Positions 1 to 64,000 of a DNA stretch of 64,000 nt are shown here, one piece after another. This DNA is from Candidatus Dojkabacteria bacterium. Its GTDB lineage: Bacteria; Patescibacteriota; Dojkabacteria; SC72. How positions within the stretch are numbered: position 1 is the stretch's first letter; the number at the start of each line of letters is the position of its first letter. Position numbers and translations under genes: made by a program. The stretch is taken from contig JBMNHB010000001.1 in NCBI GenBank assembly GCA_050950145.1, positions 208,511 through 272,510 of the forward strand, in the 5' to 3' direction. The notes beneath the pieces were generated by a model. That model searched no databases. It saw only the letters and a program-made list of their open reading frames with translations, and was not told where the DNA came from.

Positions 1-553
1 GTTTTGCTGCTTTTATATGTCCTAACATCTCTGATTCAAACTCATATCTATCCATATATGAATATACGGAATTAGCTGCTTTATTAGAGTATGCTCTGAA
101 TCCAGATTGACTATCCGAGGACATTGCACCGAAGAAAAGCAGGGTAATTAAGTTACCAACCTTGTTCATTAGTATTCTAGTTTTAGGAATATCATTAGAT
201 TTTTCAAGAAATCTACTTCCTATAACTACATCGGTAGTTCCTTTTTGAATAGGTTCAATGAGCTTCTGTATATCCTTAGGATTATGTTGTCCGTCAGAAT
301 CCATTGTTACAATGATATCTGCATTTAGAAGTTTAGCAGCATCTATACCTGTTTGAGTTGCAGCTCCCTTTCCTCTGTTAATTGGGTGTTTTACAACAAT
401 GACACCTGTAGATAATGCTTCTTTTGAGGTATTATCCTTACATCCATCATCTACTACTATAATGTTATCAAAACCTTCCTTTTTTATACCTTCTATCGTT
501 TTCTTGATAACTTTTCCCTCGTTGTATGCAGGAAGAACTATGTATGTACTCAT
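1..553 (-). CDS. Partial CDS (C-terminus runs off the left edge): GT2 glycosyltransferase, DPM1/GtrB/ArnC-like
   Basis: Hand translation of the minus strand from ATG at 553-551 gives MSTYIVLPAYNEG...VVDDGCKDNT...DSDGQH...SGFRAY. These are GT2 DxD and GFRAY-type motifs. This ORF is not in the supplied track because it is open at the edge. Confidence 0.6.
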   Translation of the reverse strand, partial: MSTYIVLPAYNEGKVIKKTIEGIKKEGFDNIIVVDDGCKDNTSKEALSTGVIVVKHPINRGKGAATQTGIDAAKLLNADIIVTMDSDGQHNPKDIQKLIEPIQKGTTDVVIGSRFLEKSNDIPKTRILMNKVGNLITLLFFGAMSSDSQSGFRAYSNKAANSVYSYMDRYEFESEMLGHIKAAK

Positions 554-571
554 ATCTTTATTATATTAAAT

Positions 572-1549
572 TTATAGTTTACTGTATACCCATAGGAAAG
601 TATTTTCTAAATGAAGTTTTTGTAGAAAAATGTATATCCATACTATCATTCTTATAGAGAAAACCTCTCCTTTAGGTCTAAAAGGTGATATATTTTTGTT
701 TTTGGAATACTTAGGATAGTTTTCTCTAACCCAGTTAAAAATTTGTTTTGCCTCTGACTTTAATATTGTATACTCTGTTTTTCTTCCTGAGTGTAGAATG
801 TAATAAATAGCTGTTTTAACAATGAAGTATTCTAGGAGGCTCTCTTCAATCTTAGACATCTTTGTTGATTTTGAATACTCTTTTATCTTTTCTAAAAGAG
901 GTATGAAGTCTACATTCTTTTTCATTCCTTTGTGTAGAGTATTGGATGTTGAGGTCTTTTTATCTACCCAGTTATAACCAGTATAGGGGATTGTTTCTAC
1001 TTTTAATTTGAGGTTAGTATTAATATTTAGTCCGATATCTTCTCCAATATTTAGATTTAGGAAGGAGATATTATTTTTGACTAAAGCATCTTTTCTGTAT
1101 ACTCTTCCCCAAGGTGTAATAAACATATATTTGGACCAGGGAGAATCAATTGGTTGTTTCTGATAAAGAACTTCTCCTTCCTCTGTGACTCTCCTATACC
1201 CACCAATAACAACATCACACTTTCTTTCTTCTATTTCATTTACAAAAGTTTCTACATAGTCAGGATCTATATAATCATCATTGTCTATAAAGAATAGATA
1301 TTTTCCAGATGAATACTTTATGCCATTGTTTCTAGTAGTAGCAATACCTGAGTTTTTCTGTGTGTATGCTTTTATTTTATTAGGATATTTCTTTTTATAC
1401 CTCTCTATTATCTCTTGAGATTTATCAACAGATCCATCATTTACCAATATAATTTCAAAATCTTGATCTGTTTGATTTAGAATACTATCTAGGCAGTAAG
1501 ATAGAGTTTTCTCTGCATTGTAAACAGGAATAATAAAAGAAGTTTTCAT
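572..1549 (-). CDS. Family 2 glycosyltransferase
   Basis: N-terminus IPVYNAEKTLSYCLDSILNQT...ILVNDGSVDKS...FIDNDD is the canonical GT2 (Glycos_transf_2) signature. Confidence 0.7.
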   Translation of the reverse strand: MKTSFIIPVYNAEKTLSYCLDSILNQTDQDFEIILVNDGSVDKSQEIIERYKKKYPNKIKAYTQKNSGIATTRNNGIKYSSGKYLFFIDNDDYIDPDYVETFVNEIEERKCDVVIGGYRRVTEEGEVLYQKQPIDSPWSKYMFITPWGRVYRKDALVKNNISFLNLNIGEDIGLNINTNLKLKVETIPYTGYNWVDKKTSTSNTLHKGMKKNVDFIPLLEKIKEYSKSTKMSKIEESLLEYFIVKTAIYYILHSGRKTEYTILKSEAKQIFNWVRENYPKYSKNKNISPFRPKGEVFSIRMIVWIYIFLQKLHLENTFLWVYSKL

Positions 1550-1693
1550 ATTATTATATTAATATTATTTGTGACTTCATTATATCAGAAGTCTATTACC
1601 AGTTTTAATAATCTCTTTGTTAATTGATTAAGAAGAGGTTGGAATTAGAGAGAATTTCCAATATAATAACTTAGTTATCTTACCAAAACATAT

Positions 1694-2968
1694 ATGAAAA
1701 AAGTATCAATAATAGGTCTTGGTTATGTTGGATTACCATTAGCTCTTGCAATAGAAAGAAGTGAGAAGTATGAAGTTGTAGGTTTTGATATTAGTAAAGA
1801 ACAAGTAAAGAAAATATTGTCAAAGAAATGTCCCATTACGGATAAACTAGCAGAGAGAGATCTTAAAGAGTTAGACCTTCATGCTACAACAGATAGTGAT
1901 GAGTTAGAGGATACAGACATTTTCATTATCTGCGTGCCTACACCAGTTCTTGATGATCATACTCCAGACTATACTCCAGTTATTAATGCAGGAGAGACAA
2001 TATCTAAATATCTTAAGAAAGGTGCAACAGTAGTTTTAGAATCAACTGTTAATCCTGGTACATGTGAGGAGATTTTAGTTCCTGTTTTGGAGAAGGGAAG
2101 TAAATTAATAGCAGGTAAAGACTTTAATGTTGCTATGTGTCCAGAGAGGATTAATCCTGGTGACCCTAAGTGGAATGTTTACAATATTCCTAGAAATATT
2201 GGTAGTTTAATAAAAGAGAAAACGAAAGAGATTGCTGATTTTTACAGGAGTTTCTTGGATGCAGAGATTAATGAAGTATCTACAATTAAGATAGCTGAGT
2301 CTACAAAGATAGTTGAGAATGCATTTAGGGATATTAATATTGCATATGTTAATGAGCTTGCTAAATCTTTTGATGCTATGGATATTGATTTAATTGAGAC
2401 TCTAAAGGGTGCTTCTAATAAACCTTTTTCTTTTATGGTACATTGGCCAAGTAGAGGAGTTGGAGGACATTGTATTGCAGTTGATCCATATTACTTAATT
2501 AAGAGGGCACAAGAGGCTGGTTTTGATCATAGGTTTTTGAAGATAGCTAGAGATATTAACAACAGTATGCCAGAGTATACTGTTTCTAGATTGCAAGAAG
2601 GACTTAATGAGATAGAGAAGTCAGTAAAGGGTACTAAGGTTGGTTTGTTAGGTTTGAGTTATAAATCTAATGTCGCAGACCTTAGAGAGAGTCCTAGCTT
2701 AGAGATATTGGATATATTAAAGAAGATGGGTGCAGATGTCATATCATATGATCCATATACCTTAGATATCTCTGATGTAAAAGAATTAGATGATTTGTTA
2801 GAGGAAGTTGATGCTATTATACTAGGTACATATCATGATACTTTTGGTGATTTAACAGAAGAGATACTTAAGAGGAAGAATATCAAGGTGGTAGTAGATG
2901 GGGTGAATAAGTTGGATAAGGAGAGGGTAGTAAAGGGTAAAGTTATATACAAGGGTATTGGGAGATAA
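1694..2968 (+). CDS. Nucleotide-sugar dehydrogenase (UDP-glucose/GDP-mannose dehydrogenase family)
   Basis: N-terminal Rossmann motif IIGLGYVGLPLA and the catalytic-Cys region GGHCIAVDPYY. Length is 424 aa. Confidence 0.85.
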   Translation: MKKVSIIGLGYVGLPLALAIERSEKYEVVGFDISKEQVKKILSKKCPITDKLAERDLKELDLHATTDSDELEDTDIFIICVPTPVLDDHTPDYTPVINAGETISKYLKKGATVVLESTVNPGTCEEILVPVLEKGSKLIAGKDFNVAMCPERINPGDPKWNVYNIPRNIGSLIKEKTKEIADFYRSFLDAEINEVSTIKIAESTKIVENAFRDINIAYVNELAKSFDAMDIDLIETLKGASNKPFSFMVHWPSRGVGGHCIAVDPYYLIKRAQEAGFDHRFLKIARDINNSMPEYTVSRLQEGLNEIEKSVKGTKVGLLGLSYKSNVADLRESPSLEILDILKKMGADVISYDPYTLDISDVKELDDLLEEVDAIILGTYHDTFGDLTEEILKRKNIKVVVDGVNKLDKERVVKGKVIYKGIGR

Positions 2969-2985
2969 TATTAAAAAAGACAGAT

Positions 2986-3627
2986 ATGAACATAGAAGAA
3001 TACGCTAAAAAACATCCAAAGTTTAAGGGAGCAACCCTTTCTCCACTGATTCTTGAGAAGATAGAAAAACTTCCAAAAGGTTCAAAGATATTAGACATAG
3101 GTTGTGCTGAGGGTTTTACAATTAAAGAGCTCTTTGACATATTCGGTAAGAAATATGAATATACAGGTGTTGATCTCTCTGAGACAAGAATTGAAAAAGC
3201 AAAAGAATTAAAGTTACCAAATACCGAGTTTATAGTTTCTACTGGAGAGGATATGCCTCTAAAGAATAACACTTTTGACTGTGTTTTAAGTTCACAGGTT
3301 TTAGAACATGTAGAAGATGAGAATGCTTTTCTTTCTGAAATTAATAGAGTTTTGAAACTAGGAGGTATATTTGAGATAGATACTGTGTTCAAGAAGAAAT
3401 GGGCTTGGTATTTTTACAGATCGCCAATGGGTTGGGCATTAGATCCTACACATTTAAGAGAATATGCAGATATTAGTGTTCTTGAGGAGTTGTTTAAAAA
3501 AACAAATCTTAAGATAGAAGAAATACATTTAGTTCAGGCAAAAAGAGATTTAGGGAAAATATTACCTGTCAAGATAACCTTACCTATACTTGGTTATTAC
3601 ACAATTTATATTTTAGGAAAGAAGTAA
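2986..3627 (+). CDS. Class I SAM-dependent methyltransferase
   Basis: ILDIGCAEGF motif I (Methyltransf_11/25-like). Sits inside the glycan locus. Confidence 0.7.
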   Translation: MNIEEYAKKHPKFKGATLSPLILEKIEKLPKGSKILDIGCAEGFTIKELFDIFGKKYEYTGVDLSETRIEKAKELKLPNTEFIVSTGEDMPLKNNTFDCVLSSQVLEHVEDENAFLSEINRVLKLGGIFEIDTVFKKKWAWYFYRSPMGWALDPTHLREYADISVLEELFKKTNLKIEEIHLVQAKRDLGKILPVKITLPILGYYTIYILGKK

Positions 3628-3633
3628 TCAACT

Positions 3634-4584
3634 ATGAAACTACTAATATACATGCCTGCCCTTAATGAAGAGAAAGGATTAGGTGGAGTAATCAAAGACC
3701 TACCTAAGAAGATAGAAGGTATTGATGAGATAAAGACATTGGTTGTAGATGATGGTAGTACAGATAGGACAGCTGACATTGCAAGAAAGAATGGTGCAGA
3801 TGTAATTAGTCATGGTACAAATAAGGGAGTAGGTAGTGCATTTCATAGTGCAGTAGATTATGCATTGGATAATAGGGTGGATATCTTAGTGAGTATAGAT
3901 GCTGATAGACAATTTAATAGTAAACAGATACCAGACATAATACAACCGATACTAAAAAATGAAGCTGATATGGTTACAGGTGATAGATTTCATAGTGGTA
4001 TGCCAGAGAATATGTCTAAGACAAAGTATTGGGGTAACAAACAGATGTCTAGGTTAATATCATTGATAAGTGGTAAGAAGTTTAGAGATGTATCATGTGG
4101 TTTTAGAGCATACAGTAGAGAGGCATTACTGAAGTTAAATCTTTTTGGTCAGTTTACGTATACTCAAGAGACTATCATGGATATGGTTTTTAAGGGTATG
4201 AGGGTTATAGAGTTTCCAATAGATATTAAATATTTTAAGGAGAGAAAATCTAGAGTAGCTAGTAGTATTCTGAACTATATGTTTAGAACATTAAAAATAA
4301 TCATTCGTACAGTAAGAGATTACAAACCTATGATTTTCTTTGGAGGTATGGGAGGAGTTATGTTGATTATTGGACTTGGTTTTGAGATATTCCTCTTCTA
4401 TCACTATTTCACACAAGGTAGCTTCTCTCCATACAAATCAGTTGGGTTCATAGGTTTAGGTTTTCTAATATTTGGTTTGTTATTGGTGATAGTAGCATTG
4501 TTAGCAGATATGTTTAATAGAGTAAGAATTAATCAAGAGAAGATACTTTATGAATTAAAGAAAGGGAAGTATGAAAGAAAATAA
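3634..4584 (+). CDS. GT2 glycosyltransferase, polyprenyl-phosphate sugar synthase-like (DPM1/GtrB-type) with C-terminal TM helices
   Basis: VVDDGSTDRT, SIDADRQ and CGFRAYSREAL motifs, followed by two hydrophobic C-terminal helices. Confidence 0.75.
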   Translation: MKLLIYMPALNEEKGLGGVIKDLPKKIEGIDEIKTLVVDDGSTDRTADIARKNGADVISHGTNKGVGSAFHSAVDYALDNRVDILVSIDADRQFNSKQIPDIIQPILKNEADMVTGDRFHSGMPENMSKTKYWGNKQMSRLISLISGKKFRDVSCGFRAYSREALLKLNLFGQFTYTQETIMDMVFKGMRVIEFPIDIKYFKERKSRVASSILNYMFRTLKIIIRTVRDYKPMIFFGGMGGVMLIIGLGFEIFLFYHYFTQGSFSPYKSVGFIGLGFLIFGLLLVIVALLADMFNRVRINQEKILYELKKGKYERK

Positions 4585-5668
4585 AAAAATATACATAATT
4601 CTTGGAACTAGAGCACAATTTATCAAAATGGCTCCTATTATGGCAGAGATGAAGAAGAGGAATTTGCCTTACACTTTGATATACACAGCTCAACACAGAG
4701 AAAATGTACAAGAAATTTTAGATGTATATGGATTGAGAAAGCCAGATATGAATATATATGATGGAGAAGAGTCTAATACTATGTCTAAAGGTTTTAGATG
4801 GATGTTTGATATGCTCTTTAAAGCTCTTTTTAAAGCTAAGAAATATTTACCAGAGAAGGGGATTGTTCTAACACATGGTGATACCTTTACAGCTTGGCTA
4901 GCTGCCTTAATGGGTAAAAGAGCAGGGTGTAAAGTAGGTCATGTAGAGTCAGGTCTTAGATCTTTTAATATCTTTAGTCCTTTCCCAGAAGAGATTTCTA
5001 GATTAATAACTTTTAGATTGTCTGATATATATTTCTGTGCAGATGAGTGGTCTATGAACAATCTTAAGAAGTACAAAGGAGAAAAATTTAATATTGGTGC
5101 TAATACAATGCTTGATGGTGTGAAGTTTGCAGTTGAAAGTGGTAAGAAGAGTAGTTTTGATTTTCAAAAAGAACCTTATGTAATGGTATCTATACATAGA
5201 TATGAGAATATATTTAAAGATAGGTTTACAGAAATAATAATTCCATATCTTAAGGATATCTCTAAGAAACATAAGTTGGTTGTTACTCTTCATCCAACTA
5301 CAAGAGAAAGGTTAAAGGAGTTAAATCTTTATGATGAGTTAGATAAAGATAAGAATATTACATTGCATAAGAGGTTTGATTTTGTAGATTGGATAAATGT
5401 TTGTAATGATGCGGAGTTTGTAATATCTGATGGTGGCAGTAATCAGGAAGAGCTTAGTTATTTGAGAGTTCCAACGTTACTATTTAGAGATCATACAGAG
5501 AGGAAGGAAGGATTGGGGGAGAATGTTGTATTATCAATGTTTGACAAGGAGCTTATAGATAATTTTGTAGATAATTACAATGATTACAGAAGAGAACCTC
5601 TTTTTAGCAAGATACATCCTAGTAGTAATATAGTGAATTATTTAATAAAAGAGAGGTATGGAAAGTAG
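4571..5668 (+). CDS. UDP-N-acetylglucosamine 2-epimerase-like protein (Epimerase_2 fold)
   Basis: N-terminus ILGTRAQFIKMAPIM resembles the WecB/NeuC GTRPEAIKMAPL motif. Overall divergent. Confidence 0.5.
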   Translation: MKENKKIYIILGTRAQFIKMAPIMAEMKKRNLPYTLIYTAQHRENVQEILDVYGLRKPDMNIYDGEESNTMSKGFRWMFDMLFKALFKAKKYLPEKGIVLTHGDTFTAWLAALMGKRAGCKVGHVESGLRSFNIFSPFPEEISRLITFRLSDIYFCADEWSMNNLKKYKGEKFNIGANTMLDGVKFAVESGKKSSFDFQKEPYVMVSIHRYENIFKDRFTEIIIPYLKDISKKHKLVVTLHPTTRERLKELNLYDELDKDKNITLHKRFDFVDWINVCNDAEFVISDGGSNQEELSYLRVPTLLFRDHTERKEGLGENVVLSMFDKELIDNFVDNYNDYRREPLFSKIHPSSNIVNYLIKERYGK

Positions 5669-5715
5669 AATAGTTATGTAATCTAGGTGTTGTCTAATTT
5701 TATTAATCAAATACT

Positions 5716-6693
5716 ATGAAAGTCTCAATAGTTCTTCCAGTTTATAATGGTGAGGAGACATTAAAAAATTGCCTTCAAGCAATTTTAGATATTGATTATC
5801 CCGCAAAAGACTACCAGCTAACTGTGGTAAATGATGGTTCAAAAGACAAATCTTTGAATATTATGAAATCTTTTGTATCTAAGTTTAAGAAGAAGGGAGT
5901 AGATATTAATATTGTGGATTTAAAAAAGAATCAGGGAAGAGTGAAAGCAAGGATGGCAGGTGCTGAGAAAGCTAAATATGACAACCTTCTATTCATTGAT
6001 CATAGGTGTATAGCAGATAAAGATATTCTTAAAAATATTAAGAAAAAAGATTATGAGCCAATAATAGGGAATCTATATCAGGAAAGAGAAGGTACGTTAA
6101 TAAATAGGTTCTTCTATACCTTTAGGTATCTGCTTTATAAACCATATTTCGGTTTAGAATATCCAGAAGTTTATATAAACAAAAGGAATTTTGATAATAT
6201 TTCAAAAGGAACCAGTCCATTTTTTTGTGATAAGCAGAGATTTTTCGAATCTTTGCCAGAGAATAAAAATGATTGGGCAAGTGATGATACTCTTGTCTTT
6301 AGGATTATTGTAAAGAAGAAGGAGATATTGAAAACTTCGGAAGTAAGATGTTTGTACCTTGAGAGGCATGCTCCAAAGGAATTCTTTAAACACCTCTACG
6401 AGAGAGGTCCAAAGTTTGTCGACTATTATTCTAATCCCAAAACGAAATACTTTTTCATTATACCTGCTTTATTATTATTTCCTTTTGTATTTTTAGGGTT
6501 GGTTTTTTTATTAAAGTGGGGTTTTCTATATCTTATTGGGATTCTAGCTCTTCTAGTGTTGTTTTATTTGTTATTTAATGGTTTTGTATTTGTGGATTTT
6601 ATCGCAATGATATTTGTGGGTTTCCCTGTCTTATTATCGTTTACAGCAGGGGTATACAAAGGTGTTTTAATAAAATTGTTTAAGAAAAGATAA
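5716..6693 (+). CDS. GT2 glycosyltransferase with C-terminal membrane anchor
   Basis: VLPVYNGEETLKNCLQAIL...VVNDGSKDKS GT2 motif, plus a C-terminal hydrophobic region. Confidence 0.65.
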   Translation: MKVSIVLPVYNGEETLKNCLQAILDIDYPAKDYQLTVVNDGSKDKSLNIMKSFVSKFKKKGVDINIVDLKKNQGRVKARMAGAEKAKYDNLLFIDHRCIADKDILKNIKKKDYEPIIGNLYQEREGTLINRFFYTFRYLLYKPYFGLEYPEVYINKRNFDNISKGTSPFFCDKQRFFESLPENKNDWASDDTLVFRIIVKKKEILKTSEVRCLYLERHAPKEFFKHLYERGPKFVDYYSNPKTKYFFIIPALLLFPFVFLGLVFLLKWGFLYLIGILALLVLFYLLFNGFVFVDFIAMIFVGFPVLLSFTAGVYKGVLIKLFKKR

Positions 6694-7652
6694 TGAAAAA
6701 CATCTTTGATTCTCTTAAAAAGCATAAACGAGTTATTAAATATGCTTTTACCCTTATTGTTCTAGTATTAATGGTGTATTACCTATGTAAAAACAGAGAT
6801 ATTCTTTCTTTGTTAGAGAAACTAGATTTTAAATATGTTATTGTTATTTTTTTTGTACAAATTGTTGGGGTTTTTCTAATAGCTTTTACTAATAGGGAGG
6901 TTATTAGTATTCTTCGTAAAGAGATTCCTCTAATGGAAGCTTTTATGCTTCAATATGTAAATAGTTTTCTTAACAGGATTATCTCTGAGGCAGGTGCTGT
7001 TTACAGAGGGGTTTTTCTTAAAGAGGTCTATAAACTTCCCTATACAAAATATATCTCTACCATAGCTAGTCTCTATTTGATTAACTTTCTTTCTTACTCA
7101 GTTATAGGACTTCTTTCTTTGTTATATATCTATTTACACCATCATAGAATCAGTTATATTGTTCTTGTTTTATTTTTTGTTGTGCTAATAACCTCAATTG
7201 TCATTATTGTAATAAATCCCTATTTGAAAAATAAGAAAAGGAATAAATTGTTAACATGGATAATCAGTATTCTAGAAGGATGGAAAGATATAAAGAGAGA
7301 GAAGGGAAAATTAGTTATACTGACTTTGTTATCAATTGGAACTCTAATTTTAGCTACTGTGCAATCAGTTCTCGTTTATAAAGGTTTAGGATTCAAAATA
7401 GGTTTTATGGAGACTCTGTATATGTCATCACTTGCTGCAATTACAACTTTTGTTAATATAACACCAGACAACCTTGGTCTTAGGGAAGGTGTGTATATGT
7501 TTACCTCTGATGTAATAGGATTAGATTCAGATGTAATTCTTTTAGGTTCATTGATTATAAGAGCAATATCATTAGTAAATACATTCTTAATAGGGGGAAT
7601 ATCATACTTAATACTTGTTCCTCGTTATAGAAGTGCAAAAGGAGGTAGATAA
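6693..7652 (+). CDS. Polytopic membrane protein, flippase-like (UPF0104/LPG-synthase-TM-like)
   Basis: About 8 predicted TM helices. Start is adjacent to the upstream GT2 stop (6693), and the gene sits in a glycan locus. Confidence 0.4.
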   Translation: MKNIFDSLKKHKRVIKYAFTLIVLVLMVYYLCKNRDILSLLEKLDFKYVIVIFFVQIVGVFLIAFTNREVISILRKEIPLMEAFMLQYVNSFLNRIISEAGAVYRGVFLKEVYKLPYTKYISTIASLYLINFLSYSVIGLLSLLYIYLHHHRISYIVLVLFFVVLITSIVIIVINPYLKNKKRNKLLTWIISILEGWKDIKREKGKLVILTLLSIGTLILATVQSVLVYKGLGFKIGFMETLYMSSLAAITTFVNITPDNLGLREGVYMFTSDVIGLDSDVILLGSLIIRAISLVNTFLIGGISYLILVPRYRSAKGGR

Positions 7653-7664
7653 TGTTCCTTTCAC

Positions 7665-8456
7665 CTAGTTGTTTTGTAACAATCTCTTGAATTTCTCTTT
7701 GTAAAAATAGAAATTTGTTTTGTGTCTGGTCGTTATAATATCATTCTCTGTTAATTTTTCTATCTCAGCAAATAAACCTTCTTTTTCATTTTCAAAGACC
7801 TCTTTGAAGATTTCTACTAACTCATTTTCTAAGAGTTTTTGCTTTTTTCTGTTAAATCTATTGTGTCTTTTATTTCGAATTAAAAAGTAGGTGTAAAAAT
7901 AAAAATGATCGGATAGCAAGGATTCTCCTTTTCTCTCTTTACTGTCTATGAAAGAAACCTTCCTGTTGGCATCTACCAAAATATTGTAAATAGTAAAGTC
8001 TCCATGAAGATTAGTTCTGTCTGTTTTTACAAATTTTAGATGCTCTTTTAAAATAGAGACAATCAAATCCTTGTTTTCAATTTCAGTGGAATGAAAATCA
8101 TAATGTATTGGATAACCTTTAAAATTTTCTTTTGTAAAATTACCTAATTTATCCTCTCCAATAATATATTTACCGTTTCTATTTTTACAGAAGTAAAGGG
8201 TAGAGTCAGAACCCTTGTAAATTAAATAACAATCTTTATGTGGTACAGGTGTGTCTTTTTTAAGGAATAATTGGAAGATGGAAGAAAAGAATTGGTTAGT
8301 TCTAATTCTTACTACGAATTGTGGATACTTTTTATTTACTAATACCTGAAAGTCTTTATTATTAAAGACCTTTGTAGTTTTATAATAAATATCAGTTCCA
8401 ATCTTAATAGGGGAGAATTTGTAAAAGGTTTCTATCGTAGTAGATTTATTTTTCAT
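7665..8456 (-). CDS. Protein-kinase-like fold protein (possible sugar/LPS-type kinase)
   Basis: HGDFTIYNILVD and FIDSKE resemble the catalytic-loop (HGDxxxxN) and cation-binding (IDxE/DFG-like) motifs of Kdo/WaaP/APH-type kinases. Confidence 0.35.
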   Translation of the reverse strand: MKNKSTTIETFYKFSPIKIGTDIYYKTTKVFNNKDFQVLVNKKYPQFVVRIRTNQFFSSIFQLFLKKDTPVPHKDCYLIYKGSDSTLYFCKNRNGKYIIGEDKLGNFTKENFKGYPIHYDFHSTEIENKDLIVSILKEHLKFVKTDRTNLHGDFTIYNILVDANRKVSFIDSKERKGESLLSDHFYFYTYFLIRNKRHNRFNRKKQKLLENELVEIFKEVFENEKEGLFAEIEKLTENDIITTRHKTNFYFYKEKFKRLLQNN

Positions 8457-8519
8457 GCTTTCTATTTTACAAGTTTATGTGTAGAATACTGTAGTTAATT
8501 TTACCATATTGTTGATTAA

Positions 8520-9212
8520 ATGAAGTTATTTCAATATGTATATGAGTTTATAGATAGAGTTAAAGCTAGATTTGTTAATAAGTACCAATTTAAGAAAGGT
8601 TATATCACAAAGATAGAGTATGAGTTAAGGAAGGAGTTTTTAAAGTCAGCAGAACAATTTGGAGCAAATAATTTCTATCAAAACTATCCACCACTTAGGA
8701 TTAGTGGCGGACGATCTTCACTCTGTCGATTTAAGGTGTATGAAATGGAAAAGTGGTTGAATAAGGATGTGGAAATATTGGATGTTGGAGGGAATATTGG
8801 TTTCTTTTCTCTGTATTTATCACGTTTTGTTAAATCTATTACTATTGTAGAGCAGAATCATAGGTTACTTAATGTTGGTAGGAAGTTGGCAGATTATGAG
8901 AAGATAGGGAATGTAAAGTTTATTGAGAAAGATTTTAAGAAGTTTACTACAGATAAAAAATTTGATGTTGTTATGAGTTTGGCAATACATAAGTGGGTAG
9001 GTATGGAGTTTGAAGATTATCTAAAGAAGATACACGGTTTGTTAAAGAAGGGTGGTTTAGTGTTAATGGAGAGTCATTTGATATATGGGAAGACAGGGGA
9101 TTTGATTAAAGACAAGTTGAGTAAATCTAAGTTATTTGAAATTGTTGAAAAAGGAGCAATAGATGATCATGAGGGTAATTATAGGGAGTTTTATTGGATT
9201 AGGGTGAGGTAG
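8520..9212 (+). CDS. FkbM-family SAM-dependent methyltransferase
   Basis: ILDVGGNIGFFSLYLS matches the FkbM DxGANxGxxS motif. Confidence 0.6.
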   Translation: MKLFQYVYEFIDRVKARFVNKYQFKKGYITKIEYELRKEFLKSAEQFGANNFYQNYPPLRISGGRSSLCRFKVYEMEKWLNKDVEILDVGGNIGFFSLYLSRFVKSITIVEQNHRLLNVGRKLADYEKIGNVKFIEKDFKKFTTDKKFDVVMSLAIHKWVGMEFEDYLKKIHGLLKKGGLVLMESHLIYGKTGDLIKDKLSKSKLFEIVEKGAIDDHEGNYREFYWIRVR

Positions 9213-9237
9213 ATTTTACAGGTAAGATAATCTATGT

Positions 9238-10299
9238 TTAATGCCTCTTGATAAATGTTCTCAGCTTTTTCCTAATACTTAGTGGAATAATCCTTCTTCT
9301 TATTTTCTCCCAACGAGTTTCATTTTTAATACTTTCAATCTTTCTACCCTCACCATCTTTAATAATATCGTAATTGATTTCTTTTCCTTCAATGAGAGTT
9401 GTTATTATATTGTAATACTTCTCATCACTTATCATATTGTAGATATCATAATCTTTGGGTGTTATTTGTTTTAAAATCTGCAACCCAATATAGGCATAAT
9501 ACAAACCATTTTCTTGGAAAGTTAGTAAGAATCCTGTAATGTACTTTTTAATTTTAGAATAATTTCCTTTAAGAGTTTTTTCTAGAGAGTCTATATATTT
9601 GTCATACATAAGAAGTATTTCTGCTTTCATTCTAATGGTGTTTGTAGTAGTTTCATTAAGACCATGCCATCTGTAATAAGTTAGGATATCACCACACCTT
9701 CCTATTTTAATATGTGGTAACATCTTTATCCAAAGTTCAAGATCATAGGCTGTAATAAGTTTAGTACTGAACATTCCATATTGCTCAAACAAAATCTTTT
9801 TTAACATTACAGCAGATTTACAAAGATAGTTACCATTAAAAAACTTGAACTCTATATCTGGTCCGAATATTTTTTCAGGATCAAATGTATTCCACCAGAG
9901 ATTAAAAAACTTGTCATTAGAATTTTTACCCTCAGCATCTACAGCAGATACTTTTGTAGTGACTAAGTCATACCCTTTTTCTAACATTTGTACCTGTTTT
10001 TCCAGTTTTTTGGGGTGATAGAAGTCATCTGCATCTAGAAAACAAATATAGTCGCCTTTAGCCAGTTTAAATGCCTTATTAAGTGTTTTTGTCACTCCTT
10101 GATTAGTTTGTGTATATAGACGAATTCTTTTATTTTTAGTATATGGCTTTATTATATTAACCGAGTTATCTGACGAGCCATCATCAATAATTATTAACTC
10201 CCAATTTGCATAGGTTTGTTTTAACACTGAGTTGATTGCAACTTCAATGTATCTCTCATAATTATATGATGGTAATAAAATACTTACTTTTTTGGTCAT
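9238..10299 (-). CDS. GT2 glycosyltransferase
   Basis: ILLPSYNYERYIEVAINSVLKQTY...IIIDDGSSDNS...FLDADD. The C-terminal basic amphipathic tail is discussed in the findings. Confidence 0.75.
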   Translation of the reverse strand: MTKKVSILLPSYNYERYIEVAINSVLKQTYANWELIIIDDGSSDNSVNIIKPYTKNKRIRLYTQTNQGVTKTLNKAFKLAKGDYICFLDADDFYHPKKLEKQVQMLEKGYDLVTTKVSAVDAEGKNSNDKFFNLWWNTFDPEKIFGPDIEFKFFNGNYLCKSAVMLKKILFEQYGMFSTKLITAYDLELWIKMLPHIKIGRCGDILTYYRWHGLNETTTNTIRMKAEILLMYDKYIDSLEKTLKGNYSKIKKYITGFLLTFQENGLYYAYIGLQILKQITPKDYDIYNMISDEKYYNIITTLIEGKEINYDIIKDGEGRKIESIKNETRWEKIRRRIIPLSIRKKLRTFIKRH

Positions 10300-10375
10300 A
10301 GTATCTTTTTATTAATTGTTAGGGTAAAATTATATCCATATGTAAAAAACAAATCAATTTTTAAAATGGTCAATC

Positions 10376-11347
10376 ATGATTAATCGTGAAAAGAACAAAC
10401 AATTTGTTTATAAAACAATCAACAGGGTTTTGGTAAACAAGTATTGTAAAAGGGAGAATAAGACAACTTTGGAACATAATTGCAATCTTGTCTCCATAAT
10501 AATGTTGAGTTTCAACAGAGTAGAAGAAACAATGTTTTCTATTAAAAATATATATAAGCATACAAAGATTTCTTTTGAATTAATACTTTTTGATAATAAT
10601 TCTGATAGTGAACAATTAGAACAATTGAGAAATTTTGTTAAAAAGTACCAGGGTATTACTCTTATAGAATCAAAAGAGAACTTGGGTTGTGCTGGTGGAA
10701 GAGTAAAAGCAGCTGAATCTGCTAAGGGTGATTATTATCTTTTCTTGGACAATGATATTGTTGTCACACCTTACTATTTGGAGAATCTTTTGAATACTAT
10801 TAATCTTGATGACAAGACCATAGCAACTTGTGCAAAAGTTATATTTCCCGACTTAACAATTCAGTTTAATGGAGGGACCTTAGTTAAAGATGATGATTTT
10901 TATAGATTTAATTTAGTTGATAGCTTTAAACTTTTTTGGGATCTGAGTACAACGGATAATTATATGCTTTGTCCCTGGATTCCAGGAGGTGCAACTCTTT
11001 GGAAGGCAAAGTATTATAAACAGTTTCCTATTGAACCCAAAATGAAAGGTAGTTTTGAGGACAATGAAGTGTCTTTACGAATAAATAAGGCTGGGTATCA
11101 TCTTAGGAATTGTCCTAAGGCTATAATGATTCACTACCATATAAACTTTAGAGATTTAATATATAAAGAAGAGGAGAAAAGATATATGTCTGGGAGGTAT
11201 AATAATGAAAGGACTATTAGTGCACTAAGATATTTTTGGAAGAAACATGGGAAGGCTTTTATATTTGACAATGAAGAAGCAACATATGGATTTCTTGGTG
11301 ATTACAGTAAAGAGAATATTATGAAATTTTTATCAAAGAAGAGTTAG
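10376..11347 (+). CDS. GT2-like glycosyltransferase
   Basis: VSIIMLSFNRVEET...FLDNDIVV has a GT-A fold DxD region. The true start may lie downstream of the tool-called start. Confidence 0.5.
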   Translation: MINREKNKQFVYKTINRVLVNKYCKRENKTTLEHNCNLVSIIMLSFNRVEETMFSIKNIYKHTKISFELILFDNNSDSEQLEQLRNFVKKYQGITLIESKENLGCAGGRVKAAESAKGDYYLFLDNDIVVTPYYLENLLNTINLDDKTIATCAKVIFPDLTIQFNGGTLVKDDDFYRFNLVDSFKLFWDLSTTDNYMLCPWIPGGATLWKAKYYKQFPIEPKMKGSFEDNEVSLRINKAGYHLRNCPKAIMIHYHINFRDLIYKEEEKRYMSGRYNNERTISALRYFWKKHGKAFIFDNEEATYGFLGDYSKENIMKFLSKKS

Positions 11348-11573
11348 TTCTATAACGACTATGTTCATTCTGAATAGATTAAAAAACTTACACAACAGAT
11401 ATAATGAACTAGGTTTCCCTAAGATTTTGTATTTCTATTTAAATAATATGTTTTTTGGGGAACAGACAAATTTTAATACTGGTTTATTAGTAAAATATCT
11501 GTTAACAGTGAATTGTTTTAAAAGAAAAAAGAAACAAGTTTAATGTGGTAAATAAAATGTCAGTAATAAAACA

Positions 11574-13535
11574 ATGAAAAAAGAAATTATAAGAGGAAGG
11601 AAATACTCATGGAAATTCGTTTTATTGATAGTAACTCCTGTGTTGTTATTTCTTCTTTCCTTATTACTTTCTAAGTATTTTCTACTTATTCGTATAATCT
11701 CTCTGATTCTTGTTTTCTTAGTTATAGGTATGAGTTTTGCAAAGTTTTTTAAGGAAACATTTAAGTATGAGAACCAACTTGATTTTATAATAAACTCCTT
11801 AGTCCTTGGAAGTTTCCTTAGTGTTTTCCTTCTTCTGATGTTGGGAATGATAGGAGTTGTCTATACCGATACTTTGTTAATTATCTTCTTCTCTGTTTTA
11901 TCTGTAACTAGCCTCTTGTATACTATTTTGAGTAAAAAAGATAGTGACTTAGAGAAATTTTTTGATAAAAGAATTCAATTATTAGACATCTTATGGGCTC
12001 TTCTTTTTCTTCTCTTGTTTTATCTTCTTATCCAAATATGCTTAGAACAATTTTTCCCTCATTGGGATAGCTTTACTTTCTGGGCAGTAGATTCAAAGTA
12101 CTTGTTTGAAAATATGCGACTTAGGGATGCGACATTTGATTTACTGGGTAATTTCTCTTACTCCTCTTTTTATCCTCTTTATTCTTTTCTAATTTACAAG
12201 GTTTTGGGAGGGATATACGAACAATTTGCAAGTATTATTACTGTTTATTTTGCTTTCCTTTCTTGTCTCCTTGTTTTCAAAAGAATCTATAAACAACCTT
12301 CTAAGAGACTTAAGTCTTTTCAATATCTTTTCTTACTACTTGTTCCTATTATTTTTCTTTCAATACAAAATATAATAGTAACTCTGTATGTAGATATCTT
12401 CTGTTCATTTTTAGTTCTTCTTTTTACAGCTGTTTTGTTGCAGTCGAGGGTAACTGTAGATGAATATTATAAGAGGCTTTTTCTTCTTTCAGTTATTGCG
12501 ATAGGTTTGTATCTTGCTAAGAGTCCGTATATGGTTGTCACCATATTTTTGTTATTAGTTTTTATTCTGTACGATATTAAATATTGGATTAAGAATTTTC
12601 AGCAACTAAAGAAAAAATATAGAGTAGTTCTTGTGATTATTGTTCTCTCTCTTTTCTTTATTATTCAACAAAAATATATTTCACAGTTCTGGGATGCAGG
12701 TGTTGCAGAAGTTACGAGTAAAATTACACGTATAGCATCATTGAAAGAGTATGTTTTACATATAGATAGCATACTAAAACTTATAATAGAAATTGCACCT
12801 TACATATCTTTTTTGTATATAGCTTTCTTTTGTTTTCTAACTTTTGGTTCTTTTAAAGCATCAAGAAAGACTAAGTACTTTTTAATTATATTAGTTCTTG
12901 GTACTCTTTTTTTACCAATTTTCTTTTATGTAATAAGATTGCGTAGTCTTACAAGTAAGAGTCTATTAAGATATATGGGAATAAGTTTTTTTGCTTGTTC
13001 TTACGCTTTCACTTATATGCGAATTAGAAGTTCTAAGAATAAAGAGATATTATACAATATCTTATTTGTATTATTTACTATACTTGCAGGACTATTTCTT
13101 CTTTCTCAAATTTATTTAAAATACAATCTTAACTTTAAGCTTGAACCTCACAGTGGTAGATATAAGGATTCTAGTGGTCACAAAAGTCTTTATGAGATTG
13201 TTGAAGGAGTTGAAGGATATTTATCTGAAGATTCTAAGGTGTTGATTATTGATCAGGAAAAGAAGGGACTTGGGAATATGGCGGTACCAGCAATCTGTGT
13301 ACGCTACTATCTTTCCAATTTTTCTACTGGAGGACAATATTCAGCATCACACAACAGAATAGGTAGTGTGATAAAGAAATCTGATGCCGATTATATATTA
13401 CTTCTAATATATGATGGTTATTGGTCACACTGTCCTGATCTTTTACTTGGAGAGACTTATTTGATTAAGAAAGAGGATTTAAACTTCTCTAATACTTGTC
13501 CTGTTGAAAACATTACTCATATTATTACTCCTTAG
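11574..13535 (+). CDS. Large polytopic membrane protein (more than 12 TM), putative GT-C-type glycosyltransferase or polymerase
   Basis: Extensive hydrophobic helices over 653 aa. Sits within the glycan locus. No specific family motif recognised. Confidence 0.45.
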   Translation: MKKEIIRGRKYSWKFVLLIVTPVLLFLLSLLLSKYFLLIRIISLILVFLVIGMSFAKFFKETFKYENQLDFIINSLVLGSFLSVFLLLMLGMIGVVYTDTLLIIFFSVLSVTSLLYTILSKKDSDLEKFFDKRIQLLDILWALLFLLLFYLLIQICLEQFFPHWDSFTFWAVDSKYLFENMRLRDATFDLLGNFSYSSFYPLYSFLIYKVLGGIYEQFASIITVYFAFLSCLLVFKRIYKQPSKRLKSFQYLFLLLVPIIFLSIQNIIVTLYVDIFCSFLVLLFTAVLLQSRVTVDEYYKRLFLLSVIAIGLYLAKSPYMVVTIFLLLVFILYDIKYWIKNFQQLKKKYRVVLVIIVLSLFFIIQQKYISQFWDAGVAEVTSKITRIASLKEYVLHIDSILKLIIEIAPYISFLYIAFFCFLTFGSFKASRKTKYFLIILVLGTLFLPIFFYVIRLRSLTSKSLLRYMGISFFACSYAFTYMRIRSSKNKEILYNILFVLFTILAGLFLLSQIYLKYNLNFKLEPHSGRYKDSSGHKSLYEIVEGVEGYLSEDSKVLIIDQEKKGLGNMAVPAICVRYYLSNFSTGGQYSASHNRIGSVIKKSDADYILLLIYDGYWSHCPDLLLGETYLIKKEDLNFSNTCPVENITHIITP

Positions 13536-13614
13536 GGGATGTCTCCTATCACTTTTGATATACTTGGTTTAATAAAGAAAGATTTGTTACATAATATTAA
13601 AAAAATAAAAGAGA

Positions 13615-15012
13615 ATGTTTAGTAAAGGAAATAACAAAGGTAGAGAAATTAGTTGGGAAAGAGTATTGTTAATTTTAATATTTCTTAGTTTCTTACTTCA
13701 AACGCTTTTCTTTATTTTCTATCTTTCACAGTATTTTGGTCCAGATGAGGCATATCATTATAATGTCTCTATTGCATATTCAAAAGTGTTTGGAATCCCC
13801 AAAAATTCTTCAGAGACTTTCTTGTATGGTGATATAACAAGGATTCCTTTTCTTTTCTATTGGTTGAGTGGAAGATTTATAAACATTGCTAATATTCTTA
13901 AGATAGACTCTTTCATATTACTTAGATTTTTGAGTTTGTTGTATTCTCTTGTTACTATGTTTTTTGTGTGGTTAATTAGTAAAGATGTTATTAAGGAGAA
14001 ATATTATAGAGTTCTTCCCGTCTTTATGCTTGCAAATACAATGATGTTTAGTTTTTTAGGTGGAGTGGTGACTTATGATACTTTGGTGAATTTGTTTCTT
14101 GTAATATCCTTTTGGTCGTTATTGCTTTATCTAAAACAAGATAGTAAATGTACAAAGTATTTACTAATTTGGATTGCTACTTCTTTGTTAGCATGTGCAA
14201 CTAAATTTCCTGCATTACCATTTGTGTTTTTAGGATTTGTAGTGATTCTTTTTTTTGTGTGTAAAAACAAGATTAAATTTTGGAAAGAATTATCAAACCC
14301 AAAGATTATTTTTCCTATAATTTTTATATGCTTTTTCATCTTAATTAACTTTTACATATATGGAATCAATATTTTAAGGTATAAAAGGGTAACACCTGTT
14401 TGTAATCAGGTTATGCAACATGAAGAATGTTTGAACAACGCTATTTACAGAAGATCCTTTGTGTATGAGGAAACAGGTATTCAGTCAAGGGAAGGAAAGA
14501 GGATAAGAGATCTACTATTAACTGATGAGCGAATGAATCCATTTGATTTTTTCTTTGATTGGGAGGCTAGTATATCTCCTCGTTTATATGGGATTTTTTC
14601 CCATAGTTCAATTACTTTTCCTCGTAATTTCTCTTTTGTTTATACATTAGTGTTTCTTCTGCTTATGATACCGTTTATTAGATATATAAAGAAATCAGAT
14701 AAACAGATAGTTGTTGCATTCTTTTTAGTGCTAGGTTATGTATTAGTTTTAGCCTTTTTCCAACATTATTATTGGTATTTGAAGATGAACAGATTAAATA
14801 TCGCGATGCAGGGTAGGTATCTTCTTCCTGTAATACCAGCAGCTTATTTGATTGAAGTGTGGTCTTTGACAAAGATAAGAAATGATAGGTTTAAGAAATT
14901 AATCTTAATAGTGATTTTATTAATCTTCTTATGTGGTAATGTTTTTATATTTACCAAATCTATTATCTATGGAGGGGCTGAGTGGTATCCTAATTTATTT
15001 AATTCTATCTAG
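13615..15012 (+). CDS. GT-C fold membrane glycosyltransferase (PMT_2/ArnT-like, lipid-carrier dependent)
   Basis: YFGPDEAYHYNVS lies in the first external loop and resembles the DE motif of GT39/GT83-type enzymes. Multiple TM helices. Confidence 0.5.
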   Translation: MFSKGNNKGREISWERVLLILIFLSFLLQTLFFIFYLSQYFGPDEAYHYNVSIAYSKVFGIPKNSSETFLYGDITRIPFLFYWLSGRFINIANILKIDSFILLRFLSLLYSLVTMFFVWLISKDVIKEKYYRVLPVFMLANTMMFSFLGGVVTYDTLVNLFLVISFWSLLLYLKQDSKCTKYLLIWIATSLLACATKFPALPFVFLGFVVILFFVCKNKIKFWKELSNPKIIFPIIFICFFILINFYIYGINILRYKRVTPVCNQVMQHEECLNNAIYRRSFVYEETGIQSREGKRIRDLLLTDERMNPFDFFFDWEASISPRLYGIFSHSSITFPRNFSFVYTLVFLLLMIPFIRYIKKSDKQIVVAFFLVLGYVLVLAFFQHYYWYLKMNRLNIAMQGRYLLPVIPAAYLIEVWSLTKIRNDRFKKLILIVILLIFLCGNVFIFTKSIIYGGAEWYPNLFNSI

Positions 15013-16718
15013 CGATTTTCCACTCTTCCTTTTGTGTATCTATCAATAAAATGTCTTAGTTTCCTTTTGAGTTTTCTATAAATCGTTAACATCTTCCATA
15101 TTTTCCCTTTTTTAAACCCTTTGAATTCGTTGGATATTGCAATATGAGTAAGGAGATGCCGATTATTGGTTAAAAGATGTTGATATGTATTTTTATCTAA
15201 TACACCTTTGTTAATAATCTCAGAAAGAAAAGTGACATAACTATAATTCCAATGTGTTCTATCTTCTTTCAGTACGGTATTACCTCCGTGATATGATATC
15301 CCAGCGAAACTAATCTTTGTACTTATATTATCGTAATGAGGTATTGTTAAAAGTGATATGGCATAATCTTCATAATAATCTCCTTGAAGTTTGGAACTTT
15401 CAAAAACATCTTTCAAGATTTCTGTTTTGTATATTACAGAACATATAGGAAGGAAATTGTTTCCAGTAATGATTTCCTCAGCCAAATTCGAAGAGTATGT
15501 TTCCTGTACTTTTGATTTCATAGGAATCTCTGATAGGTTGTCCCATTTTTCATTAAATACTACAGAGTTCCCAATAATAATTTCATTTTTATAAAGTAGG
15601 TATGGTAAGTGTTTTGCTATGTCTGGAAATACAAAGTCATCATAATCTACAATCCAAGAGTATGAATTTGGATTTATAGAATAACAATGATTTACTGCAT
15701 TGACTAGTGCAGCAACGCGTGGGTATCTCCCATTAGTATTGTCTAAATAAATATCAGTAATGCTAATTGTTGAAAATTCTTTCTTGATTCTTTGCACAAA
15801 AGGAGTAATTTCTTTCTTTGAGATGTTATTTATCGATAGTACTACATTGATTTGAATGTTTTTAGGTAAATCTGATTGAAGAGTATTTATTGAACGAAGT
15901 AACCTAATAATTTTAGAAGATTCTCTATGCATTCTTACAATAATATTTAGCCTCCCACTTTTTTCTTTGAAAATATCTTTTATTAGGTTGTCAACAATAG
16001 TTTCAAAACTCTTTTTTGTTCTTTTTCTGGAAGAAAGGTCTTCATAATCCTGGAATATAGGGATATTATCGTTAATGGAAGTAATTGTGTGGTTGGAAAA
16101 ACTTTCTCTAAAGTAATTTTGAATATCTTTTTCTTTGATAGCCTTTTTAAATGCTTTGTAGTTACCACTGCTAGAATGTATTACATATAGCCAAGGAGAA
16201 ATAAGACATGCTAATCCCTTTTTGTATGATTCCGAGCAAAGGATTAAATCGTAAAGATGATAACCTTTTATTTCTTTAGGAAGAGATATTTCTTTTTCTC
16301 GTAAGCTTTTAATATTTAGAAGAAGGGTGTTTCCATCAAGACTTTCTGCTATTACAGGATTCTTGTATTTAGGTGGTAAGTATGTCGTATGTGGATCAGA
16401 TAAAAGGGTATGTATATTCTTAGATAGATACTCTACACCTGCATTTCCTATTACGCCCCAATTTTCTTCTCCAATGTAACTATTGACACTGTTAATACAG
16501 TTTGCAACATTAGTATCAATAGTTTCTGGTAATATCACATCATCGTGGCAGATTAAAGCGTAGTCACTCTTGCACTCTTTTATGATTTGATTAATAAAAG
16601 TAAAAAGATCTATTCCCGTTGTTAAAACTGAATGAGGTAGGGAATATTGCTTTTCCTCGTCCCTAATTCTTCTTATAGTTTCCTTATCTCTGCATAGTCT
16701 GTAAGTTTGGTAGGTCAT
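15009..16718 (-). CDS. Hypothetical glycan-locus protein (possible GT-A-like) with a conserved basic C-terminal helix
   Basis: ICHDDVILPETID is DXD-like. The C-terminal FKGFKKGKIWKMLTIYRKLKRK motif is shared with neighbouring enzymes. Confidence 0.4.
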   Translation of the reverse strand: MTYQTYRLCRDKETIRRIRDEEKQYSLPHSVLTTGIDLFTFINQIIKECKSDYALICHDDVILPETIDTNVANCINSVNSYIGEENWGVIGNAGVEYLSKNIHTLLSDPHTTYLPPKYKNPVIAESLDGNTLLLNIKSLREKEISLPKEIKGYHLYDLILCSESYKKGLACLISPWLYVIHSSSGNYKAFKKAIKEKDIQNYFRESFSNHTITSINDNIPIFQDYEDLSSRKRTKKSFETIVDNLIKDIFKEKSGRLNIIVRMHRESSKIIRLLRSINTLQSDLPKNIQINVVLSINNISKKEITPFVQRIKKEFSTISITDIYLDNTNGRYPRVAALVNAVNHCYSINPNSYSWIVDYDDFVFPDIAKHLPYLLYKNEIIIGNSVVFNEKWDNLSEIPMKSKVQETYSSNLAEEIITGNNFLPICSVIYKTEILKDVFESSKLQGDYYEDYAISLLTIPHYDNISTKISFAGISYHGGNTVLKEDRTHWNYSYVTFLSEIINKGVLDKNTYQHLLTNNRHLLTHIAISNEFKGFKKGKIWKMLTIYRKLKRKLRHFIDRYTKGRVENR

Positions 16719-16720
16719 TT

Positions 16721-17602
16721 TTATTTTGGATGTTCTGAAAATTTATTATATCCATAAATTTTTATTCTTTCATTACAATATGTGGGAACCATAATTCTTT
16801 CTGGCTCGTTTTTATTCATCAATTCTTCAAAATTCTCAATTGCTTTATTTCTAAATTCTTTAGGATAAGAGGTTTTACTTATCCATTCCTTTGCTTTTTT
16901 AACACCTTTCGCTCCAAAGTATATGTAAGATATGTATAAGAAATTCCTCATACTCCAGAAATCTTCTATTTCGTACGAGTTTTGATTATATCTAAAGTAT
17001 ATACCTGTGTAGTGGTATACTACTGCTCTTGGATTTTGTACAACCTTGTACTCATTAATCCAAGCTTTCCAACTTAAATCTACATCTTCTAAGTACATCC
17101 AGTAATTTGGATCAAAACCATTTACTTTTTCAAAGAAAAGACTATTAATTAGTAAACAACATCCTGAAGCCCAATTTGTTTCAAAAGTTTCTTCTTTTGG
17201 GGTGTCTTTAGGATGTGTAAAAGGTAATTGTCGTGCCTCCACTAACGCTACATCCTTTTTAAAAGAACTTACTAATTCTTTCAAACAATTCTTATCCATA
17301 TAAATATCAGGGTTGATTATTAGAAAGAATTTATGTGGCTTTGTTTTGTAAAATGCAAAGTTATGAGATTCTCCAAATCCTAATGCTTTGTTAGGATATA
17401 AAATATTTATATCGAGTTTATTACTTTTGATATCCTCTTTAGAGAAAGTTTTCTTTCCAGTGTAATCAACAAGAGTTAAGAGTATTTTGTTTCTAATAGT
17501 TTGTTTTTCTAAAGAAGGAATTAACAAATTGTTTACCTCTTTGAGTCTTGACTTTGAGGCAGAACAGAATATATGTATAGTATTATTATCAGCCCTTTTC
17601 AT
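16721..17602 (-). CDS. Putative GT-A-type glycosyltransferase
   Basis: FLIINPDIYMD... region. Adjacent to the preceding ORF (2-nt gap), in an operon with other GT/MTase genes. Confidence 0.4.
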   Translation of the reverse strand: MKRADNNTIHIFCSASKSRLKEVNNLLIPSLEKQTIRNKILLTLVDYTGKKTFSKEDIKSNKLDINILYPNKALGFGESHNFAFYKTKPHKFFLIINPDIYMDKNCLKELVSSFKKDVALVEARQLPFTHPKDTPKEETFETNWASGCCLLINSLFFEKVNGFDPNYWMYLEDVDLSWKAWINEYKVVQNPRAVVYHYTGIYFRYNQNSYEIEDFWSMRNFLYISYIYFGAKGVKKAKEWISKTSYPKEFRNKAIENFEELMNKNEPERIMVPTYCNERIKIYGYNKFSEHPK

Positions 17603-17663
17603 TTACCTTGTACTTTTTTATAAAATGAAATCAATATAAATTCTCTGTTTTTATTTTAGCACA

Positions 17664-18614
17664 TTATTCTTTTGAATATGGTTCTTTCTTTGTATTTGTA
17701 AATAAGTTTTTAAACTTCCTCCAAATATCTAGAAGTCTCCAAATAACACCTTTCTTAAAGGATCTAAACTCTTCTACTTCACTTTTGTATTCTTCAATCA
17801 GTATATCTTTTTTTTGTATAGCCTTATCTTTTCTTTCTATTATCTTATCTTTTTCTTCAATCATTTTTTCTTTCCCTCTTAGTGTTTTATGTGTTTTAAC
17901 AAGTTCTTTTTGTAGTTCCTTGTTCGAATACTCTAAATCCTGATTCTTTGAAAGAGTTGTATAGTAAAGAAAGAGGTTTTTCTTAATATCTTTAATATTG
18001 TTATTTAAAAATATAACTCCTAAACCATGATAATGTTCGAATGTTATTGTATTTTTATATTTCTTTTTTAACTCATCCCACAACTTATACACACCAAAAT
18101 CATCTTTAGTCTCACACACATCATGGAACATTATAATACCTGTATTTTTATTTACTTTAGGTAACCATGTTTCAAAATCATGTTTAACAGCCTCATATGT
18201 ATGTAAACCATCAATATGTAATATATCTATACTATTATCTTTAAACTTCTTTACAGCATCATTAAAAAGCATCTTATGTGGGATTACCTGTACGTTTTTG
18301 TAATACTCTTGTGATATCCTTAAAAACTCTTCATATACATCTTTACCATAATATCCTGCCTGGGAATCTCCTTCCCATGTATCTACCCCATGTAATTCTG
18401 TTTTAAGTTTTCCGTCTTTTATAGCTTGTGCCATTGAGAAGAGGGAGTTTCCTTTGTGAGTTCCTAGTTCTACTACAACTTTAGGTTTGGCATTTCTAAC
18501 AAGGTCGTATGCAAAGAAATAGTGTCCACTCCATGCAGAAGATATTAGTGGTAAATCTTTTGTAAATTCGAAAGTAGGGGAGTAGTATGTCCATTTGTTT
18601 TTTTCTAAATTCAT
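17664..18614 (-). CDS. Class I SAM-dependent methyltransferase (TylF/CmcI-like) with a C-terminal coiled-coil/basic helix
   Basis: KPKVVVELGTHKGNSLFSMAQAI motif I region. C-terminal FRSFKKGVIWRLLDIWRKFK motif. Confidence 0.5.
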   Translation of the reverse strand: MNLEKNKWTYYSPTFEFTKDLPLISSAWSGHYFFAYDLVRNAKPKVVVELGTHKGNSLFSMAQAIKDGKLKTELHGVDTWEGDSQAGYYGKDVYEEFLRISQEYYKNVQVIPHKMLFNDAVKKFKDNSIDILHIDGLHTYEAVKHDFETWLPKVNKNTGIIMFHDVCETKDDFGVYKLWDELKKKYKNTITFEHYHGLGVIFLNNNIKDIKKNLFLYYTTLSKNQDLEYSNKELQKELVKTHKTLRGKEKMIEEKDKIIERKDKAIQKKDILIEEYKSEVEEFRSFKKGVIWRLLDIWRKFKNLFTNTKKEPYSKE

Positions 18615-18734
18615 TCCTAATTCTATTGTTTTATATCTTTTATTACAAGTTCTTTTCTGTTATTATTTTTATATTAGGTTTGAAATAACTTTTTAAAAGA
18701 AGAAAATAATAGATATCGATACTTATAGACAATA

Positions 18735-19829
18735 ATGGATAAAAAAACAATATACACAATATCTTCTGTGAAAGATGAAGCAGATATTATTGAGAGTCTT
18801 GTTCGTTATACTCTTAATTTTGCAGATGGGATGGTAATAAATGAGAATGGAAGTACAGATAATACATTGGCTATATTAAAACAGTTAAAATCAGAAGGTT
18901 TAAATATAGATATAATAGAAGATACAAAATCAGAGTATGTTGAACTTGAAAAGAAAAAAGAACTCCTAAACTATGTTATGAAGAAATACTCTCCAGATTG
19001 GGTACTATGTTTAGATGCAGACGAGTTTCTCTTTGAGATTGATTATAAAAATCCTAGAAATGCTATTTTATCCTTAAATCCTCTAGAAGAAAATCAAATT
19101 CTATGGAGAACATTTGTTTTGAATGGGGATGAAAAAAAAGAGGAACAATTTATTCCTAAGAGAGTATTGTATAGAAGAGATGAGAGTTGTGAAGAGTTTG
19201 CTAAAGCAGTAATTTCCAAAGAGTTGTATAAAAAGGGCTGTTTATTTAGCTTAGGAGCTCATACTCTTTACGGTTCTGAATTTGCTTCTAAAGTAAACTA
19301 TCCTAAAGATTTATTCTTGGGACACTATCCTGTCAGATCTATCAATCAATTAACGGCAAGAATAATATCTGGGGCACTGAATGTACTTGCACAAGATTCG
19401 CGAGAGTCAGGAAGGAATTTCCATCATTTTGAGATGCTAGATAAAATCATTCAGAATGGTTGTATTGATAAGGAGACCTTATGCAAGGAATCTCTTTATT
19501 ATGCTATTAGTGATAAAAGCATCGACATAAAAAAGGAGTTGAAACCATTGGATGTCTCTTTTTGTAAGGGGTTAGATATGAAGTATTCGCCAAAGGAACC
19601 ACAGAGTTCGCTTAGTATAGCATTATCTATTGGAACAACCTTGATAGAAAAACTAAGGGTGGAAAAGGAAATTTTACATAATGAAAAAGTGTTTTTGGAG
19701 AATGAGCTGTCAAAGAAAGAAAAAGAACTAGAAGAGATAAAAGCTTTGTTTCATAAAACTATTTCTAGTAGAGGATGGATTTTTCTTGAGAAGTTAAGAA
19801 AGATTAAAAGGTGGGTTAAGAAATCTTAA
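18735..19829 (+). CDS. GT2-like glycosyltransferase (Glyco_tranf_2_4-like) with C-terminal coiled coil
   Basis: DWVLCLDADEFL motif, plus a C-terminal heptad-rich region ending in the basic helix RGWIFLEKLRKIKRWVKK. Confidence 0.55.
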   Translation: MDKKTIYTISSVKDEADIIESLVRYTLNFADGMVINENGSTDNTLAILKQLKSEGLNIDIIEDTKSEYVELEKKKELLNYVMKKYSPDWVLCLDADEFLFEIDYKNPRNAILSLNPLEENQILWRTFVLNGDEKKEEQFIPKRVLYRRDESCEEFAKAVISKELYKKGCLFSLGAHTLYGSEFASKVNYPKDLFLGHYPVRSINQLTARIISGALNVLAQDSRESGRNFHHFEMLDKIIQNGCIDKETLCKESLYYAISDKSIDIKKELKPLDVSFCKGLDMKYSPKEPQSSLSIALSIGTTLIEKLRVEKEILHNEKVFLENELSKKEKELEEIKALFHKTISSRGWIFLEKLRKIKRWVKKS

Positions 19830-19946
19830 TGTCTGTTGTTATATTTCTTCTCCTATAAAGCATATCCAATCTCCCCTTCACATCCTCTCATTTATTTAGT
19901 ACCCTATAATGGTTAGGATATCTAAATTTATTTACTCTTAAATAAT

Positions 19947-20963
19947 ATGAAAATCCTAGTAACAGGTGGAGCCGGTTTCATAGGCTCAAACTTCATAAAA
20001 TACTGGATGAACAAATATCCAGAAGATAAAATAGTAAACCTAGATTTACTAACATACGCAGGTAATCTAGAAAACCTAAAGGAGGTAGAGAATAATCCAA
20101 ATTATGAATTCGTAAAAGGAGACATATGTGACAAAGACCTAGTAATGGATCTAACCAAAGGTATCGATCTCATTGTACACTTCGCTGCAGAATCACATGT
20201 AGATAGAAGTATAGAAGGACCAGAAGTATTTGTTAAAACAAATGTAATGGGTACACAGAACCTTCTAGAGGCAGCAGTACAAAATGGTGGTATTAGATTC
20301 CATCATGTATCAACAGATGAGGTGTTTGGTGAATTACCGATAGATAAACCAGAATTAAAATTTACAGAAGATATGCCATATGCACCTAGAAGTCCATACT
20401 CTGCATCTAAAGCAGCATCAGACCACTTAGTCAGAGCATACTTCCATACCTTTAAGTTACCAATTACAATCTCTAACACATCAAACAACTATGGACCAAA
20501 TCAATACCCAGAGAAACTAATACCTTTGATTGTAACTAGAGCTATGATGGACCAAGAGATACCAGTATATGGAGATGGTAAACAGATTAGAGACTGGGTA
20601 CATGTATTAGATCATGTACGAGGTATTGAGTTATCAATAAAAGATGGAAAGTTAGGAGAAACATATCTCTTTGGTGGTGATGGTGAAAGAGAGAACATAT
20701 GGATTGTAAAAACAGTATTGGAATATCTTGATAAACCAGAATCACTAATAGTTCATGTAGGAGATAGGAAAGGTCATGATGTAAGGTATGCAATTGATAA
20801 CTCCAAATCAGAGAAAGAATTAGGTTACAAACCAGAAAAGAGTGTAGAAGAGTGGTTAAAGGATACAGTACAGTGGTATGTGGATAACAAGGATTGGTGG
20901 GAACCACTAAAACCAGTAGCAGACAAACAAGCAGAAAGATATTTAGAAAAAAGATTAGATTAA
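19947..20963 (+). CDS. rfbB: dTDP-glucose 4,6-dehydratase
   Basis: MKILVTGGAGFIGSNF Rossmann motif and YSASKAASDH catalytic YxxxK. Length 338 aa. Confidence 0.9.
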   Translation: MKILVTGGAGFIGSNFIKYWMNKYPEDKIVNLDLLTYAGNLENLKEVENNPNYEFVKGDICDKDLVMDLTKGIDLIVHFAAESHVDRSIEGPEVFVKTNVMGTQNLLEAAVQNGGIRFHHVSTDEVFGELPIDKPELKFTEDMPYAPRSPYSASKAASDHLVRAYFHTFKLPITISNTSNNYGPNQYPEKLIPLIVTRAMMDQEIPVYGDGKQIRDWVHVLDHVRGIELSIKDGKLGETYLFGGDGERENIWIVKTVLEYLDKPESLIVHVGDRKGHDVRYAIDNSKSEKELGYKPEKSVEEWLKDTVQWYVDNKDWWEPLKPVADKQAERYLEKRLD

Positions 20964-20982
20964 TTTAACACTCATATATATT

Positions 20983-22071
20983 ATGAAAGCACTCATATTA
21001 GCAGGTGGTAGAGGTACAAGACTTAGACCTCTTACACATACTAAAAACAAACATATGTTACCAATTGGTAACAGACCAATGATAGAAAGAATTATCAAGG
21101 ATGCAGTAGATTTAGGAATTAAAGATATCATCATCAATATCAATAAAGGTGATAAAGAAATGCCTGAACTCTTAGGAGATGGTAAAAGATTTGGTAAGGG
21201 TGTAAAGCTACAATATATTGAACAACCAGAACCAAATGGAATGATGTATCCAATTAAACTAGCTGAGAAGTTAATAGGGGATGACGAATTTCTCTTCTCT
21301 GCTGGTGATAATATTCTAACAGGTGGTCTTAAGAAACATTACGATGATTTCAAAAAGAAGAAATCAGATGCACATGTCTTAGTTGTAAGAAGACCAGACT
21401 ATCAAAACTTTGGTGTTGCTGTTATGAAGGATGATAAGATTGTACATACAGTAGAGAAACCTAAAGAGTTTGTTAGTGATCTAGTTCTCTCTGCAATCTA
21501 CTTCTTTACACCTGCTGTATTTAAAGCATTCGATCATGCTAAACCTATAGATCCAAAGGGTACAGGTAAACCAGAATACTATCCTCCAGTAATTAACAAC
21601 TGGTTGATTGAAAATGGATATACCTTTACAGCATCAGAAGTAACAGGTTGGTGGAAGGATACAGGAGCACCAGAAGACCTCATCTTAGCAAACAGATTAA
21701 TTCTTGAAAGAGAGTGTTTAGATGAGTGTAAGGGTAAGGTAAAGGATAGTCAGGTAGAAGGTAATGTTGAGATAGGGAAGGGTTCTATTGTTAAAAACTC
21801 AGTCTTAAGAGGACCAATATCTATTGCAGAGAATGTTACAGTTGAGAATGCATATATTGGACCGTTCACATCTATTGGAGAAGGTAGTGTAGTTAAAGAT
21901 GCTGAAATAGAGAACAGTATATTGATGGGTAATTGTAATGTGCATAACCTTCATGAGAGATTAGACAGTTCTTTGATTGGTTGGAATGCAGAGGTAACAA
22001 CAAAGGAATCACTTCCTAAGGCAGATACTCTACTTATCGGAGATGATTCTAAAGTGGTATTGGCTAAGTAG
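20983..22071 (+). CDS. rmlA: Sugar-1-phosphate nucleotidyltransferase, long-form glucose-1-phosphate thymidylyltransferase-like (N-terminal NTP-transferase domain plus C-terminal left-handed beta-helix)
   Basis: MKALILAGGRGTRLRPLTHTKNKHMLPIGNRPMI signature. The C-terminal hexapeptide-like repeats are typical of archaeal-type long RmlA. Confidence 0.7.
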   Translation: MKALILAGGRGTRLRPLTHTKNKHMLPIGNRPMIERIIKDAVDLGIKDIIININKGDKEMPELLGDGKRFGKGVKLQYIEQPEPNGMMYPIKLAEKLIGDDEFLFSAGDNILTGGLKKHYDDFKKKKSDAHVLVVRRPDYQNFGVAVMKDDKIVHTVEKPKEFVSDLVLSAIYFFTPAVFKAFDHAKPIDPKGTGKPEYYPPVINNWLIENGYTFTASEVTGWWKDTGAPEDLILANRLILERECLDECKGKVKDSQVEGNVEIGKGSIVKNSVLRGPISIAENVTVENAYIGPFTSIGEGSVVKDAEIENSILMGNCNVHNLHERLDSSLIGWNAEVTTKESLPKADTLLIGDDSKVVLAK

Positions 22072-22109
22072 GATTAATAGTTAATTACAACTTTTGAAAA
22101 AGAAAAAAA

Positions 22110-22159
22110 GTGGGAGGCGTCGCTCAGCACCTCGTAAGTGCAGGGTCGTATTCTCCCTC
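22110..22159 (-). terminator. Orphan intrinsic-terminator-like hairpin, read on the minus strand: GC-rich stem followed by a T7CT5 tract
   Basis: A 50-nt GC-rich island inside a very AT-rich intergenic region. On the minus strand it reads GAGGGAGAATACGACCCTGCACTTACGAGGTGCTGAGCGACGCCTCCCAC followed by TTTTTTTCTTTTTC. GGGAG/CTCCC closes the helix. Confidence 0.4.
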
Positions 22160-22306
22160 ATGATTAGTGTAATTATACCTTCTTTACTAGTCTCCTTCAA
22201 CCTTTTCTTTAATAAATATATTAACTAATAATTAGATAAAATAGTTCATTATCTTGTAGTTAAGAAAGATTGCTAATACACAGTTATTCTGTTATATTCT
22301 ACTAAG

Positions 22307-22888
22307 ATGAGAAGGAATAAAAATAAGCTAAAAAATCTAATAGTTTATATCATTTCCGAATACAATAACTCCAACCTAACAGAGACCAAACTACAAAAAC
22401 TACTCTACTTCTGTGATTTTGAATGCTATGAGATTAGTGGTAAATCAATAACAGGGTTTAAGTACAAGAAAAATCACTATGGTCCAACAATAATAGATTT
22501 AGGAGATTATCTCAAGGAGTTAAAAGAAGAAGGATATATTGAGATTATAGAAGGAGAAACAAGTTATGGTTCTCCTAAAAAAACATTTGCTCTTAAGAAA
22601 AGTATTGGAGATTTTAGAAAGGTGTTCTCAGATCTAGAACTTAAAACAATTGATGATGTAAACAATGCATATGTTGGTCTTAAGCCTACAGAGATAAGTA
22701 AGTTATCTCATTCAGATTTTCCATATCTAGCAACCAATGATAGGAAATATATAGACTATAATTTAGTTAAATATCGTGATACTGAGGAGGCAAATCAGTC
22801 CAAAGAAGACTATTCTGTTTTCTCATCTGGGGAGTTTTCCAACATTGTAGGTAAATTTGCTAAAACTCTTCAGGATAGTGGAAATTAA
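22307..22888 (+). CDS. Panacea-domain (DUF4065, SocA/GepA-like) protein, putative antitoxin
   Basis: TETKLQKLLYFCDFECYEISGKSITGFKYKKNHYGP matches the KLQKLLYxxQ...W..GPV core of DUF4065. Confidence 0.6.
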   Translation: MRRNKNKLKNLIVYIISEYNNSNLTETKLQKLLYFCDFECYEISGKSITGFKYKKNHYGPTIIDLGDYLKELKEEGYIEIIEGETSYGSPKKTFALKKSIGDFRKVFSDLELKTIDDVNNAYVGLKPTEISKLSHSDFPYLATNDRKYIDYNLVKYRDTEEANQSKEDYSVFSSGEFSNIVGKFAKTLQDSGN

Positions 22889-23261
22889 AGACTATGGAAA
22901 CAGTTTAATATCTTCTGATTTAAAGAGGCTTAAAAAACTTAGGTCTTTAGAGAAGGATTTAGAAACTTACTTCATCGCTCACAAGAATACTCTTTTAGAA
23001 AATGGTCTTCTTAGTTGTAAGATTGCAGATGGTAAAACACCAGATGGCTTAATATATTGGGTGTGTAAAGAAAGAGTTATTGTTACCAACCCTAAAACTG
23101 GTGCAAGTGATGGTTGTAGGCTGTGGTTTTTAATCATATTTGAAAGTCCTATGAAAGCTCATTATGTAAAAAGTCTCTTGTATTCTGCTAAGGAGGAAAA
23201 GAAATATCCAAAAGATAAATGTTATCAAATTATAAAGAAGGCTTTGGAGAGCATATTATAG
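22857..23261 (+). CDS. Small protein overlapping the Panacea gene by 32 nt, candidate toxin with a RelE/ParE-like fold
   Basis: Has only non-ATG start options (TTG 22857 or GTG 22878). The C-terminal segment DGCRLWFLIIFESPMKAHYVKSLLY resembles the GDYRLIYRI...HRKEVY core of RelE-family toxins. Confidence 0.35.
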   Translation: MLKLFRIVEIKDYGNSLISSDLKRLKKLRSLEKDLETYFIAHKNTLLENGLLSCKIADGKTPDGLIYWVCKERVIVTNPKTGASDGCRLWFLIIFESPMKAHYVKSLLYSAKEEKKYPKDKCYQIIKKALESIL

Positions 23262-23326
23262 CTACCTTGTTTCTGCCTATGACTCATTTTGATATAATGT
23301 AAAATAAATTCAAACTAATCATACAT

Positions 23327-23902
23327 ATGGAATTTGAAAAAGTAGAACATCTACCGGAATTGGTAGTAGTAACTCTCAAAGCTTTTCATGATGATAGAGG
23401 ATATTTTGAAGAAACATATGATGAAGATAAATTTAGAGAAGCAGGTCTTCCTACAAATTGGGTAAAAGATAATCACTCAAACTCTAAGGAAGGTGTTTTA
23501 AGAGGTATGCATTGGCAGATAGGACCAAATGCACAGGATAAGTTTGTAAGAGTGATTAGAGGTAAAGCAATTGATGTAGCTGTGGATATTAGAAAAGGAT
23601 CTCCTACATTTGGACAATTCCATATGGTTGAATTAACAGAAGATAATCATACAGGATTCTTCATACCTAAAGGTTTTGCTCATGGATTTTTAGCATTAAC
23701 TGACAATGTAGATTTTGAATACAAAGTAAGTGGTAAATATGATAAAGAGAGTGAAAGATCTTTTAGATGGAATGACCCAGATGTAAATATACCATGGGGT
23801 ACAGATACACCAATTCTTTCAGATAAGGATGCTAATGCTCCTTTGCTTGGAGAATTAAGTGATGAAGATATATTTAAACTTAGTGAAATGCTAAATGAAT
23901 AA
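23327..23902 (+). CDS. rfbC: dTDP-4-dehydrorhamnose 3,5-epimerase
   Basis: VLRGMHWQ (RGLHFQ-type) motif and cupin fold. Length 191 aa. Confidence 0.85.
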   Translation: MEFEKVEHLPELVVVTLKAFHDDRGYFEETYDEDKFREAGLPTNWVKDNHSNSKEGVLRGMHWQIGPNAQDKFVRVIRGKAIDVAVDIRKGSPTFGQFHMVELTEDNHTGFFIPKGFAHGFLALTDNVDFEYKVSGKYDKESERSFRWNDPDVNIPWGTDTPILSDKDANAPLLGELSDEDIFKLSEMLNE

Positions 23903-24785
23903 AAAAATATTAATATTTGGTGCAAACGGTATGTTAGGTTCATACCTATCAAACTATTTTGAAAAGAAAGGATATGAAGTAATCAAAAGTGATATGTTTA
24001 ATGATGAAGAGAAAAATATTTATGGTAAAGATATAACTAATGAAAAAGAATTAAAAGATTTTGTTCATGAACAAAACCCAGAATATATAATCAATTGTGC
24101 AGCATATACCAATGTTAATCAAGCAGAATCAGAACCTGAAGTAGCCAATGCTGTAAATGCTGATGCTCCTAAATATATGGCAGAGGCTGCCAAAGATTTA
24201 AATATTCCATTTATACATGTTTCTACAAATGAGGTATTTGGTGATGGGGAGTATGATGAAGAAAGTAAAGAGTTTAATCCTCTTAATGAATATGCAAAAA
24301 GTAAAAGAAGAGGAGAAGAGAATATTGAGAATGTAGGTGGTATATACTACATATTTAGAACCTCATGGTTGTATGGACCAGGTGCAAAAAATTTCATTAG
24401 ATTTGTGACAGAGACAGAGGCAACTGAAGAGAAACCTCTAACAATTGTTACAGATGAAAAGGGATGTCCAACATATGTTGGATATTTAACAAGAAGAATG
24501 GAGGAAGCTGTTGAGTCCAATATAGAACCTAGTATATATCATGTATGTAGCTCAGATGTACTTTCTAGATATGAATTTGCACTACAAATACTTGAAACTC
24601 AGGGTATAGAGAAACCAGTTATTCCAGTAGAGAAAAAAGATCTCCCACCTAGACCTGTTATATCACCTTCTAATCAGTTAATTAATACAAAGTTTGAGGA
24701 ACAACCAACATCATACGAGATGTTAGCTGAGTATGTTGCAGAGATTAAACAGGAAAAAGATGACTATTCTGAGAAAAAAGGGTAA
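23895..24785 (+). CDS. rfbD: dTDP-4-dehydrorhamnose reductase
   Basis: MNKKILIFGANGMLGSYL Rossmann N-terminus. Overlaps the rfbC stop, giving operon coupling. Confidence 0.8.
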   Translation: MNKKILIFGANGMLGSYLSNYFEKKGYEVIKSDMFNDEEKNIYGKDITNEKELKDFVHEQNPEYIINCAAYTNVNQAESEPEVANAVNADAPKYMAEAAKDLNIPFIHVSTNEVFGDGEYDEESKEFNPLNEYAKSKRRGEENIENVGGIYYIFRTSWLYGPGAKNFIRFVTETEATEEKPLTIVTDEKGCPTYVGYLTRRMEEAVESNIEPSIYHVCSSDVLSRYEFALQILETQGIEKPVIPVEKKDLPPRPVISPSNQLINTKFEEQPTSYEMLAEYVAEIKQEKDDYSEKKG

Positions 24786-24795
24786 TATATATCAC

Positions 24796-25992
24796 ATGCA
24801 TGTCATAATTGATGCAACTACAACACAAGACCAGTTTGCATATGCAGGTGTTGGGCAGTATACAAAGAATATTATTCTCTCACTTCTTAAAAATAATGCA
24901 GACATACCATTTAGTATATTAAGATTTGAAGGTAAGATCTCTACATTAGATAAGGATATATCAAAATACAAAAATGCAGATCTTGTAGATATCGGTGAAT
25001 ACAAGGTAAATGATTACAAAAATGATATATGGTATTACACACGAGTGTTACCTACGATAAAGAAAATAAGGAGAAAGGATAGTATATATTTCTGTCCATA
25101 CTTCTGGAGAAACTTCCCTTCAGATATTATGCCAACAGTTCTCTTTGTCCATGATATGAATCTACCTCTCTTTAATATGTATTCTCAACAATCACCGATA
25201 CACAACTTCATTAGAAAGATACAGTATTGGAAGACATTAAATAAATCAAAAGATTGTAAGTATATAATATGTAATTCTGATACTACTAGAAAAGACTTTC
25301 TCAAATTCTATCCAGATTATCCAGAAGAACAAACAGCTGTTACATATTTAGGTATTGATGTAGAAGAGAAGCAGATATCATTAGATAAAATACTACCTCA
25401 TGACTACAAAGAGAAAAAATATTTCATCTATCTAGGTGGTGGTATTAACAGAAGTAAGAACTCAATAGGGGTGATAAAAGGGTATAAAGTATTTCTTGAT
25501 AAGCTTAAACAAGATGGTATGGATATAGAGAAAGCACCTTATCTAATAATTGCAGGTGGTAAGTTTCAGGATACAACTAAACCAGAAGTAAAAGAATTGT
25601 ATGATTACATAGAAGAACACGGTATTGAGAAACAAGTTGTGTTTACAGGTTTCTATGAAGATAAACATGCATACTCATTATTAAACAACTCTCTTGGTTT
25701 CTTACATCTTGCACTTTACGAAGGTTTCGGTATTTCGTCTGCTGAAGCCCTAAGAGCTAAAACACCTACCATATTACATAAAAGTCCTGTATATGAAGAG
25801 GTATTTAAAGATGTATCAATGTTAGTTGATGGATTAAATGAAGTAGAGGTAGGAGATACAATATATGATATCTACAAGAATAGAGAGAAATATCAAACAA
25901 TGATACAGAAAGGATATGATCTTTCTCTTACATTCTCATGGGATAGATGTGCAGAGAAAACCTTTAAGATTTTTGAGAAGGTTAAAGTATAG
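24796..25992 (+). CDS. GT4 (GT-B, retaining) glycosyltransferase
   Basis: C-terminal EGFGISSAEALRAKTPTI is the Glycos_transf_1 EX7E-type region. The ATG at 24796 gives a typical MHVIIDATT start; the tool-called 24733 start is probably an over-extension. Confidence 0.75.
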   Translation: MHVIIDATTTQDQFAYAGVGQYTKNIILSLLKNNADIPFSILRFEGKISTLDKDISKYKNADLVDIGEYKVNDYKNDIWYYTRVLPTIKKIRRKDSIYFCPYFWRNFPSDIMPTVLFVHDMNLPLFNMYSQQSPIHNFIRKIQYWKTLNKSKDCKYIICNSDTTRKDFLKFYPDYPEEQTAVTYLGIDVEEKQISLDKILPHDYKEKKYFIYLGGGINRSKNSIGVIKGYKVFLDKLKQDGMDIEKAPYLIIAGGKFQDTTKPEVKELYDYIEEHGIEKQVVFTGFYEDKHAYSLLNNSLGFLHLALYEGFGISSAEALRAKTPTILHKSPVYEEVFKDVSMLVDGLNEVEVGDTIYDIYKNREKYQTMIQKGYDLSLTFSWDRCAEKTFKIFEKVKV

Positions 25993-26135
25993 ACAGCACA
26001 ATATTAACCACAATCTTCTATATATTAGCTGGAATACTATCTCTAGCAGGTTTAGTCCTCACAATACTATCTCTACCAGGTGTTTGGTTAATATTCCTAT
26101 CAGCAATTATTGTTGCAATAGTTAGTAAATTTCAA

Positions 26136-26483
26136 TTGATTACTTGGGGAACTTTAGCAATTCTCCTTGTTATCACTATACTGTCAACTTTTGTAGATAA
26201 TCTTTTAGGTGTTTTTGTTTCAAAAAAATCAGGAGGAAGTAACTATGGAGCTGTTGGAGCAGTAGTAGGAACTATTGTTGGTCTTGCAGTTGCCAATATT
26301 GTAGGTATGTTAATTGGTCCGTTTATAGGGGCTGTTCTTTTTGAATATCTGTTTGCTAAAAAGAATTTCAATGATAGTCTTAAATCAGGTTGGGCATCAT
26401 TTATAGGCTTCCTACTTGGTACAGGATTAAAGGTTTTAATAAATATTGGTTTAATCATATTTATTATATCTAAAGTCCTATAA
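26136..26483 (+). CDS. DUF456-like small glycine-rich membrane protein. The frame is open upstream to 25986 with no ATG/GTG/TTG
   Basis: GAVGAVVGTIVGLAVANIVGMLIGPFIGAVLFEY glycine-zipper helices. The in-frame upstream extension encodes further TM sequence (LPGVWLIFLSAIIVAIV). Confidence 0.45.
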   Translation: MITWGTLAILLVITILSTFVDNLLGVFVSKKSGGSNYGAVGAVVGTIVGLAVANIVGMLIGPFIGAVLFEYLFAKKNFNDSLKSGWASFIGFLLGTGLKVLINIGLIIFIISKVL

Positions 26484-27067
26484 ACATATACATTCCCAAA
26501 TATATCCTCTATCACATATATCTTCTTTTTAAACTCATAAATCTTTTTAACTTTCATTTCTCTTTTCAATTTTGGCTTTAATATCTGTTTCCTTGGTAAA
26601 AATATCTCTCTTTTCTCTCCACTTTCCATATCTATCTTGTAAGAATGTTGTTCTAAAAAATCCATAGCTGTAACAGCAACTATCTTTTCTTCATTCATAT
26701 ATATTGGTCTAATTGTTTCAAAAAATCTCATCTCTTTAACTAAATTCCCATCCCTATCCTTTACTCTAAACAGTGTAGAAAACTCATCCTCACTCTGTAT
26801 AATGTAATGTTCAAACTCACAAGTAATAATCTCCCCATTACTTTGTACTCCTACAAACTCATTAGGTTTTCTCTCTAGTATCTTGTCATATGACCTACTA
26901 TTGGTATTGTACTTTAATACTTTTTCATCTTGTACAAAGAGAATATTTTCTTTATCTAAAAATATGACCTGTTGTGGTGACACGATATTTTCTACTAGAT
27001 AGAATTCATTTGCGATGGGGGTAGTAAGTAAAATACTAAGTAGTAGTTTTAATATATTAAAATTCAT
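26243..27067 (-). CDS. Hypothetical secreted protein with a signal peptide. Its last ~80 codons overlap the DUF456 gene antisense
   Basis: Internal Met at 27067 gives MNFNILKLLLSILLTTPIANEF signal-like N-terminus. The C-terminal PT-rich tail is antisense to glycine codons on the plus strand, so it is likely not real. Confidence 0.35.
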   Translation of the reverse strand: MNFNILKLLLSILLTTPIANEFYLVENIVSPQQVIFLDKENILFVQDEKVLKYNTNSRSYDKILERKPNEFVGVQSNGEIITCEFEHYIIQSEDEFSTLFRVKDRDGNLVKEMRFFETIRPIYMNEEKIVAVTAMDFLEQHSYKIDMESGEKREIFLPRKQILKPKLKREMKVKKIYEFKKKIYVIEDIFGNVYVYRTLDIINMIKPIFIKTFNPVPSRKPINDAQPDLRLSLKFFLANRYSKRTAPINGPINIPTILATARPTIVPTTAPTAP

Positions 27068-27083
27068 TTTTTCTTTACTAAAA

Positions 27084-28760
27084 TTATCTCCCTGGATGTG
27101 GATTATCTCCACTCAATCTTCCAGGATACTGTTTGTAACCAACAGTTAGAATCTTGTCCCAATCTTGTTCAATATATTCAACTGGATTAACATGAGAACT
27201 CTGTTGAGCATTCTCTCTTAATTCAAAATGTAAGTGATATGCTAATGGTTGACAATTCCAATATCCACTATTTCCTGTCTTTGCTACAATATCTCCTTCC
27301 TTAACTCTTTTACCTACATCTGTAAAACTGTCTTCTAGATGGAAATATACAGAATGCATTCCGTTATCATGTTTAACAGTAAGATAGTTGCCTCCAGAGA
27401 GGCATTTGCCATAGAAACTATCCCAACCTTTTCCAACAACTAAACCATCTCCTACAGCTAAGGTGTCTTTTTTTACTACACTAAAATCTATACCTGTATG
27501 AGGTTTTTGATAATCAGTATATCCATGCCACTGTGATACTCCAACAATCTGATTAAATGGGAAAATGAAAGGTTTTGTTCTCTCCTGTACTTCTTCCACC
27601 GATATTGTATACTTCTCTTTCTTGCTTTCTAAAATATTAAACTGTGAGATTCTAAATGCAGTAATATATTCTAAATCAATACTTTCTACATTCTCAGTCT
27701 TAGAAATCTGAGTTGTTAAAAAGAAGTTGTTTTGTGATATCCCAAAGGAAAGTGGAGAGTATTTCTTACCATTTAGTAGTATGCTCATATGGATATTGGG
27801 ATATATATGTAAGTTTTCTGTTGTAAGGTATTTTTCTTTACACTCTTTCCCTAGTAGTAATTGAAGAATATTGTTTTTACATGTGTATATATCAATATCT
27901 ACAAATATATCTCTGTATATATCACCTCTAACAAGAATCTCTTTGTATGCTCCTCTATCTATAACCTGTGCTGTGAGATTTTCTAAACTAGGAATATCAC
28001 ATTGAATCTTTCTCACACTTCCATATGTTTGTATATATTTGTATCTACACTCTGTTTTTTTAACTTGAGATCCTTTTACCTCTCTCTGTTCTGTAAGATT
28101 CCATGCAAAAGTTTCTTCTTGATTCTGTATTACTTTTTTAACAAATTTTTTACTTCTTTGTTCTACTGATGGACTTACAATCTCTTGTATCTTCTGTTTC
28201 TTCTCTTTTGCTTTTTCTTGTGGAATAGTTGTTGGTTCTGTAATTGGATTTTCAATAGGTAGAGGTTTCTCTTTGTAAAATCTCTTGTACCAAAATTCTG
28301 GAATATCCATTCCAATACCAAGAACAAGAATATCTGTGGCATACATATGTTCTTTCTTCTGTTCAGTATAGAAGAATTCTTTGTCGTAGTAATATACCTG
28401 TAAAGCTATAACACTTTCTTGAAATGGTTGTATGAGAAAGTTTGTTTCTTCTGTACTTCTTCCTGAGTATCCCATATGGAATTGTCCTTCTAGATAGTAG
28501 TAATATACAACATATATATAATCATTCTGTGGATTTTTGTTTCTCCAAGATATTAATATCTCTTCTCCAAGTGGAAATATATCTCCATAGTTTGGAGAGA
28601 GTAGTTCTACATCTTTGTTCTTCTCTATCAACCCTTCATTGATTCCGGGTACTTGAACTTGCTCTTCTTGAGCAATGGATGGAATGTGATTGTAGAGGAG
28701 AAAACCTAAAAAGAAAGCGATTAATATAGTTGTAGATATATGAAGATTTTTCTTTTGCAT
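27084..28760 (-). CDS. M23-family (LytM-like) metallopeptidase with an N-terminal signal/TM and a long N-terminal domain
   Basis: C-terminal HTGIDF (HxxxD) and HLHFEL (HxH) motifs. N-terminal hydrophobic segment. Confidence 0.75.
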   Translation of the reverse strand: MQKKNLHISTTILIAFFLGFLLYNHIPSIAQEEQVQVPGINEGLIEKNKDVELLSPNYGDIFPLGEEILISWRNKNPQNDYIYVVYYYYLEGQFHMGYSGRSTEETNFLIQPFQESVIALQVYYYDKEFFYTEQKKEHMYATDILVLGIGMDIPEFWYKRFYKEKPLPIENPITEPTTIPQEKAKEKKQKIQEIVSPSVEQRSKKFVKKVIQNQEETFAWNLTEQREVKGSQVKKTECRYKYIQTYGSVRKIQCDIPSLENLTAQVIDRGAYKEILVRGDIYRDIFVDIDIYTCKNNILQLLLGKECKEKYLTTENLHIYPNIHMSILLNGKKYSPLSFGISQNNFFLTTQISKTENVESIDLEYITAFRISQFNILESKKEKYTISVEEVQERTKPFIFPFNQIVGVSQWHGYTDYQKPHTGIDFSVVKKDTLAVGDGLVVGKGWDSFYGKCLSGGNYLTVKHDNGMHSVYFHLEDSFTDVGKRVKEGDIVAKTGNSGYWNCQPLAYHLHFELRENAQQSSHVNPVEYIEQDWDKILTVGYKQYPGRLSGDNPHPGR

Positions 28761-28837
28761 ACATAGAATCTACACTACAAAAATTAAATCTAGATTAACT
28801 CGGAAAAGTTCTGTTTGGGTGGTATAATCAGAATTGT

Positions 28838-31747
28838 ATGTTCAAGTTTCTAACAAAAATATTTGATTCAAATGAAAAACAATTGGCTAAGATACAGCCA
28901 ATTATTGATGATATTAATGATAGGGAGAAGAGTATCTCTAAACTTTCTGATGAAGAGCTAAAAGCAAAGACAGAGCAGTTAAGGAAAGAGATAGGGGTTG
29001 ATTTGGAAACAGCAAGAACTGATTTTACAACCCTTAATGATGAGGAACTCAAAAAGAATTTAGATGAAGAGAAGAAAAAGTTGTATGAGTTACTTCCTGA
29101 GGCATTTGCTGTTGTAAGAGAAGCTTCAAAAAGAGTTGCTAATCATAGGCATTTTGATGTTCAGTTAATGGCTGGATATGTTTTGTTTGATAACAAGATT
29201 GCTGAGTTGTTTACAGGTGAGGGTAAGACTTTAGCTGCGAATCTTCCTCTGTATCTTTACGCTTTAACTGGAAGAGGAGCACACTTAGTTACAGTAAATG
29301 ATTACTTAGCAAGAAGAGATGCGGAGTGGACAGGACATATTCTTCATTCTTTAGGTATGACTGTAGGAGCAATTAACTCTGGAAAGCAGTACAGATTTAT
29401 AGACGATGAGGAAGCTATTAAGATTAAAGGAGATGAAGCGAAGAAGTTGATTAAGGAGAGGGATGCGAAGCTTAAGGAGGCAGGAAGATTGAAGTATGAT
29501 CATATGAGTGGTGTAAATCTTGTTGAGTGTACAAAACAGGAGACATATGCTTGTGATGTTGTATATGGTACTAACAGTGAGTTTGGTTTTGACTATCTTA
29601 GGGATAATATGGCTAGAAGTTTAGAAGAGAGAGTACAAGGTCCTAGATATTTTGTAATTGTTGATGAGGCTGACTCCATTTTAATTGATGAGGCGAGAAC
29701 TCCTTTGATTATCTCTACTAGTGCAGATACAGCTAATGACTTGTACAGACAATTTGCAAGTATTGTTAATTCATTGCAAAAAGAAGTTCACTATACAGTG
29801 GATGAAAAAGCACATGCAGTATCACTTAATCAGGAAGGTATGGATACGGTTGAGAAGATGCTTAAGGTAAAAAATGTATATGAGAATGCACAGTTGGCAT
29901 ATCATCTGGATAATGCACTTAAAGCAAAAGAACTCTATCACTTGGATGATGAATATATGATTAGGAATGGTGAGATACTCATTGTTGATGAATTTACAGG
30001 TAGAGCGATGGAGGGAAGAAGATACAGTGAAGGTCTTCATCAGGCAATTGAAGCAAAGGAGGGTGTAGAGGTAAAGAAGGAATCTAAGACAATGGCAACA
30101 ATTACATTGCAGAACTTCTTTAGACTTTATACATATCTTTCAGGTATGACAGGTACAGCTATAACTGAGGCAGAGGAATTTTCACAAATCTATCATCTTG
30201 ATACCATTGTTGTTCCTACTAATAGAGAGGTTGTAAGACAGGACTACACAGATGTTGTTTACAGAACTCAGGAAGGGAAGTTTAAGGCAATAGTTAGAGA
30301 GATAGTTGAGAGACATGCAAAAGGACAACCAATATTAGTTGGTACTACATCAGTAGAGAAGTCTGAAATTCTTTCAGATATGTTAAGAAAGGAAGGAATT
30401 AAGCACAATGTTCTTAATGCAAAGCAGCATGAACTTGAGGCTAAGATTGTAGCAGAGGCAGGACAGTTAGGGGCTGTAACAATTGCAACTAATATGGCTG
30501 GTAGAGGTACAGATATTGCTCTAGGTGAAGGTGTAAAGGAAGTAGGAGGGTTGTATGTAATTGGTTCTGAAAGACATGAGTCAAGAAGAATTGATAATCA
30601 GTTAAGAGGTAGGTCTGGTAGACAGGGAGATCCAGGAGAATCTAAATTCTTTGTTTCTTTTGAAGATGATCTGATGAGAATATTTGGTGGGGATAGGATG
30701 AAGATGATAATGGGGCAGGTTGGTTTAGATGATGATATAGAAGTATCTGTAGGTGTGATTGGTAAGTCAATTGAGAATGCACAGAAGAAAGTTGAGGCAT
30801 CAAACTATGATATTCGTAAAAGACTAGTTGAGTATGATGATGTCTTAAATCAACAAAGAGAAATAATATATACCTTAAGAAGAAAGATTTTGGAGATAGA
30901 TCTAAAGAGTGATGTAAAGCTTACAGAGAAGGATTTGGAGAAGGATATGAAGATTGTTAAGGAGGTAGATATTGAGAGTGTACAGGATAGTTTTGATGGT
31001 TTTGCTCTTAACAGGCCAGATAGTTGGGATACATACGGACTTAGAGATGTGAAGTATCCATTCTCACCACTGGATAAGTGGATTCTTAAGAAGACCTTAG
31101 AATATATTGATTTCCTCATTGCATCTTCGTTGGAAGATGATATGAAGATTGATAATATTGAGGAGAGAGGAATATATACCAATGTTATTAATCTTCTTAC
31201 TGAGGATTTAGTTGATGTTGCTTCTGTATCTCTTGGTTACAAAGATACAACAGAGATGTTTAGAAAATTCTATACTCTTTCTAGAGTAGAGAGTACAAGT
31301 GAACTTAAAAGATTAATTCTTTGTGCATTTACAATACATACTTACTCTATTGGTGTTGAAGCTATGAATTCTCTTTCTAGATACTTAATTCTTCAGTCAT
31401 TTGATAGATTCTGGATGGAACATTTAGATACTATGACAGATTTAAGAGAGGGTATATCTTTAAGAAACTTAGCACAGAAAGATCCTCTTGTTGAATACAA
31501 GAATGAAGGATTTGAGATGTTTGATGAGATGTTAAGAAAGATAGATGATTTTGTTGTAACAAGATTCTTTAAGGTTAGATTAGTTTCTAATGAGCCAGAG
31601 AGAAGGCAACAGGTATCACGAAGTGAGGATAACAGACCAGGTAAGGTTGGTAAGCAGAAGACTGTTAAGAAAGGAAACAAGGTAGGAAGAAATGATCCTT
31701 GTCCATGTGGTAGTGGCAAGAAATACAAAAAATGTTGTGGGAGATAA
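28838..31747 (+). CDS. secA: Preprotein translocase ATPase SecA
   Basis: 969 aa. DEAD-like motor motifs (VIVDEADSILIDEARTPLIIS, MAGRGTDI) and a C-terminal zinc finger CPCGSGKKYKKCCG. Confidence 0.95.
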   Translation: MFKFLTKIFDSNEKQLAKIQPIIDDINDREKSISKLSDEELKAKTEQLRKEIGVDLETARTDFTTLNDEELKKNLDEEKKKLYELLPEAFAVVREASKRVANHRHFDVQLMAGYVLFDNKIAELFTGEGKTLAANLPLYLYALTGRGAHLVTVNDYLARRDAEWTGHILHSLGMTVGAINSGKQYRFIDDEEAIKIKGDEAKKLIKERDAKLKEAGRLKYDHMSGVNLVECTKQETYACDVVYGTNSEFGFDYLRDNMARSLEERVQGPRYFVIVDEADSILIDEARTPLIISTSADTANDLYRQFASIVNSLQKEVHYTVDEKAHAVSLNQEGMDTVEKMLKVKNVYENAQLAYHLDNALKAKELYHLDDEYMIRNGEILIVDEFTGRAMEGRRYSEGLHQAIEAKEGVEVKKESKTMATITLQNFFRLYTYLSGMTGTAITEAEEFSQIYHLDTIVVPTNREVVRQDYTDVVYRTQEGKFKAIVREIVERHAKGQPILVGTTSVEKSEILSDMLRKEGIKHNVLNAKQHELEAKIVAEAGQLGAVTIATNMAGRGTDIALGEGVKEVGGLYVIGSERHESRRIDNQLRGRSGRQGDPGESKFFVSFEDDLMRIFGGDRMKMIMGQVGLDDDIEVSVGVIGKSIENAQKKVEASNYDIRKRLVEYDDVLNQQREIIYTLRRKILEIDLKSDVKLTEKDLEKDMKIVKEVDIESVQDSFDGFALNRPDSWDTYGLRDVKYPFSPLDKWILKKTLEYIDFLIASSLEDDMKIDNIEERGIYTNVINLLTEDLVDVASVSLGYKDTTEMFRKFYTLSRVESTSELKRLILCAFTIHTYSIGVEAMNSLSRYLILQSFDRFWMEHLDTMTDLREGISLRNLAQKDPLVEYKNEGFEMFDEMLRKIDDFVVTRFFKVRLVSNEPERRQQVSRSEDNRPGKVGKQKTVKKGNKVGRNDPCPCGSGKKYKKCCGR

Positions 31748-31822
31748 AAGTATTATAAAAAATTTTTACTTATACTTCTTATAGTAGAGAGAATAGTTTT
31801 ATTTTGAAGGAGGAGATTAGTA

Positions 31823-32872
31823 GTGAATAGTACAAAAGAACGTAATTATAATGTTGATTTTTTGAGAGGAATTGCTGCTCTTTGTATAATTTTAATACAT
31901 ACAGCTTGGTGGTTGGGTGAGAGCTATACTCCATTAGCATTTAGAAATTTATGTCTTTTTATTGATGTTCCAGTATTTATATATTTAGCTGGGTATTCAT
32001 TTAATTATAGTGGATCGATAATAAAAAATATAAAAGGGTTTTTAATGCAGTGGTTCAAATGGATTGTATTTCTAGTATTTTATTTCTTGATAATGTTTTT
32101 GTTTTTCAGAAACGATTTACATATTAACGAAATACTTTATTGGCTGGCTTTTAAATTCCCAACTCCACAACCATTTCCTATTGTAAATGGTTCTATGTGG
32201 TTTATGTATATGTATTTAAAAGTAAGTTTTGTAGGATCCATAATAATAGTTTTATTGAAAAAATATGCATCTGCAAGTTATATAGAAAGTTACTTAACTT
32301 GTGTGTTCTTTTGTTTAATCCTATTTATAATTTCTTCTACAGTTGGTAATATACTTTTCTTTGATTCCCAATTAGCTTTTTATTTATTAATTTACCTGAT
32401 TGGTTATTTATCAAATGATTATAAAGTAAAGAATTTTAAGCAATTCCTTTTATATGAAATAATATTATTGTTAATAACTATTGTGGTGTTTAAGGTATAT
32501 GGAATAAATATAACTAATATTCAAAATATTAAGTGGTCACTTCAGATACCATATTTGTTCTTTGCATTACATTCAATAATATTATTCTGGTATTTAAAAG
32601 ATGTTCTAAAAATAAAAGGAGGGAATATAATTAATTATGTTGGTAAAAATGCGATTTACTTTTATTTTTCACAGGGAGTAGCTTGTTCGTTAAGTTATTT
32701 TATCATTAAATATTACTCAGATTATTGTTTCCCACTTAAATTTTTAACAACTTTAATTTTTAATATTGTTGTTACCGTAATTGTTGCAATTATATTAGTT
32801 AATTCGTATAACTTATTATCGAAATTATTAAGGAAAATAAATCTTTCGTTTTTAGTTCCTTCTAAACAATAG
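31823..32872 (+). CDS. Acyltransferase family 3 (OafA/YrhL-like) membrane O-acyltransferase
   Basis: NYNVDFLRGIAALCIILIHTAWW Acyl_transf_3 N-terminal motif. About 10 TM helices. GTG start. Confidence 0.7.
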   Translation: MNSTKERNYNVDFLRGIAALCIILIHTAWWLGESYTPLAFRNLCLFIDVPVFIYLAGYSFNYSGSIIKNIKGFLMQWFKWIVFLVFYFLIMFLFFRNDLHINEILYWLAFKFPTPQPFPIVNGSMWFMYMYLKVSFVGSIIIVLLKKYASASYIESYLTCVFFCLILFIISSTVGNILFFDSQLAFYLLIYLIGYLSNDYKVKNFKQFLLYEIILLLITIVVFKVYGINITNIQNIKWSLQIPYLFFALHSIILFWYLKDVLKIKGGNIINYVGKNAIYFYFSQGVACSLSYFIIKYYSDYCFPLKFLTTLIFNIVVTVIVAIILVNSYNLLSKLLRKINLSFLVPSKQ

Positions 32873-32931
32873 AAGGATGTGTTGTATGATTTAATTTGTA
32901 GATATTAATAGTGTCATCTTAAATAATTCTT

Positions 32932-32981
32932 GACAGACTTAAGAGAGGGTATATCTTTAAGAAACTTAGCATAGAAAGATA
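32932..32981 (+). pseudogene. 50-nt near-identical copy (2 mismatches) of internal secA coding sequence (31434-31483, encoding DLREGISLRNLAQKD), non-coding here
   Basis: Direct alignment: ttgacagacttaagagagggtatatctttaagaaacttagcatagaaagat versus secA atgacagatttaagagagggtatatctttaagaaacttagcacagaaagat. Confidence 0.7.
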
Positions 32982-33124
32982 AAATTTTTCAAATAATCCT
33001 AAATTATAGTTTTCAATCACTTTTCTAAAATATTCCTTTTTGCTTAAAATCCTTGTAATAGTAGGAAAAAGTAGAAAATATTTTTTCTTTGGAATATTGG
33101 TAAAAACCTTACGCTATGGGTTTC

Positions 33125-33160
33125 TTGACACACTATACGCCCTATACTATTCTAGATATA
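33125..33160 (+). promoter_or_regulatory. Candidate sigma70-like promoter (TTGACA-N18-TATTCT) immediately upstream of the 33165 ORF
   Basis: cttgacacactatacgccctatactattctagatatacaatATG. The -35 is a perfect hexamer; the -10 is weak. Confidence 0.3.
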
Positions 33161-33164
33161 CAAT

Positions 33165-33686
33165 ATGGCAACACCTAAGAAAACAAAAAAAGATGAATTA
33201 ATACCAACAAGAAGAAGTATACATGTAATATATCTCTCTTGTCCTCACTGTAGTCATGAAATGGATTATATAAAACTATGTCCTCAATGTAATGAACCAA
33301 TGAAAGTTATTGATGTTGTTGAGAAGTTTGGAGAGGATGCAGATAGATTTCTTAAGAGGCTAGAAAAGAGAAAAGAGGAAGGTTCTAATGGAGATAGTGT
33401 TGTTGGATTAGCAGCAGAAGATGAAATGGTAGGAATAGATAAAGAAGAACCTAACATTATCTTAATGGGTGCTGATGACTCATTAGATGATGGTATTGAT
33501 CCAGTAGCAACAGATGATAGCTCTCTTGATGTAATCTTTCCTGATGATGGTGAATCTGTTTCTACAGAACCTGTATCAGTAGATGATGATTTAGCTAAAG
33601 CTTTAGAGCAATTAGATTCAGAGGAAGAGGAGAATATAACTGCAGAGGACTTTGGATTTGATGATGGTGAGATTCCTGAGTTATAA
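33165..33686 (+). CDS. Hypothetical protein with an N-terminal zinc ribbon (CPHC...CPQC) and a highly acidic Asp/Glu-rich C-terminal half
   Basis: CPHCSHEMDYIKLCPQCNEPM, followed by a D/E-rich low-complexity tail. Confidence 0.5.
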   Translation: MATPKKTKKDELIPTRRSIHVIYLSCPHCSHEMDYIKLCPQCNEPMKVIDVVEKFGEDADRFLKRLEKRKEEGSNGDSVVGLAAEDEMVGIDKEEPNIILMGADDSLDDGIDPVATDDSSLDVIFPDDGESVSTEPVSVDDDLAKALEQLDSEEEENITAEDFGFDDGEIPEL

Positions 33687-33741
33687 TATCCCATGTTAGA
33701 TTTCAAAAAGGGAAACGAATAAATTAACCATCTTTTTCAGT

Positions 33742-34296
33742 ATGAAAAACATAATAGTAGCTGTAGTAGGTCTTTGTGGTGCTGGTAAATCAGAAGTAAC
33801 CAATATCTTTGTTGAAAATAACTTTGAAAAGGTATATTTCGGAGATGTTACCTTTGATGAGATGAAAAAAAGAAGTATAGAGGTTACTCCTGAAAATGAA
33901 AGATTAATGAGAGAGGAACTTAGAGCAACAAATGATATGGCAATATATGCTAAAAAGAGTGAACCTAAGATAAAGAAAGCATATGAAGAAGGTAAAAATG
34001 TTGTAGTAGAGAGTCTCTATTCATGGAGTGAGTATAAATATCTTAAAGAGATATACAAAGATAATTTTAAATTACTAGCAGTTGTAACAGATAGAGATCT
34101 AAGAGCTGAGAGGTTAAAGAACAGACCAAATAGACCTCTTACAGATGAGGAAGTTACTCAAAGAGATTATTCTGAGATAGAGAATATTGAAAAAGCAGGA
34201 CCAATTGCTATTGCAGATCACTTTGTTTTAAATAATGGAAGTTTTGAAGAATTAAAAGAACAGGTACAAGGATATATTGATACTATAACATCATAG
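33742..34296 (+). CDS. P-loop nucleotide kinase, dephospho-CoA kinase (CoaE)-like
   Basis: Walker A VVGLCGAGKSEV. The C-terminal region LLAVVTDRDLRAERLKNR...DEEV...ADHFVLNNGSFEEL parallels CoaE VLVVDVSPETQLKR...IDNNG. Confidence 0.5.
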   Translation: MKNIIVAVVGLCGAGKSEVTNIFVENNFEKVYFGDVTFDEMKKRSIEVTPENERLMREELRATNDMAIYAKKSEPKIKKAYEEGKNVVVESLYSWSEYKYLKEIYKDNFKLLAVVTDRDLRAERLKNRPNRPLTDEEVTQRDYSEIENIEKAGPIAIADHFVLNNGSFEELKEQVQGYIDTITS

Positions 34297-34642
34297 ATTG
34301 TTTAAGAAGTTCTGATATTATTTCAAAATTATCATCTGGTGAGTTTTTTACCTTATGTGTGTATCCACATTTTTTACACCTATACCCTATTTTATACCCC
34401 TCCCTTTTCATCTCTGCTGAGATTGGTTCCATAAGTCCTTCACATTTACAATTCCTATCACCAGGATTAATATCAACATGTTTAGAGTAAAGACATTTAG
34501 GACAGTGGTCAGTATATCCATCTCCTTGAACAAAGGTACCACAATTTTCACATATGAAGTCTTCTATCCTACGTATAAACTTTCTACCCTCATAATCTGT
34601 ATTTTTATCCTCTGTTTTGTTGTTCATAGTACAATTATACAA
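34283..34642 (-). CDS. RNHCP-domain zinc-binding protein
   Basis: FICENCGTFVQGDGYTDHCPKCLYSKHVDINPGDRNCKCEGLMEP matches the RNHCP family pattern (CxxCG...HCPxCLxSxHVDxxPGDR...C.G.M.P). Confidence 0.55.
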   Translation of the reverse strand: MYNCTMNNKTEDKNTDYEGRKFIRRIEDFICENCGTFVQGDGYTDHCPKCLYSKHVDINPGDRNCKCEGLMEPISAEMKREGYKIGYRCKKCGYTHKVKNSPDDNFEIISELLKQSMML

Positions 34643-34679
34643 CAGATGATATTAGTATAATTGTAATGTATAATGTCCC

Positions 34680-35861
34680 ATGTCTAATCTTCACAACATA
34701 TATCCCAAAGTAGCAATAGTTGCTGATCAAATGACAGCTTTTGGTGGTGCAGATAGAGAAATGATATCAATGTTAAAAGTATTTCCAAAAGCAGACATAT
34801 TCACAGTACTCTTCTACAAAGAGAAATACCCAATGATAAAGAATAAGGTATATACAAGCTTTGTACAAAAACTAACAAAAATATTTGGTAAAAACTTCAG
34901 TAGGCATCTCAAAGTACTTAATCCTTTTGCTTATGAAAAATTTTCTTTAGATGGATATGACCTAGTAATATCAATATCAGCTGGATCTGGTAAATCTGTA
35001 ATTACAGGTATAGACCAACCTCATTTAGCAATGGTAATGACCCCTCCCAGAAGTCTTTGGGATAATGAACTCAATGTAAGAGGATCAAAACTTAAATGGT
35101 TCTACAAACCTCTTTCTCATATTCTTAACACATACCTAAGAGTATGGGATATTAGTATTGCAAAAAGGGTAGATTACTGGAGTGCAAATTCTAAATTTGT
35201 AGCAAGAAAAATTAAAAAGACATATGGAGTAGATGCCAAAGTACTCTATCCAGGTGTAGAAGAGAAGTATTTTAAACAAGTAAAAAATAGTAAAGAAGGT
35301 AAAAAGATTTTAGCTAGCCTCAAAGATAAATATGACATACCAGATGATTTTGTTTTAGTAGTATCTAGGCTTTACGACTACAAGAGAGTTGATTGGGCAA
35401 TACGATCATGTATTCAGAGTGGTGATAATTTAGTGATTGTAGGAGAAGGACCGGATAGGAGATATTTAGAGAAGATAGCAAAAGGACACAAGAATATCCA
35501 ATTTATTGGTTTTGTTAAAGATGAAGAAGTAAAAGTGCTATATGAAATTGCAAAAGTATTACTCTTCTGTGGAATTGAAGATTTTGGATTAGTACCCCTT
35601 GAAGCGATGGCATCAGGTACGCCTGTATTAGCATATGGATATGGAGGTGTTTTGGAAACAGTAAAAGAGGGTGTAACAGGTGAGTTTTTCCTTAGTCAAG
35701 ATGAACTAACTGATTTACTTAAGAATTACAAAAGAAACAGGTATAATGAGGAAGATATTGTAAAGCATGCCCAAGAGTTCTCAGAAGAAAAATTTTTAAT
35801 TAACTTTTCTAATTACATAAAAGAAATTTATGAAAAAGAAAAAGTATCCAGCATGGCTTAA
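34680..35861 (+). CDS. GT4 glycosyltransferase
   Basis: EDFGLVPLEAMASGTPVLAYGYGGVLETV is the Glycos_transf_1 signature. Confidence 0.8.
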   Translation: MSNLHNIYPKVAIVADQMTAFGGADREMISMLKVFPKADIFTVLFYKEKYPMIKNKVYTSFVQKLTKIFGKNFSRHLKVLNPFAYEKFSLDGYDLVISISAGSGKSVITGIDQPHLAMVMTPPRSLWDNELNVRGSKLKWFYKPLSHILNTYLRVWDISIAKRVDYWSANSKFVARKIKKTYGVDAKVLYPGVEEKYFKQVKNSKEGKKILASLKDKYDIPDDFVLVVSRLYDYKRVDWAIRSCIQSGDNLVIVGEGPDRRYLEKIAKGHKNIQFIGFVKDEEVKVLYEIAKVLLFCGIEDFGLVPLEAMASGTPVLAYGYGGVLETVKEGVTGEFFLSQDELTDLLKNYKRNRYNEEDIVKHAQEFSEEKFLINFSNYIKEIYEKEKVSSMA

Positions 35862-37014
35862 TGATATTAAAGTAGCAGTAGTCTATGAACCTCTGTATAA
35901 AATGGGTGGAGGAGAATTACATTTGAAATATATTCTTGATGCTTTTCCTAACTCAGAACTATTTACAGCATACTATGATCAAGAAATTGTTGAAGAGCAT
36001 TTCAAAGGTGTAAAAGTTCACTCTTCTTTTATGCAGAAATTGCCCTGGAAAGATAAATTAAGATATATATATCTCCTTCTTAATCCTTTGGCTTACAAAA
36101 GTTTCAACTTTAAAAATTATGATGTAATAATTTCACTCTCTTCTCATTTTGCTAAGTTTGCACATACAAATGGTGTACCACATATAGATGATTGCATGAC
36201 TCCTCCGAAATTTCTTTGGCAAAAAGATGATAGAACATTGAAAGATAAAAAGCAGTTGAGTGGTATAAATAGATTTTTCTTTGGGATATATTCCTTTTTT
36301 ATGGATACATTTTTTGAAAGGTTATGGCAAAAATGGGATAGGAATGCAGCAAGGAGATGTACAAGGATAATTGCTAATTCTGAGGTTGTAAAAAAGAGAA
36401 TTAAGAAATTCTATGATTTAGACTCTGATGTAATATATCCTCCTGTAGAAGTAAGTAAAATACTTGAATATCCTAAAGTTAATCGTAAAGAAAATTGGTA
36501 TCTCTATCTTGGCAGGGTAGAAAGATACAAAGGAGTACACCTTGCAATTAAAGCTTGTGATAGATTAGACCTACCACTTAAAATTGCAGGAGCAGGACAA
36601 GATCTAGAAGCTATGAAAGAACTAGTTGATAAACTTGGTGCAAAGGGGATAGTAAAGTTCTTAGGCTTTGTTTCAGAAGAAGAAAAATACGACCTAATGA
36701 GTAAAGCCAGAGCTTTGATTCTTCCAATTAGAGGAGAAGATTTTGGTATAGTACCAGTAGAAGCAAATGCTTTCGGTACACCTGTAATCGCATATAGGGA
36801 TGGTGGTGTGCTGGAGACAATATCAGAAGAAAATCCTGCTACAGGTGTTTTCTTTGATAAATATACAGTAGATTCTCTTGTTGAGGTTCTAAAAAACTTC
36901 AAACCAGAGAAATATACACATGATAACTGTGTAAAACAGGCACAAAACTTTGCTTCTGAAATATTCATTTACAAACTTCAGAACTATGTTAAAGACACTT
37001 TACAAGATAAGTAA
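35830..37014 (+). CDS. GT4 glycosyltransferase (paralog of the upstream gene)
   Basis: EDFGIVPVEANAFGTPVIAYRDGGVLETI. Overlaps the upstream GT4 by 32 nt. Confidence 0.8.
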   Translation: MKKKKYPAWLNDIKVAVVYEPLYKMGGGELHLKYILDAFPNSELFTAYYDQEIVEEHFKGVKVHSSFMQKLPWKDKLRYIYLLLNPLAYKSFNFKNYDVIISLSSHFAKFAHTNGVPHIDDCMTPPKFLWQKDDRTLKDKKQLSGINRFFFGIYSFFMDTFFERLWQKWDRNAARRCTRIIANSEVVKKRIKKFYDLDSDVIYPPVEVSKILEYPKVNRKENWYLYLGRVERYKGVHLAIKACDRLDLPLKIAGAGQDLEAMKELVDKLGAKGIVKFLGFVSEEEKYDLMSKARALILPIRGEDFGIVPVEANAFGTPVIAYRDGGVLETISEENPATGVFFDKYTVDSLVEVLKNFKPEKYTHDNCVKQAQNFASEIFIYKLQNYVKDTLQDK

Positions 37015-37642
37015 GAGATTACTAGATATTATCTTTTCTCTCTTTCTGTTAATTCTTTTTCTACCACTACTTCTTTTAGTGTCTTTCTTGATTTGGATCT
37101 CTGATAGAGGAGAGATATTTGTAAAAGAACCGCTAAGAAGAGGTTTAGATGGAAAGGAGTTTAGAATGTTTAAATTCCGAACAATGATTCCTAATGCACA
37201 TAAGGAATTGATAGAGAATCCTAACTATGCAACCTTGAAAAAGGAATGGGAGAAGAATGGAAATAAACTTTCTACAAAAGAGGATAGTAGAGTGACTTGG
37301 ATAGGTAGAATTCTTAGGAAAACAGATGTGGATGAATTACCTCAACTAATTAATGTCCTCTGGGGGGAGATGTCTCTTGTGGGTCCAAGACCAACATATA
37401 CATATGAGATGAAGGAACATCTGAGGAAGTATCCAGAAGATATTAAGTATTTAGAAAACATTTTTACTGTTAGACCTGGTATGACAGGAATATGGCAAGT
37501 ATCAGGTAGAAACAAAATTCCTTTTCACAAAAGATTAATTATGGATTCTAAGTATGTAGATCAAATGAACTTGTTTACTGATATTATAATTTTACTTAAA
37601 ACACCATATATTGTATTAACTAGGAAAGGAGCATATGAGTAG
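36986..37642 (+). CDS. Polyprenyl-phosphate hexose-1-phosphate transferase (bacterial sugar transferase, WbaP/WcaJ-like small form)
   Basis: N-terminal TM helix (LLDIIFSLFLLILFLPLLLLVSFLIW), then KEFRMFKFRTM and VDELPQLINVLWGEMSLVGPRP Bac_transf motifs. Start chosen at the internal ATG at 36986. Confidence 0.8.
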   Translation: MLKTLYKISKRLLDIIFSLFLLILFLPLLLLVSFLIWISDRGEIFVKEPLRRGLDGKEFRMFKFRTMIPNAHKELIENPNYATLKKEWEKNGNKLSTKEDSRVTWIGRILRKTDVDELPQLINVLWGEMSLVGPRPTYTYEMKEHLRKYPEDIKYLENIFTVRPGMTGIWQVSGRNKIPFHKRLIMDSKYVDQMNLFTDIIILLKTPYIVLTRKGAYE

Positions 37643-38243
37643 AGATATTGTTACTGTTATAAAATCGGTGAACTATTCAGAGGCAGATAAGGTGCTTACT
37701 GTGTTTGGAAAAGAGAGAGGGAAATTTGTTCTTTTTGCTAAGGGTATAAGGAAGATAAATAGTAAGAATAGGGGGAATATGCAGACTTTTTCTACAAGTA
37801 AAATATCTTTCTATGAGGGAAAAGGTATGCCTCTTCTTACAGAATCTGAATTGGTAGACAGTTTGGATTTAGACAATCTACATGTTACCAATGTGAAAAG
37901 AGTCCTGTTTATGCTGAATAAATTTCTTCAGGAAGGAGAGAGCTATCCAGAACTTTTTAATTCTTTACAAAGAGGTCTTAGGAAAGGGTTTGATACAGAG
38001 TCCACAAACAAGCTTAGGATGATATTTTTGAAAGAGATGGGTTTTTTAGATGATTTTACTCATTGTAAATGTTGTGGAAGTAGTGAAGATATTGTATATT
38101 TAGATGTAGAAAACTTTGCACTTGTGTGTAAAAATTGTTACAGTATACAAAAGGCAAAACCATTGGGAGATAAGCCTTATGAATCCAAAGTTTTAACTAA
38201 TGCTTTGGATAAATATATTAAAAAAGTAGTTGAAGAAATATAA
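37635..38243 (+). CDS. recO: DNA repair protein RecO
   Basis: N-terminal OB-fold VIKSVNYSEADKVLTVFGKERGKFVLFAKGIRK and C-terminal zinc motif CKCCGSS...CKNC. Confidence 0.75.
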   Translation: MSRDIVTVIKSVNYSEADKVLTVFGKERGKFVLFAKGIRKINSKNRGNMQTFSTSKISFYEGKGMPLLTESELVDSLDLDNLHVTNVKRVLFMLNKFLQEGESYPELFNSLQRGLRKGFDTESTNKLRMIFLKEMGFLDDFTHCKCCGSSEDIVYLDVENFALVCKNCYSIQKAKPLGDKPYESKVLTNALDKYIKKVVEEI

Positions 38244-40705
38244 TGAAGATAAAGACTGCCATTAAAATATTTTTACTTGTATTTCTTTCTTTTTTTATTC
38301 TTGATAGGGTTTCTTTAGCACAATATACACCAGATGTGGAGAATGTTATTACCTATGTCAATGTTGGTGCTGATATATATTCACAGATTACTTTAAGTCC
38401 TCAGAATGTAGAAATAACTCAACAATCTGAGGTGTTAATTAGAGCATATAATGGAGATACTACGCCGAAAGTTGGAAGAACAATTGAAATATATGTTGAT
38501 GGTTCTTCTGCAAATGTAACTATAGTTCAGCCACAACCTACTGATTCTACTGGTAGTGCTACTGGGTATATTAGCGCAACTGCTCCTGGGTCATATAGGA
38601 TATGTGGGAGGGATATTACAGGTGGAGGTTCTGTAGAAATACAGCAGTGTGAAATGCTGTTTGTTACTCCTGTTGCAGTTCCTGTAATGAATGCTGAACC
38701 ACAGTATACAGCTGGAACAAGTAATACTGTTTCTTGGAGTATTACAGGAACAAATCCATATCAATACTATGTAGAAGCCAGTACTGATTCTAATTTTGCT
38801 ACTATTGCAGGTAGTAGTGGATGGATATCTTCTACATCTGCGATTTTTAGTGGTCTTTCTAGTGGTGAGATTTATTACTATCGTGTTAAAGCAAGAAACC
38901 AGGGAGGGGGAGAGAGTAGTTGGTCTAATTCAGTGTATTCTGTGCAAGAGGCAAGTGCTCCACAAATTTCATTGATTAGTGTTACAAAACCAACGGGTGC
39001 AACAACAACTGACTTTGATCCTGAGTCAACAATAACTCTTACCTATCGGATAGAGGATAATATTGCTGTTGCTACAAGGGATTTATGGGTTGTTTTACCA
39101 TCAGGGGATAGAATAAAAGTTCTGTATACTCAGGTAATTAATGGTAATATTTGGAATGTAAGTATAAAGCTTGGAGATTTACCAAAAGACTCTTTAGGTA
39201 ACCTTTACTCTACATACAGTTTCTATATAGAAGCAACAGACAATGTTGGAAATAAAAGTTGGGATAATAGTGCAAGTGTGAATTTTGCAAAACCTTCAGT
39301 ACCACCAGTAGAGCCAATAGTACCATCAACTCCAGGTATTCCTGTATTGTTATCTCCTGAGGATAATCTTACACCGAGTTGGACATGGGTTCCTTCATAT
39401 GGTAGTGATGGTAGTATTGTAACTAAATATATAGTGGAATGGTGTCAGAATGAAGATTTTTCAGACTGTGAATCCAACTCTGTAGTTATTGATACCAACT
39501 CATTTACTCATACTTCAGAGCTTTCTGTCGGAAAATGGTACTTTAGAACAAGAGCTGTAAGTAAGGATGGTACATTAAGTGATTGGTCTGTTAAAGAGTT
39601 CATGATAAAGGGGGTAACGACTACTGACGAGAAGCCAGAACCTCCTACTCCCCCAGAACCTACAAAACCAAATATAGGGGGTTGGATTACGGATAATGTT
39701 GTAACTCCAATTAAAGATTTTGGAGAATCTATTCTAGAGAACACGATAGGAAAACTTGATGATGAAACAGTTCAAACAGTTACGGTTAGTAGTGTTGTCG
39801 CTAATGTTGCGGTAGGTATGGGATTGGTTATTAATATTTTAGGAACAATTCCATATATTATTGTTCAAGGAGTTTTAGCTATGTTGAGTTTATTAGGGTT
39901 TAGGGTAAAAGGTAATATCACTGGTTATGTCTATAACTCTATCACAAAAGATCCTCTTAAACAGGTTATTGTTAGAATCTATAACGAGAAAAATGAACTT
40001 GTCTGGACAGATGTTTCTGATTCTAATGGGCGATTTAGAACACCTGAGGTTGAGAATGGTAAATATTATATTCAACTAACAGCAAGAGAGCATAAATTTC
40101 CATCTTCTATTATCACTGGTCATTCAGACTTTCCACTGGAGGATGTGTATTTAGGACATATGTTTGAGGTTAAGGATGGTAAGATTCCTAGATTTTCAAT
40201 TCCAGTGGATCCTTTAGAGGTTAATAAGGTAAAGATGATAATGGAGAGATTTCTTTCCAGAACCAAATGGTTATGGAAACCACTTCACATTCTTTTGTTT
40301 GTCTTAGGTCTTTCATTTAGTGTATACGCAGTAAAGATTAATCCTGTTTGGTGGAACTATATGATTCTGTTCTTCTATATCCCATCTTTAGTAATGCTTT
40401 TACTTAGTTTATTTAGAAAATCTGAAAAGTATGGTGTTGTAAAGGATTCTTCAGGAAATATTCTTAAGAATGTAGTTATATCTTTAATTGATAGCGAATT
40501 TGGTAAGGTTGAAGCTACAAGGGTTAGTGATGATGCAGGTAGGTATAGATTCTTAATTGAGGGTAAAGGAGAGTATACTATTTCTGTTTCAGATACAAAC
40601 TATGTTTTAGTAGAACCTGAGAAGTATGAGAAGATAAAGGTGCATAGAGAAAGTACTACTATTCTTTCTCCAAATCTTATTGTTAAAAGTAGAACTCAGA
40701 ATTAA
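38243..40705 (+). CDS. Large surface protein: signal peptide, multiple fibronectin-III-like repeats, TM segments and two carboxypeptidase-regulatory-like (transthyretin-like) domains
   Basis: Repeated FN3-like ends (SGEIYYYRVKARNQGG, GKWYFRTRAVSKDG). CarbopepD_reg-like GNITGYVYNSITKDPLKQVIVRIYN and GVVKDSSGNILKNVVISLID. Hydrophobic helices between them. Confidence 0.6.
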   Translation: MKIKTAIKIFLLVFLSFFILDRVSLAQYTPDVENVITYVNVGADIYSQITLSPQNVEITQQSEVLIRAYNGDTTPKVGRTIEIYVDGSSANVTIVQPQPTDSTGSATGYISATAPGSYRICGRDITGGGSVEIQQCEMLFVTPVAVPVMNAEPQYTAGTSNTVSWSITGTNPYQYYVEASTDSNFATIAGSSGWISSTSAIFSGLSSGEIYYYRVKARNQGGGESSWSNSVYSVQEASAPQISLISVTKPTGATTTDFDPESTITLTYRIEDNIAVATRDLWVVLPSGDRIKVLYTQVINGNIWNVSIKLGDLPKDSLGNLYSTYSFYIEATDNVGNKSWDNSASVNFAKPSVPPVEPIVPSTPGIPVLLSPEDNLTPSWTWVPSYGSDGSIVTKYIVEWCQNEDFSDCESNSVVIDTNSFTHTSELSVGKWYFRTRAVSKDGTLSDWSVKEFMIKGVTTTDEKPEPPTPPEPTKPNIGGWITDNVVTPIKDFGESILENTIGKLDDETVQTVTVSSVVANVAVGMGLVINILGTIPYIIVQGVLAMLSLLGFRVKGNITGYVYNSITKDPLKQVIVRIYNEKNELVWTDVSDSNGRFRTPEVENGKYYIQLTAREHKFPSSIITGHSDFPLEDVYLGHMFEVKDGKIPRFSIPVDPLEVNKVKMIMERFLSRTKWLWKPLHILLFVLGLSFSVYAVKINPVWWNYMILFFYIPSLVMLLLSLFRKSEKYGVVKDSSGNILKNVVISLIDSEFGKVEATRVSDDAGRYRFLIEGKGEYTISVSDTNYVLVEPEKYEKIKVHRESTTILSPNLIVKSRTQN

Positions 40706-40755
40706 GTAAGTATTGAAAAATATCCATTATATTACTATAATTACAGCTGTTTAAT

Positions 40756-40828
40756 GGGTGCATAGCTCAATCGGTAGAGCAAACGACTCTTAATCGTTTG
40801 GTTCAGGGTTCGAGTCCCTGTGCACCCA
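40756..40828 (+). tRNA. tRNA-Lys (anticodon CUU); CCA not encoded
   Basis: Cloverleaf folded by hand: acceptor GGGTGCA/TGCACCC, D-arm GCTC...GAGC, anticodon stem AACGA/TCGTT with loop CTCTTAA, T-arm CAGGG-TTCGAGT-CCCTG, discriminator A. Confidence 0.85.
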
Positions 40829-40854
40829 TGTTTCCACGAGTTTATCTTTCTAAC

Positions 40855-41262
40855 TTAGCGATTTAGATATTCTTTAATTAATTCAATATCTGGAATATCT
40901 TTCTCTCTTCTTAGGTGTTCTTTTACTTTTAATAATACATCTAATTCTATATATCTAACTCCATCTATAATAGTTGTTTGTTTGATAAGGTCTTCGTATG
41001 TTAAATCTTTCATAAAGTCATCCATATACCATCTATCACTAAACTCTACTATTCCATTTGTATAGAGTATAGCTCCATATTCATTAGTTGTTTCAATAAC
41101 ATTATAGTTTCTAAGAAGTTCTAAAAGAGTTTCCTTATCAACTACTACATCTACATCATGACTTTCTTTTAAACCTAAAGCATTGAGAATTCCAGACCCT
41201 ATTACAACAGAATTCTCTTTATTTAATGATAGTTTTGCTAACTCTTCTTTAAAATCTAACAT
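40855..41262 (-). CDS. Minimal nucleotidyltransferase (Pol-beta superfamily) fold protein
   Basis: GSGILNALGLKESHDVDVVVD matches the GS...G...SDxD NTase motif. No HEPN partner is evident. Confidence 0.4.
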   Translation of the reverse strand: MLDFKEELAKLSLNKENSVVIGSGILNALGLKESHDVDVVVDKETLLELLRNYNVIETTNEYGAILYTNGIVEFSDRWYMDDFMKDLTYEDLIKQTTIIDGVRYIELDVLLKVKEHLRREKDIPDIELIKEYLNR

Positions 41263-41356
41263 ATGTTGATTATAACAGATATAATCTCATAATAATGGTA
41301 TGAGGTTAAAACTGTTATCTGGTTATTACAAACCTCTCACATTATAATTAGGAATA

Positions 41357-41692
41357 ATGTTAGATATACTAAAAGGAAACAAACCATTATTCATAAAAGA
41401 GCTACATACAGTTCACAAAATGATTTCAACAAGAAAGACTTTTACAGGTAGGCATGTCAACTATATCTCAGAATGGTTGAAACTACTAAAATCTATTTCT
41501 TGGAAAATTTTTCATATTCGTAATATAGATCAAATAGAGTGGAGAAGGGTAATAGATGAAATAGATAAGGATATGATTAAGACAGATAAAAACAAAAAAG
41601 GATATCTAAGGATTATGAAAGAGAATAGGAGAGATGTTTTAGAAAGAGATATTAATGCGTTGGAGGGGAGGATAAATAGTAATTACAATTAA
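41357..41692 (+). CDS. Hypothetical protein inside a direct-repeat-flanked cassette
   Basis: ORF only; no recognisable motif. Confidence 0.3.
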   Translation: MLDILKGNKPLFIKELHTVHKMISTRKTFTGRHVNYISEWLKLLKSISWKIFHIRNIDQIEWRRVIDEIDKDMIKTDKNKKGYLRIMKENRRDVLERDINALEGRINSNYN

Positions 41693-41752
41693 GTACTTCA
41701 GTCTTTATTTAATATATAATCACCTGCGTATCCTATAGCTAAACAGCCTTGG

Positions 41753-42169
41753 ATGTTGTATAATCCTACTTGTACATTAACAAATTACATCTTGTTTACT
41801 AATTTACTAATTAGAAAAGGAGAAATAATGACTAAAAAGTCACTTGTTATTTTAAATAACCATGGAAGGTTCTTAATTTCCTGTAAAGAAAACCCCATTA
41901 AGTTTATTTTACGGAATGTAGAAAAAAACATGGTTGTAAAGTTGAAATCTAAGGATTCAGTTGGTTGGGAAGTGATGGATGATATTGGAAAAGGGATGAA
42001 ACATCCAAGTGGATTTCTCCTTACTCCGTCAGTTGTTTACTTCCCGTTTTCTGTTGAACCAGACCCGAATAAGGGTGTGCAGATAGTACTAGATATCTCT
42101 AGAACTGAGAAGGGGCCTAAAGTCCTATCTCTTGAATGTTCCTCACCTTTTAAGGTGAGAAGGTTATAA
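41753..42169 (+). CDS. Hypothetical protein. The likely start is ATG 41828 (MTKKSLVIL)
   Basis: ORF only; no recognisable motif. Confidence 0.3.
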   Translation: MLYNPTCTLTNYILFTNLLIRKGEIMTKKSLVILNNHGRFLISCKENPIKFILRNVEKNMVVKLKSKDSVGWEVMDDIGKGMKHPSGFLLTPSVVYFPFSVEPDPNKGVQIVLDISRTEKGPKVLSLECSSPFKVRRL

Positions 42170-42263
42170 TTAAACATTAAGGTAGATAAGATGTAATAAT
42201 GGTATGAGGTTATATATATGTGAACATATTCACTATACTTTTGAAAGTATGTATAACCTCATA

Positions 42264-43898
42264 TTAAATCTTCTTACTCATATATAACTCGCCTCTCTTG
42301 TATCCTAACTTCTTGTAATATTCTCTAGTACCAATAGCAGATATAACAGAGATTTTCTGATAACCTTTCTTTTTAGAAATATCTTCTGCTATCTTTATCA
42401 ACTCCTTACCTAATCCTAAGTGTTGAGATTCTCCCTGTTTACTCTCTCTATCTATTCCTACAACCTTACCATAAACATGTACCTCTCTAATGATAGAGGT
42501 ATTTTGTAACTCCTCTAATCTATGTTTTCTGCTTAATATCTTCTTAGGTAAAAACAATCTCAAAAATCCACATATCTTATCACTCTTCTTTGTTTTGTAT
42601 GAAATGAAAATATCTGCACCTACAGTACTCTTGTATGTAATCTTCTCTAACTTAATATCATTCTTAGAAATTTCTTCTCCCTTAATCTCCCTACTTCTAA
42701 TATCTTCTGATTCAATACCTTTCTTTCTTAAATACTCCTCAACAACCTCTCTAAGATTAGTCTTCTTGTTTCCTGCAGCAATCTCTGTAGAAGGTATATC
42801 CCTAATTACTCTAGACAACCTACAGTATCTAGGAGTAGAAGCAATACACTCACCAACAACCCTTATCAATGTCTTCTCATCATATGGCTTGTGTTTACCT
42901 TCTTTGTATAAATCATACAACTCAGTACCCTCAATCACAGAAGTGGGATAGATTTTCATCTCATCAGGGTGATATGGTTCTATAAACAATTCTTTGTATC
43001 CAGTAATATCTAACTTAGGTGTAGAGAGATAGAGGTTGGGCATCCAATGACCATGTATCTTAAAACCAAACATTCTTAACAATTCAAAAGCTCTCTTCGT
43101 ATCCTCATTATCTCTTCCTGTCTCATTCTCTCTCAGTACCTTGTCCGACAGAGATTGAATACCAATCTGTATCTTTGTAGCACCAAGTCTTCTGAGGTAC
43201 ATTAACTCTCCAGCTGTGATAAAGTCAGGTCTTGTTTCAAGAACTAAACCAACATTTCTACAATATGCTGTTTCATTCTTTATTTGCTCCTTCTCTAAAT
43301 CTTTCCAATCAGTTTGTTCCATTGTAAACTCTCTTGGTTGTATATATTCCTTTGTACTCTTCTTAACTCTGTTTAATGCTCTAAAACATTCTTTCACAAA
43401 CCATATCTTGTAATTACCATCATATGCAGAGAATGTACCACCTAAGATAATTAACTCAACCTTCTCAATATTATGACCAACATTCTTTAATGCAACCAAC
43501 CTGTTATACACCTGTGCATACGGATCAAACTTCAACTTTAATGCTCTTTGTGCACCGGGTTCTGAAGCAATATAGCTCTTGGGCATACTTCTATCATTAG
43601 GACAGAATATACAGTTACCTGGACAGTAGTAGGGCATAGTCATAACAGTAACAACAGCTACACCAGAATTTGTTCTAGTAGGTTTCAATCTAATTCTTTT
43701 TTCAATTAGAGATATATCTATTTTAGAAAAATCTTTCTTTACTGAATCAAACATTTTTACAAGTTCATCATTACGATATATCCCACCATTATCTTTTTTG
43801 TAGTTTCTAAGAATCTTGTTTAGAGAATTCTCATTCCATTTTTTCTGAGAAACTATTTCTGAAAAAATATCTTTTATTTTATCTATATTTTTCTTCAT
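42264..43898 (-). CDS. elp3: Elp3-family radical-SAM/GNAT protein (tRNA U34 carboxymethyl-modification enzyme homolog)
   Basis: Radical SAM region PYYCPGNCIFCPND...ELIILGGTFS parallels Elp3 CPGGPDS...EFIVMGGTF. C-terminal GNAT ESQHLGLGKELIKIAE...ISVISAIGTREYYKKLGY parallels Elp3 HQGYG...AVISGVGVRHYYRKLGY. Confidence 0.8.
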   Translation of the reverse strand: MKKNIDKIKDIFSEIVSQKKWNENSLNKILRNYKKDNGGIYRNDELVKMFDSVKKDFSKIDISLIEKRIRLKPTRTNSGVAVVTVMTMPYYCPGNCIFCPNDRSMPKSYIASEPGAQRALKLKFDPYAQVYNRLVALKNVGHNIEKVELIILGGTFSAYDGNYKIWFVKECFRALNRVKKSTKEYIQPREFTMEQTDWKDLEKEQIKNETAYCRNVGLVLETRPDFITAGELMYLRRLGATKIQIGIQSLSDKVLRENETGRDNEDTKRAFELLRMFGFKIHGHWMPNLYLSTPKLDITGYKELFIEPYHPDEMKIYPTSVIEGTELYDLYKEGKHKPYDEKTLIRVVGECIASTPRYCRLSRVIRDIPSTEIAAGNKKTNLREVVEEYLRKKGIESEDIRSREIKGEEISKNDIKLEKITYKSTVGADIFISYKTKKSDKICGFLRLFLPKKILSRKHRLEELQNTSIIREVHVYGKVVGIDRESKQGESQHLGLGKELIKIAEDISKKKGYQKISVISAIGTREYYKKLGYKRGELYMSKKI

Positions 43899-43944
43899 AT
43901 TTTTGATATCCTATATTATCTAATATTTTAAACATTCTTTCCAG

Positions 43945-44556
43945 ATGAAAAAACCAAAAATTGCACAAGAGAGAACATTAGTGTTAATCAAACCTGATGT
44001 ATTACAAAGACAGTTAGTAGGTGAGATACTGTCTAGATTTGAGAGGAAGGGTATTAAGATGACTGCAATCAAGATGCTTAATGCTACTAAAGAACAGGTA
44101 GGTGAACACTATATTGATGAAGAATCATATTTAATTGAAACTGGTGAGAAAGCAAAAAAAGGTGCTATTGCAAGAGGTGAAGATATTACTAACTGGAATT
44201 CATTAGAACAAGGGAAGAAGATTAGGCAGAGGAATATTAATTATCTTACATGTGGTCCGATTGTGGCTATGGTTTTTGAAGGTTTTGGAGTAATATCTCA
44301 GGTTAGGAAGATTCTAGGTAGTGCTAGTCCAGCAGAAGGAGATATTGGAACTATTAGAGATGACTATTCTATTGATACATATGCTCTTGCAGATTTCTTA
44401 GATAGGTCAACTATGACTATGTTACATGCTTCTGATTCAGTAGAGAATGCAGAGAGAGAATTGAAGATATGGTTTAAGGAGAGTGAGATATGTAACAACT
44501 ACGAGACTGGTGTAGAGAAGATTTTCTATGATGCAGAGTGGAGTAAGGGGAAGTAG
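43945..44556 (+). CDS. ndk: Nucleoside diphosphate kinase (long form with insertion and C-terminal extension)
   Basis: TLVLIKPDVLQRQLVGEILSRFERKGIKM, GPIVAMVFEGFGVISQVRKILG, GTIRDDYS and MLHASDSVENAEREL (catalytic His region). Confidence 0.8.
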   Translation: MKKPKIAQERTLVLIKPDVLQRQLVGEILSRFERKGIKMTAIKMLNATKEQVGEHYIDEESYLIETGEKAKKGAIARGEDITNWNSLEQGKKIRQRNINYLTCGPIVAMVFEGFGVISQVRKILGSASPAEGDIGTIRDDYSIDTYALADFLDRSTMTMLHASDSVENAERELKIWFKESEICNNYETGVEKIFYDAEWSKGK

Positions 44557-44580
44557 GTTGTATAAATCCAATCTTTATTA

Positions 44581-45204
44581 TTACATCTTTAATATCTCAT
44601 TAATAACTTCTTTTTTCTTTAATATATCTGCTGTTTTCTTTGGAAGAGTAGATAAAAATTTCTTTAAAGCTTTAAAATCTTTCCTCATATCTTCTTTAAG
44701 ATTAGGATTGTAAAGTGCAGCTGCAGGATGATACATAGCAAATATTGGAATACCTGTTGGATGTTCAAATGCTTGTCCATGAGAAGCTGTAATACTTGCA
44801 CCTGGTACAAACCTACCTAATGAATGTCTTCCTAGAGTTACAATTACTTTAGGTTTTACAAATAATAATTCTGCATTTAACCATACTCTACATGCATCCT
44901 TTTCTTCTTCTTGTGGTTCTCTGTTAGAAGGTGGTCTATATTTAACAACATTACTTACATATACCTCTTCTCTTGTATATCCAATACTCTGTAACAATTC
45001 ATCTAAGAATTTTCCAGCAGAACCTACAAATGGTCTTCCTTGTAGATCTTCATGTCTGCCAGGAGCTTCTCCTATAAAGAGTATTCCAGATGATGGAGGA
45101 GTTATTTCATATACTGGTTGGGTAGCTACTTCCTTTAATCCACAACTATTATGTACAGCATAGTATTCATGTAGATCTTTGAGCGTTTTGAAATCAGTTT
45201 TCAT
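44581..45204 (-). CDS. Uracil-DNA glycosylase, family 4/5-like
   Basis: GEAPGRHEDLQGRPFVGSAGKFLDELL is the family-4 UDG motif. Confidence 0.8.
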   Translation of the reverse strand: MKTDFKTLKDLHEYYAVHNSCGLKEVATQPVYEITPPSSGILFIGEAPGRHEDLQGRPFVGSAGKFLDELLQSIGYTREEVYVSNVVKYRPPSNREPQEEEKDACRVWLNAELLFVKPKVIVTLGRHSLGRFVPGASITASHGQAFEHPTGIPIFAMYHPAAALYNPNLKEDMRKDFKALKKFLSTLPKKTADILKKKEVINEILKM

Positions 45205-45301
45205 TTGTTGATTATATCATTTTATAATGTAGTTATTTTAATATTGTGATATATTTAGATAATAGTGAAGGTCATGTATATAACTTTTTACATAAACAAT
45301 T

Positions 45302-46291
45302 ATGAAAGAAGAAAGTAATAATACAAAGAAACTTTCTTTAACTAAAAAGCAGAAAATTCTGCTTGTAATCTCAATACTTCTTTTTCTTGTAATATGCTTA
45401 GAGATAGTATTATTTATCCATGCAAGAAAGAACAAGGATACTGGTATAAATCAGGATAGAAGGAGTAAGAAGATAGTTGCAGAATTACAGGAAGAAGAGG
45501 AATTAGTAATAAGGGAAGAGGAAATGGTAGAGGATGTAGAAAAGCCATCATCAACACCATCCAAACCCTCCGAAGAAACATCATCTAGTACTCCTTCCTC
45601 AGAATCTAAGACACCTGTGTTTGAGGCCTTGCCACCTCCAAAGATAGTACCTCCGAGAGAACAAGTTGAAAGTTTATGGACTCCTGATGCTACAAGTGTG
45701 ATTATAGATTCAAAGGAAACAATAACAATTAATGGTACAAAATACTTAACAGTAACAGTAAGAAGGGGAACACTTAAAGTTGGAGATACTCTTAAACAAA
45801 CAGGTATTTGTGAGATAGTACCTAATGTCTCGACAAGGATAACTAAAATGATTAAGGCAGGAAAGTTAGTAAATTCTGCAACTGTATCGGAGTCAGTTGG
45901 TATTGCTATGGATAATGATTATTTCTACAAACGAGCAACCTTTGGTACAGATATGCAATTAGCTACTAAAGTAAAACTTAAAGTATATGTATTTACTAAG
46001 GAAGAAGGAAACACGAAAGAACAATCTGTTGTAAACAATCAAGGTTATCTTCTTTCTTTCGTACCTGAAGACCCTTCGGGTAGAACTTTCATAACAGGAA
46101 ACGGTACACCTGTAATATCAAAACCCATTAAGCCTGGAGAAGCTGCGGAGATAGAGATGAGAAAGTTTATAATGCTTGGAGGTCCTGCTTTGTATGAACC
46201 TGGAACAAGAATAAAAGTAAAAGACCAGAATACTAATGAGCAAATAGGTATTGCAGTTATTACTGGATATCCACCATGTCCACATAAATAA
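45302..46291 (+). CDS. Hypothetical membrane-anchored/secreted protein (N-terminal TM, Ser/Pro-rich linker, C-terminal globular domain)
   Basis: LLVISILLFLVICLEIVLFI TM helix, then a PSSTPSKPSEETSSSTPSSESKTP linker. Confidence 0.4.
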   Translation: MKEESNNTKKLSLTKKQKILLVISILLFLVICLEIVLFIHARKNKDTGINQDRRSKKIVAELQEEEELVIREEEMVEDVEKPSSTPSKPSEETSSSTPSSESKTPVFEALPPPKIVPPREQVESLWTPDATSVIIDSKETITINGTKYLTVTVRRGTLKVGDTLKQTGICEIVPNVSTRITKMIKAGKLVNSATVSESVGIAMDNDYFYKRATFGTDMQLATKVKLKVYVFTKEEGNTKEQSVVNNQGYLLSFVPEDPSGRTFITGNGTPVISKPIKPGEAAEIEMRKFIMLGGPALYEPGTRIKVKDQNTNEQIGIAVITGYPPCPHK

Positions 46292-46330
46292 GGCTTAAAG
46301 AGTTAGTGTTGTAGAATATATACAGGGTTT

Positions 46331-46771
46331 TTACTTGGTAACCCAAAAAGTTACCTGCCCTATCTTTGTATTGGGATATATCTTAACAGGTTTAACAACA
46401 TGAATAGTTAGAGTAGGTTTCTGTATAGAACCCAGGTCTATTAAATCAGCAGTAATATTTACAAAGATACCAAGTCTGCCTGTAGATGATCTTCCTTTAA
46501 TAATAGGTACGAAATATTTACTACCAATTGTTTCAATAGTTCTACCAATATATATTTTCTTAGGACTAAGTGTTAAACCTTGAGTAGGTATAACTAACTC
46601 TTCTAATTCATTATCCTTTGTAGGATCTAATAGATCATCTTTGTATGTATAGAGTACATTATCAATATGAAAATCATATGAATTAGTTTCAACATCCTTA
46701 ATATTAAAAGGATCTATTACTATTCTCCCTTTTTTTACTTCTTTTTTTATCTCACTTCCTGTTAATATCAT
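46331..46771 (-). CDS. dCTP deaminase/dUTPase-superfamily protein (short form)
   Basis: MILTGSEIKKEVKKGRIVIDPF matches the MILSDRDI...IEPF Dcd N-terminus. Confidence 0.65.
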   Translation of the reverse strand: MILTGSEIKKEVKKGRIVIDPFNIKDVETNSYDFHIDNVLYTYKDDLLDPTKDNELEELVIPTQGLTLSPKKIYIGRTIETIGSKYFVPIIKGRSSTGRLGIFVNITADLIDLGSIQKPTLTIHVVKPVKIYPNTKIGQVTFWVTK

Positions 46772-47289
46772 TTTGTTTTCTCATTGTATAATTTACTAGG
46801 ATATGGTTCATTTTTTGTTGCATAGAACTCTATATCCTCAATCTCTTTCTTTCCTTTTGGAACCCAGAATGTAACCTGTCCTATCTCCATATTAGGATAT
46901 ATTCTTAAATTTTGCACTACAGTAATCTCTAAAGTCCATCTATGAGCTTTACCTAATTGTCCTAGATCTGCTGTGATTTGAAGAAACATACCTAACTTAG
47001 CAATCCTATTCCTTCCAATTAATGATGTAACGTACTCCTTACTACCAATTGTTTCAACTGTTGTGCCAAGATATAGTCTTCTTGGTTCAAGTACATATCC
47101 TTTAGCTGGAATTTTAACCTTTCTTGTTTTAGGTTTCTTCTTTTTATCTCCAACTTGTAATACTTCTACAAGTGTATCTCCTAGGTGATAGATATAGCTG
47201 TTGGGTTTTAAGCATTTCTCATCAAATGGATCTATGATAATATTTCCTTTTTTAACTTCTTTCTCTATCTCTTTGGCAGTTAGTATCAT
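46768..47289 (-). CDS. dCTP deaminase/dUTPase-superfamily protein (paralog with a Lys-rich insertion)
   Basis: MILTAKEIEKEVKKGNIIIDPFDEKCLKPNSY. Overlaps the downstream paralog by 4 nt. Confidence 0.65.
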   Translation of the reverse strand: MILTAKEIEKEVKKGNIIIDPFDEKCLKPNSYIYHLGDTLVEVLQVGDKKKKPKTRKVKIPAKGYVLEPRRLYLGTTVETIGSKEYVTSLIGRNRIAKLGMFLQITADLGQLGKAHRWTLEITVVQNLRIYPNMEIGQVTFWVPKGKKEIEDIEFYATKNEPYPSKLYNEKTK

Positions 47290-47344
47290 GTACCCATTAT
47301 ATACATAAAATATATTGTATGAAAGAGATTATAGTGTAAAAACT

Positions 47345-47821
47345 CTATTCTAGTTTAACACCTTTTTCTAAATCTAGTAATTTTTTCTTTATCTCAACAC
47401 CTCCTCTATATCCTATCATTGCTCCACTTGTAGAGATTACTCTGTGACAAGGTATTAGTATGGGTAGGGGATTCCTATTACACACCATACCTACCGATCT
47501 ATATGCTCTAGAATTGTGTACTTCTCTAGCTATATCTTTGTATGTAATAGTTTCTCCATATGGAATCTTTTTTAATATTTTCATTACATCTAAAAAGAAT
47601 GTAGAGGCTGAGGTGTAGTATATATTAATATCAAAAGTTTTTCTTTTTCCATCTAGATATTCATTAATCTGTTTGATTGTTTTTCTTTTAAGAGGGGTAT
47701 CTTTCTCTATCCATGATGGATCATATCTTTCACCATCATATACAACTGCTATCACCTTATTATCTTTTTCACCTATTCCAATTCTTCCAATCTTAGTATC
47801 ATAGAAAAATACTGTTACCAT
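47345..47821 (-). CDS. ogt: Methylated-DNA--protein-cysteine methyltransferase
   Basis: IPCHRVI active-site motif, plus a helix-turn-helix region upstream. Confidence 0.8.
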   Translation of the reverse strand: MVTVFFYDTKIGRIGIGEKDNKVIAVVYDGERYDPSWIEKDTPLKRKTIKQINEYLDGKRKTFDINIYYTSASTFFLDVMKILKKIPYGETITYKDIAREVHNSRAYRSVGMVCNRNPLPILIPCHRVISTSGAMIGYRGGVEIKKKLLDLEKGVKLE

Positions 47822-47929
47822 ACTATATTATAGCATGGATAGAATTTAAAAGCATATGCAAGCTATATATGCAATATATCTTTTCTTTAATTTGATGTAG
47901 CAGTAGTGATTTTATATAATTACACCAAT

Positions 47930-47985
47930 GGACAGGGTAGACCCTCTGCCGTATTGAAATAATATACACAATGCGGAGGTAATCG
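47930..47985 (+). repeat. Hairpin repeat copy 1 in the ogt/proS divergent region (conserved 26-nt core; CCTCTG/CGGAGG stem)
   Basis: Core ccctctgccgtattgaaataatatac at 47941-47966. The second copy lies exactly 100 nt downstream. Confidence 0.6.
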
Positions 47986-48029
47986 CCCTGTTTATCTTTC
48001 TGACATTATTTTGTATAATAAAAGCAATA

Positions 48030-48085
48030 AGTAGGGGAGTACCCTCTGTTGTATTGAAATAATATACGGAAAACGGAGGCCAAAA
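48030..48085 (+). repeat. Hairpin repeat copy 2, lying in the probable proS 5' leader
   Basis: Core ccctctgttgtattgaaataatatac at 48041-48066. Preceded by a TGTATAAT extended -10-like box at 48010-48017. Confidence 0.6.
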
Positions 48086-48184
48086 CTCTACTTTTTACTT
48101 CATAGTAACTTTAGAGATACTTCTCAATCATTGCTTTATCCTTTCCTTTCAATTAGAATTAATCATTAATTAATCAAACCTAGT

Positions 48185-49612
48185 ATGGAAGAGAAAAAGA
48201 TAACAAGTAGAGAAGAAGATTTCTCACAATGGTATTTAGATGTAATTAGAGTAGCAGAACTTGTTGAACACGGTCCTGTTAGAGGTACTATGATTATCAG
48301 ACCATACGGATATGCAATCTGGGAAAATATTCAAAAAGAATTTGATAAAAGAATTAAAGCAACAGGTGTAGAAAATGCATACTTTCCTCTTTTCATACCT
48401 AATGAATTTTTACACAGAGAAGCTAAACATGTAGAGGGTTTCTCTCCTGAAGTTGTTGTTGTAACTCATGCAGGAGGTGAAGAATTAAAAGAACCTTTTG
48501 TAGTTAGACCAACATCTGAAACAATTATGTATGATGCATATTCAAGATGGGTAGAATCATACAAAGATCTTCCAATATTAATTAACCAATGGGCAAATGT
48601 AGTTAGATGGGAAGTTAGACCAAGATTGTTTTTAAGAAGTACAGAGTTCCTTTGGCAGGAAGGACACACAGCACATGCTACACCAGAGGAGGCAGATGAA
48701 AGAGCACAGCAGATGTTGTTTGAATACAAAAAATTTGCAGAAGAGTTTTTAGCAATACCTGTTTTTGTTGGTAAGAAGACAGATTCAGAAAGATTTGCAG
48801 GTGCAGATATTACATATACAACTGAAGCTATGATGCAGGATGGTAAGGCTCTCCAATTTGCAACATCACATAATTTAGGTGATAAATTTGCAAAGGCATT
48901 TGGTATTAAGTTTGTAGATGAGGATGGTGATATTAAGTATTGTTACCAAACAAGCTGGGGAATGAGTACAAGAACTTTAGGAGGATTAATTATGGTTCAT
49001 AGTGATGATAATGGTTTTGTTGTTCCTCCAAAAGTAGCACCATATGAGGTTGTCATAATTCCTGTTTGGCCAAAACCTGAAGATAGGGAGATGGTAGATA
49101 AAGAGGTTGAGAAATTAAAAGAAACTCTTGAGAAAGATTTTAGAGTTAAGGTTGATAATACTGATTTAAGAGTAGGTGAAAAATTCTACAAGTGGGAGAA
49201 GAAAGGTGCACCTTTGAGATTAGAGATTGGTCCTAGAGATATCAATGAAGGTCATGTTGTTCTTGCAAGAAGAGATACAGGTGAGAAGGTTACTGTAAAG
49301 ATGAATGACTTAACAAAGGAGATTAAAAGGTTGTTAGAAGATATTCAGAAGAATCTTTTTGATATTGCAAAAAAGAGAATGGATGAAAATACTGTAAGGG
49401 TTGAAAATTATGATGAGTTTAAGAAAGCAATTGAAGACAGAAAGTTTGTATTAGGATATTGGGCAGGTAGTAGTGATGATGAGGCTAAGCTAAAAGAAGA
49501 GACAATGGCAACAGTAAGGTGTTTCCCATTTGAACATAAAGATGAGAGAGGAAAATGTTTCTATACAGGTAAAGAAGGTGCTAAACTTGCTCTATTGGCA
49601 AGGTCATATTAA
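48185..49612 (+). CDS. proS: Prolyl-tRNA synthetase, archaeal/eukaryotic-type architecture (no INS editing domain)
   Basis: EDFSQWYLDVIRVAELVEHGPVRGTMIIRPYGYAIWE N-terminus, class II motifs and a C-terminal zinc-like domain. Length 475 aa. Confidence 0.9.
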   Translation: MEEKKITSREEDFSQWYLDVIRVAELVEHGPVRGTMIIRPYGYAIWENIQKEFDKRIKATGVENAYFPLFIPNEFLHREAKHVEGFSPEVVVVTHAGGEELKEPFVVRPTSETIMYDAYSRWVESYKDLPILINQWANVVRWEVRPRLFLRSTEFLWQEGHTAHATPEEADERAQQMLFEYKKFAEEFLAIPVFVGKKTDSERFAGADITYTTEAMMQDGKALQFATSHNLGDKFAKAFGIKFVDEDGDIKYCYQTSWGMSTRTLGGLIMVHSDDNGFVVPPKVAPYEVVIIPVWPKPEDREMVDKEVEKLKETLEKDFRVKVDNTDLRVGEKFYKWEKKGAPLRLEIGPRDINEGHVVLARRDTGEKVTVKMNDLTKEIKRLLEDIQKNLFDIAKKRMDENTVRVENYDEFKKAIEDRKFVLGYWAGSSDDEAKLKEETMATVRCFPFEHKDERGKCFYTGKEGAKLALLARSY

Positions 49613-49634
49613 TTAAATTTTTAAACAATATAAT

Positions 49635-50384
49635 ATGAGTAAAACAGTTAAGATAATTGCAATAGTTCTCTCTGTTGCAATAGTCGGAGTAGGTGGATAC
49701 TTTGGCTATGCCAAATGGAATACAATGAAAGAGGATATTGATGCTCGGGTGGTTGCTAAAGAAGAAGAAATAACCAAATTACAAGATGAGTTGGATGAAG
49801 CAAATAAGAAATTAAATTCTGTTAAAGAGGTAGTATCTCCAACAGAAGCTAAACCATCTACAGGTGCTTCTAAAGAAGGAAAGATAAGGTTTAAGACAGG
49901 TTTTCCTGCATCTTTCCATCCTGCACATAGGGTGTGTTTTTCTAACAATGATGATCTTTCATTACAATATTGCTATTGGATTAGGAACAGTAATGATAAG
50001 AAGGAATATTCTAATGAGCTAAAGTGGAATCCTTCTTATGGTTATGAAGTTAAATTACCAGTAGGGAAATACATAGTTGACTTTACAGTCTACACAAGTG
50101 ATGGTGCAGATACTCAAGGTATATCGCAAAATGTTTATGAGGTGTATGCCTTAAAAGAATGTGTATATTACGCTGATGGAGAAGGGAAGGTTGATACATT
50201 GCCATACTGTGGTAGTGCAGAGCAGGAATTAAAGAAGTATAAATATCCTTTATATAAAGATCCATCTTCAATTCTTAACAAAAAGGAATATGGAGGCAAG
50301 ATGATGATTTTTGAGGTAAAAGAAGGAGAGATAACAACAATTAAGAAATTTAGTTTAAATCCATATTTAGATTTAAACAGATAG
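49635..50384 (+). CDS. Hypothetical membrane-anchored protein with a coiled-coil segment
   Basis: N-terminal TM helix (IIAIVLSVAIVGVGGYFGY), then a heptad-like region. Confidence 0.4.
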   Translation: MSKTVKIIAIVLSVAIVGVGGYFGYAKWNTMKEDIDARVVAKEEEITKLQDELDEANKKLNSVKEVVSPTEAKPSTGASKEGKIRFKTGFPASFHPAHRVCFSNNDDLSLQYCYWIRNSNDKKEYSNELKWNPSYGYEVKLPVGKYIVDFTVYTSDGADTQGISQNVYEVYALKECVYYADGEGKVDTLPYCGSAEQELKKYKYPLYKDPSSILNKKEYGGKMMIFEVKEGEITTIKKFSLNPYLDLNR

Positions 50385-50493
50385 GTTAAGGTTTTAGTTA
50401 TATATTAAACTGCATCTATTGCGTGTATCTAATTGCTTATTATCAAACAAATCTATGATATTTATTAAGTAAAAGAATTAATTTTTATATAAT

Positions 50494-51030
50494 ATGGATA
50501 TGAGAATAATATTACTCCCAGGACAACATATCTCTAACAAAGAATGGATAGAGAATGTAGAAAAGAAATTTCAAGAGAAGTTTACTAATACAAAAATATC
50601 CTACTATGATCATTGGGAGAAGGGAGAAGAGAGAACAGATGTTGAATTAGAAACTAAAAAGTTTTTAGATATTGTAAATAGTTCTGATGAAGAATATATT
50701 CTTTTTGCTAAATCAATAGGTAGTATTATCTTCTTCAATTCTCTAAAAGATTTAGTAAAGAAACCAAAAGGAGTATTAATAGTAGGTATAGCTTACAATT
50801 TAGCAAAAGAACTCAATTATGATTTTACTAACTTAAAAGAATTTATCTCATATCCAGTAAATATATATCAGAAAGAATTTGATCCTGCTGGTTACTATGC
50901 AGATATTATGAATATTAATGGAGGAAATATTTCAGTAAATCAATATGAATGTGTAGGAGAGGAGAACAACAATCATAGTTATGAAAACTATGACTATCTC
51001 CTTAAACTTTTGGATAACTTAGTAAAGTAA
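50494..51030 (+). CDS. Putative small alpha/beta serine hydrolase (YdeN/RBBP9-like)
   Basis: ILFAKSIGSI fits a small-x-Ser-x-small nucleophile elbow. Length about 180 aa. Confidence 0.3.
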   Translation: MDMRIILLPGQHISNKEWIENVEKKFQEKFTNTKISYYDHWEKGEERTDVELETKKFLDIVNSSDEEYILFAKSIGSIIFFNSLKDLVKKPKGVLIVGIAYNLAKELNYDFTNLKEFISYPVNIYQKEFDPAGYYADIMNINGGNISVNQYECVGEENNNHSYENYDYLLKLLDNLVK

Positions 51031-51537
51031 TTATTTCTTCTTCCTTGCCTCTTGTGCCTTCTTAATATTCTCAGCCCAAGCTTTCTTCATAGCTGGAGTA
51101 GGCTTGTCTTTCTCTGGAACATTCTTCTCTGGTTTTGCCTTAAATATATCTCCCTTTACATGTTTAGGTTTAGATCCGAGAGTGTCTATTAATTTCTGTA
51201 CATCTTTGTATCTACTCTTTAGTGTACTTCCAACTACATTAGCTAAATGTTTTTCAATCAACCAAGCTTGTGTATCCCAATTACCATTAGGTCTCTTCCC
51301 TGCAATTCTTTGAAGTCCCCCTCTTTCTCCTACATCATGATTTCTAAATATTGAAAATTGATTCTTATCCCTTATCTCAATTCTGTAATAGTTCCCTTCT
51401 CCTGTACTACCTGGTTTGGCTCTCTTTTTTCTTTCAGTTTTTGCTAATTCTTTTTGTTTTGGTGTTATTAACATCCATGTTTTAATTGTTTTTCTTGCCT
51501 CTCTCTTTGCTGCTAGTCTCTGTTTCTTTCTTGCCAT
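51031..51537 (-). CDS. Hypothetical protein with Lys/Arg-rich N- and C-terminal tails flanking a conserved-looking core
   Basis: MARKKQRLAAKREARK... and ...KKAQEARKKK tails. The core has no recognisable motif. Confidence 0.4.
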   Translation of the reverse strand: MARKKQRLAAKREARKTIKTWMLITPKQKELAKTERKKRAKPGSTGEGNYYRIEIRDKNQFSIFRNHDVGERGGLQRIAGKRPNGNWDTQAWLIEKHLANVVGSTLKSRYKDVQKLIDTLGSKPKHVKGDIFKAKPEKNVPEKDKPTPAMKKAWAENIKKAQEARKKK

Positions 51538-51606
51538 ATTTATCCTAAAAAGAATTTAGATATGTATATCTAAATCTTAAGAGTATAGTAGGGGGATGTC
51601 AAATTT

Positions 51607-51837
51607 TTAGTTAATAGAGACAATTTTTCTTGATGAAGTCTTACCACTTTTAATTTCAATCTGTGATTTTGTTACATTGAAATATTCAGAAAGGAGACTA
51701 ATGACTTCAACATTTGCTTTGTTTTTATCAGGCAGAGCTTTTACAGATACAAGATATGAGCTATCTTCTAACTTTTCTACTTTAGATTTTTGTTGTTTTG
51801 TTTTTACTTTTATAGAGATAGTCATTTCTATTACCAA
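51607..51837 (-). CDS. DUF167/YggU-family small protein
   Basis: ISIKVKTKQQKSKVEKLEDSSYLVSVKALPDKNKANVEVISLLSEYFNVTKSQIEIKSGKTSSRKIV matches the DUF167 pattern (APP..GKAN...ISG.TSR.K). Confidence 0.55.
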   Translation of the reverse strand: MVIEMTISIKVKTKQQKSKVEKLEDSSYLVSVKALPDKNKANVEVISLLSEYFNVTKSQIEIKSGKTSSRKIVSIN

Positions 51838-52733
51838 TTTTTGATAAGTAGTTCGTTAATACTCTTTCTTCCGTCTTTGTTAGAGTTAATGAATCGTTTC
51901 GTTTCTACTTTCTTGATAGTAAATCCTTTATACAAATCTTCAAAAAAATTATCTTTAGTATCAGAATTACTAAGTAAAATGTAAAAATCCTTTTTATCTA
52001 ACTTTCTAAAATAATCAGCAAGATCTTTTTGATCTTTGTCATTAAAATCTTCTTTAGAATACTTGGTAAAACTAGAAGTTTTAGATAACGGCCTGTATGG
52101 TGGGTCAAAGTATATTAAATTTTTCTTACCGTTCTGTTCATTGAGAGTGATATCGTTATATGTACCACAAAGGATTTCTGTATTTTCTAGTGCTTTACTG
52201 ACATTAAGGATGTTCTCTTTATCTAGTATTTTAGGGTTTTTATATTTCCCCATTGGTACATTAAATTCTCCTTTGCTATTTTGTCTGTATAGTCCATTAA
52301 AACAAAGTCTGTTTAGAGCTATGAGAAGAGATGCTTTCTTAAGAAATTTCTTTTTATTTTCTTTTTGAAAATCTATTTTCAGTTCATTAAAAGGATCTCT
52401 TAACTTACTGTAGTAGAAGTCTTTTCTATTTTCTTCTGTTAATTGTAAATATTTGTTTTCAATCTTTATAAGTTCCTCTATTAGATCATAAGGATATTTT
52501 TTTATAGTTAAGTATGTAATCATTAAATCAGGATTGATATCATTGATTATACTTTTATGTATTCTGAAGTTTGAAAGTAGATGAAAAAGTAGGGCTCCTC
52601 CACCAACAAAAGGTTCTATGTACAGATCAATTTCTTTTGTATCAAGCACTTCTTGGGGAAGATTCTCTTCTAGGACTTTTAGTAGTTGTCTTTTACCACC
52701 AGCCCATTTTAGGAATGGTTTTGATTGACTCAT
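51831..52733 (-). CDS. Dam-family (alpha-class, D12) N6-adenine DNA methyltransferase
   Basis: KPFLKWAGGKRQLL, EPFVGGGALLF (motif I) preceding YFDPPY (motif IV). Confidence 0.8.
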   Translation of the reverse strand: MSQSKPFLKWAGGKRQLLKVLEENLPQEVLDTKEIDLYIEPFVGGGALLFHLLSNFRIHKSIINDINPDLMITYLTIKKYPYDLIEELIKIENKYLQLTEENRKDFYYSKLRDPFNELKIDFQKENKKKFLKKASLLIALNRLCFNGLYRQNSKGEFNVPMGKYKNPKILDKENILNVSKALENTEILCGTYNDITLNEQNGKKNLIYFDPPYRPLSKTSSFTKYSKEDFNDKDQKDLADYFRKLDKKDFYILLSNSDTKDNFFEDLYKGFTIKKVETKRFINSNKDGRKSINELLIKNW

Positions 52734-53491
52734 TCTATACGATATCTTTCTGATTTTATAAGCTTAATACTGTTGTATTCATATGGTTCAAGGAATGCAA
52801 ATTGCCATAGGTAGTAGAGGTCTCCTCTTTTTTCAAAAAAGAGTGTTGTTACATTTTTAGTAGTATTTTCACTCCATTGTCTAAAAGGATAGTAAAGTTG
52901 CCTTATTATCTCATTTGAAGTTCTTGAGTTTTTAGCTTCTACTAGAATGACAGAGTCTTTACCCTCATATCCAGCATCTACTTCTGTTTGTACACTTTGA
53001 GTAATTATTTCATAGTTATTTACTTTGAAAGAAAATTCTGGAGTATATTTTCTGCCTCTAATTGTTAAAACAAGTGTAGGATCTTGAGCAAATGTACGGA
53101 TGATACTAGATGCATATGCATGATCTAAATGTTGCATTTCAGAATTTCCAACCTTTGTTGTTTCTAAATCAAACTCTAACTTTGATTTATGAATCTTAGG
53201 TTCAGTTACTATATCAGGTATATCAACATATCCTTCTCCTTTTAGTATTGCATAATGCTTGTTTTTTGTTGGTAGGATAAAGAGATTATTATCTTTGAAC
53301 ACTTGAGGTCTAGACTCTCTTGAATCTTGTTTACAGAGAATTCTAGGTTCTGTAATACCTCCTTCTACAAAATCTTTACAACTCTTTTTAATTTCATTGG
53401 AGGAGATGAAGAAAGGTTCTTTATCAAAATTATGTTTCTCAATATTGTAATCTTTGAATATTTTCTCCCAAGCTTTATCTCGTGCAGACAT
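52730..53491 (-). CDS. Candidate type II restriction endonuclease (PD-(D/E)xK-like; position suggests a DpnII/MboI-like partner)
   Basis: Lies between two DNA methyltransferases, overlapping the downstream one by 4 nt. DSVILVEAK resembles a D...ExK nuclease core. Confidence 0.4.
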   Translation of the reverse strand: MSARDKAWEKIFKDYNIEKHNFDKEPFFISSNEIKKSCKDFVEGGITEPRILCKQDSRESRPQVFKDNNLFILPTKNKHYAILKGEGYVDIPDIVTEPKIHKSKLEFDLETTKVGNSEMQHLDHAYASSIIRTFAQDPTLVLTIRGRKYTPEFSFKVNNYEIITQSVQTEVDAGYEGKDSVILVEAKNSRTSNEIIRQLYYPFRQWSENTTKNVTTLFFEKRGDLYYLWQFAFLEPYEYNSIKLIKSERYRIE

Positions 53492-53507
53492 ACACTTATT
53501 ACTTAAT

Positions 53508-54281
53508 TTAAATGTTTTTGTATCTCTTAATTGATAGATCTAGATATTCTTTTTCCTTGTCTATTCCTATAAATCTTCTACCATATTCTACAGCAACAAT
53601 ACCTGTAGTGGAACTACCGGTAAAAGGATCTAAAATTAAATCACCCTCTTTTGTGCTCGCAAGTATTATTCTCTTCAAAAGTTCTTTAGGTTTTTGAGTT
53701 GGGTGTTTACCATAGATTTTCTCGCTTTTTGGAGTAGTCTTAATTTCCCAAACACTACGCATCTGCCTATTAGGTTTTTTGTATCTATCATTTTTCCAAA
53801 CTCCATCTTTCATTTGTAAATAATTGAAAGTATGGGGCTTTTTAGGTTCTTTTCGTGCCCATATCAAATTTTCGTGACTAGCAGTAAAGAAACGACAGCT
53901 TAGATTAGGAGAAGCATTTGGTTTGAACCAAATAATGTCATTTAAGATCCTGTATCCTAAAGATTGCATGGCTAGGCCACATTGATAAATGGAGTGATAT
54001 GTTCCACTTACCCATATTGTACCGTTGGGTTTTAGAACTCTTTTGCATTCTTTTAACCATTGTATATGGAAATTAAGAGTTTCTTTTAGGGATGATGAAA
54101 GATCCCATTCCCCTTTTTTAACACTTACCATTTTCCCATTTTGGCATGTAAATGTTCCATTAGAAAGAAAATAGGGAGGATCTGAAAATATCATATCAAA
54201 CTTGTTGTCAGGAAACTTTTGTAACAATACTAAACTGTCATCTTTGTAGAGAGTAAATTGTTTAGAAGAGAAGTATTTCAT
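53508..54281 (-). CDS. Beta-class N6-adenine/N4-cytosine DNA methyltransferase
   Basis: N-terminal FSDPPYF (motif IV) and C-terminal ILDPFTGSSTTG (motif I) give the beta-class order. Confidence 0.8.
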   Translation of the reverse strand: MKYFSSKQFTLYKDDSLVLLQKFPDNKFDMIFSDPPYFLSNGTFTCQNGKMVSVKKGEWDLSSSLKETLNFHIQWLKECKRVLKPNGTIWVSGTYHSIYQCGLAMQSLGYRILNDIIWFKPNASPNLSCRFFTASHENLIWARKEPKKPHTFNYLQMKDGVWKNDRYKKPNRQMRSVWEIKTTPKSEKIYGKHPTQKPKELLKRIILASTKEGDLILDPFTGSSTTGIVAVEYGRRFIGIDKEKEYLDLSIKRYKNI

Positions 54282-54339
54282 TCTTAAATTATATCAAGTA
54301 ATTATTAACTATATATTAACGGAATTTTTGTTTGAACCT

Positions 54340-55401
54340 TTAACTAACTATTCCACCACCTAAAACAATATCATCTTTGTAAAAAACTACTGACTGTCCT
54401 TTGGTAATTGCTCTTTGTGGTTTTTCAAAAACAACTTTTACTTTGTCTTCCATTGGATATATTCTAGCTTTACTCTCTTTAGCTTTGTATCTAATCTTTG
54501 CTTCAACTTCCATTTCTTTTTCTAACTTTTCAAAAACAATCCAGTTTAAACTAGTAGCAACTAATTCTTTTGAAAAAAGTTCATCATTACTTCCTAATAC
54601 AACCTGATTCTTTTCACTATCAATATCAATTACAAACAGAGGTGTTTTAGCTGATATCCCTAAACCCTTTCTTTGTCCAATTGTATACTTAGCACTACCT
54701 TTATGATATCCAAGCACTTCTCCATTGGTATTTACAATCTCACCTTTCTTCATTGGTGTAGTAGAGTTCTCTTGTATGAATCTAAAATGATTGTTGTCTG
54801 GAACAAAACATACCTCCTGACTATCTGGTTTGTTAGCAGTAGTAAAACCATTCTCTTCTGCAATCTTTCTAACTTCTTCTTTACTGTATTCACCTAAAGG
54901 GAATATTGTCTTAGCAAGTAGTTCTTGAGTAAGGTTGTAGAGCATGTAAGATTGATCTTTCCGTTCATCCTTTCCTTTTTTAAGTAGATATTCTACTTGG
55001 TCTCCATCTGTTACTTTCTCAATTCTTGCATAGTGTCCTGTTGCAATATATTCAATTCCTAATTCTTCTGCTTTGTCTATCATTGCTCCAAACTTAATAT
55101 ATTTGTTACATGCTACACATGGGTTAGGAGTTCTTCCTTCTTGATATTCTTCTATGAAGTAATCAATGACATACTTTTTAAATTGTTCTTTCATGTTAAA
55201 GACATGATGTTCAATACCGAGTCTTTTGGCAACTTCTTTTGCATCTTCTACTTGATTATTGTTACAGTAGTCATGTAGTTGCATTGTAGCACCAATTACT
55301 TCGTATCCTTCTTGCTGAAGTAGTAGAGCTGCAATACTACTATCAACACCACCACTCATACCTAGTAGTACTTTTGGTTTTTTAGAAATATTCTTTTTCA
55401 T
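54340..55401 (-). CDS. mnmA: tRNA-specific 2-thiouridylase MnmA
   Basis: PP-loop MSGGVDSSIAALLL and the conserved C-terminal domain. Length 353 aa. Confidence 0.9.
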   Translation of the reverse strand: MKKNISKKPKVLLGMSGGVDSSIAALLLQQEGYEVIGATMQLHDYCNNNQVEDAKEVAKRLGIEHHVFNMKEQFKKYVIDYFIEEYQEGRTPNPCVACNKYIKFGAMIDKAEELGIEYIATGHYARIEKVTDGDQVEYLLKKGKDERKDQSYMLYNLTQELLAKTIFPLGEYSKEEVRKIAEENGFTTANKPDSQEVCFVPDNNHFRFIQENSTTPMKKGEIVNTNGEVLGYHKGSAKYTIGQRKGLGISAKTPLFVIDIDSEKNQVVLGSNDELFSKELVATSLNWIVFEKLEKEMEVEAKIRYKAKESKARIYPMEDKVKVVFEKPQRAITKGQSVVFYKDDIVLGGGIVS

Positions 55402-55422
55402 AATTATAGATAGTTAATACTT

Positions 55423-56052
55423 TCAATCTTGGTAAAATGACTTCAGTTTCTCTTCTATAATCTTAAAGATTTCATCCTTACAACAATTATATTCAAAAAT
55501 AGGTTTGTTAAAATCTTGGGCTCTTTGAACTACATAGTCATGTAGTGTTCTTGCAGTTTGAAATTGTTTTTCGGACATTTCTCTATTGTGTGTTGGTCCC
55601 GAGAGCATTTTAAGATGAGTATTAGGGTCTGAGACTTTAAGATATATTTCAATTACATTTGGTTTGTTTTGAGGATTCATTAGGCCAGGTAAGATATGAT
55701 TTCCATCAAAGAGGATCATCTGTTTCTCACTATCTGCAAAATCAATTGCTTGGTTAATGGAGTCAATGATAGGTTTGCACTGTTGTAGATAGTGTTCTCT
55801 AACATCTCCTTCTATCAGATATAGATCGTATGTATGACTGTAAAGAAATGGGTTCTCCTCTTGAGAAATATAGTCTCTAAGAGTTGCTCGTATAATGCCA
55901 GTGGGGAAATTATTAAGGAATGGTATTTGTTCGTTAATGCTTTTAGCAATTGTAGATTTCCCTGTGCCTGCATATCCACCGATTAAAATAACAAGAGGTG
56001 TTGTTATCCGTCTTTCTTTCCAATCTTGGTTGTATTGTTGAATAGTATTCAT
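55423..56052 (-). CDS. P-loop kinase-like protein (2-phosphoglycerate-kinase-like / zeta-toxin-like fold)
   Basis: Walker A LIGGYAGTGKSTIAKSI, followed by GIIRATLRDY. This resembles the 2PGK ILIGGTSGVGKS...TDSIRE pattern. Confidence 0.4.
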   Translation of the reverse strand: MNTIQQYNQDWKERRITTPLVILIGGYAGTGKSTIAKSINEQIPFLNNFPTGIIRATLRDYISQEENPFLYSHTYDLYLIEGDVREHYLQQCKPIIDSINQAIDFADSEKQMILFDGNHILPGLMNPQNKPNVIEIYLKVSDPNTHLKMLSGPTHNREMSEKQFQTARTLHDYVVQRAQDFNKPIFEYNCCKDEIFKIIEEKLKSFYQD

Positions 56053-56927
56053 TGCTAAACCATTATATAATTCTAAAGTATACTATGGAATTACTAGAAA
56101 ATCACGAAATTATACAAGAAAGAAATGAAGAGGTTATAAAAGATCTAGAGGTTGATATCCCGAAAACAGAAGTAGATCCTGAATATTCTGCGCATATTAG
56201 TGATAAATTTATGAAGTATTTCTTAAAACCAGAACACTACAAGCAGTATCTAGAATCTACATTACAGGAATCTTCACTAGAAGATGAAGAGAAGTTTGCT
56301 GTTGCTGAAAAGATTGCACAAGAGAATGTTTCATTTTTAGTATTAAGGCCAGAGATGTATCATATGGGGGATAAGGTTGAAAATTTTCTATCAAAGAATG
56401 GGTATGATGTGATTGAGAGTATTACTGAAAGTAGAAAGATATCAGAAGATACATATTGGGAGATGTATAAAGAAGCAATTACTAATCCAATGGCTTTTGA
56501 ATCTATGCCAACAAGAACATTAATATATACAGGTGGTCCATCTAAGATAATCTTTTTTAGAGATCTGATAGAAGAGAGAAGAAGAGGAAACAATACAGCT
56601 GATGTTTTTTTTGAAAGGTATAAAGGGGTTGCAGGTGTTCCTCAACATAATACTCTAAGAGGGGATATTGTTTACAATGAGGCAAAAAGATTAGGGTTTC
56701 ATTCTTTGGAAAGAAAAGGGAATATCTCTATTGTAGACCCTTTCTATACATATAGACATGCGGTAAGTAGGGGGAGTGGTCCTCATACGAAATTAACTAA
56801 AGACCAAATCCTTTTCTATACAGGAGTTAGTATTCATGTTCCAAATCATTCTGAGGTTGCTAAGGATTTGAATGCTATTTTCAAAAAAGAAGAGTTGGAA
56901 AATATATTAAAGAATGTAAAAAGTTAA
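56052..56927 (+). CDS. Divergent NDK-fold protein with a ~95-aa N-terminal extension
   Basis: FLVLRPE (IKPD-like), GGP (SGP-like), NTLRGD (GTLRGD-like) and LGFHS (possible catalytic-His region) line up with canonical Ndk motifs in the same order. Confidence 0.35.
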   Translation: MLNHYIILKYTMELLENHEIIQERNEEVIKDLEVDIPKTEVDPEYSAHISDKFMKYFLKPEHYKQYLESTLQESSLEDEEKFAVAEKIAQENVSFLVLRPEMYHMGDKVENFLSKNGYDVIESITESRKISEDTYWEMYKEAITNPMAFESMPTRTLIYTGGPSKIIFFRDLIEERRRGNNTADVFFERYKGVAGVPQHNTLRGDIVYNEAKRLGFHSLERKGNISIVDPFYTYRHAVSRGSGPHTKLTKDQILFYTGVSIHVPNHSEVAKDLNAIFKKEELENILKNVKS

Positions 56928-57694
56928 TGAATAACGATCTAAATATTTACACTCTAACTTGTTTGGAAGGAACTAAATCTTTTGTATTAAAAGAACTGTT
57001 AGAAAAATTTCCTGATAGTGTAATTGTAAAAGAGAGTGAGAAGGAAATACTCTTTAGTAGTAGTCAAAAGGATATTGAAATATTTAGAAATCTTTACTCT
57101 CCAACTCATATTAAAAGTGATTTAGGTAAGGTTCTTAATCTTTCAAGAAGAGAGTGGAGGAAAGGATATATGCCAGCAGGTATTAATCCTTCTCTTGCAT
57201 ATATTCTGTGTATGATAGCTGAATTAAGAGAACAGGATATTTTGTATGATCCTTTTTGTGGTTCTTCAGTTATTCCAATTACGGCTCTTAAGTATTTTAA
57301 TATTAAGAGAGTAATCTGTTCTGATGTTAGTAGTAAAGCGATATTTACTAGTAAGTTAAATTTTCAATCTGCTAGTATAGAGGAGGGTAGGTACAAACTT
57401 TTTAGAAGTAGTATTGAGGATGTTAAGTTAGCAAAGAGGAATGTAGATAAAATTGTTAGTAATTTACCATTTGGTATTAGAACAGGTAGTCATGATGAGA
57501 ATATTAATCTGTATTCTGCTTTGGAAAAGATTGCTCAGAAACTTCTAAGAAGACAAGGGATGTTAGTATTACTAACACAAGAGAAAAAACTTCTTAGAGA
57601 TGTATTTAAAAAAGATGTTTGGGATATTAAGAGTGTAGCTACTGTAAATGAGGGAGGGTTACTACCTGAGATTTTTGTTGTAAAAAGAAAGTAG
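56927..57694 (+). CDS. THUMP-associated class I RNA methyltransferase (UPF0020 family, Trm14/TrmN/RlmL-like)
   Basis: YDPFCGSSVIPITA matches the DPMCGSGT motif. The N-terminal ~90 aa are THUMP-like. Confidence 0.6.
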   Translation: MNNDLNIYTLTCLEGTKSFVLKELLEKFPDSVIVKESEKEILFSSSQKDIEIFRNLYSPTHIKSDLGKVLNLSRREWRKGYMPAGINPSLAYILCMIAELREQDILYDPFCGSSVIPITALKYFNIKRVICSDVSSKAIFTSKLNFQSASIEEGRYKLFRSSIEDVKLAKRNVDKIVSNLPFGIRTGSHDENINLYSALEKIAQKLLRRQGMLVLLTQEKKLLRDVFKKDVWDIKSVATVNEGGLLPEIFVVKRK

Positions 57695-57736
57695 GGCAAG
57701 GACATCCTCACCCTACTAGATAAACGATGTTTTTCC

Positions 57737-58489
57737 TTACTTCTTTATCTTTTCCTCAATCTCTTCTTTACTTAATTTCTTTGTACAGAAGAACCAGTCC
57801 TTACAATCCATATCTCCATCTTGCATTCTATCTTTAGCAACACCACATGATCCTGCCGTAGGTACAATTACATCATCACCTGGATTCCAATCGGCTGGTG
57901 TAGCAACACCGAACTCATCTGCTGTTTGTAGAGATTTAAGGACTCTGAGTAACTCATCAAAGTTTCTACCTGTACTCTGTGGATAGTAGATGATTGTTCT
58001 AATGATACCTTTTGGATCAATGAAGAATACTGCTCTTACTGCCTTAGTTTCACTCTCACCTGGTTGAATCATTCCATATTTCTTAGATACTGCCATTGTA
58101 ATATCTTCAATCAATGGGAATGTTACCTCTACATCCTTCATACCATTCCATTCCATCTTCTCTTTGATTGTTCTTAACCATGCAATATGGCTGTAAAGAC
58201 CATCAACTGAGAGACCAACTAACTTACAGTTTAACTCTTCAAACTCTTTCTCTCTTGTAGCAAATGTCATAAATTCAGAAGTACATACAGGTGTAAAGTC
58301 TGCAGGGTGGCTAAAAAGAATTACCCAACTTCCTTCATACTGTTTAGGAAATTCAATATCTCCTTGTGTAGTTACAGCCTTAAACCCTGGAGCTTTGTCT
58401 CCAATTCTGGGCATCTGTACTATCTCATTTTCTGCTAAGCAGTAGTCGCAACAACAATAACCGTAATCATCTGTTAAATTCTCATCCAT
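57737..58489 (-). CDS. Peroxiredoxin (Prx6/archaeal-type, AhpC/TSA family). The true start may be the internal ATG at 58414
   Basis: PRIGDKAPGFKAVTTQGDIEFP...FSHPADFTPVCTSEF peroxidatic-Cys motif. Confidence 0.8.
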   Translation of the reverse strand: MDENLTDDYGYCCCDYCLAENEIVQMPRIGDKAPGFKAVTTQGDIEFPKQYEGSWVILFSHPADFTPVCTSEFMTFATREKEFEELNCKLVGLSVDGLYSHIAWLRTIKEKMEWNGMKDVEVTFPLIEDITMAVSKKYGMIQPGESETKAVRAVFFIDPKGIIRTIIYYPQSTGRNFDELLRVLKSLQTADEFGVATPADWNPGDDVIVPTAGSCGVAKDRMQDGDMDCKDWFFCTKKLSKEEIEEKIKK

Positions 58490-58569
58490 ATATTTTTACC
58501 ACTAATTTTATATACTTTTCTATTTTACAGTATCACTCTACTGATGTGAAATATTCATACTATCATCAT

Positions 58570-59145
58570 TTAATGTTTATGTTGATGATTGAGGGATTTC
58601 TCTTGTCGTTTCTTATAATATTTCTTTAATTGTTTTCGGTATGATTCTAAGAGTTTTATAGCTTTGTTTGCGTCATCAATACTGTAGTTGTCTAGCTCTC
58701 TGTTTTCTCCTGATTGAAAATGTTGTAAATTCCTTTGTTTTCTCAACCAGTGGAGTAGAACTGCTATGTCGCTTGATATGATTTGGTAGTCTCTTGCTGC
58801 TATATTTATTAAATCTAAATATTTAATTCTTTCAATACTCTCTGGGTTATTAGATGCTTTCTTTACAGTATATTCTAATGATGCCTCTATTATAGAGTTT
58901 GTGTTAACTAGAATGTTTTTACATAGTAGTGATTCTATCGTTGCGTATATGTAAAAGTGATTGTATAGCCTGATGAGAAAATCTAAGTATTGGAGATGAT
59001 ATGAAATATTTCTTCTTAGTACATCATCATCGTCATTATCATCATCATCTATAAATTCCCATTCTTCTCTCCAATCTCCTGCTAAACCTAAGTCTAAAGA
59101 AGTTAGGCTTTCTTTGTCGTCACTTTGTATAAGTTGTTGTAACAT
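58570..59145 (-). CDS. Hypothetical acidic protein with an Asp-run (DDDDNDDDDV)
   Basis: ORF only; low-complexity acidic tract. Confidence 0.35.
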   Translation of the reverse strand: MLQQLIQSDDKESLTSLDLGLAGDWREEWEFIDDDDNDDDDVLRRNISYHLQYLDFLIRLYNHFYIYATIESLLCKNILVNTNSIIEASLEYTVKKASNNPESIERIKYLDLINIAARDYQIISSDIAVLLHWLRKQRNLQHFQSGENRELDNYSIDDANKAIKLLESYRKQLKKYYKKRQEKSLNHQHKH

Positions 59146-59190
59146 TGTTGGTATAATACCATATTTACATAAATAATATATACTCTAACT

Positions 59191-60222
59191 ATGAATGTTA
59201 TAGTACTATGTGGTGGTCTTAGTCCTGAGAGAGATGTATCTCTGTCTTCTGGTGCATTAATAGGGAATGCTTTGTTAAAGAATAATCATAGTGTATGTAT
59301 GTTAGATCTGTATTTAGGTTGTGATATTCCTAAGGGTGGTATATCTAAGTTGTTTAAGAAAGGTGGTAAACCATTTAAATATGTAGTACCTAAGAATGAA
59401 CCTGATTTAGCAGAATTAGAAAAGATATATGGTAGTGAGAAGATAGGGAAGAATGTATTAGAGATATGTAAGTATAGTGATATTGTATTTTTAGGATTAC
59501 ATGGTGATATTGGAGAGAATGGTAAGTTACAGAAAATATTTGAAGATTTAGGTATTAGATATACAGGTAGTGATTCTAAATCTTCTATGTTAGCTATGGA
59601 TAAAGGTAAGAGTAAGGATATGTTTGTTAAGAATGGTATTCTTACTCCTAAGTATGTAATAGTTAGGAAAGGAGAAGAGGTACCTAAGTTTGATATTCCT
59701 TGTGTAGTTAAACCATTGGATTGTGGTTCTAGTGTAGGGGTTAGGATAGTAAGAAGTAAGGATGAGTTAGATGATGCTGTTAGAGAGGCTAGGAGGTATT
59801 CTGATGATATTCTTCTTGAGGAGTATGTAAAGGGTAGGGAGTTTTCTGTAGGCATACTGAATGGGGAGGTGTTACCTAGTATTGAGATTATACCTAAACA
59901 TGGTTTCTATGATTACAAGAACAAGTATCAGAAGGGAGCTAGTATTGAAGTATGTCCTAGTAACTTAACCCAAGAGAAAGAGGAAGAGGTAAGGAGTATT
60001 GCATTAAGAGTACATAATGTATTGGGTTTGGGTAGTTATTCTAGGATAGATTTTTTACTTAGTGATACAAAAAACAAATTTTTTTGTTTAGAAGCTAATA
60101 CATTACCTGGTATGACTCCTACTAGTTTATTACCACAGGAAGCTATGGTAGTAGGTATATCATTTGAAGAGTTATGTGAAAGGGTGGTGAGTAGTCTAGA
60201 GTATGGGATAGTAATGAAATAA
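59191..60222 (+). CDS. ddl: D-alanine--D-alanine ligase
   Basis: MNVIVLCGGLSPERDVSLSSG N-terminus and an ATP-grasp C-terminal domain. Length 343 aa. Confidence 0.85.
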   Translation: MNVIVLCGGLSPERDVSLSSGALIGNALLKNNHSVCMLDLYLGCDIPKGGISKLFKKGGKPFKYVVPKNEPDLAELEKIYGSEKIGKNVLEICKYSDIVFLGLHGDIGENGKLQKIFEDLGIRYTGSDSKSSMLAMDKGKSKDMFVKNGILTPKYVIVRKGEEVPKFDIPCVVKPLDCGSSVGVRIVRSKDELDDAVREARRYSDDILLEEYVKGREFSVGILNGEVLPSIEIIPKHGFYDYKNKYQKGASIEVCPSNLTQEKEEEVRSIALRVHNVLGLGSYSRIDFLLSDTKNKFFCLEANTLPGMTPTSLLPQEAMVVGISFEELCERVVSSLEYGIVMK

Positions 60223-60380
60223 TAGTGTTCTATATCCCTGAAACAGGTAGAATCAGATGTAACTCATATGATGATAAAGGAAACGAAATATATAATCCAG
60301 AGTGTGTTGATTTTCTAGTTTTTCCTGTATTCATCTTAGAGTATTAGCTTTGTACCAGAGTAAATCTATCTCTTTTTCTT

Positions 60381-60475
60381 TGAAAATACCCCTAATTTTT
60401 GTATAATATATATAGAGAGGTGGAGGCCACTTGACCCCTTTGTGTCAGGGTTAGGTTTCCATCTTTTTTATTTCC
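60381..60475 (+). repeat. 95-nt repeat unit A: TGTATAAT-like box, then a long GC-rich hairpin (loop CCCTTTGTGTC) and a T-tract. Intrinsic-terminator-like, possibly an sRNA unit
   Basis: About 93% identical to unit B, which sits exactly 200 nt downstream. GGTGGAGG/CTTCCATC outer stem and ACTTGACCC/GGGTTAGGT inner stem, followed by TTTTTTATTT. Confidence 0.6.
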
Positions 60476-60516
60476 ATTTGCTTTCATACTGCACTTTTTA
60501 TATAACAAAGATAGGA

Positions 60517-60570
60517 AGAGGGAGGTTACCCGAACCCTTTGTGTCGGGTCTTATCTCCCTCTTTTGTAAT
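60517..60570 (+). repeat. Related hairpin element between units A and B (outer AGAGGGAG/CTCCCTCT, inner ACCCGA/TCGGGT, same CCCTTTGTG loop) followed by TTTTG
   Basis: Seen directly. Shares the loop motif with units A and B. Confidence 0.5.
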
Positions 60571-60580
60571 CTAAGAAATT

Positions 60581-60675
60581 GAAAAATCCCCTTATTTTTT
60601 GTATAATATATATAGAGAGGTGGAGGCCACCTGACCCCTTTGTGTCAGGGTTAGGCTTCCACCTTTTTTATTTCC
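60581..60675 (+). repeat. 95-nt repeat unit B. Its 3' end overlaps the last 8 codons of the minus-strand ORF 60651-61133
   Basis: Carries compensatory changes relative to unit A (T to C making C-G from T-G in the inner stem; outer stem GGTGGAGG/CTTCCACC). Confidence 0.6.
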
Positions 60676-61133
60676 AACATATCAATAACCTCCTTATTCC
60701 TTACGATAATAATATTTACATTACCTCTTTGATTATTAAGTAGATATCTCCTAGTTCTATGTATAGCTTCTTTCTTAATTTCCTTAATACTTTTCTTATT
60801 ACCACTAACATCTAAAAGTATTACACCTTCTCCTTTTATCTGTTGTAGTCCTTTCCTTGTTTGACTATCTATACTAGACCTACCTTTAGCTGTTTTAATT
60901 TCTAATTTAATACCAGACCAGATAGCATCAGGCATTTTAATACCACTTTGTACATCTACCTTTAGAAACTTTATCTTCCCACCAAATTCTTTAACCACAA
61001 CCTCTGCCATACTCATCTCATGCTTACTTGGTTTCCTCTGTCTTCTATCTATATCCCCTACACCAGGTGTTAATCTTTTTCTAAAAGTATTCTTAATACT
61101 TCTAACCTCAATTAGAATATCTATATTACTCAT
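60651..61133 (-). CDS. Hypothetical basic protein
   Basis: ORF only; 160 aa. Confidence 0.35.
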   Translation of the reverse strand: MSNIDILIEVRSIKNTFRKRLTPGVGDIDRRQRKPSKHEMSMAEVVVKEFGGKIKFLKVDVQSGIKMPDAIWSGIKLEIKTAKGRSSIDSQTRKGLQQIKGEGVILLDVSGNKKSIKEIKKEAIHRTRRYLLNNQRGNVNIIIVRNKEVIDMLEIKKVEA

Positions 61134-61238
61134 GTATGGATATATCTAAATTATCTCCATACACATTCTAAATACTAAAAATGAATTTCAGATTAACAGA
61201 TATAGTATAATGGAGGAATAATATGACAATATAAAAGT

Positions 61239-62009
61239 ATGTCTTCCTTACAAAATTACTACAACAACATATATACAGAAGACGATAGACTCTTTAAAGA
61301 CCAAAAACATAAAACAGAATTCATACTAACTACTGACTACATAGATAAATATCTTAAAAAAGGTATGAAGATATTAGAACTAGGAGCAGGTACAGGAGCA
61401 TACTCTCTTCTCTATGCATCCAAAGGATATGAAGTAGATGCACTGGAATATATTAAGGAGAATTTAGATATTCTTAAATCTAAAATAACCAAAGATATGA
61501 ATATTAACCCTGTACTAGGAGATGCAAGAGATCTATCAATGTATGAAGATAATACCTTTGATATGGTACTAAACCTAGGACCTCTCTATCACCTAGAAGG
61601 AGAGGATAGGGATAAGGTAATACAAGAAGCTAAGAGGGTATGTAAAAAGGGAGGATTAATATACTCTGCATATATATCTAATAACTTTACATTTGTAAAA
61701 TGTATAAAGAAATTTGATAATTACATCATAGAATACAAAGAAGAGATACTAGAAGGATATAGATTAAGAGATAGTCAAAATGTATTTACATTCATGTATC
61801 CAAGTGAAATGGAAGAGTTAATGAAGAAGTATGACCTATCTAAAGTTCATCATCTGACAACAGATGGTATTAGTAGTCTCCTCATTGATCGAATCAATGA
61901 ATTACCAGAAGAACAGTATGAAGTATGGATAGATTACTTAAGAACAACAGCAGAGAGAGAAGACCAACTAGGATATGGAGAACATCTATTATATATTGCT
62001 AGGAAGTAA
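61239..62009 (+). CDS. Class I SAM-dependent methyltransferase
   Basis: ILELGAGTGAYSLLYASKGYEVDALE motif I/II region. Confidence 0.65.
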   Translation: MSSLQNYYNNIYTEDDRLFKDQKHKTEFILTTDYIDKYLKKGMKILELGAGTGAYSLLYASKGYEVDALEYIKENLDILKSKITKDMNINPVLGDARDLSMYEDNTFDMVLNLGPLYHLEGEDRDKVIQEAKRVCKKGGLIYSAYISNNFTFVKCIKKFDNYIIEYKEEILEGYRLRDSQNVFTFMYPSEMEELMKKYDLSKVHHLTTDGISSLLIDRINELPEEQYEVWIDYLRTTAEREDQLGYGEHLLYIARK

Positions 62010-62050
62010 GGATATTATTCCCAAATTCTTTATACATGTAATATTCCTTC

Positions 62051-62404
62051 CTACATCCCATCCCTATATTTATTCTTGTATGCAATAGTTAATTCTGTAA
62101 AATATCTATTAAAAAACTCATCATCAGAGTTATACACATTATCATACATAAAATAATCAACCCACATCTCTCTCATTCTACATAGTTCTTTACCTTGACC
62201 ATATGTTAATTTAGATTCTTTAGTTAAATCAAATAGTTCTAAAGATCTAACAAAAGCATCATATGCATATTTCTCTTCACCTTTCTTTCTCCAATTCAAT
62301 GCTCTGTATACTTCACTACCGATATTGGCCATCTGTTCTAAGAATGGTTTCTTTTGCCATATACCATTAGCTAAGTTTTTATGTTGGAACTTTCTCATTA
62401 TCAT
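62051..62404 (-). CDS. Hypothetical small protein, downstream member of a 4-nt-overlapping pair
   Basis: ORF only. Confidence 0.35.
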   Translation of the reverse strand: MIMRKFQHKNLANGIWQKKPFLEQMANIGSEVYRALNWRKKGEEKYAYDAFVRSLELFDLTKESKLTYGQGKELCRMREMWVDYFMYDNVYNSDDEFFNRYFTELTIAYKNKYRDGM

Positions 62405-62739
62405 GCAATTTTAGATTTAACAATATCTAAAATCTTTCTTTGTATTTTTGTATCTTCAACACTTCTACTGTTATTCCCAAAAGCAGGTCTTAGGTTAATC
62501 ATAGAATCAAACTCAATCATATCATCTCCTTCTCTGTCTGGAAATATATTAATACCCCAGAGATTCTCTTGTTTAGAACCTAAATCAAGTAAATATCTCT
62601 CTTGATCTGCATGTAACTCAGCATCAACAACTAATATTTCTTTCTCAATATCTACTACAGCTTTAACTAAAGCACCAAACATCTTAGTAGACATCTGTTC
62701 TAATTCTTCTTTAGTTATTGTTTCTTCTACTATTTTCAT
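62401..62739 (-). CDS. Conserved hypothetical small protein (resembles a DUF family recurrent in CPR/archaea)
   Basis: FGALVKAVVDIEKEILVVDAELHADQERYLLDLGSKQENLWGINIFP...IEFDSMINLRP. I recall this conserved pattern but cannot name the family with certainty. Confidence 0.4.
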   Translation of the reverse strand: MKIVEETITKEELEQMSTKMFGALVKAVVDIEKEILVVDAELHADQERYLLDLGSKQENLWGINIFPDREGDDMIEFDSMINLRPAFGNNSRSVEDTKIQRKILDIVKSKIA

Positions 62740-62805
62740 ATATCCATTATACCAAACAATTAGATGGGTGGTATAATAATAGAATATAAATTAATAAATA
62801 TATTT

Positions 62806-63333
62806 ATGAAGAAAAATACTAAAATCTTAATAATTGTAATTTTAATTCTTCTAATTCTCTTTGGTGTAATATTTTGTAAATTCTCAAGAAATAAACTATC
62901 TCTTAAAAAACAAGAAGAACAATTAGAAACCATTTATGAAGAAGAGTCTGTTTTTGAAGATGAATCAACTCCAGAGGAAGAACAGAAAGAACATAATCTT
63001 AAGCTAACTATAGTTGGACCAAAAGAAGATGTTATTCTAAGAGGACAGGCTAGAATGTATGATGCATTAGTAGAGGGTAATGGTAAGTATAGTAAGAGAG
63101 TTAGATGTTCTTGGAAATTCTATCTAAATGAAAATAATGAGGAAGTTCTATTTAGAGAACAAGATACTTCTAATTGGTTAAGTGAAGAATCAGAAAATAT
63201 TTGTGGTTTTACCTCAACCTTTATAGACAAGATAGGGAAGTTGAGAGTAGTACTAACTATGACAGTATATGATGCAACGAATGATAATATAGAGACTATT
63301 ACAGCTGAAAGAGAATATACGGTACTGAATTAG
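62806..63333 (+). CDS. Hypothetical membrane-anchored protein. The start is moved to the internal ATG at 62806 (MKKNTKILIIVILILL)
   Basis: N-terminal TM helix. A TATAAT lies at 62773-62778 upstream. Confidence 0.4.
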   Translation: MKKNTKILIIVILILLILFGVIFCKFSRNKLSLKKQEEQLETIYEEESVFEDESTPEEEQKEHNLKLTIVGPKEDVILRGQARMYDALVEGNGKYSKRVRCSWKFYLNENNEEVLFREQDTSNWLSEESENICGFTSTFIDKIGKLRVVLTMTVYDATNDNIETITAEREYTVLN

Positions 63334-63364
63334 AATGTAGAACTTCTAAAAAAATGTATTGAAA

Positions 63365-63441
63365 TTGGCGGAATGGACGGGGATCGAACCCGCAACCTTC
63401 GCAGTGACAGTGCGATGCTCTAACCAATTGAGCTACCACTC
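63365..63441 (-). tRNA. tRNA-Asp (anticodon GUC); CCA encoded
   Basis: The reverse complement folds as acceptor GGAGTGG/CCATTCC (one GU), D-arm GCTC-AATTGGTTA-GAGC, anticodon stem TCGCA/TGCGA with loop CTGTCAC, T-arm GCGGG-TTCGATC-CCCGT, and discriminator G + CCA. Confidence 0.85.
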
Positions 63442-63481
63442 CATATCTAGAAGAACAGTATATCAAAATATATCTTTAATC

Positions 63482-63937
63482 TCAATAACCATATATTCTT
63501 TTTACCACTCTCTTTTCATACTGTTCTCTCATATTTGCAATACCTGCAGTAGGAGGTTGATATGTCATATGAAAGGAATTATTTTTAATTTCTAATTTCT
63601 TTGTTAAGTCTGCCATCTGTATATTTCCTGTCTTCCCAGTTAATCCCTTAACAATCTCTAGTGCTGTTCTAAGTAAATTCTCTGCAGTTTCTCTATTTTC
63701 AATATTAATAGCAGCAAGAGGAAGTCTAGACATATTCTTATCTCCATCAGCTATAGCTATTTGAAAAAGTTTAATATCCTGGGGATTATCTGTACTACTT
63801 ACTCCAAAACATCTATCTGGAGCATTTATATTCTCTTCTAGGTATATTCTATACTGTTGACCATCCAACTCAATATCCTTCTGTGGCATTAAGTTTTCTA
63901 TACTAGGTACTACAAACTCACTTTCTTCTATTCGCAT
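63482..63937 (-). CDS. Hypothetical protein
   Basis: ORF only; 151 aa. Confidence 0.35.
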   Translation of the reverse strand: MRIEESEFVVPSIENLMPQKDIELDGQQYRIYLEENINAPDRCFGVSSTDNPQDIKLFQIAIADGDKNMSRLPLAAINIENRETAENLLRTALEIVKGLTGKTGNIQMADLTKKLEIKNNSFHMTYQPPTAGIANMREQYEKRVVKRIYGY

Positions 63938-64000
63938 ATCATATTAATAATTAAATATACTTCTGAATAGCCTCTTTGTATGTATCTTTAGCCTGAGCAC

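What the first reader, a model, noticed from the sequence alone, without database searches (positions are those of the whole stretch)
15009..19829. Different enzymes in the glycan locus share a C-terminal basic amphipathic motif, FKKGxIWxxLxIxRKxK
Three neighbouring proteins with unrelated catalytic domains end in near-identical tails:
- 15009-16718: ...FKGFKKGKIWKMLTIYRKLKRKLRHF
- 17664-18614 (SAM-MTase): ...FRSFKKGVIWRLLDIWRKFKNLF
- 18735-19829 (GT2-like): ...RGWIFLEKLRKIKRWVKKS

The GT2 at 9238-10299 ends in a similar basic helix (WEKIRRRIIPLSIRKKLRTFIKRH).

In the two clearest cases the tail follows a coiled-coil-like Lys/Glu-rich segment. A shared short C-terminal module on different enzymes suggests a common membrane-surface anchoring helix, or a docking peptide that gathers the methyltransferase and glycosyltransferases into one complex. 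I do not recognise this as a described motif.
Basis: seen in the sequence. Interest (0 to 1): 0.55.

Follow-up and report, generated by a model that had tools for sequence, protein, structure and literature searches.

The report
Shared C-terminal tail on glycan enzymes
Three neighbouring sugar-chain-building enzymes of a Dojkabacteria (CPR) genome end in the same short tryptophan-containing basic helix, which is a compact local version of the membrane-proximal element that follows the coiled-coil 'ruler' of the E. coli O-antigen terminator WbdD: a known kind of module, here in a new sequence form and on more kinds of enzyme.

Summary
The dual glycosyltransferase A (15009-16718) and the methyltransferase C (17664-18614) share EF..FKKG.IW+.L.I(Y/W)RK.K (13/21 identical, E=9e-6). 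Nothing else in them aligns, and their DNA is only 54% identical. D (18735-19829) carries a related variant, SRGWIFLEKLRK. The GT2 at 9238-10299 is not a member.

A profile of the A/C-type tail finds only 49 representatives among 1.84 billion proteins. The long ones I could annotate are all glycan enzymes: GT2, GT4, GT99, TOD1-like and four methyltransferase types. The motif usually follows a coiled coil. In long fusions it sits between the coiled coil and two GT2 modules.

In homologues the same position holds a continuum of variants ending in SxSW(K/R)xTxP(L/I)R. That exact element sits directly after the coiled coil in E. coli WbdD O8 (aa 308-318) and O9 (aa 592-602), at the start of the published membrane-association and polymerase-recruitment region.

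AlphaFold models show a stalk helix, a Gly hinge and a tail helix. None of the tail-bearing proteins checked has a clear transmembrane segment.

Best reading: a membrane-surface foot that places polymerase-like and terminator-like enzymes at one site. A docking role is not excluded. It is a new variant of a known kind. No ABC transporter lies in the window.

The parts
15009..16718 (-). Protein A, 569 aa: two GT-A glycosyltransferase modules (aa 1-220 and 255-476), then helices 488-503 and 509-537, a hinge at G538, and tail helix 539-568. Polymerase-like.
   Evidence: No Pfam hit. AlphaFold pLDDT 92.3. Foldseek places it among GT-A glycosyltransferases, with full-length matches to two-module polymerases (K4CP 2z86, PmHS2, LARGE1, CHSY). 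65 homologues, mostly WS6/Dojkabacteria metagenome proteins.
15066..15128 (-). Class I tail motif of A, aa 531-551: EFKGFKKGKIWKMLTIYRKLK. The tail continues to the stop codon at 15009-15011.
   Evidence: Class I profile score 50.6 bits (A is one of the sequences the profile was built from). 40 A-family homologues keep EF..FK.G.IW+.L.KYR.
16721..17602 (-). Protein B, 293 aa: single GT-A-like glycosyltransferase with no stalk and no tail. It lies between A and C, and this gene order recurs in relatives.
   Evidence: Weak Glyco_transf_7C hit. B-A adjacency in L018 and L019, with a tail-bearing gene just upstream; B next to a C homologue in L020. Relatives P0036 and P0037 have an MTase-family N-terminal part and end like B, without a tail, so they look like MTase-B fusions.
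18009..18614 (-). Catalytic domain of protein C (aa 1-202): SAM-dependent O-methyltransferase. Candidate chain terminator.
   Evidence: Pfam Methyltransf_24, E=1.3e-25. AlphaFold pLDDT 93. Best Foldseek match is the M. hassiacum sugar O-methyltransferase MeT1, 6g80.
17754..17993 (-). Stalk of C: a single 80-residue Lys/Glu-rich helix (aa 208-287), a putative coiled coil.
   Evidence: AlphaFold secondary structure. Weak coiled-coil Pfam hits. In homologues the spacer from the end of the methyltransferase domain to the tail is mostly 53-134 aa (median 85, a few outliers), while the tail stays about 21 aa from the C-terminus.
17709..17771 (-). Class I tail motif of C, aa 282-302: EFRSFKKGVIWRLLDIWRKFK. 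The hinge is at K288-G289 and the tail helix is aa 290-306 (17697-17747).
   Evidence: Class I profile score 48.5 bits (C is one of the sequences the profile was built from).
18735..19829 (+). Protein D, 364 aa: GT-A glycosyltransferase (Glyco_tranf_2_4) followed by a coiled-coil-like segment (about 19623-19766) and a tail.
   Evidence: Pfam PF13704, E=2.5e-13. Homologue P0186 is 100% identical and lies on a 748,838-bp contig named Candidatus Dojkabacteria bacterium. C and D homologues are again divergent neighbours in L001.
19767..19826 (+). Tail of D, aa 345-364: SRGWIFLEKLRKIKRWVKKS. This is the S-x-x-W variant, the closest in the window to the WbdD element.
   Evidence: Class II/D-type profile built without it: 9.5 bits, E=0.005. 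D-family tails are SRGWKILEKIRKIKR and SISWKITKPIR. More distant D homologues lack both stalk and tail.
9241..9324 (-). C-terminal basic helix of the GT2 at 9238-10299 (NETRWEKIRRRIIPLSIRKKLRTFIKRH). Listed only to exclude it: it is not a member of the motif.
   Evidence: Scores -1.7 and -0.6 bits with the two tail profiles. muH is 0.37, not above shuffles.

Best explanation
The tail is the Dojkabacteria version of the membrane-proximal 'foot' that follows the coiled-coil stalk of WbdD-type glycan chain terminators.

Anatomy: the last turns of a helix (E-F-x-x-F-K), a helix-breaking Gly (Ser in other lineages), then a 17-30-residue basic helix. That helix has one hydrophobic stripe (I, L, Y/W, I) flanked by a near-invariant Trp and Arg.

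Proposed mechanism: the hinge lets the tail helix lie flat on the cytoplasmic face of the membrane. This pins otherwise soluble enzymes next to the polyprenol-linked glycan they build.

The enzymes differ in how far their catalytic domain is held from the foot:
- A, the polymerase-like dual GT-A protein, sits close to it.
- C, the O-methyltransferase, sits at the end of an 80-residue stalk. By the helix rise of 1.5 A per residue that is about 12 nm.
- D sits on a shorter stalk.

By analogy with WbdD, the stalk would act as a ruler, so that a capping enzyme reaches only chains of a certain length.

Shown here: the motif, its spread over unrelated enzymes, its position after coiled coils, its sequence relationship to the WbdD element, the hinge-helix models, and the lack of clear transmembrane segments.

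Inferred: membrane binding, chain termination by C, and the ruler function.
For: 1. Specific and not compositional. A and C align only in the tail (E=9e-6). The class I profile finds only 49 representatives at E<=1e-3 among 1.84e9 proteins.

2. Modular, and confined to glycan enzymes as far as I could annotate. The same tail sits on Methyltransf_24, _11, _23, FkbM+GT4, GT4, GT2+GT4, GT99, TOD1-like and dual GT-A proteins. It usually follows a coiled coil. In long fusions it lies between the coiled coil and GT2 modules (P0219, P0240, P0249 with two; P0247 with GT99 N-terminal and one GT2). That is the layout of K. pneumoniae O7 ORF6 and O12 WbbB as described in PMC11231755.

3. Same slot, graded variants. 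In the C, A and D families the position holds EF.SFKKGKIWK.L.KYRK, SSKFWKLREKY or SKSWKLTQPIR.

4. The WbdD link. WbdD O8 has SRSWRITQPLR at aa 308-318 and WbdD O9 has SRSWRMTKGYR at aa 592-602, directly after the coiled coil. It is the only such hit among 12 cluster proteins. A profile built only from the session's metagenome-derived tails (no E. coli sequence) finds both at 18.6-18.7 bits, E=7e-6. hhalign of class I against class II plus WbdD gives 70.6% probability, E=3.9e-5, with W and R in register.

5. Literature on WbdD. [quoted passage not shown] The coiled coil is a ruler (PMC5082667).

6. Structure. AlphaFold gives stalk, break at K288-G289 and helix 290-306 in C, and a break at G538 followed by helix 539-568 in A, with pLDDT of about 72-95 over these tail regions.

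7. Amphipathicity. muH is 0.63-0.68 with net charge +5 to +7 for A and C, p<=0.013.

8. No clear transmembrane segment: 0 of 72 family members and 1 borderline case of 22 representatives.

9. Stalk length is mostly 53-134 aa while the tail stays terminal.

10. Tails in one operon need not match: L019 has a class II partner with a class I A, and the apparent co-resident pairs P0032/P0172 and P0027/P0179 do the same. Co-resident tails are no more alike than random pairs. This fits independent anchoring.
Against: - No experiment or multimer model bears on membrane binding.
- Seven positions are near-invariant (E, F, F, K, W, L, R) across unrelated enzymes. That is more residue-specific than generic membrane-targeting helices usually are, and it could mean a protein partner.
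- In WbdD O9 the strongest amphipathic stretch (aa 614-637) lies about 20 residues downstream of the conserved element. What is conserved from E. coli to CPR is therefore the junction, not demonstrably the anchor.
- D's tail is not significantly amphipathic.
- No Wzm/Wzt ABC transporter lies in the 64-kb window, and a related locus has a Wzx-type flippase. The terminator/ruler pathway context known from E. coli is not established here.
- The class I to class II link rests on a short profile-profile match (70.6%) plus positional equivalence.
Confidence: 0.55

Rival explanations
1. Docking or assembly code. The tail, with the last turns of the preceding helix, is a protein-protein interaction element. 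Either the tails of the polymerase-like A and the stalked enzymes C and D bundle together at the base of the coiled coil, or all bind one common membrane protein. In this reading the motif itself assembles the polymerase-terminator complex, and membrane contact is secondary.
For: - Near-invariant residues across unrelated enzymes. Identity between families (51%) is as high as within families (52-57%).
- The WbdD C-terminal region recruits the polymerase WbdA (PMC3482155, PMC11231755).
- In WbdD the conserved element lies upstream of the main amphipathic helix.
- A carries the motif after a 29-residue helix that could join a stalk base.
- Related loci mostly hold two tail-bearing proteins, commonly an A homologue plus a stalked protein.
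Against: - Co-resident A and C tails are not more alike than random pairs.
- Class I and class II tails coexist in one operon (L019, and the apparent pairs P0032/P0172 and P0027/P0179).
- E. coli WbdA, the recruited polymerase, has no such motif, so recruitment in the model system is not motif-to-motif.
- No candidate partner was identified.
- The conserved residues lie where an interfacial helix would put them: Trp and Arg at the edge of the hydrophobic stripe (wheel).
Confidence: 0.25
2. Ligand-binding helix. The basic, Trp-containing helix recognises the pyrophosphate-polyprenol end of the lipid-linked glycan, or a specific anionic lipid, rather than the bilayer in general.
For: - High net positive charge with a conserved Arg and Trp.
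- Every annotated carrier is an enzyme acting in glycan assembly.
Against: No direct evidence of any kind. The same features are explained by general binding to an anionic membrane.
Confidence: 0.1
3. Chance resemblance or low-complexity Lys-rich ends in an AT-rich genome, or a DNA cassette recently copied between neighbouring genes.
For: The genome has about 30% G+C and Lys-rich proteins. The GT2 at 9238-10299 shows that basic C-terminal helices occur without the motif.
Against: - Composition-adjusted BLASTP gives E=9e-6.
- The pattern has 0.05 expected hits in shuffled window ORFs against 3 seen, all C-terminal.
- Only 49 representatives in 1.84e9 proteins match, and every one I could annotate is a glycan enzyme.
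- The motif is conserved in 40 A-family and 32 C-family homologues at 24-80% overall identity.
- The tail DNA is only 54% identical.
Confidence: 0.02

Closest known systems
C-terminal region of E. coli / K. pneumoniae WbdD (O8, O9/O9a, O3, O5), the chain terminator with a coiled-coil molecular ruler
   Same: - Order of parts: N-terminal capping enzyme (a methyltransferase in O8), a long coiled coil, then a C-terminal membrane-proximal region.
- Directly after the coiled coil sits S-R-S-W-R-x-T-x-x-(L/Y)-R. This shares the W-(K/R)-x4-hydrophobic-R core with the tails of A, C and D, and it is almost identical to the SKSWKLTQPIR tails of C-family homologues.
- The stalk is variable in length.
   Different: - WbdD continues for about 110 more residues, and its strongest amphipathic helix lies downstream of the element. 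The Dojkabacteria tails end 16-31 residues after the Trp.
- Class I has its own upstream signature, E-F-x-x-F-K-x-G, in place of I-x-x-S-x-S.
- Here the polymerase-like enzyme also carries the tail, whereas E. coli WbdA does not.
- The methyltransferase fold family differs: Methyltransf_24 here, and the RefSeq record names O8 WbdD only as a class I SAM-dependent methyltransferase; I did not scan WbdD's catalytic domain.
- No Wzm/Wzt genes lie nearby.
Single-polypeptide terminator-ruler-polymerase proteins: K. pneumoniae O12 WbbB and O7 ORF6 (PMC11231755)
   Same: Relatives P0219, P0240, P0247 and P0249 have an N-terminal domain (GT99-like in P0247), a coiled coil, then GT2 modules. The class I motif sits exactly at the junction between coiled coil and polymerase modules.
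   Different: In the window these functions are on separate proteins, each with its own tail.
C-terminal amphipathic membrane-targeting helices of peripheral enzymes, such as KpsC (PMC10148158) and MinD/FtsA-type targeting sequences (the latter from my own knowledge)
   Same: A short, basic, amphipathic helix at the C-terminus of an otherwise soluble protein that works at the cytoplasmic membrane face.
   Different: Those helices are defined by physical chemistry with little sequence conservation. This one has seven near-invariant positions, a defined hinge, and a fixed relation to a preceding helix.

Membership tests
WbdD-type coiled-coil chain terminator (molecular ruler) system | N-terminal chain-capping enzyme domain (methyltransferase, kinase, or Kdo transferase) | tested here: met
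   C has Methyltransf_24, E=1.3e-25. Its best fold match is the sugar O-methyltransferase MeT1. Only the presence of the domain is shown. Capping activity was not tested.
WbdD-type coiled-coil chain terminator (molecular ruler) system | Extended coiled coil between the catalytic domain and the C-terminal region, with length variable between homologues | tested here: met
   AlphaFold gives a single 80-residue helix, aa 208-287, at pLDDT >90. The spacer is mostly 53-134 aa in homologues. Oligomeric state was not tested.
WbdD-type coiled-coil chain terminator (molecular ruler) system | Post-coiled-coil element S-x-S-W-(R/K)-x-T-x-x-hydrophobic-R, as found here in WbdD O8 and O9 | tested here: inconclusive
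   D scores 9.5 bits, E=0.005, with a profile that finds WbdD at 18.6-18.7 bits. A and C (class I) are linked only by profile-profile comparison (70.6%, E=3.9e-5), by occupying the same position in orthologues, and by the shared W-(K/R)-x4-hydrophobic-R core.
WbdD-type coiled-coil chain terminator (molecular ruler) system | C-terminal region associates with the cytoplasmic membrane | not testable with these tools
   Indirect evidence only: amphipathicity of A and C, hinge plus helix models, no clear transmembrane segments.
WbdD-type coiled-coil chain terminator (molecular ruler) system | C-terminal region recruits the polymerase | not testable with these tools
   No multimer prediction or interaction assay was available. 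Here the polymerase-like A carries its own tail.
WbdD-type coiled-coil chain terminator (molecular ruler) system | Works with a Wzm/Wzt ABC transporter encoded in the locus | tested here: not met
   I scanned 44 of the window's ORFs of 120 aa or more against Pfam and found no ABC transporter. Related locus L001 has a Wzx-type Polysacc_synt gene. An ABC_tran gene lies at the edge of L006. The transporter could be elsewhere in the 748-kb contig.
Generic C-terminal amphipathic membrane-targeting helix | Terminal helix with a significant hydrophobic moment and net positive charge on a protein without transmembrane segments | tested here: met
   Met for A and C (muH 0.68 and 0.63, p<=0.013, charge +7 and +5). 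Not significant for D (0.39). No clear transmembrane segments.
Any curated protein family or solved structure covering the tail | A match to a Pfam-A or NCBIfam model, or to a PDB chain, over the tail | tested here: not met
   No model covers the tail in A, C, D, their homologues or WbdD. The PDB sequence searches with both tail profiles give only chance hits at E>1.

The most novel reading that the evidence does not exclude
The conserved element (helix end, hinge, Trp-Arg helix) may be a universal assembly code, shared from E. coli WbdD to CPR bacteria, rather than merely an anchor. Any enzyme carrying it would be recruited to the base of a coiled-coil ruler. A polymerase such as A and one or more capping or decorating enzymes on stalks of different length, such as C and D, would then form one machine. 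The geometry of that machine would set glycan length and end-group. Shuffling this 25-residue tag onto new catalytic domains would be how these lineages evolve new glycans.
Probability: 0.25. Interest if true: 0.7.

Novelty: new variant of a known kind. Interest (0 to 1): 0.5.

Why it matters
Coiled-coil rulers are the accepted way that ABC-transporter-type pathways set the length of surface glycans. But the membrane-proximal end of the ruler has been described only as a region, not as a sequence element, and no structure of it exists.

This work gives that region a recognisable signature: a hinge followed by W-(K/R)-x4-hydrophobic-R. The signature links E. coli WbdD to proteins from candidate-phyla-radiation bacteria. 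It also appears as a portable tag on about ten kinds of glycan enzyme, including polymerase-like ones.

This has three practical uses:
- It offers a sequence handle for finding terminator, ruler and polymerase sets in unannotated genomes.
- It suggests that Dojkabacteria, whose envelopes are essentially unstudied, control the length of a rhamnose-containing glycan in a WbdD-like way.
- It defines a short peptide on which anchoring and docking can be tested separately.

Tried and rejected
1. Recent DNA duplication between neighbouring genes: rejected. The tail DNA is 54% identical.
2. Within-genome concerted evolution of tails: tested on 4 apparent co-resident A/C pairs against all A x C pairs. 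No excess similarity.
3. The GT2 at 9238-10299 as a fourth member: rejected.
4. A curated family or structure for the tail: none in Pfam, NCBIfam or PDB. PF28159, listed for P0034, is not in the local Pfam copy, so I could not identify it.
5. Literature search for the motif spelled out (SWRxT, WRxTxP and similar): the explicit spellings SWRxT, WRxTxP and SWRxTxPLR do not occur at all, and the top-ranked papers shown were irrelevant matches inside ordinary words.
6. Key WbdD papers could not be read because they are not held: Clarke 2009 PMC2781620, Hagelueken 2015 PMC4650267, Liston 2015 PMC4294475. The statement that residues 601-669 of O9a WbdD carry membrane association is from my memory only.
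A degenerate DNA scan of GTDB genomes was used instead and gave 7 true and 7 chance hits.
8. tblastn of the WbdD element against plasmids returned only WbdD O8 itself. A DNA search for O9 wbdD using the O8 tail found only O8. O9 was reached through wbdC.
9. Search for a Wzm/Wzt transporter in the window: none among the 44 ORFs scanned.
10. The ~320-aa stalk-plus-tail proteins without a Pfam domain (P0215, P0235, P0236, P0238, P0242, L006:6229-7167, L008:7929-8873) stayed unassigned. One of them, P0246, has a weak ABC1 kinase-like hit.

Full report
**What is in the sequence.** The window has about 30% G+C. D has a 100% identical counterpart on a 748,838-bp contig named Candidatus Dojkabacteria bacterium, a member of the candidate phyla radiation.

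The region 15009-19829 holds four genes:
- A (15009-16718, -, 569 aa)
- B (16721-17602, -, 293 aa)
- C (17664-18614, -, 316 aa)
- D (18735-19829, +, 364 aa)

Around them lie:
- the dTDP-rhamnose genes (19947-24785)
- several GT2 and GT4 glycosyltransferases
- two further methyltransferases
- a Bac_transf initiating transferase (36950-37642)
- a GT2 with predicted membrane-spanning C-terminal segments (5716-6693; hydrophobic 19-mer at aa 248)
- an LPG_synthase_TM protein (6693-7652)
- two large polytopic membrane proteins (11574-13535 and 13615-15012; the latter has a weak DUF2142 hit)

**Checking the observation.** A and C share EF(K/R)xFKKGxIW(K/R)xLxI(Y/W)RKxK at aa 531-551 and 282-302.
- BLASTP finds this as the only significant similarity between them: 13/21 identical, E=9e-6 with composition adjustment.
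- The underlying DNA is only 54% identical.
- A loose pattern written after seeing the tails hits only A, C and D among 67 window ORFs, always near the C-terminus, against 0.05 expected.

D's tail, SRGWIFLEKLRKIKRWVKKS, is a different variant, not a near-identical copy. The GT2 at 9238-10299 does not carry the motif.

**What the carrier proteins are.**
- C is a Methyltransf_24 O-methyltransferase. Its fold is closest to the mycobacterial sugar O-methyltransferase MeT1. AlphaFold (pLDDT 93) gives a catalytic domain at aa 1-202, one uninterrupted 80-residue helix at 208-287, a break at K288-G289, and a tail helix at 290-306.
- A has no Pfam hit. AlphaFold models it confidently (pLDDT 92.3) as two GT-A modules followed by helices 488-503 and 509-537, a break at G538 and a tail helix at 539-568. 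Its top Foldseek hits are GT-A glycosyltransferases, and the matches spanning its full length are two-module polymerases such as E. coli K4 chondroitin polymerase.
- D is a Glyco_tranf_2_4 glycosyltransferase with a shorter coiled-coil-like segment before its tail.
- None of the three has a transmembrane segment.

**The tail in homologues.** The 120 listed homologues of C include MTase-only proteins of about 200-260 aa and truncated or fusion proteins that lack the tail. The others carry a variable-length coiled coil and then, in the same terminal slot, one of a graded series:
- EEFRSFKKGKIWKxLxKYRKIKKK, which I call class I. It is carried by the closest relatives of C, several of them annotated as Dojkabacteria.
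- SKSWKLTQPIRExxKxxR, class II.
- SSKFWKLREKYxxLK.
- SAKFFKLWQxYCKIRD.

The other two families show the same spectrum:
- In the A family, 40 of 65 members carry class I. A few carry SSKFWKLRELY, and the two most distant carry SVSWRMTRPLR.
- The D family has S(K/R)GW(K/R)xLExxRKIKR, and one member has SISWKITKPIR. More distant D homologues lack both stalk and tail.

The tail is therefore a module that is gained, lost and varied independently of the catalytic domain.

Class I tails are as similar between the A and C families (51% identity) as within each family (52-57%). E, F, F, K, W, L and R are near-invariant.

**How specific is class I?** A 35-column profile of 64 tails was searched against 1.84 billion representative proteins. 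It found 49 at E<=1e-3. Of these 49, 21 are short fragments of under 190 aa that I did not annotate, and 6 were already among the A- and C-family homologues. The longer ones that could be annotated carry:
- Methyltransf_11
- Methyltransf_23
- FkbM methyltransferase plus GT4
- GT4
- GT2 plus GT4
- GT99, the WbbB-type Kdo-transferase family
- a TOD1/MUCI70-like domain
- the A-type dual GT

Eight representatives of about 320-340 aa had no Pfam domain; for five of them I saw no upstream coiled-coil signal (weak Pfam hit or K/E-rich flank).

The motif usually follows a coiled coil. In the long fusions P0219, P0240 and P0249 it is internal, lying between the coiled coil and two GT2 modules. P0247 is similar, with a GT99-like N-terminal domain and one GT2 module.

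A degenerate DNA scan of one genome per GTDB species gave 7 genuine hits. They lie in Dojkabacteria MAGs or in short contigs binned elsewhere. Class I is thus a rare, lineage-restricted form confined to glycan-assembly enzymes as far as annotation reaches.

**The link to a studied system.** I remembered an SxSWRxTxPLR element from O-antigen proteins and treated that memory as a lead to test. I fetched the O8 and O9 clusters from E. coli genomes.
- WbdD O8 (425 aa) reads ...QQMADLHN-SRSWRITQPLR-WLSLQRQLLRQ... at aa 308-318.
- The 708-aa O9-family WbdD reads ...EIEKIHR-SRSWRMTKGYR-YLGLQIHLLRQ... at aa 592-602.

In both cases the element lies directly after the coiled coil. It is the best-conserved stretch of the two C-terminal regions, and it is the only pattern hit among the 12 cluster proteins.

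It then recovers the window's D (9.5 bits, E=0.005) and nothing else. Profile-profile comparison of class I with class II plus WbdD gives 70.6% probability, E=3.9e-5, with Trp and Arg in register. The shared core is W-(K/R)-x4-(Y/L/I/W)-R, preceded by a helix breaker: Gly in class I, Ser-x-Ser elsewhere.

**What is known about that region.** WbdD consists of N-terminal capping enzymes, a coiled coil that acts as a molecular ruler for O-antigen length, and a C-terminal region. [quoted passage not shown] So the membrane determinants probably begin at about the end of the element.

My own scan puts the strongest amphipathic stretch of the O9 protein at aa 614-637, about 20 residues downstream of the element. 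In the Dojkabacteria tails the hydrophobic-moment maximum overlaps the second half of the motif and the 10-20 basic residues after it. The junction and the amphipathic helix seem to be merged there into one short helix.

**Mechanism proposed.** The tail is a hinge-plus-foot. The Gly or Ser break ends the stalk. The next helix has a hydrophobic stripe (I, L, Y/W, I), Trp and Arg at the stripe's edge and lysines on the other face (wheel). I propose that it lies on the cytoplasmic membrane surface.

This would place soluble enzymes next to the lipid-linked glycan. The polymerase-like A would be close to the membrane. The methyltransferase C would be held about 12 nm away (80 residues at 1.5 A rise per residue, my arithmetic), and D at an intermediate distance. 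That arrangement reproduces the WbdD logic of polymerase plus ruler-mounted capping enzyme.

Supporting observations:
- Stalk length is mostly 53-134 residues, with the tail fixed near the C-terminus.
- No tail-bearing protein has a clear transmembrane segment.
- The gene order [stalk-and-tail gene]-B-A recurs in L018 and, with a truncated first gene, L019; in L020 B follows the C homologue; the divergent C/D pair recurs in L001.
- Class I and class II tails occur together in one operon.

Membrane binding, capping by C and the ruler function are all inferred.

**Caveats and the main rival.** The degree of residue-specific conservation, and the fact that WbdD's conserved element lies upstream of its main amphipathic helix, leave room for a docking role. 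That could be assembly at the base of the stalk, or binding to a common partner.

Two results speak against a simple tail-to-tail code: E. coli WbdA lacks the motif, and co-resident tails are not matched. A common partner is not excluded.

The pathway context is also incomplete. No ABC transporter is encoded in the window. One related locus has a Wzx-type gene, and another has an ABC ATPase at its edge.

**Comparison and novelty.** No Pfam or NCBIfam model and no PDB chain covers the tail. I found no paper that spells the element out. Several key WbdD papers were not readable here, so I cannot exclude that the O8/O9 similarity was noted there.

The functional module, a membrane-proximal region at the foot of a coiled-coil ruler, is known. 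Four things are new:
- a sequence signature for it
- its conservation from E. coli to CPR bacteria
- a distinct Dojkabacteria form
- its presence as a portable tag on many enzyme types, including a polymerase-like protein

I rate it a new variant of a known kind, with interest 0.5.

Noticed in passing
window 22307-23261: A SocA/Panacea-domain antitoxin-like gene (22307-22888, Pfam E=1.7e-17) and an overlapping 134-aa ORF sit between rmlA (20983-22071) and rmlC (23327-23902). In related locus L008 a NYN-domain gene occupies the same rmlA-rmlC gap. L001, L006 and L007 have no insert there. This may be an insertion hot spot for small toxin-antitoxin or defence genes.
   Followed up: partly
window 7665-8456 (-) and 8520-9212 (+): A 263-aa ORF with a weak RIO1 kinase-like hit (E=0.0011, below the Pfam cutoff) lies next to a Methyltransf_11 protein. 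Together they recall the kinase-plus-methyltransferase pair fused in WbdD O9a (a methyl-phosphate cap), but neither has a stalk or a tail.
   Followed up: no
P0212, P0247; L007:7781-10000: GT99-family domains (the WbbB beta-Kdo-transferase family, known as O-antigen terminators) occur in metagenome proteins related to this locus. P0212 and P0247 carry the class I tail. The L007 protein is fused to a B-like GT directly upstream of an A homologue, and neither tail profile detected a tail in it.
   Followed up: partly
P0036, P0037 (relatives of C and B): These 515-521-aa proteins have an N-terminal part matching the C-type methyltransferase (about 70% of the query covered) and end like B, without stalk or tail, so they look like MTase-B fusions. 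This shows that the module can be lost when the enzyme is tethered another way.
   Followed up: no
L001:8743-9836: The D homologue in this related Dojkabacteria locus is split into two overlapping ORFs (158 and 220 aa). This is probably a frameshift or an assembly error. The tail-bearing half is intact.
   Followed up: no
L018, L019, L020: Contigs carrying genuine class I tails and A/B/C homologues are binned as Saccharibacteria, Caldisericia and Bacillota MAGs. They are short (5-11 kb), so mis-binning of Dojkabacteria contigs seems more likely than transfer between phyla.
   Followed up: no
window 51831-54281 (-): Two DNA methyltransferases (D12-class N6-adenine and N6_N4_Mtase) flank a DUF6996/DUF6997 protein. 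This is a probable restriction-modification or related defence cluster.
   Followed up: no
MTase-only C homologues of about 200-260 aa (P0048, P0049, P0063, P0072; P0038, P0042, P0051, P0052, P0056): Short methyltransferase-only relatives of C end in recurring hydrophobic or aromatic C-termini instead of a stalk and tail...YYSKSxFALxEFxWE... in P0048/P0049/P0063/P0072, and ...HYY(I/V/L)xS(L/I)KLFF... in P0038/P0051/P0052/P0056 (P0042 is looser). These may be an alternative anchor.
   Followed up: no
P0034: The precomputed annotation lists PF28159.1 on this C homologue, which has NQNKE(L/V)T repeats in its stalk. That accession is not in the local Pfam copy, so I could not establish what it models.
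   Followed up: partly

What the first reader, a model, noticed from the sequence alone, without database searches (positions are those of the whole stretch)
42264..43898. Bacterial Elp3 homolog encoded together with MnmA suggests an archaeal/eukaryotic-style wobble-uridine pathway
ORF 42264-43898 has both halves of Elp3: the radical-SAM cluster region YYCPGNCIFCPND...ILGGTFS and a C-terminal GNAT with ISVISAIGTREYYKKLGY.

Elp3 homologs are rare in bacteria. The same window encodes MnmA (54340-55401, U34 2-thiolation) and tRNA-Lys(CUU). No MnmE/MnmG is visible here.

If Elp3 is active, this organism may build cm5-type U34 modifications by the Elongator-like route instead of the usual bacterial MnmEG route. 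This is an inference from gene content within one window only.
Basis: partly seen in the sequence, partly recalled or inferred. Interest (0 to 1): 0.5.

Follow-up and report, generated by a model that had tools for sequence, protein, structure and literature searches.

The report
Genuine Elp3 gene in CPR bacterium
The ORF is a real, intact, conserved Elp3 (the tRNA wobble-uridine carboxymethylating enzyme of archaea and eukaryotes) in a Candidatus Dojkabacteria genome, but such bacterial Elp3 genes are common in uncultured lineages, are already named automatically, and their proposed replacement of MnmEG is already published and cannot be tested from this window.

Summary
Observation confirmed. 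It scores 490 bits on TIGR01211 (cutoff 350) and E 1e-104 to solved M. infernus Elp3. The AF2 model matches only Elp3 structures (TM 0.80-0.92). Every experimentally defined catalytic residue is present. dN/dS is 0.07-0.10.

The host is a Patescibacteria/CPR bacterium (Candidatus Dojkabacteria; SecA, Ddl, RecO and MnmA are in the window). Elp3 is a syntenic core gene in more than 20 Dojkabacteria species. A narrow scan found it in at least 148 bacterial species genomes, including other Patescibacteria, many Anaerolineae and some Myxococcota. "Rare in bacteria" therefore holds only for cultured organisms and the Elongator literature. NCBI and JGI already name these proteins Elp3.

MnmA is real but lies 10.4 kb and 13 genes away, with no operon. 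tRNA-Lys(CUU) has C34 and is not a substrate. MnmE/MnmG are absent from the window, but the genome-wide question is untestable here. The "Elp3 instead of MnmEG" idea is already published for Dehalococcoides.

Side finding: in a sister clade, Elp3 sits head-to-head with a Trm9-like methyltransferase. This is independent support for an Elongator-type (m)cm5U route in bacteria. That partner was not found in this window's sub-lineage.

Verdict: new member of a known kind, of modest interest.

The parts
42264..43898 (-). elp3: 544-aa tRNA U34 C5-carboxymethylating radical-SAM/GNAT enzyme (stop codon 42264-42266)
   Evidence: ORF. TIGR01211 490 bits against cutoff 350, full length. PDB Elp3 hits E 1e-104 to 1e-81. 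AF2 pLDDT 86.9, and the Foldseek top 11 are all Elp3. dN/dS 0.065-0.105.
43674..43898 (-). N-terminal basic helical extension (about residues 1-75; 91 residues precede Cys1; K+R 25%). Putative tRNA-binding arm, as in archaeal and eukaryotic Elp3; absent from DmcElp3.
   Evidence: Composition. Predicted helices 2-17, 25-31, 43-56, 59-69. The best fold match is tRNA-bound human Elp3 8ptx_C over 564 columns. The role of the MinElp3 N-terminus is described in PMC6367351.
43059..43631 (-). Radical-SAM core (residues 90-280), including the SAM-binding GGTF at residues 153-156
   Evidence: Pfam PF04055 6.4e-12. G153 and G154 are invariant in 79 sequences.
43602..43625 (-). [4Fe-4S] cluster motif C92-x3-C96-x2-C99 (CPGNCIFC)
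   Evidence: Aligns with DmcElp3 C23/C27/C30 and the MinElp3 triad. Invariant in 79 sequences. The CX3CX2C spacing is shared by all 78 bacterial sequences, against CX4CX2C in MinElp3.
43314..43367 (-). 18-residue lineage-specific insertion (residues about 178-195) in the radical-SAM domain. It is longer (up to about 80 aa) in other Patescibacteria and absent in Chloroflexota, MinElp3 and DmcElp3.
   Evidence: Alignment blocks. No regular secondary structure is assigned to residues 178-197 in the model.
42726..42968 (-). Radical_SAM_C domain (residues 311-391)
   Evidence: Pfam PF16199, 72.6 bits against cutoff 31.9.
42267..42656 (-). C-terminal GNAT/KAT domain (about residues 415-544) with E472, H474, the acetyl-CoA loop Q492-H493-L-G495-L-G497 (42408-42425) and Y527 (42318-42320). 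K146 and K280 from the rSAM half complete the acetyl-CoA pocket.
   Evidence: Residue map to DmcElp3 K77/K193/E386/H388/Y441 and MinElp3 K150/K266/Q461/H463/Y517. All are invariant in 79 sequences. Mutational data are in PMC6367351.
43909..43912 (-). Shine-Dalgarno-like AGGA, 10 nt upstream of the ATG. It lies in a 46-bp intergenic region shared with the divergent ndk gene (43945-44556).
   Evidence: Read directly from the sequence. The promoter scan is not above chance: 8 sites found against 9.0 expected.
54340..55401 (-). mnmA: tRNA U34 2-thiolase. A possible pathway partner by inference only; not linked to elp3.
   Evidence: NF001138, 451 bits against cutoff 284. It is 10.4 kb and 13 ORFs away from elp3, and linkage is seen in only L002 and L028.

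Best explanation
The ORF encodes a functional, stand-alone Elp3 of a Candidatus Dojkabacteria (Patescibacteria/CPR) bacterium.

By homology, the mechanism would be as follows. The basic N-terminal arm and the cleft between the two domains bind tRNA. tRNA binding triggers acetyl-CoA hydrolysis in the GNAT/KAT domain (K146, K280, E472, Y527). The [4Fe-4S] cluster on C92/C96/C99 reductively cleaves SAM to a 5'-deoxyadenosyl radical. That radical generates an acetyl radical, which adds to C5 of the wobble uridine and gives cm5U34.

The gene is a vertically inherited core gene of this lineage. It belongs to a large bacterial Elp3 clade (Patescibacteria, Anaerolineae and others) that is distinct from the one characterised bacterial enzyme, DmcElp3.

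Shown here: identity, intactness, conservation, fold and lineage distribution.

Inferred only:
- the activity itself;
- that, with the unlinked MnmA, the product on Lys/Glu/Gln tRNAs is a cm5s2U-type nucleoside;
- that this substitutes for the MnmEG route.
For: **Family membership**
- Full-length family score well above cutoff.
- E 1e-104 to solved archaeal Elp3 and 1e-83 to eukaryotic Elp3.
- All mutationally defined residues and the Cys triad are invariant.
- AF2 model: pLDDT 86.9, pTM 0.86. Its 11 best PDB matches are all Elp3 (E 1e-42 to 1e-32, TM 0.80-0.92). The next hit is a generic radical-SAM enzyme at 1e-7.

**Selection and inheritance**
- Strong purifying selection: dN/dS 0.065-0.105 at unsaturated dS of 0.36-0.47.
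- The gene order surface protein-RecO...Elp3-Ndk-UDG is conserved in more than 20 Dojkabacteria species, and GC content matches the surroundings.
- An N-terminal extension is present.

**Pathway context**
- MnmE/MnmG are not in the window.
- The literature states that bacterial Elp3 coincides with lack of MnmE/MnmG.
- In the sister clade, Elp3 is paired head-to-head with a methyltransferase whose best solved relative is Trm9. That family keeps Trm9's D72, H115/H116, W145, W168 and R241 equivalents. This mirrors the Elp3-Trm9 cluster of Sulfolobus.
Against: - No xcm5U nucleoside has ever been demonstrated in any bacterium (PMC7663514).
- The only bacterial Elp3 assayed, DmcElp3, is weakly active.
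- The genome outside the 64-kb window is unknown, so mnmE/mnmG may be present.
- MnmA is unlinked.
- The Trm9-like partner is absent from the window and from +-10 kb of Elp3 in core Dojkabacteria. It does not appear on the large core-Dojkabacteria contigs by contig-length fingerprint. The end product in this organism is therefore unknown.
- The central-linker cysteines (Zn site in Dmc, disulfide in Min) are missing, and there is an 18-aa insertion of unknown effect.
Confidence: 0.75

Rival explanations
1. Elp3 is active but coexists with MnmE/MnmG elsewhere in the genome. It then modifies a different subset of U34 tRNAs (as Elongator does for 11 yeast tRNAs). This would be an addition to the bacterial route, not a replacement of it.
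For: Only 64 kb of the genome was seen. Absence of MnmE/MnmG from the window says nothing about the rest. Many Elp3-bearing Chloroflexota have 3-6 Mb genomes, where loss of MnmEG is not expected a priori.
Against: The literature states that Elp3 presence coincides with lack of MnmE/MnmG in bacteria and viruses (PMC9433433). CPR genomes are strongly reduced, which makes two parallel xm5U systems less likely (inference).
Confidence: 0.3
2. The protein has another substrate: a protein lysine, or another RNA or tRNA position. The Elp3 fold would be reused for something other than U34 carboxymethylation.
For: Activity is untested. There is a lineage-specific 18-aa insertion and the central-linker cysteines are lost. 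Elp3 was historically annotated as a histone acetyltransferase (PDB names).
Against: All residues needed for tRNA-triggered acetyl-CoA hydrolysis and the rSAM triad are invariant. The tRNA-binding N-terminus is retained. Neighbourhood linkage to a Trm9-like cm5U methyltransferase in the sister clade points to U34 chemistry. [quoted passage not shown]
Confidence: 0.05
3. The gene is a decaying relic of a horizontal transfer from archaea and is no longer functional.
For: Elp3 is patchy among bacteria. The window holds several archaeal-flavoured genes: class-I ProRS, family-4 UDG and a Trm14-like methyltransferase.
Against: The ORF is intact. dN/dS is 0.07-0.10. Catalytic residues are invariant. 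Synteny is conserved across more than 20 species. Composition is native.
Confidence: 0.02

Closest known systems
Archaeal stand-alone Elp3 (Methanocaldococcus infernus / M. jannaschii; PDB 6ia8, 6iad, 6iaz)
   Same: Best sequence match (E 1e-104, about 44% identity on the trimmed alignment). Same rSAM + Radical_SAM_C + KAT architecture. Extended basic N-terminus. No Elp1,2,4-6 partners are expected. All catalytic residues are shared, with E472 in place of Min Q461.
   Different: The window protein has CX3CX2C instead of CX4CX2C and lacks the 5-aa insertion after the cluster motif. It has an 18-aa insertion at about residues 178-195. It lacks the CxCxxC cysteines of the central linker. The host is a bacterium, and the 2-thiolase in view is bacterial MnmA rather than archaeal NcsA.
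Dehalococcoides mccartyi Elp3 (DmcElp3; PDB 5l7j, 5l7l, 6ia6), the only characterised bacterial Elp3
   Same: Bacterial host. Same domains and catalytic residues (K77, K193, E386, H388, Y441 correspond to K146, K280, E472, H474, Y527). Same CX3CX2C spacing.
   Different: DmcElp3 lacks the N-terminal tRNA-binding extension, binds tRNA about 28-fold more weakly than MinElp3, and has about 5-fold lower induced hydrolysis activity (PMC6367351). The window protein retains a 91-residue N-terminal region. The two share only 38% identity. In the NJ tree Dmc lies outside the Patescibacteria + Anaerolineae clade and is closer to MinElp3 (51%). Dmc has a Zn site that is absent here.
Eukaryotic Elp3, the catalytic subunit of Elongator (PDB 8ptx, 6qk7, 8avg)
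   Same: Same fold. The best Foldseek hit is tRNA-bound human Elp3 (E 9.5e-42, TMq 0.80), including the N-terminal helices. Like yeast Elp3, the window protein has no central-linker cysteines.
   Different: No Elp1/2/4/5/6 scaffold is expected. Identity is 30-34%.
MnmE-MnmG (GidA), the canonical bacterial xm5U34 system
   Same: Same target atom (C5 of U34) and same physiological role. Both work in concert with MnmA 2-thiolation.
   Different: The proteins and chemistry are unrelated: GTPase/FAD/folate with glycine giving cmnm5U, against radical-SAM/acetyl-CoA giving cm5U. Neither gene is present in the window.
MnmL/YtqA (TIGR01212) radical-SAM tRNA modification proteins
   Same: Related radical-SAM + Radical_SAM_C core.
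   Different: Scores only 52.7 bits against a cutoff of 180, over residues 178-394. MnmL/YtqA has no GNAT domain. The window protein is not a member.

Membership tests
Elp3 (TIGR01211 / KEGG ELP3) | Full-length profile score above the curated cutoff | tested here: met
   490.2 bits against cutoff 350, profile positions 4-522 of 522.
Elp3 (TIGR01211 / KEGG ELP3) | Radical-SAM domain with three cluster-ligating cysteines and a SAM-binding GGTF motif | tested here: met
   C92/C96/C99 and G153-G154-T-F align with the Dmc and Min residues and are invariant in 79 sequences. PF04055 and PF16199 are above gathering score.
Elp3 (TIGR01211 / KEGG ELP3) | C-terminal GNAT/KAT domain with an acetyl-CoA loop (Q-H-x-G-x-G) and the residues required for tRNA-induced acetyl-CoA hydrolysis (Min K150, K266, Q461, Y517) | tested here: met
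   K146, K280, E472 (E as in Dmc), Y527 and Q492-H493-x-G495-x-G497 are all present and invariant. Mutational basis is in PMC6367351. The generic Pfam GNAT models are just sub-threshold.
Elp3 (TIGR01211 / KEGG ELP3) | Three-dimensional arrangement of the rSAM and KAT domains forming one body | tested here: met
   AF2 pLDDT 86.9, pTM 0.86. TM 0.80-0.92 to human, yeast, mouse, archaeal and Dmc Elp3. There is then a gap from E 1e-32 to 1e-7.
Elp3 (TIGR01211 / KEGG ELP3) | Basic N-terminal tRNA-binding extension (archaeal/eukaryotic type) | tested here: met
   91 residues precede Cys1, with 25% K+R and four predicted helices. The extension aligns structurally with tRNA-bound human Elp3. The binding function itself was not tested.
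Elp3 (TIGR01211 / KEGG ELP3) | Catalysis of cm5U34 formation on tRNA using SAM and acetyl-CoA | not testable with these tools
   Requires biochemistry or LC-MS. No bacterial xcm5U has been reported (PMC7663514).
   Absent from the 64-kb window and from 1.3 Mb of related loci flanks, but no tool gives whole genomes. The literature claims co-absence for other Elp3-bearing bacteria.
   mnmA is 10.4 kb and 13 ORFs away. Linkage is seen in only 2 related loci. No Trm9-like gene is in the window.
   Present head-to-head with Elp3 in 8 sister-clade loci and in 2 further Dojkabacteria-labelled contigs. Not found in the window, nor within +-10 kb of Elp3 in core Dojkabacteria, nor on their large contigs by fingerprint.
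MnmL/YtqA (TIGR01212) | Profile score above cutoff | tested here: not met
   52.7 bits against cutoff 180.

The most novel reading that the evidence does not exclude
Patescibacteria (including this Dojkabacterium), Anaerolineae and some other bacteria carry their own vertically inherited Elp3 clade. It has a full tRNA-binding N-terminus and is often paired with a Trm9-like methyltransferase. Together with bacterial MnmA it would build a chimeric, Elongator-type (m)cm5s2U34 pathway that replaces MnmEG. These would be the first bacterial xcm5U nucleosides. The clade would also offer a more representative, and possibly more active, bacterial Elp3 model than DmcElp3.
Probability: 0.4. Interest if true: 0.55.

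Novelty: new member of a known kind. Interest (0 to 1): 0.33.

Why it matters
For genome annotation this is routine. PGAP's TIGR01211 model and JGI's KO assignment already name these proteins.

It matters modestly for the tRNA-modification field. Reviews still describe bacterial Elp3 as confined to Dehalococcoides, and no xcm5U has been demonstrated in any bacterium. The data here show three things:
- a large bacterial Elp3 clade exists;
- unlike DmcElp3, it keeps the tRNA-binding N-terminus;
- in many genomes it is paired with a Trm9-like methyltransferase.

That makes the existence of an Elongator-type wobble pathway in bacteria directly testable, by expressing these small stand-alone enzymes. 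It also points to a possible hybrid with the bacterial MnmA thiolase.

Tried and rejected
1. **Whole-genome test for mnmE/mnmG.** No tool returns whole genomes. The exact protein is on record only on an 8.9-kb JGI contig. tblastn of E. coli MnmE/MnmG against the window and 1.3 Mb of related loci found only generic GTPase and FAD-motif hits, which is uninformative about the genome.

2. **Literature link between Elp3 or MnmG and CPR/Patescibacteria.** Nothing relevant was found. Glatt 2016 (PMC5018218) is not held.

3. **Promoter and terminator scan around elp3.** Not above chance.

4. **Window methyltransferases (61239-62009, 2986-3627) as Trm9 candidates.** Only generic class-I methyltransferase matches. 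Rejected.

5. **Neighbourhood of Elp3 in Chloroflexota.** The recurrent neighbours were not scanned against any family library. From their sequences one looks like a luciferase-like oxidoreductase and one like a NUDIX hydrolase, and none looks tRNA-related.

6. **Contig-length fingerprinting for a Trm9-like gene on core-Dojkabacteria contigs.** No match. This is only weak negative evidence: just the top 120 hits are listed, and cluster statistics cover representatives only.

7. **Pseudogene or HGT-island reading.** Rejected on dN/dS, synteny and composition.

8. **Phylogeny.** The NJ tree has a single archaeal outgroup. The origin of the bacterial clade (ancient, or transferred from archaea) is left open.
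Full report
**1. Observation**

Window 42264-43898 holds an uninterrupted ATG-to-TAA ORF of 544 codons on the minus strand. The finding did not give a strand. All three quoted peptide strings are present.

The protein matches NCBIfam TIGR01211 (ELP3) end to end: 490.2 bits against a curated cutoff of 350, profile positions 4-522 of 522. The next family, MnmL/YtqA, scores 52.7 bits against a cutoff of 180. Pfam Radical_SAM and Radical_SAM_C pass their gathering scores, and the generic GNAT models fall just below theirs.

Against PDB sequences the hits are Elp3 only:
- M. infernus Elp3: 9.5e-104
- D. mccartyi Elp3: 3.5e-89
- yeast, human and mouse Elp3: about 1e-83

MnmA at 54340-55401 (minus strand) is real (451 bits against a cutoff of 284). 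So are tRNA-Lys(CUU) at 40755-40829 and tRNA-Asp(GUC) at 63366-63442.

**2. The organism**

The window is 29-35% GC throughout, and the elp3 segment is not compositionally different. It encodes SecA, D-Ala-D-Ala ligase, RecO and MnmA, so the host is a bacterium.

The closest Elp3 relatives (93-58% identity) come from genomes labelled Candidatus Dojkabacteria or Patescibacteria. Many are already named 'elongator complex protein 3' (JGI) or 'tRNA uridine(34) ... radical SAM/GNAT enzyme Elp3' (NCBI).

In the species-representative genome collection, the best matches are Dojkabacteria MAGs at 92-94% identity (L001-L004). Several MAG titles, such as 'uncultured Candidatus Saccharibacteria' and 'Pseudomonadales', look like mislabels. 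The exact protein is on record only on an 8.9-kb JGI metagenome contig.

**3. Is it an intact, working-type Elp3?**

I aligned 77 bacterial Elp3 proteins translated from the fetched loci with the MinElp3 and DmcElp3 chains.

The mapping reproduces the published numbering. A +16 offset on the 6ia8 chain gives K150, K266, Q461, H463 and Y517. The window protein therefore has:
- C92/C96/C99, the cluster ligands;
- K146, K280, E472, H474 and Y527;
- the acetyl-CoA loop Q492-H493-x-G495-x-G497.

All are invariant in 79 sequences. The functional meaning of these residues comes from PMC6367351.

An AlphaFold2 model built on 44 sequences has pLDDT 86.9 and pTM 0.86. Its 11 best PDB matches are all Elp3, with E 9.5e-42 to 2.3e-32 and TM 0.80-0.92. 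The best is tRNA-bound human Elp3. The next hit, a generic radical-SAM enzyme, is at 1e-7.

Against the four nearest orthologs, dN/dS is 0.065-0.105 at dS 0.36-0.47, which is strong purifying selection.

An AGGA lies 10 nt upstream of the ATG, in a 46-bp region shared with the divergent ndk gene. The promoter scan is no better than chance.

**4. Lineage features**

- All 78 bacterial sequences, DmcElp3 included, have the canonical CX3CX2C spacing and lack the 5-residue insertion that follows the motif in MinElp3 (CX4CX2C).
- Dojkabacteria Elp3 carries an 18-residue insertion at about residues 178-195. It is longer in Nomurabacteria, WWE3 and others, and absent in Chloroflexota, Min and Dmc.
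- Dojkabacteria Elp3 lacks the CxCxxC cysteines of the central linker, which form a Zn site in Dmc and a disulfide in Min.
- Like archaeal and eukaryotic Elp3, and unlike DmcElp3, it has a long N-terminal region: 91 residues before Cys1, 25% K+R, helical in the model. In MinElp3 this arm is needed for high-affinity tRNA binding and acetyl-CoA hydrolysis.
- In a distance tree, the window protein sits inside a Dojkabacteria clade. Other Patescibacteria and assorted bacteria come next, then a large Anaerolineae clade. DmcElp3 lies outside and is closer to MinElp3 (51% identity) than to the window protein (38%). With only one archaeal sequence, this topology is tentative.

**5. Surroundings**

The order surface protein - RecO ... 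Elp3 - Ndk - family-4 UDG is conserved in more than 20 Dojkabacteria species. Elp3 is therefore a stable, vertically inherited gene there.

MnmA is 10.4 kb away, with 13 ORFs of both orientations in between:
- ndk, udg and a gene of unknown function;
- two dCTP-deaminase-like genes and an Ogt-like gene;
- proS and three genes of unknown function;
- a three-gene DNA-methyltransferase cassette.

MnmA lies within 10 kb of Elp3 only in L002 and L028. The cassette at 51831-54281 has no counterpart in any related locus. 'Encoded together with MnmA' is therefore not supported as linkage.

tRNA-Lys(CUU) carries C34 and is not a substrate of a U34 enzyme (established knowledge). E. coli MnmE and MnmG give no tblastn hit in the window, even at E<=10.

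**6. How rare is it, and how new is the idea?**

The Elongator literature calls DmcElp3 'a rare example of bacterial Elp3s'. [quoted passage not shown]

The scan used only six exact peptide patterns from this one protein. Even so, it found relatives in 148 species-representative bacterial genomes: Dojkabacteria, Microgenomates, Nomurabacteria, WWE3, many Anaerolineae/Ardenticatenaceae/Promineifilaceae, Myxococcota and others. So the gene is common in uncultured lineages and is routinely auto-annotated.

I found no paper that links Elp3 to CPR. [quoted passage not shown]

Whether this particular genome lacks mnmE/mnmG cannot be decided from 64 kb with the tools available.

**7. Independent functional clue found on the way**

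In the sister clade, a 240-260-aa class-I methyltransferase lies head-to-head with Elp3. The loci are L030, L032, L034, L036, L037, L038, L040 and L046, which is 8 of about 10.

A profile of this family finds Trm9 of the Yarrowia Trm9-Trm112 complex (5cm2_Z) as its best solved relative. The match has E 1.1e-11 and covers profile positions 29-229 of 249, including the region after the Rossmann core. Generic methyltransferases align over the core only.

The family's invariant D53, H139/H140, W169, W203 and R211 align with ScTrm9 D72, H115/H116, W145, W168 and R241. D72, H116, W145, W168 and R241 are required for mcm5U formation, while the H115A mutant is only mildly impaired. ScTrm9 Y243 is not conserved and is Cys in this family.

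JGI labels many members TRM9. Two members from Dojkabacteria-labelled genomes are again divergent from a 588-aa Radical_SAM + Radical_SAM_C gene.

A 2017 review stated that no such methyltransferases are detectable in bacterial genomes, and that Elp3 and Trm9 are clustered in Sulfolobus.

This neighbourhood evidence supports the view that bacterial Elp3 enzymes make cm5U34, which is then esterified. However, the Trm9-like gene is absent from the window and from +-10 kb of Elp3 in core Dojkabacteria. It did not show up on their large contigs either. The final nucleoside in this organism therefore remains open: cm5(s2)U, ncm5-type, or something else.

**8. Verdict**

The mechanistic reading (stand-alone Elp3 forming cm5U34, possibly combined with MnmA thiolation) is the best-supported one. 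It rests on homology and, for the clade, on gene neighbourhood.

The specific claims of linkage with MnmA and of MnmEG replacement are, respectively, unsupported and untestable here, and the replacement idea is not new.

This is a new member of a known kind. Interest is modest. It is raised slightly by two things: the mismatch between the literature and the real distribution of bacterial Elp3, and the Elp3/Trm9-like pairing, which makes a bacterial Elongator-type pathway directly testable.

Noticed in passing
L030 350-1132, L032 8404-9180, L034 8032-8781, L036 ~2261-3019, L037 9145-9918, L038 8731-9450, L040 1059-1802, L046 9222-10058; also L083 10001-10744 and L084 2760-3470: A Trm9-like class-I SAM methyltransferase lies head-to-head with Elp3 in a sister clade of bacterial Elp3 (Nomurabacteria, WWE3, some Dojkabacteria, Myxococcota, Multivoradales). 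Its best solved relative is Trm9 (5cm2_Z), and most Trm9 active-site residues are conserved. A 2017 review said no such methyltransferases exist in bacteria. It was not found in the window.
   Followed up: yes
window 51831-54281 (minus strand): A three-gene cassette: a Dam-family N6-adenine methyltransferase (51831-52733), a DUF6996/DUF6997 protein (52730-53491, possibly the endonuclease), and a second CcrM-like adenine methyltransferase (53508-54281). It has no counterpart in any of about 30 related Dojkabacteria loci. It is likely a strain-specific restriction-modification insertion between MnmA and its usual neighbours.
   Followed up: partly
window 46331-46771 and 46768-47289 (minus strand): Two tandem, overlapping dCTP-deaminase-like (PF22769) genes next to an Ogt-like gene (47345-47821), a family-4 UDG (44581-45204) and Ndk (43945-44556). 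Together they form a small nucleotide-hygiene and DNA-repair neighbourhood, conserved in close relatives.
   Followed up: partly
window 48185-49612, 44581-45204, 56927-57694, 55423-56052: Several archaeal-flavoured genes besides Elp3: a class-I (archaeal/eukaryotic-type) ProRS, a type-4 UDG whose best model is 'Arch_udg', a Trm14-like tRNA m2G6-type methyltransferase lacking the N-terminal part, and a 2-phosphoglycerate-kinase-like P-loop protein adjacent to MnmA.
   Followed up: no
window 42264-43898; alignment of L001-L080: All 78 bacterial Elp3 sequences use the canonical CX3CX2C spacing, against CX4CX2C plus a 5-aa insertion in MinElp3. Patescibacterial Elp3s carry a variable insertion of 18 to about 80 aa after the 'ALN(D/R)' helix. 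Dojkabacteria lack the central-linker CxCxxC cysteines. DmcElp3 appears atypical for bacterial Elp3s: it has no N-terminus and is closer to archaeal sequences.
   Followed up: partly
window 572-26000 and 34680-37642: From N-terminal sequence only, many ORFs across this region look like glycosyltransferases, sugar-nucleotide enzymes and membrane proteins (cell-envelope glycan synthesis). None was scanned against a family library. An 820-aa surface protein with FN3, Big_1 and CarboxypepD_reg domains (38243-40705) lies nearby and is conserved beside RecO in Dojkabacteria.
   Followed up: no
window 40855-41262, 41357-41692, 41753-42169: Three small poorly conserved ORFs lie between tRNA-Lys(CUU) and the 3' end of elp3. 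The first has a weak DUF6036 nucleotidyltransferase signature (GSG...DVD). The other two match no family and are absent or diverged in relatives. This may be a variable spot next to the tRNA gene.
   Followed up: no
L002, L005, L006, L008, L009 etc.; L031, L037, L040, L046: Record titles of several MAGs ('uncultured Candidatus Saccharibacteria', 'Gammaproteobacteria', 'Pseudomonadales') disagree with their gene content. L002 neighbours are 90-100% identical to this Dojkabacteria window. These are probably taxonomic mislabels in the public records.
   Followed up: no

Follow-up and report, generated by a model that had tools for sequence, protein, structure and literature searches.

A convergent hairpin RNA unit as candidate antitoxin or immunity partner of a CdiA-CT-like nuclease gene

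In a 64-kb stretch of DNA from a Candidate Phyla Radiation (CPR) bacterium (hereafter the window), we find three hairpin units, termed A, M and B, beside a convergent gene for a 160-aa nuclease (ORF 60651-61133). The units are most likely genes for RNAs of about 55 nt. Judged from sequence, such a unit is very likely the dedicated RNA partner of the nuclease gene, and its RNA is probably (at a rough probability of 0.6) the cognate antitoxin or immunity factor of the nuclease, antisense by geometry. The tail-to-tail linkage that we observe here and in many phages suggests that this toxin family is checked by an RNA and not by a protein.

The hairpin units and their predicted transcripts

Each unit would be a complete small gene with a sigma-70-type promoter, a one-hairpin transcript of about 55 nt and an intrinsic terminator (Table 1). 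Units A and B form direct repeats of 94 nt (60383-60476 and 60583-60676) that are 94% identical and start exactly 200 nt apart, which agrees with the identity of about 93% and the spacing reported in an earlier reading of this DNA from sequence alone (hereafter the sequence-only reading). The element between them had been taken for a different hairpin; it is instead a diverged copy of the A/B unit with its own weakened promoter and a short T-run, and the array thus has a period of 100 nt. At the -10 position of M, the relatives that we compared (L002, L003, L005 and L011) have TATAAT and the window has TATAAC. In L005/L002, the counterpart of M overlaps a toxin gene. M probably lost its cognate gene by replacement and is now an orphan in decay.

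Table 1. Features of the hairpin units, the nuclease gene and the second RNA family in the window (CM, covariance model)
Feature	Position (strand)	Details
Promoter of unit A	60380..60407 (+)	-35 TTGAAA 60380-60385, 16-nt spacer, -10 TATAAT 60402-60407; 11/12 match
Predicted sRNA A, type 1	60414..60469 (+)	Start inferred; overlaps no gene; CM 89.8 bits; outer stem 60419-60428 / 60454-60463, inner stem 60430-60435 / 60444-60449; loop CCCTTTGT 60436-60443; T6 60464-60469
Weakened promoter of unit M	60478..60506 (+)	TTGCTT, 17-nt spacer, TATAAC
Predicted sRNA M, type 2a	60513..60565 (+)	CM 51.7 bits; outer stem 60516-60526 / 60553-60563, inner stem 60529-60533 / 60544-60548; TTTT only, then G
Promoter of unit B	60579..60607 (+)	TTGAAA 60579-60584, 17-nt spacer, TATAAT 60602-60607; 11/12 match
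Predicted sRNA B, type 1, putative cognate of ORF 60651-61133	60614..60669 (+)	CM 96.8 bits; outer stem 60619-60628 / 60654-60663, inner stem 60630-60635 / 60644-60649
Standalone PD-(D/E)xK nuclease, 160 aa	60651..61133 (-)	CdiA-CT(Bp1026b)-like toxin domain
Nuclease gene upstream region moving with the cassette	61134..61205 (-)	Weak promoter-like site
Orphan unit 1, second sRNA family	47915..48000 (+)	TATAAT 47915-47920, two-tier hairpin 47932-47991; fold z -4.1
Orphan unit 2, second sRNA family	48014..48097 (+)	TATAAT 48014-48019, hairpin, T5 48092-48096; fold z -3.1

The promoters of A and B, scored against the sigma-70 consensus, are the two best sites between 58.5 and 62.5 kb, and their score of 11/12 is reached by just 0.09% of random 50-nt pieces of the window. 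The box TGTATAAT had been described as an extended -10-like box, but the canonical form would be TGnTATAAT, which TGTATAAT is not.

The predicted transcripts do fold into the two-tier hairpin that the sequence-only reading had described. We obtained -25.0 kcal/mol for unit A (60414-60473, z -4.1), -27.6 kcal/mol for unit M (60513-60570, z -4.3) and -31.8 kcal/mol for unit B (60614-60673, z -5.4), and folding of the opposite strand is less favourable (z -0.4 to -2.9). As in Rho-independent terminators, a T-run directly follows the GC-rich hairpins (-25 to -32 kcal/mol), T6 in A and B and only T4 in M; a simple terminator scanner picked up the inner stem of unit A only. The three differences between A and B within the hairpin are all C/U exchanges opposite G, so that pairing is kept as had been proposed, and all are one-sided changes. 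Each unit has one copy of the motif CCCTTTGTGTC, and these three are the only copies in the 64 kb; as 3 of 100 shuffles reach this count, it is weak alone. Scanning the whole window with Rfam at gathering thresholds returned two tRNAs only, and a permissive scan (E <= 10) of 60200-60800 returned nothing meaningful. A literature search gave no match to the hairpin units.

The proposal of very short sRNA genes, each made of a -10 box and a terminator hairpin, gains support from comparison: in 18 of 20 distinct units the spacing between TATAAT and the hairpin is constant, and the stems covary. Nine units score 11/12 for the promoter. In the type 1 alignment, 97.8% of cells are paired (slid controls 37-59%) and eight pairs changed on both sides, which none of 500 shuffles reached. 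The type 2 alignment is 100% paired (slid controls 51-62%), with five such two-sided changes. The apical hairpin CCYGRMCCC-UUUGUG-YCRGG is preserved from 100% down to 37% protein identity, mostly outside the coding sequence, and the outer stems vary freely provided that pairing holds. G-U pairs and fold z-scores favour the strand convergent with the nuclease gene, and the G-U pairs mark this strand as the putative functional one. Tandem arrays of units occur in several lineages, and orphan or extra units, such as those at 47.9 kb, retain promoters and stems. Unit 1 of L018 folds unlike the others and appears degenerate. A further covariance model match in the window (45989-46066) is weak and lies within an ORF, with a fold z of -1.3; we thus regard it as a chance match.

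The nuclease gene and its linkage to the unit

If the units are the RNA half of a cassette, the protein half would be the convergent PD-(D/E)xK nuclease. Its product is predicted to be a soluble alpha/beta nuclease fold, with conserved residues H38-E39, P68-D69, E78-x-K80 and D108. The predicted structure shares the fold of CdiA-CT Bp1026b and has the catalytic D...ExK, and 4g6v_A is the best structural match. For this comparison we used an AF2 model based on a 29-sequence alignment, which replaced an earlier 9-sequence model (pLDDT 60) with an unreliable N-terminal half. At the sequence level, Pfam gave no match to the window nuclease at E <= 1, and the gathering score of PF18451 (CdiA_C) was not reached. 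One of 13 clade members matches CdiA_C (E 6e-4), remote profile matches to CdiA_C range from E 1e-3 to 3e-11, and the profile matches include MuF-fused domains. Sequence searches of the PDB with profiles A2 and A9 gave no match, and the CdiA-CT relatives were seen by fold comparison only. As modelled, the product is a toxin-like nuclease related to CdiA-CT tRNase toxins.

Unit B covers the stop codon and the last 7-8 codons of the nuclease ORF, as can be read from sequence and translation and as had been noted before. In sRNA B, the internal loop GTTA (60650-60653) contains the bases complementary to the stop codon, and two lysine codons of the ORF are complementary to T6 (60664-60669). The sRNA promoter is strong by its sequence score and the nuclease gene promoter is weak; moreover, a 5'-UTR hairpin (GTATGGA...TCCATAC) adjoins the nuclease ATG and buries GGAG. 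On the minus strand, no clear U-tract follows the unit hairpin.

The sequence-only reading had asked whether copies elsewhere also sit in convergent gene pairs. We found a convergent promoter-hairpin-T-tract unit over the 3' end and stop codon of the gene in all 13 distinct standalone homologues examined (P0001 of the window, P0003, P0005, P0006, P0007, P0008, P0009, P0010, P0011, P0013, P0017, P0027 and P0053), and the geometry of 3'-end complementarity is the same in every homologue locus. These homologues are about 30-100% identical, and each resides in a different gene context, with flanks that include type I R-M, DUF3800, AbiEii/PIN, RecG/RelA, LiaF, UDG/PIF1, RadC/rpsB, FtsK and TetR genes and a host G+C of 0.23 to 0.48. 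No conserved protein neighbour or ORF was found beside the standalone nuclease genes, and the RNA unit is, as far as the compared loci indicate, their only conserved neighbour. The next ORF in L016 is just 69 nt from the nuclease gene. L031 contains a remote paralogue (hhalign probability 91%, E 9e-7) with a different unit in the same arrangement.

Homology to unrelated loci begins or ends at about 60564-60594 and about 61196-61205 (blastn), which delimits a two-gene cassette of about 630 bp (about 60570-61205 in the window). The nuclease gene is distributed patchily, in the manner of a cassette, and its neighbourhoods are variable or rich in defence genes. A metagenome pattern scan gave 14 loci, and a protein scan of genome contigs gave two only. 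L001 duplicates the window sequence and contributes nothing further, and five pattern matches with a G+C of 0.24 or 0.48-0.60 (L006, L007, L009, L013 and L015) lack the flanking architecture and were rejected as chance. An exact look-up of the ddl product found it not on record.

The same toxin domain, with 498 profile matches, is common in MuF proteins of temperate phages. Among 52 distinct phage loci encoding it, 50 have a convergent hairpin CCUCYGCY-N-GGYGGGGG at the stop, accompanied by a T5+ run in 41 loci and by a TAnAWT box in 41. Matches to the motif number 60 on the strand opposite the gene versus 11 on the gene strand. The inner helix of the phage clade differs from the window-type helix and is equally conserved. 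A covariance model derived from the phage units (R2) finds window-type units only marginally (E 0.4-1.3, best 0.38), which is not significant; we thus claim a shared architecture between the two RNA clades, not RNA homology. An Rfam scan of 20 phage loci and a DNA pattern search of viral contigs gave no matches. When viral sequences were scanned with full-length P0033, a MuF toxin, only the MuF part matched, and alignment A9 was too diverse for pattern extraction. On inspection, mimicry of a tRNA acceptor stem by the phage inner helix misfits the tRNA-Ala G3-U70 register, and we leave it as speculation.

Proposed mode of action and alternative explanations

According to our preferred reading, the sRNA would be transcribed and would pair with the nuclease mRNA at the 3' end, as the 3' arm, U-tract and internal loop of the sRNA complement the last codons and the stop. 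Such pairing might lower toxin synthesis, like in type I systems that overlap at the 3' end. Possible routes are duplex cleavage, loss of the stop codon or interference between convergent transcripts. We found no complementarity of the sRNA to the 5' region or RBS of the nuclease mRNA (RNAduplex z -1.1 to +1.8), so that any antisense effect would be restricted to the 3' end, and translation control from there would be indirect. A second contact with the toxin 5' UTR, as in par, was likewise searched for with RNAduplex and not found. The apical hairpin might also be recognised directly, most simply by the nuclease, as inhibitor or pseudo-substrate, which would let the extra or orphan units (A, M and the 47.9-kb pair) work in trans. 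The conserved apical hairpin and the intact orphan units give a hint of such recognition by a protein. That the RNA neutralises the nuclease we consider probable; that antisense action dominates the neutralisation is a tentative view, and dominance of protein binding appears less likely still.

A purely cis-antisense RNA requires neither a conserved apical hairpin nor intact orphans, and both are present. A broader reading, which we consider unlikely but worth stating, is that the CdiA-CT Bp1026b-like nuclease family is neutralised by a tail-to-tail structured RNA whose apical helix would bind the nuclease, as inhibitor or tRNA-like pseudo-substrate, with the orphans (A, M and the 47.9-kb pair) as an immunity stock against incoming toxins. 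It would extend to hundreds of MuF-type toxins of phages and to the standalone copies found in CPR and other bacteria.

The alternative that survives best, although we doubt it, is immunity of the type III kind only: the hairpin RNA would bind the nuclease directly as inhibitor or tRNA-like pseudo-substrate, antisense would be irrelevant, and the overlap would just keep the genes inseparable and share a terminator. Several of the above observations fit: the apical hairpin is conserved mostly outside the coding sequence and the phage clade has its own conserved inner helix, outer stems may change while pairing holds, orphan and extra units preserve promoters and stems, and tandem arrays recur. 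Furthermore, phage MuF toxins are presumed to be delivered in protein form (PMC5576092), which would need immunity at the protein level. However, known type III RNAs are co-directional repeat arrays that are processed by ToxN-type RNases, whereas the units here are convergent, each with its own promoter and terminator, and the nuclease has a PD-(D/E)xK fold. Nor does this model require the strict 3' overlap, which is found in more than 60 independent loci.

Ordinary cis-antisense tuning of a housekeeping or repair nuclease that is not toxic, without toxin-antitoxin or immunity behaviour, would fit the geometry as well as our preferred reading does, and many PD-(D/E)xK enzymes are non-toxic (NucS, Hjc and others among the fold matches). 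We consider it improbable, as the closest relatives by sequence and structure are C-terminal domains of polymorphic toxins. The patchy, cassette-like distribution in variable or defence-rich surroundings, the imbalance between the strong sRNA promoter and the weak gene promoter, and the buried GGAG also speak against it.

The sequence-only reading had alternatively proposed a triple terminator for ddl, and a role as intrinsic (possibly bidirectional) terminators, or as insulators separating convergent genes, would explain why every unit ends with a GC-rich hairpin and a T-tract on the ddl strand; read-through from ddl would then be stopped as a by-product. This explanation is very unlikely. 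In L010, L011 and L012, over 6 kb separate ddl from the units, which travel with the convergent ORF into unrelated contexts and follow the nuclease gene but no upstream gene. A TATAAT conserved at a fixed distance before the hairpin is unnecessary for a terminator, and the phage hairpins sit inside co-directional late operons, where they are oriented the wrong way for terminators. Least likely of all is a REP- or MITE-like mobile repeat, or an attC-like recombination site: tandem copies, the mobile cassette and a chimeric copy beside a gene remnant (L002 13680-13742) would suit it, but every unit detected with covariance model R1 lies next to the nuclease gene or a remnant of it (no dispersed copies in the 64-kb window or in 179 kb in total), the promoter is conserved, and strand-specific G-U pairs and fold energies argue for an RNA and not a DNA structure.

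Comparison with known toxin-antitoxin and immunity systems

Convergent 3' overlaps are known from type I systems, for instance Fst RNA I/RNA II of the par locus in E. faecalis, which share a bidirectional terminator, and txpA/RatA and bsrG/SR4 in B. subtilis. The yonT/SR6 pair of B. subtilis has the same convergent arrangement (PMC5848175). Similarly to the units here, such systems are compact mobile two-gene modules with a short convergent sRNA that has its own strong promoter, overlaps the toxin 3' end and shares a terminator hairpin. If both strands are transcribed, the RNA of unit B is an exact complement of the toxin mRNA over the stop and the last 7-8 codons. That the protein is toxic without the RNA would follow only by homology to the CdiA-CT tRNase toxins. 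The typical type I toxin is a hydrophobic peptide of less than 60 aa (exceptions are SymE and RalR), whereas the nuclease here has 160 aa and is predicted to be soluble. Further differences to type I systems are the missing second 5' UTR contact of the par-like systems, an apical hairpin conserved far beyond the needs of a cis-antisense RNA, and the intact orphan and tandem units. The phyla with reported type I systems do not include CPR (PMC12390103), to which the host here belongs; if our preferred reading is true, this would be the first such module in the CPR, and RNA-antitoxin systems would gain a toxin family of new fold with enzymatic activity.

Nuclease-type toxins controlled by a small RNA are found in RalR DNase/RalA and SymE/SymR (PMC4041452), which resemble the pair described here in this respect. 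However, RalA is encoded in trans and has 16 nt of complementarity, the overlap of SymR is at the 5' end, and the folds are unrelated to that of the nuclease here. In the type III systems ToxIN, CptIN and TenpIN, a structured RNA in tandem repeats neutralises an RNase-type toxin, and the motif co-varies with the toxin clade (PMC5086642, PMC8860590). The pairing of an RNase-type toxin with tandem structured RNAs would be shared, but type III repeats lie upstream, are co-directional with the toxin gene and form one precursor that is cut by a toxin of the ToxN fold. Here, the nuclease has a PD-(D/E)xK fold and not that of ToxN/AbiQ/CptN, and the predicted RNAs are encoded by separate, convergent downstream genes with their own promoters and terminators. 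Binding and inhibition of the nuclease by the RNA, as in type III, is suggested only by the conservation of the apical hairpin and by the orphan units. If our preferred reading is right, the RNA would be a new, very small (about 55 nt) structured family with clear covariation that is absent from Rfam; under the broader reading, RNA immunity of this kind would form a class bridging type I/III toxin-antitoxin and polymorphic toxin systems.

With polymorphic toxin and immunity pairs (PF18451 CdiA_C; CdiA-CT/CdiI, SitA3/SitI3 and MuF toxins), the nuclease shares its toxin domain family. Also alike are a (here putative) neutralising gene that lies immediately 3' and travels with the toxin module, and the accumulation of orphan neutraliser copies. 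Polymorphic immunity factors are co-directionally encoded proteins, whereas the conserved 3' partner here is a predicted, convergent small RNA gene, and the standalone genes have no co-directional immunity ORF immediately downstream and no protein partner. Jamet et al. assume protein immunity for MuF toxins. If our preferred reading holds, a widespread toxin domain has an RNA and not a protein as conserved genetic partner; the assumption that immunity to polymorphic toxins is always proteinaceous would be questioned, which affects searches for immunity genes in phage and CDI-type loci. Roughly half of the phage loci have a 60-400-aa ORF that begins 69-187 nt downstream, and with the exception of two loci the next ORF, where there is one, begins at this distance; such an ORF could encode a protein immunity factor.

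Structure of the units downstream of ddl

In this AT-rich window (G+C 0.32), repeat finding detected two 94-nt copies with 94% identity at a spacing of exactly 200 nt (units A and B). The element between them is a diverged third copy (unit M), so the array has a period of 100 nt. Units A and B open with TTGAAA-16/17-TATAAT (11/12 positions of the sigma-70 consensus), and these are the two top promoter-like sites across the 4 kb that were scanned; a score this high is reached by 0.09% of random 50-nt window pieces. A two-tier hairpin (10 + 6 bp, internal loop 1x4, 8-nt loop CCCUUUGU) starts about 7 nt past the -10 box and is followed by T6. Unit M has its own -35/-10 (TTGCTT-17-TATAAC); its outer arms differ from those of A and B, and its inner hairpin is nearly identical. 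The sequence-only reading had thus described the units correctly, except that TGTATAAT is not a canonical extended -10.

Features in the window, with predicted folds of the three units
Feature	Position	Strand	Fold (kcal/mol)	z	Remark
Unit A	60383-60476; predicted sRNA 60414-60469	+	-25.0	-4.1	type 1
Unit M	predicted sRNA 60513-60565	+	-27.6	-4.3	type 2a
Unit B	60583-60676; predicted sRNA 60614-60669	+	-31.8	-5.4	type 1
Nuclease ORF	60651-61133	-			160 aa
5'-UTR hairpin	61134-61170	-			directly before nuclease ATG
Cassette limits	~60564-60594 and 61196-61205				blastn against unrelated contexts
ddl-to-cassette interval	60223-60380				variable island among related strains
Second tandem unit pair	47915-48000 and 48014-48097	+			between ogt (47345-47821, -) and proS (48185-49612, +)
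50-nt direct repeat	31434-31483 and 32931-32980				96% identical, 1497 nt apart

Twenty distinct units align nearly gap-free on the -10 box and inner hairpin, with TATAAT among the most conserved blocks. In the type 1 alignment (the hairpin class of A and B; 10 sequences), 97.8% of cells are paired and eight pairs changed on both sides, which was reached by 0 of 500 shuffles (slid controls 37-59%). For type 2 (the class of M; seq count 7), 100% of cells are paired and five pairs changed on both sides, for instance GAGGGAGGU/AUCUCCCUC to GAGAAAAGC/GCUUUUCUC (slid controls 51-62%). These changes bear out the selection on RNA structure proposed earlier from substitutions between A and B, which do keep pairing, although each alters one side of a pair, from G-C to G-U. 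Folding is clearly poorer on the opposite strand, where the frequent G-U pairs would become C-A mismatches; together with the fold energies, this indicates that the structured strand is the one convergent to the ORF. The inner hairpin and loop (CCYGRMCCC-UUUGUG-YCRGG) are conserved far above the outer arms, leader and promoter spacer, even though the CDS does not reach them in type 1 units.

The convergent nuclease gene

A metagenome scan with CCYGAMCCCTTTGTGTCRGG yielded nine related contigs and five chance matches; the related contigs carry one to three tandem units each, spaced 99-101 nt. At every locus of the homologous proteins P0001-P0009, the gene's 3' end is overlapped by a convergent unit, and the neighbourhoods are unrelated (type I R-M, DUF3800, AbiEii/PIN, RecG/RelA, LiaF/hydrolase). 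More distant standalone homologues also have a convergent unit: P0010 (54% identity to the window protein, context UDG/PIF1), P0011 (43%, RadC/rpsB), P0013 (37%, UDG/FtsK) and the very distant P0027 (host G+C 0.48), P0053 (host G+C 0.23, two tandem units) and P0017 (promoter TTGACA-17-TACAAT). In the last three, the hairpin sequence differs and the architecture is unchanged. The standalone ORF has no conserved protein neighbour. DUF3800 genes recur adjoining the cassette (L016, L017, L002, L026), and cassette neighbourhoods are rich in R-M, AbiEii and PIN genes.

The ORF had no match in Pfam, PHROG or NCBIfam. A profile search found 498 relatives, most of them the C-terminal ~150 aa of 250-550-aa proteins with N-terminal Phage_Mu_F, Phage_min_cap2, VG15 or portal domains. 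The C-termini of these longer proteins match Pfam CdiA_C (PF18451), the Bp1026b tRNase family (PMC9990079), and the same domain, cd13442, is among those listed for MuF phage toxins (PMC5576092). H38-E39, D69, E78-x-K80 and D108 are invariant. The ORF thus represents a polymorphic-toxin nuclease domain encoded on its own.

The stop-codon complement TTA (60651-60653) lies within the internal loop GTTA of unit B, the 3' arm GGCTTCCACC codes for A-E-V of the nuclease and the T-tract for both lysines of its conserved C-terminus EIKK; thus, one set of bases serves both terminator and C-terminus. Elsewhere in the clade the stop is in the apical loop or past the hairpin, so that the overlap varies between ~25 nt and the full length of the sRNA. 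Upstream of the nuclease gene there is only a weak promoter-like site. In its 5' UTR, a hairpin (GTATGGA...TCCATAC) pairs GGAG with bases immediately preceding the ATG, and is kept in the homologous 5' UTRs of L002, L016, L018 and L022. This hairpin would sequester the sole GGAG, much like the translation-inert leaders of toxin mRNAs.

Probable cassette turnover and phage loci

Units A and M are 95% identical to the type 1 and type 2a pair of contigs L005/L002, where the M counterpart overlaps, without a gap, a toxin gene with a type 2 end (P0008). That gene's site is occupied in the window by a type 1 cassette (unit B and gene), and the -10 and T-run of M are weakened. A chimeric unit (L002 13680-13742, -, equal to L012 7786-7848, +) joins a type 2a 5' arm to a type 1 3' arm with 8 of 11 outer pairs, and adjoins some 50 nt left over from the 3' end of a toxin gene, beside a DUF3800 gene. 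This unit resembles a scar left by recombination as cassettes turned over. Replacement appears to have stranded orphan RNA genes, in the way that polymorphic-toxin loci collect orphan immunity genes.

The second tandem pair repeats promoter, two-tier hairpin and T-run at a spacing of 100 nt, and its sequence is not related to that of A and B. On contig L031 (725-850, minus strand), the same RNA is convergent with, and overlaps, the gene of a 156-aa remote toxin-family paralogue (hhalign probability 91%). As no such gene adjoins the pair or occurs within the 64-kb window, both units are intact orphans. The inner helix of the pair, CCUCUGCC...GCGGAGG, is similar to that of the phage clade but encloses a loop of 22 nt.

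Scanning viral contigs with an alignment of MuF-type toxin domains gave 80 loci. A convergent hairpin (inner helix CCUCYGCY-N3-9-GGYGGGGG) is present at the stop codon in 50 of 52 distinct phage loci, at a median of 10 nt from the stop-codon complement. In 41 loci there is a T5+ run, the complement of the conserved ...RYKK* codons, and in 41 a TAnAWT box upstream. Motif matches fall on the opposite strand in 60 cases versus 11 on the gene strand, and the next co-directional ORF, if any, is not immediate (69-187 nt downstream). The phage-RNA covariance model matches window-type units marginally (E 0.4-1.3); our claim is thus limited to a common architecture, with RNA homology across clades unproven. 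Rfam holds no family for these RNAs, and in the literature searched this toxin family is not described with an RNA partner. The units and the convergent gene here exemplify a widespread pairing, apparently undescribed, of a CdiA-CT-like nuclease domain with a convergent small hairpin RNA.

Phage contigs L058 and L129 have two tandem convergent units just downstream of the toxin domain, so that the RNA gene has been duplicated in tandem within the phage clade too, as in L039 and the window. On L030 (4826-4888, -), a weak match to the phage-derived model (18.9 bits, E 1.2) with promoter-like sequence, hairpin and T9 may be a further unit of this kind, beside another gene.

Putative function of the small RNA

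All our functional claims are inferred from comparative sequence analysis. This establishes a predicted small RNA gene that is dedicated to the toxin-like nuclease, convergent with it and overlapping its 3' end; the initial finding is real, and more interesting than first proposed. The most economical function of the sRNA would be to neutralise the nuclease, and we give RNA antitoxin or immunity a probability of roughly 0.6. Within this reading, an antisense-dominated mode takes the larger share of the probability and a mode dominated by protein binding the smaller. From the geometry, antisense pairing with the 3' end of the nuclease mRNA would follow, resembling par, txpA/RatA and bsrG/SR4. 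However, pure cis-antisense action does not explain why the apical helix is conserved clade by clade, or why orphan and tandem units are intact. Direct recognition of the RNA by the nuclease protein, type III-like or immunity-like, would explain both, and would be needed if the MuF toxins of phages exert their effect as proteins after delivery. It is improbable that the RNA acts simply as an antisense regulator and the nuclease is harmless. Least probable are a triple terminator for ddl and REP-like repeats, both raised in the sequence-only reading: in L010, L011 and L012, ddl and the units lie >6 kb apart, and a unit covariance model found copies solely beside the nuclease gene or its remnant in the 179 kb scanned, so that both are rejected.

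In L010 and L012, an additional stretch of about 7.6 kb separates ddl from the units. Within this island, L012 4185-4346 (-) weakly matches the 156-aa paralogue of L031 (tblastn, E 0.16) and may encode a further, diverged nuclease of this family.
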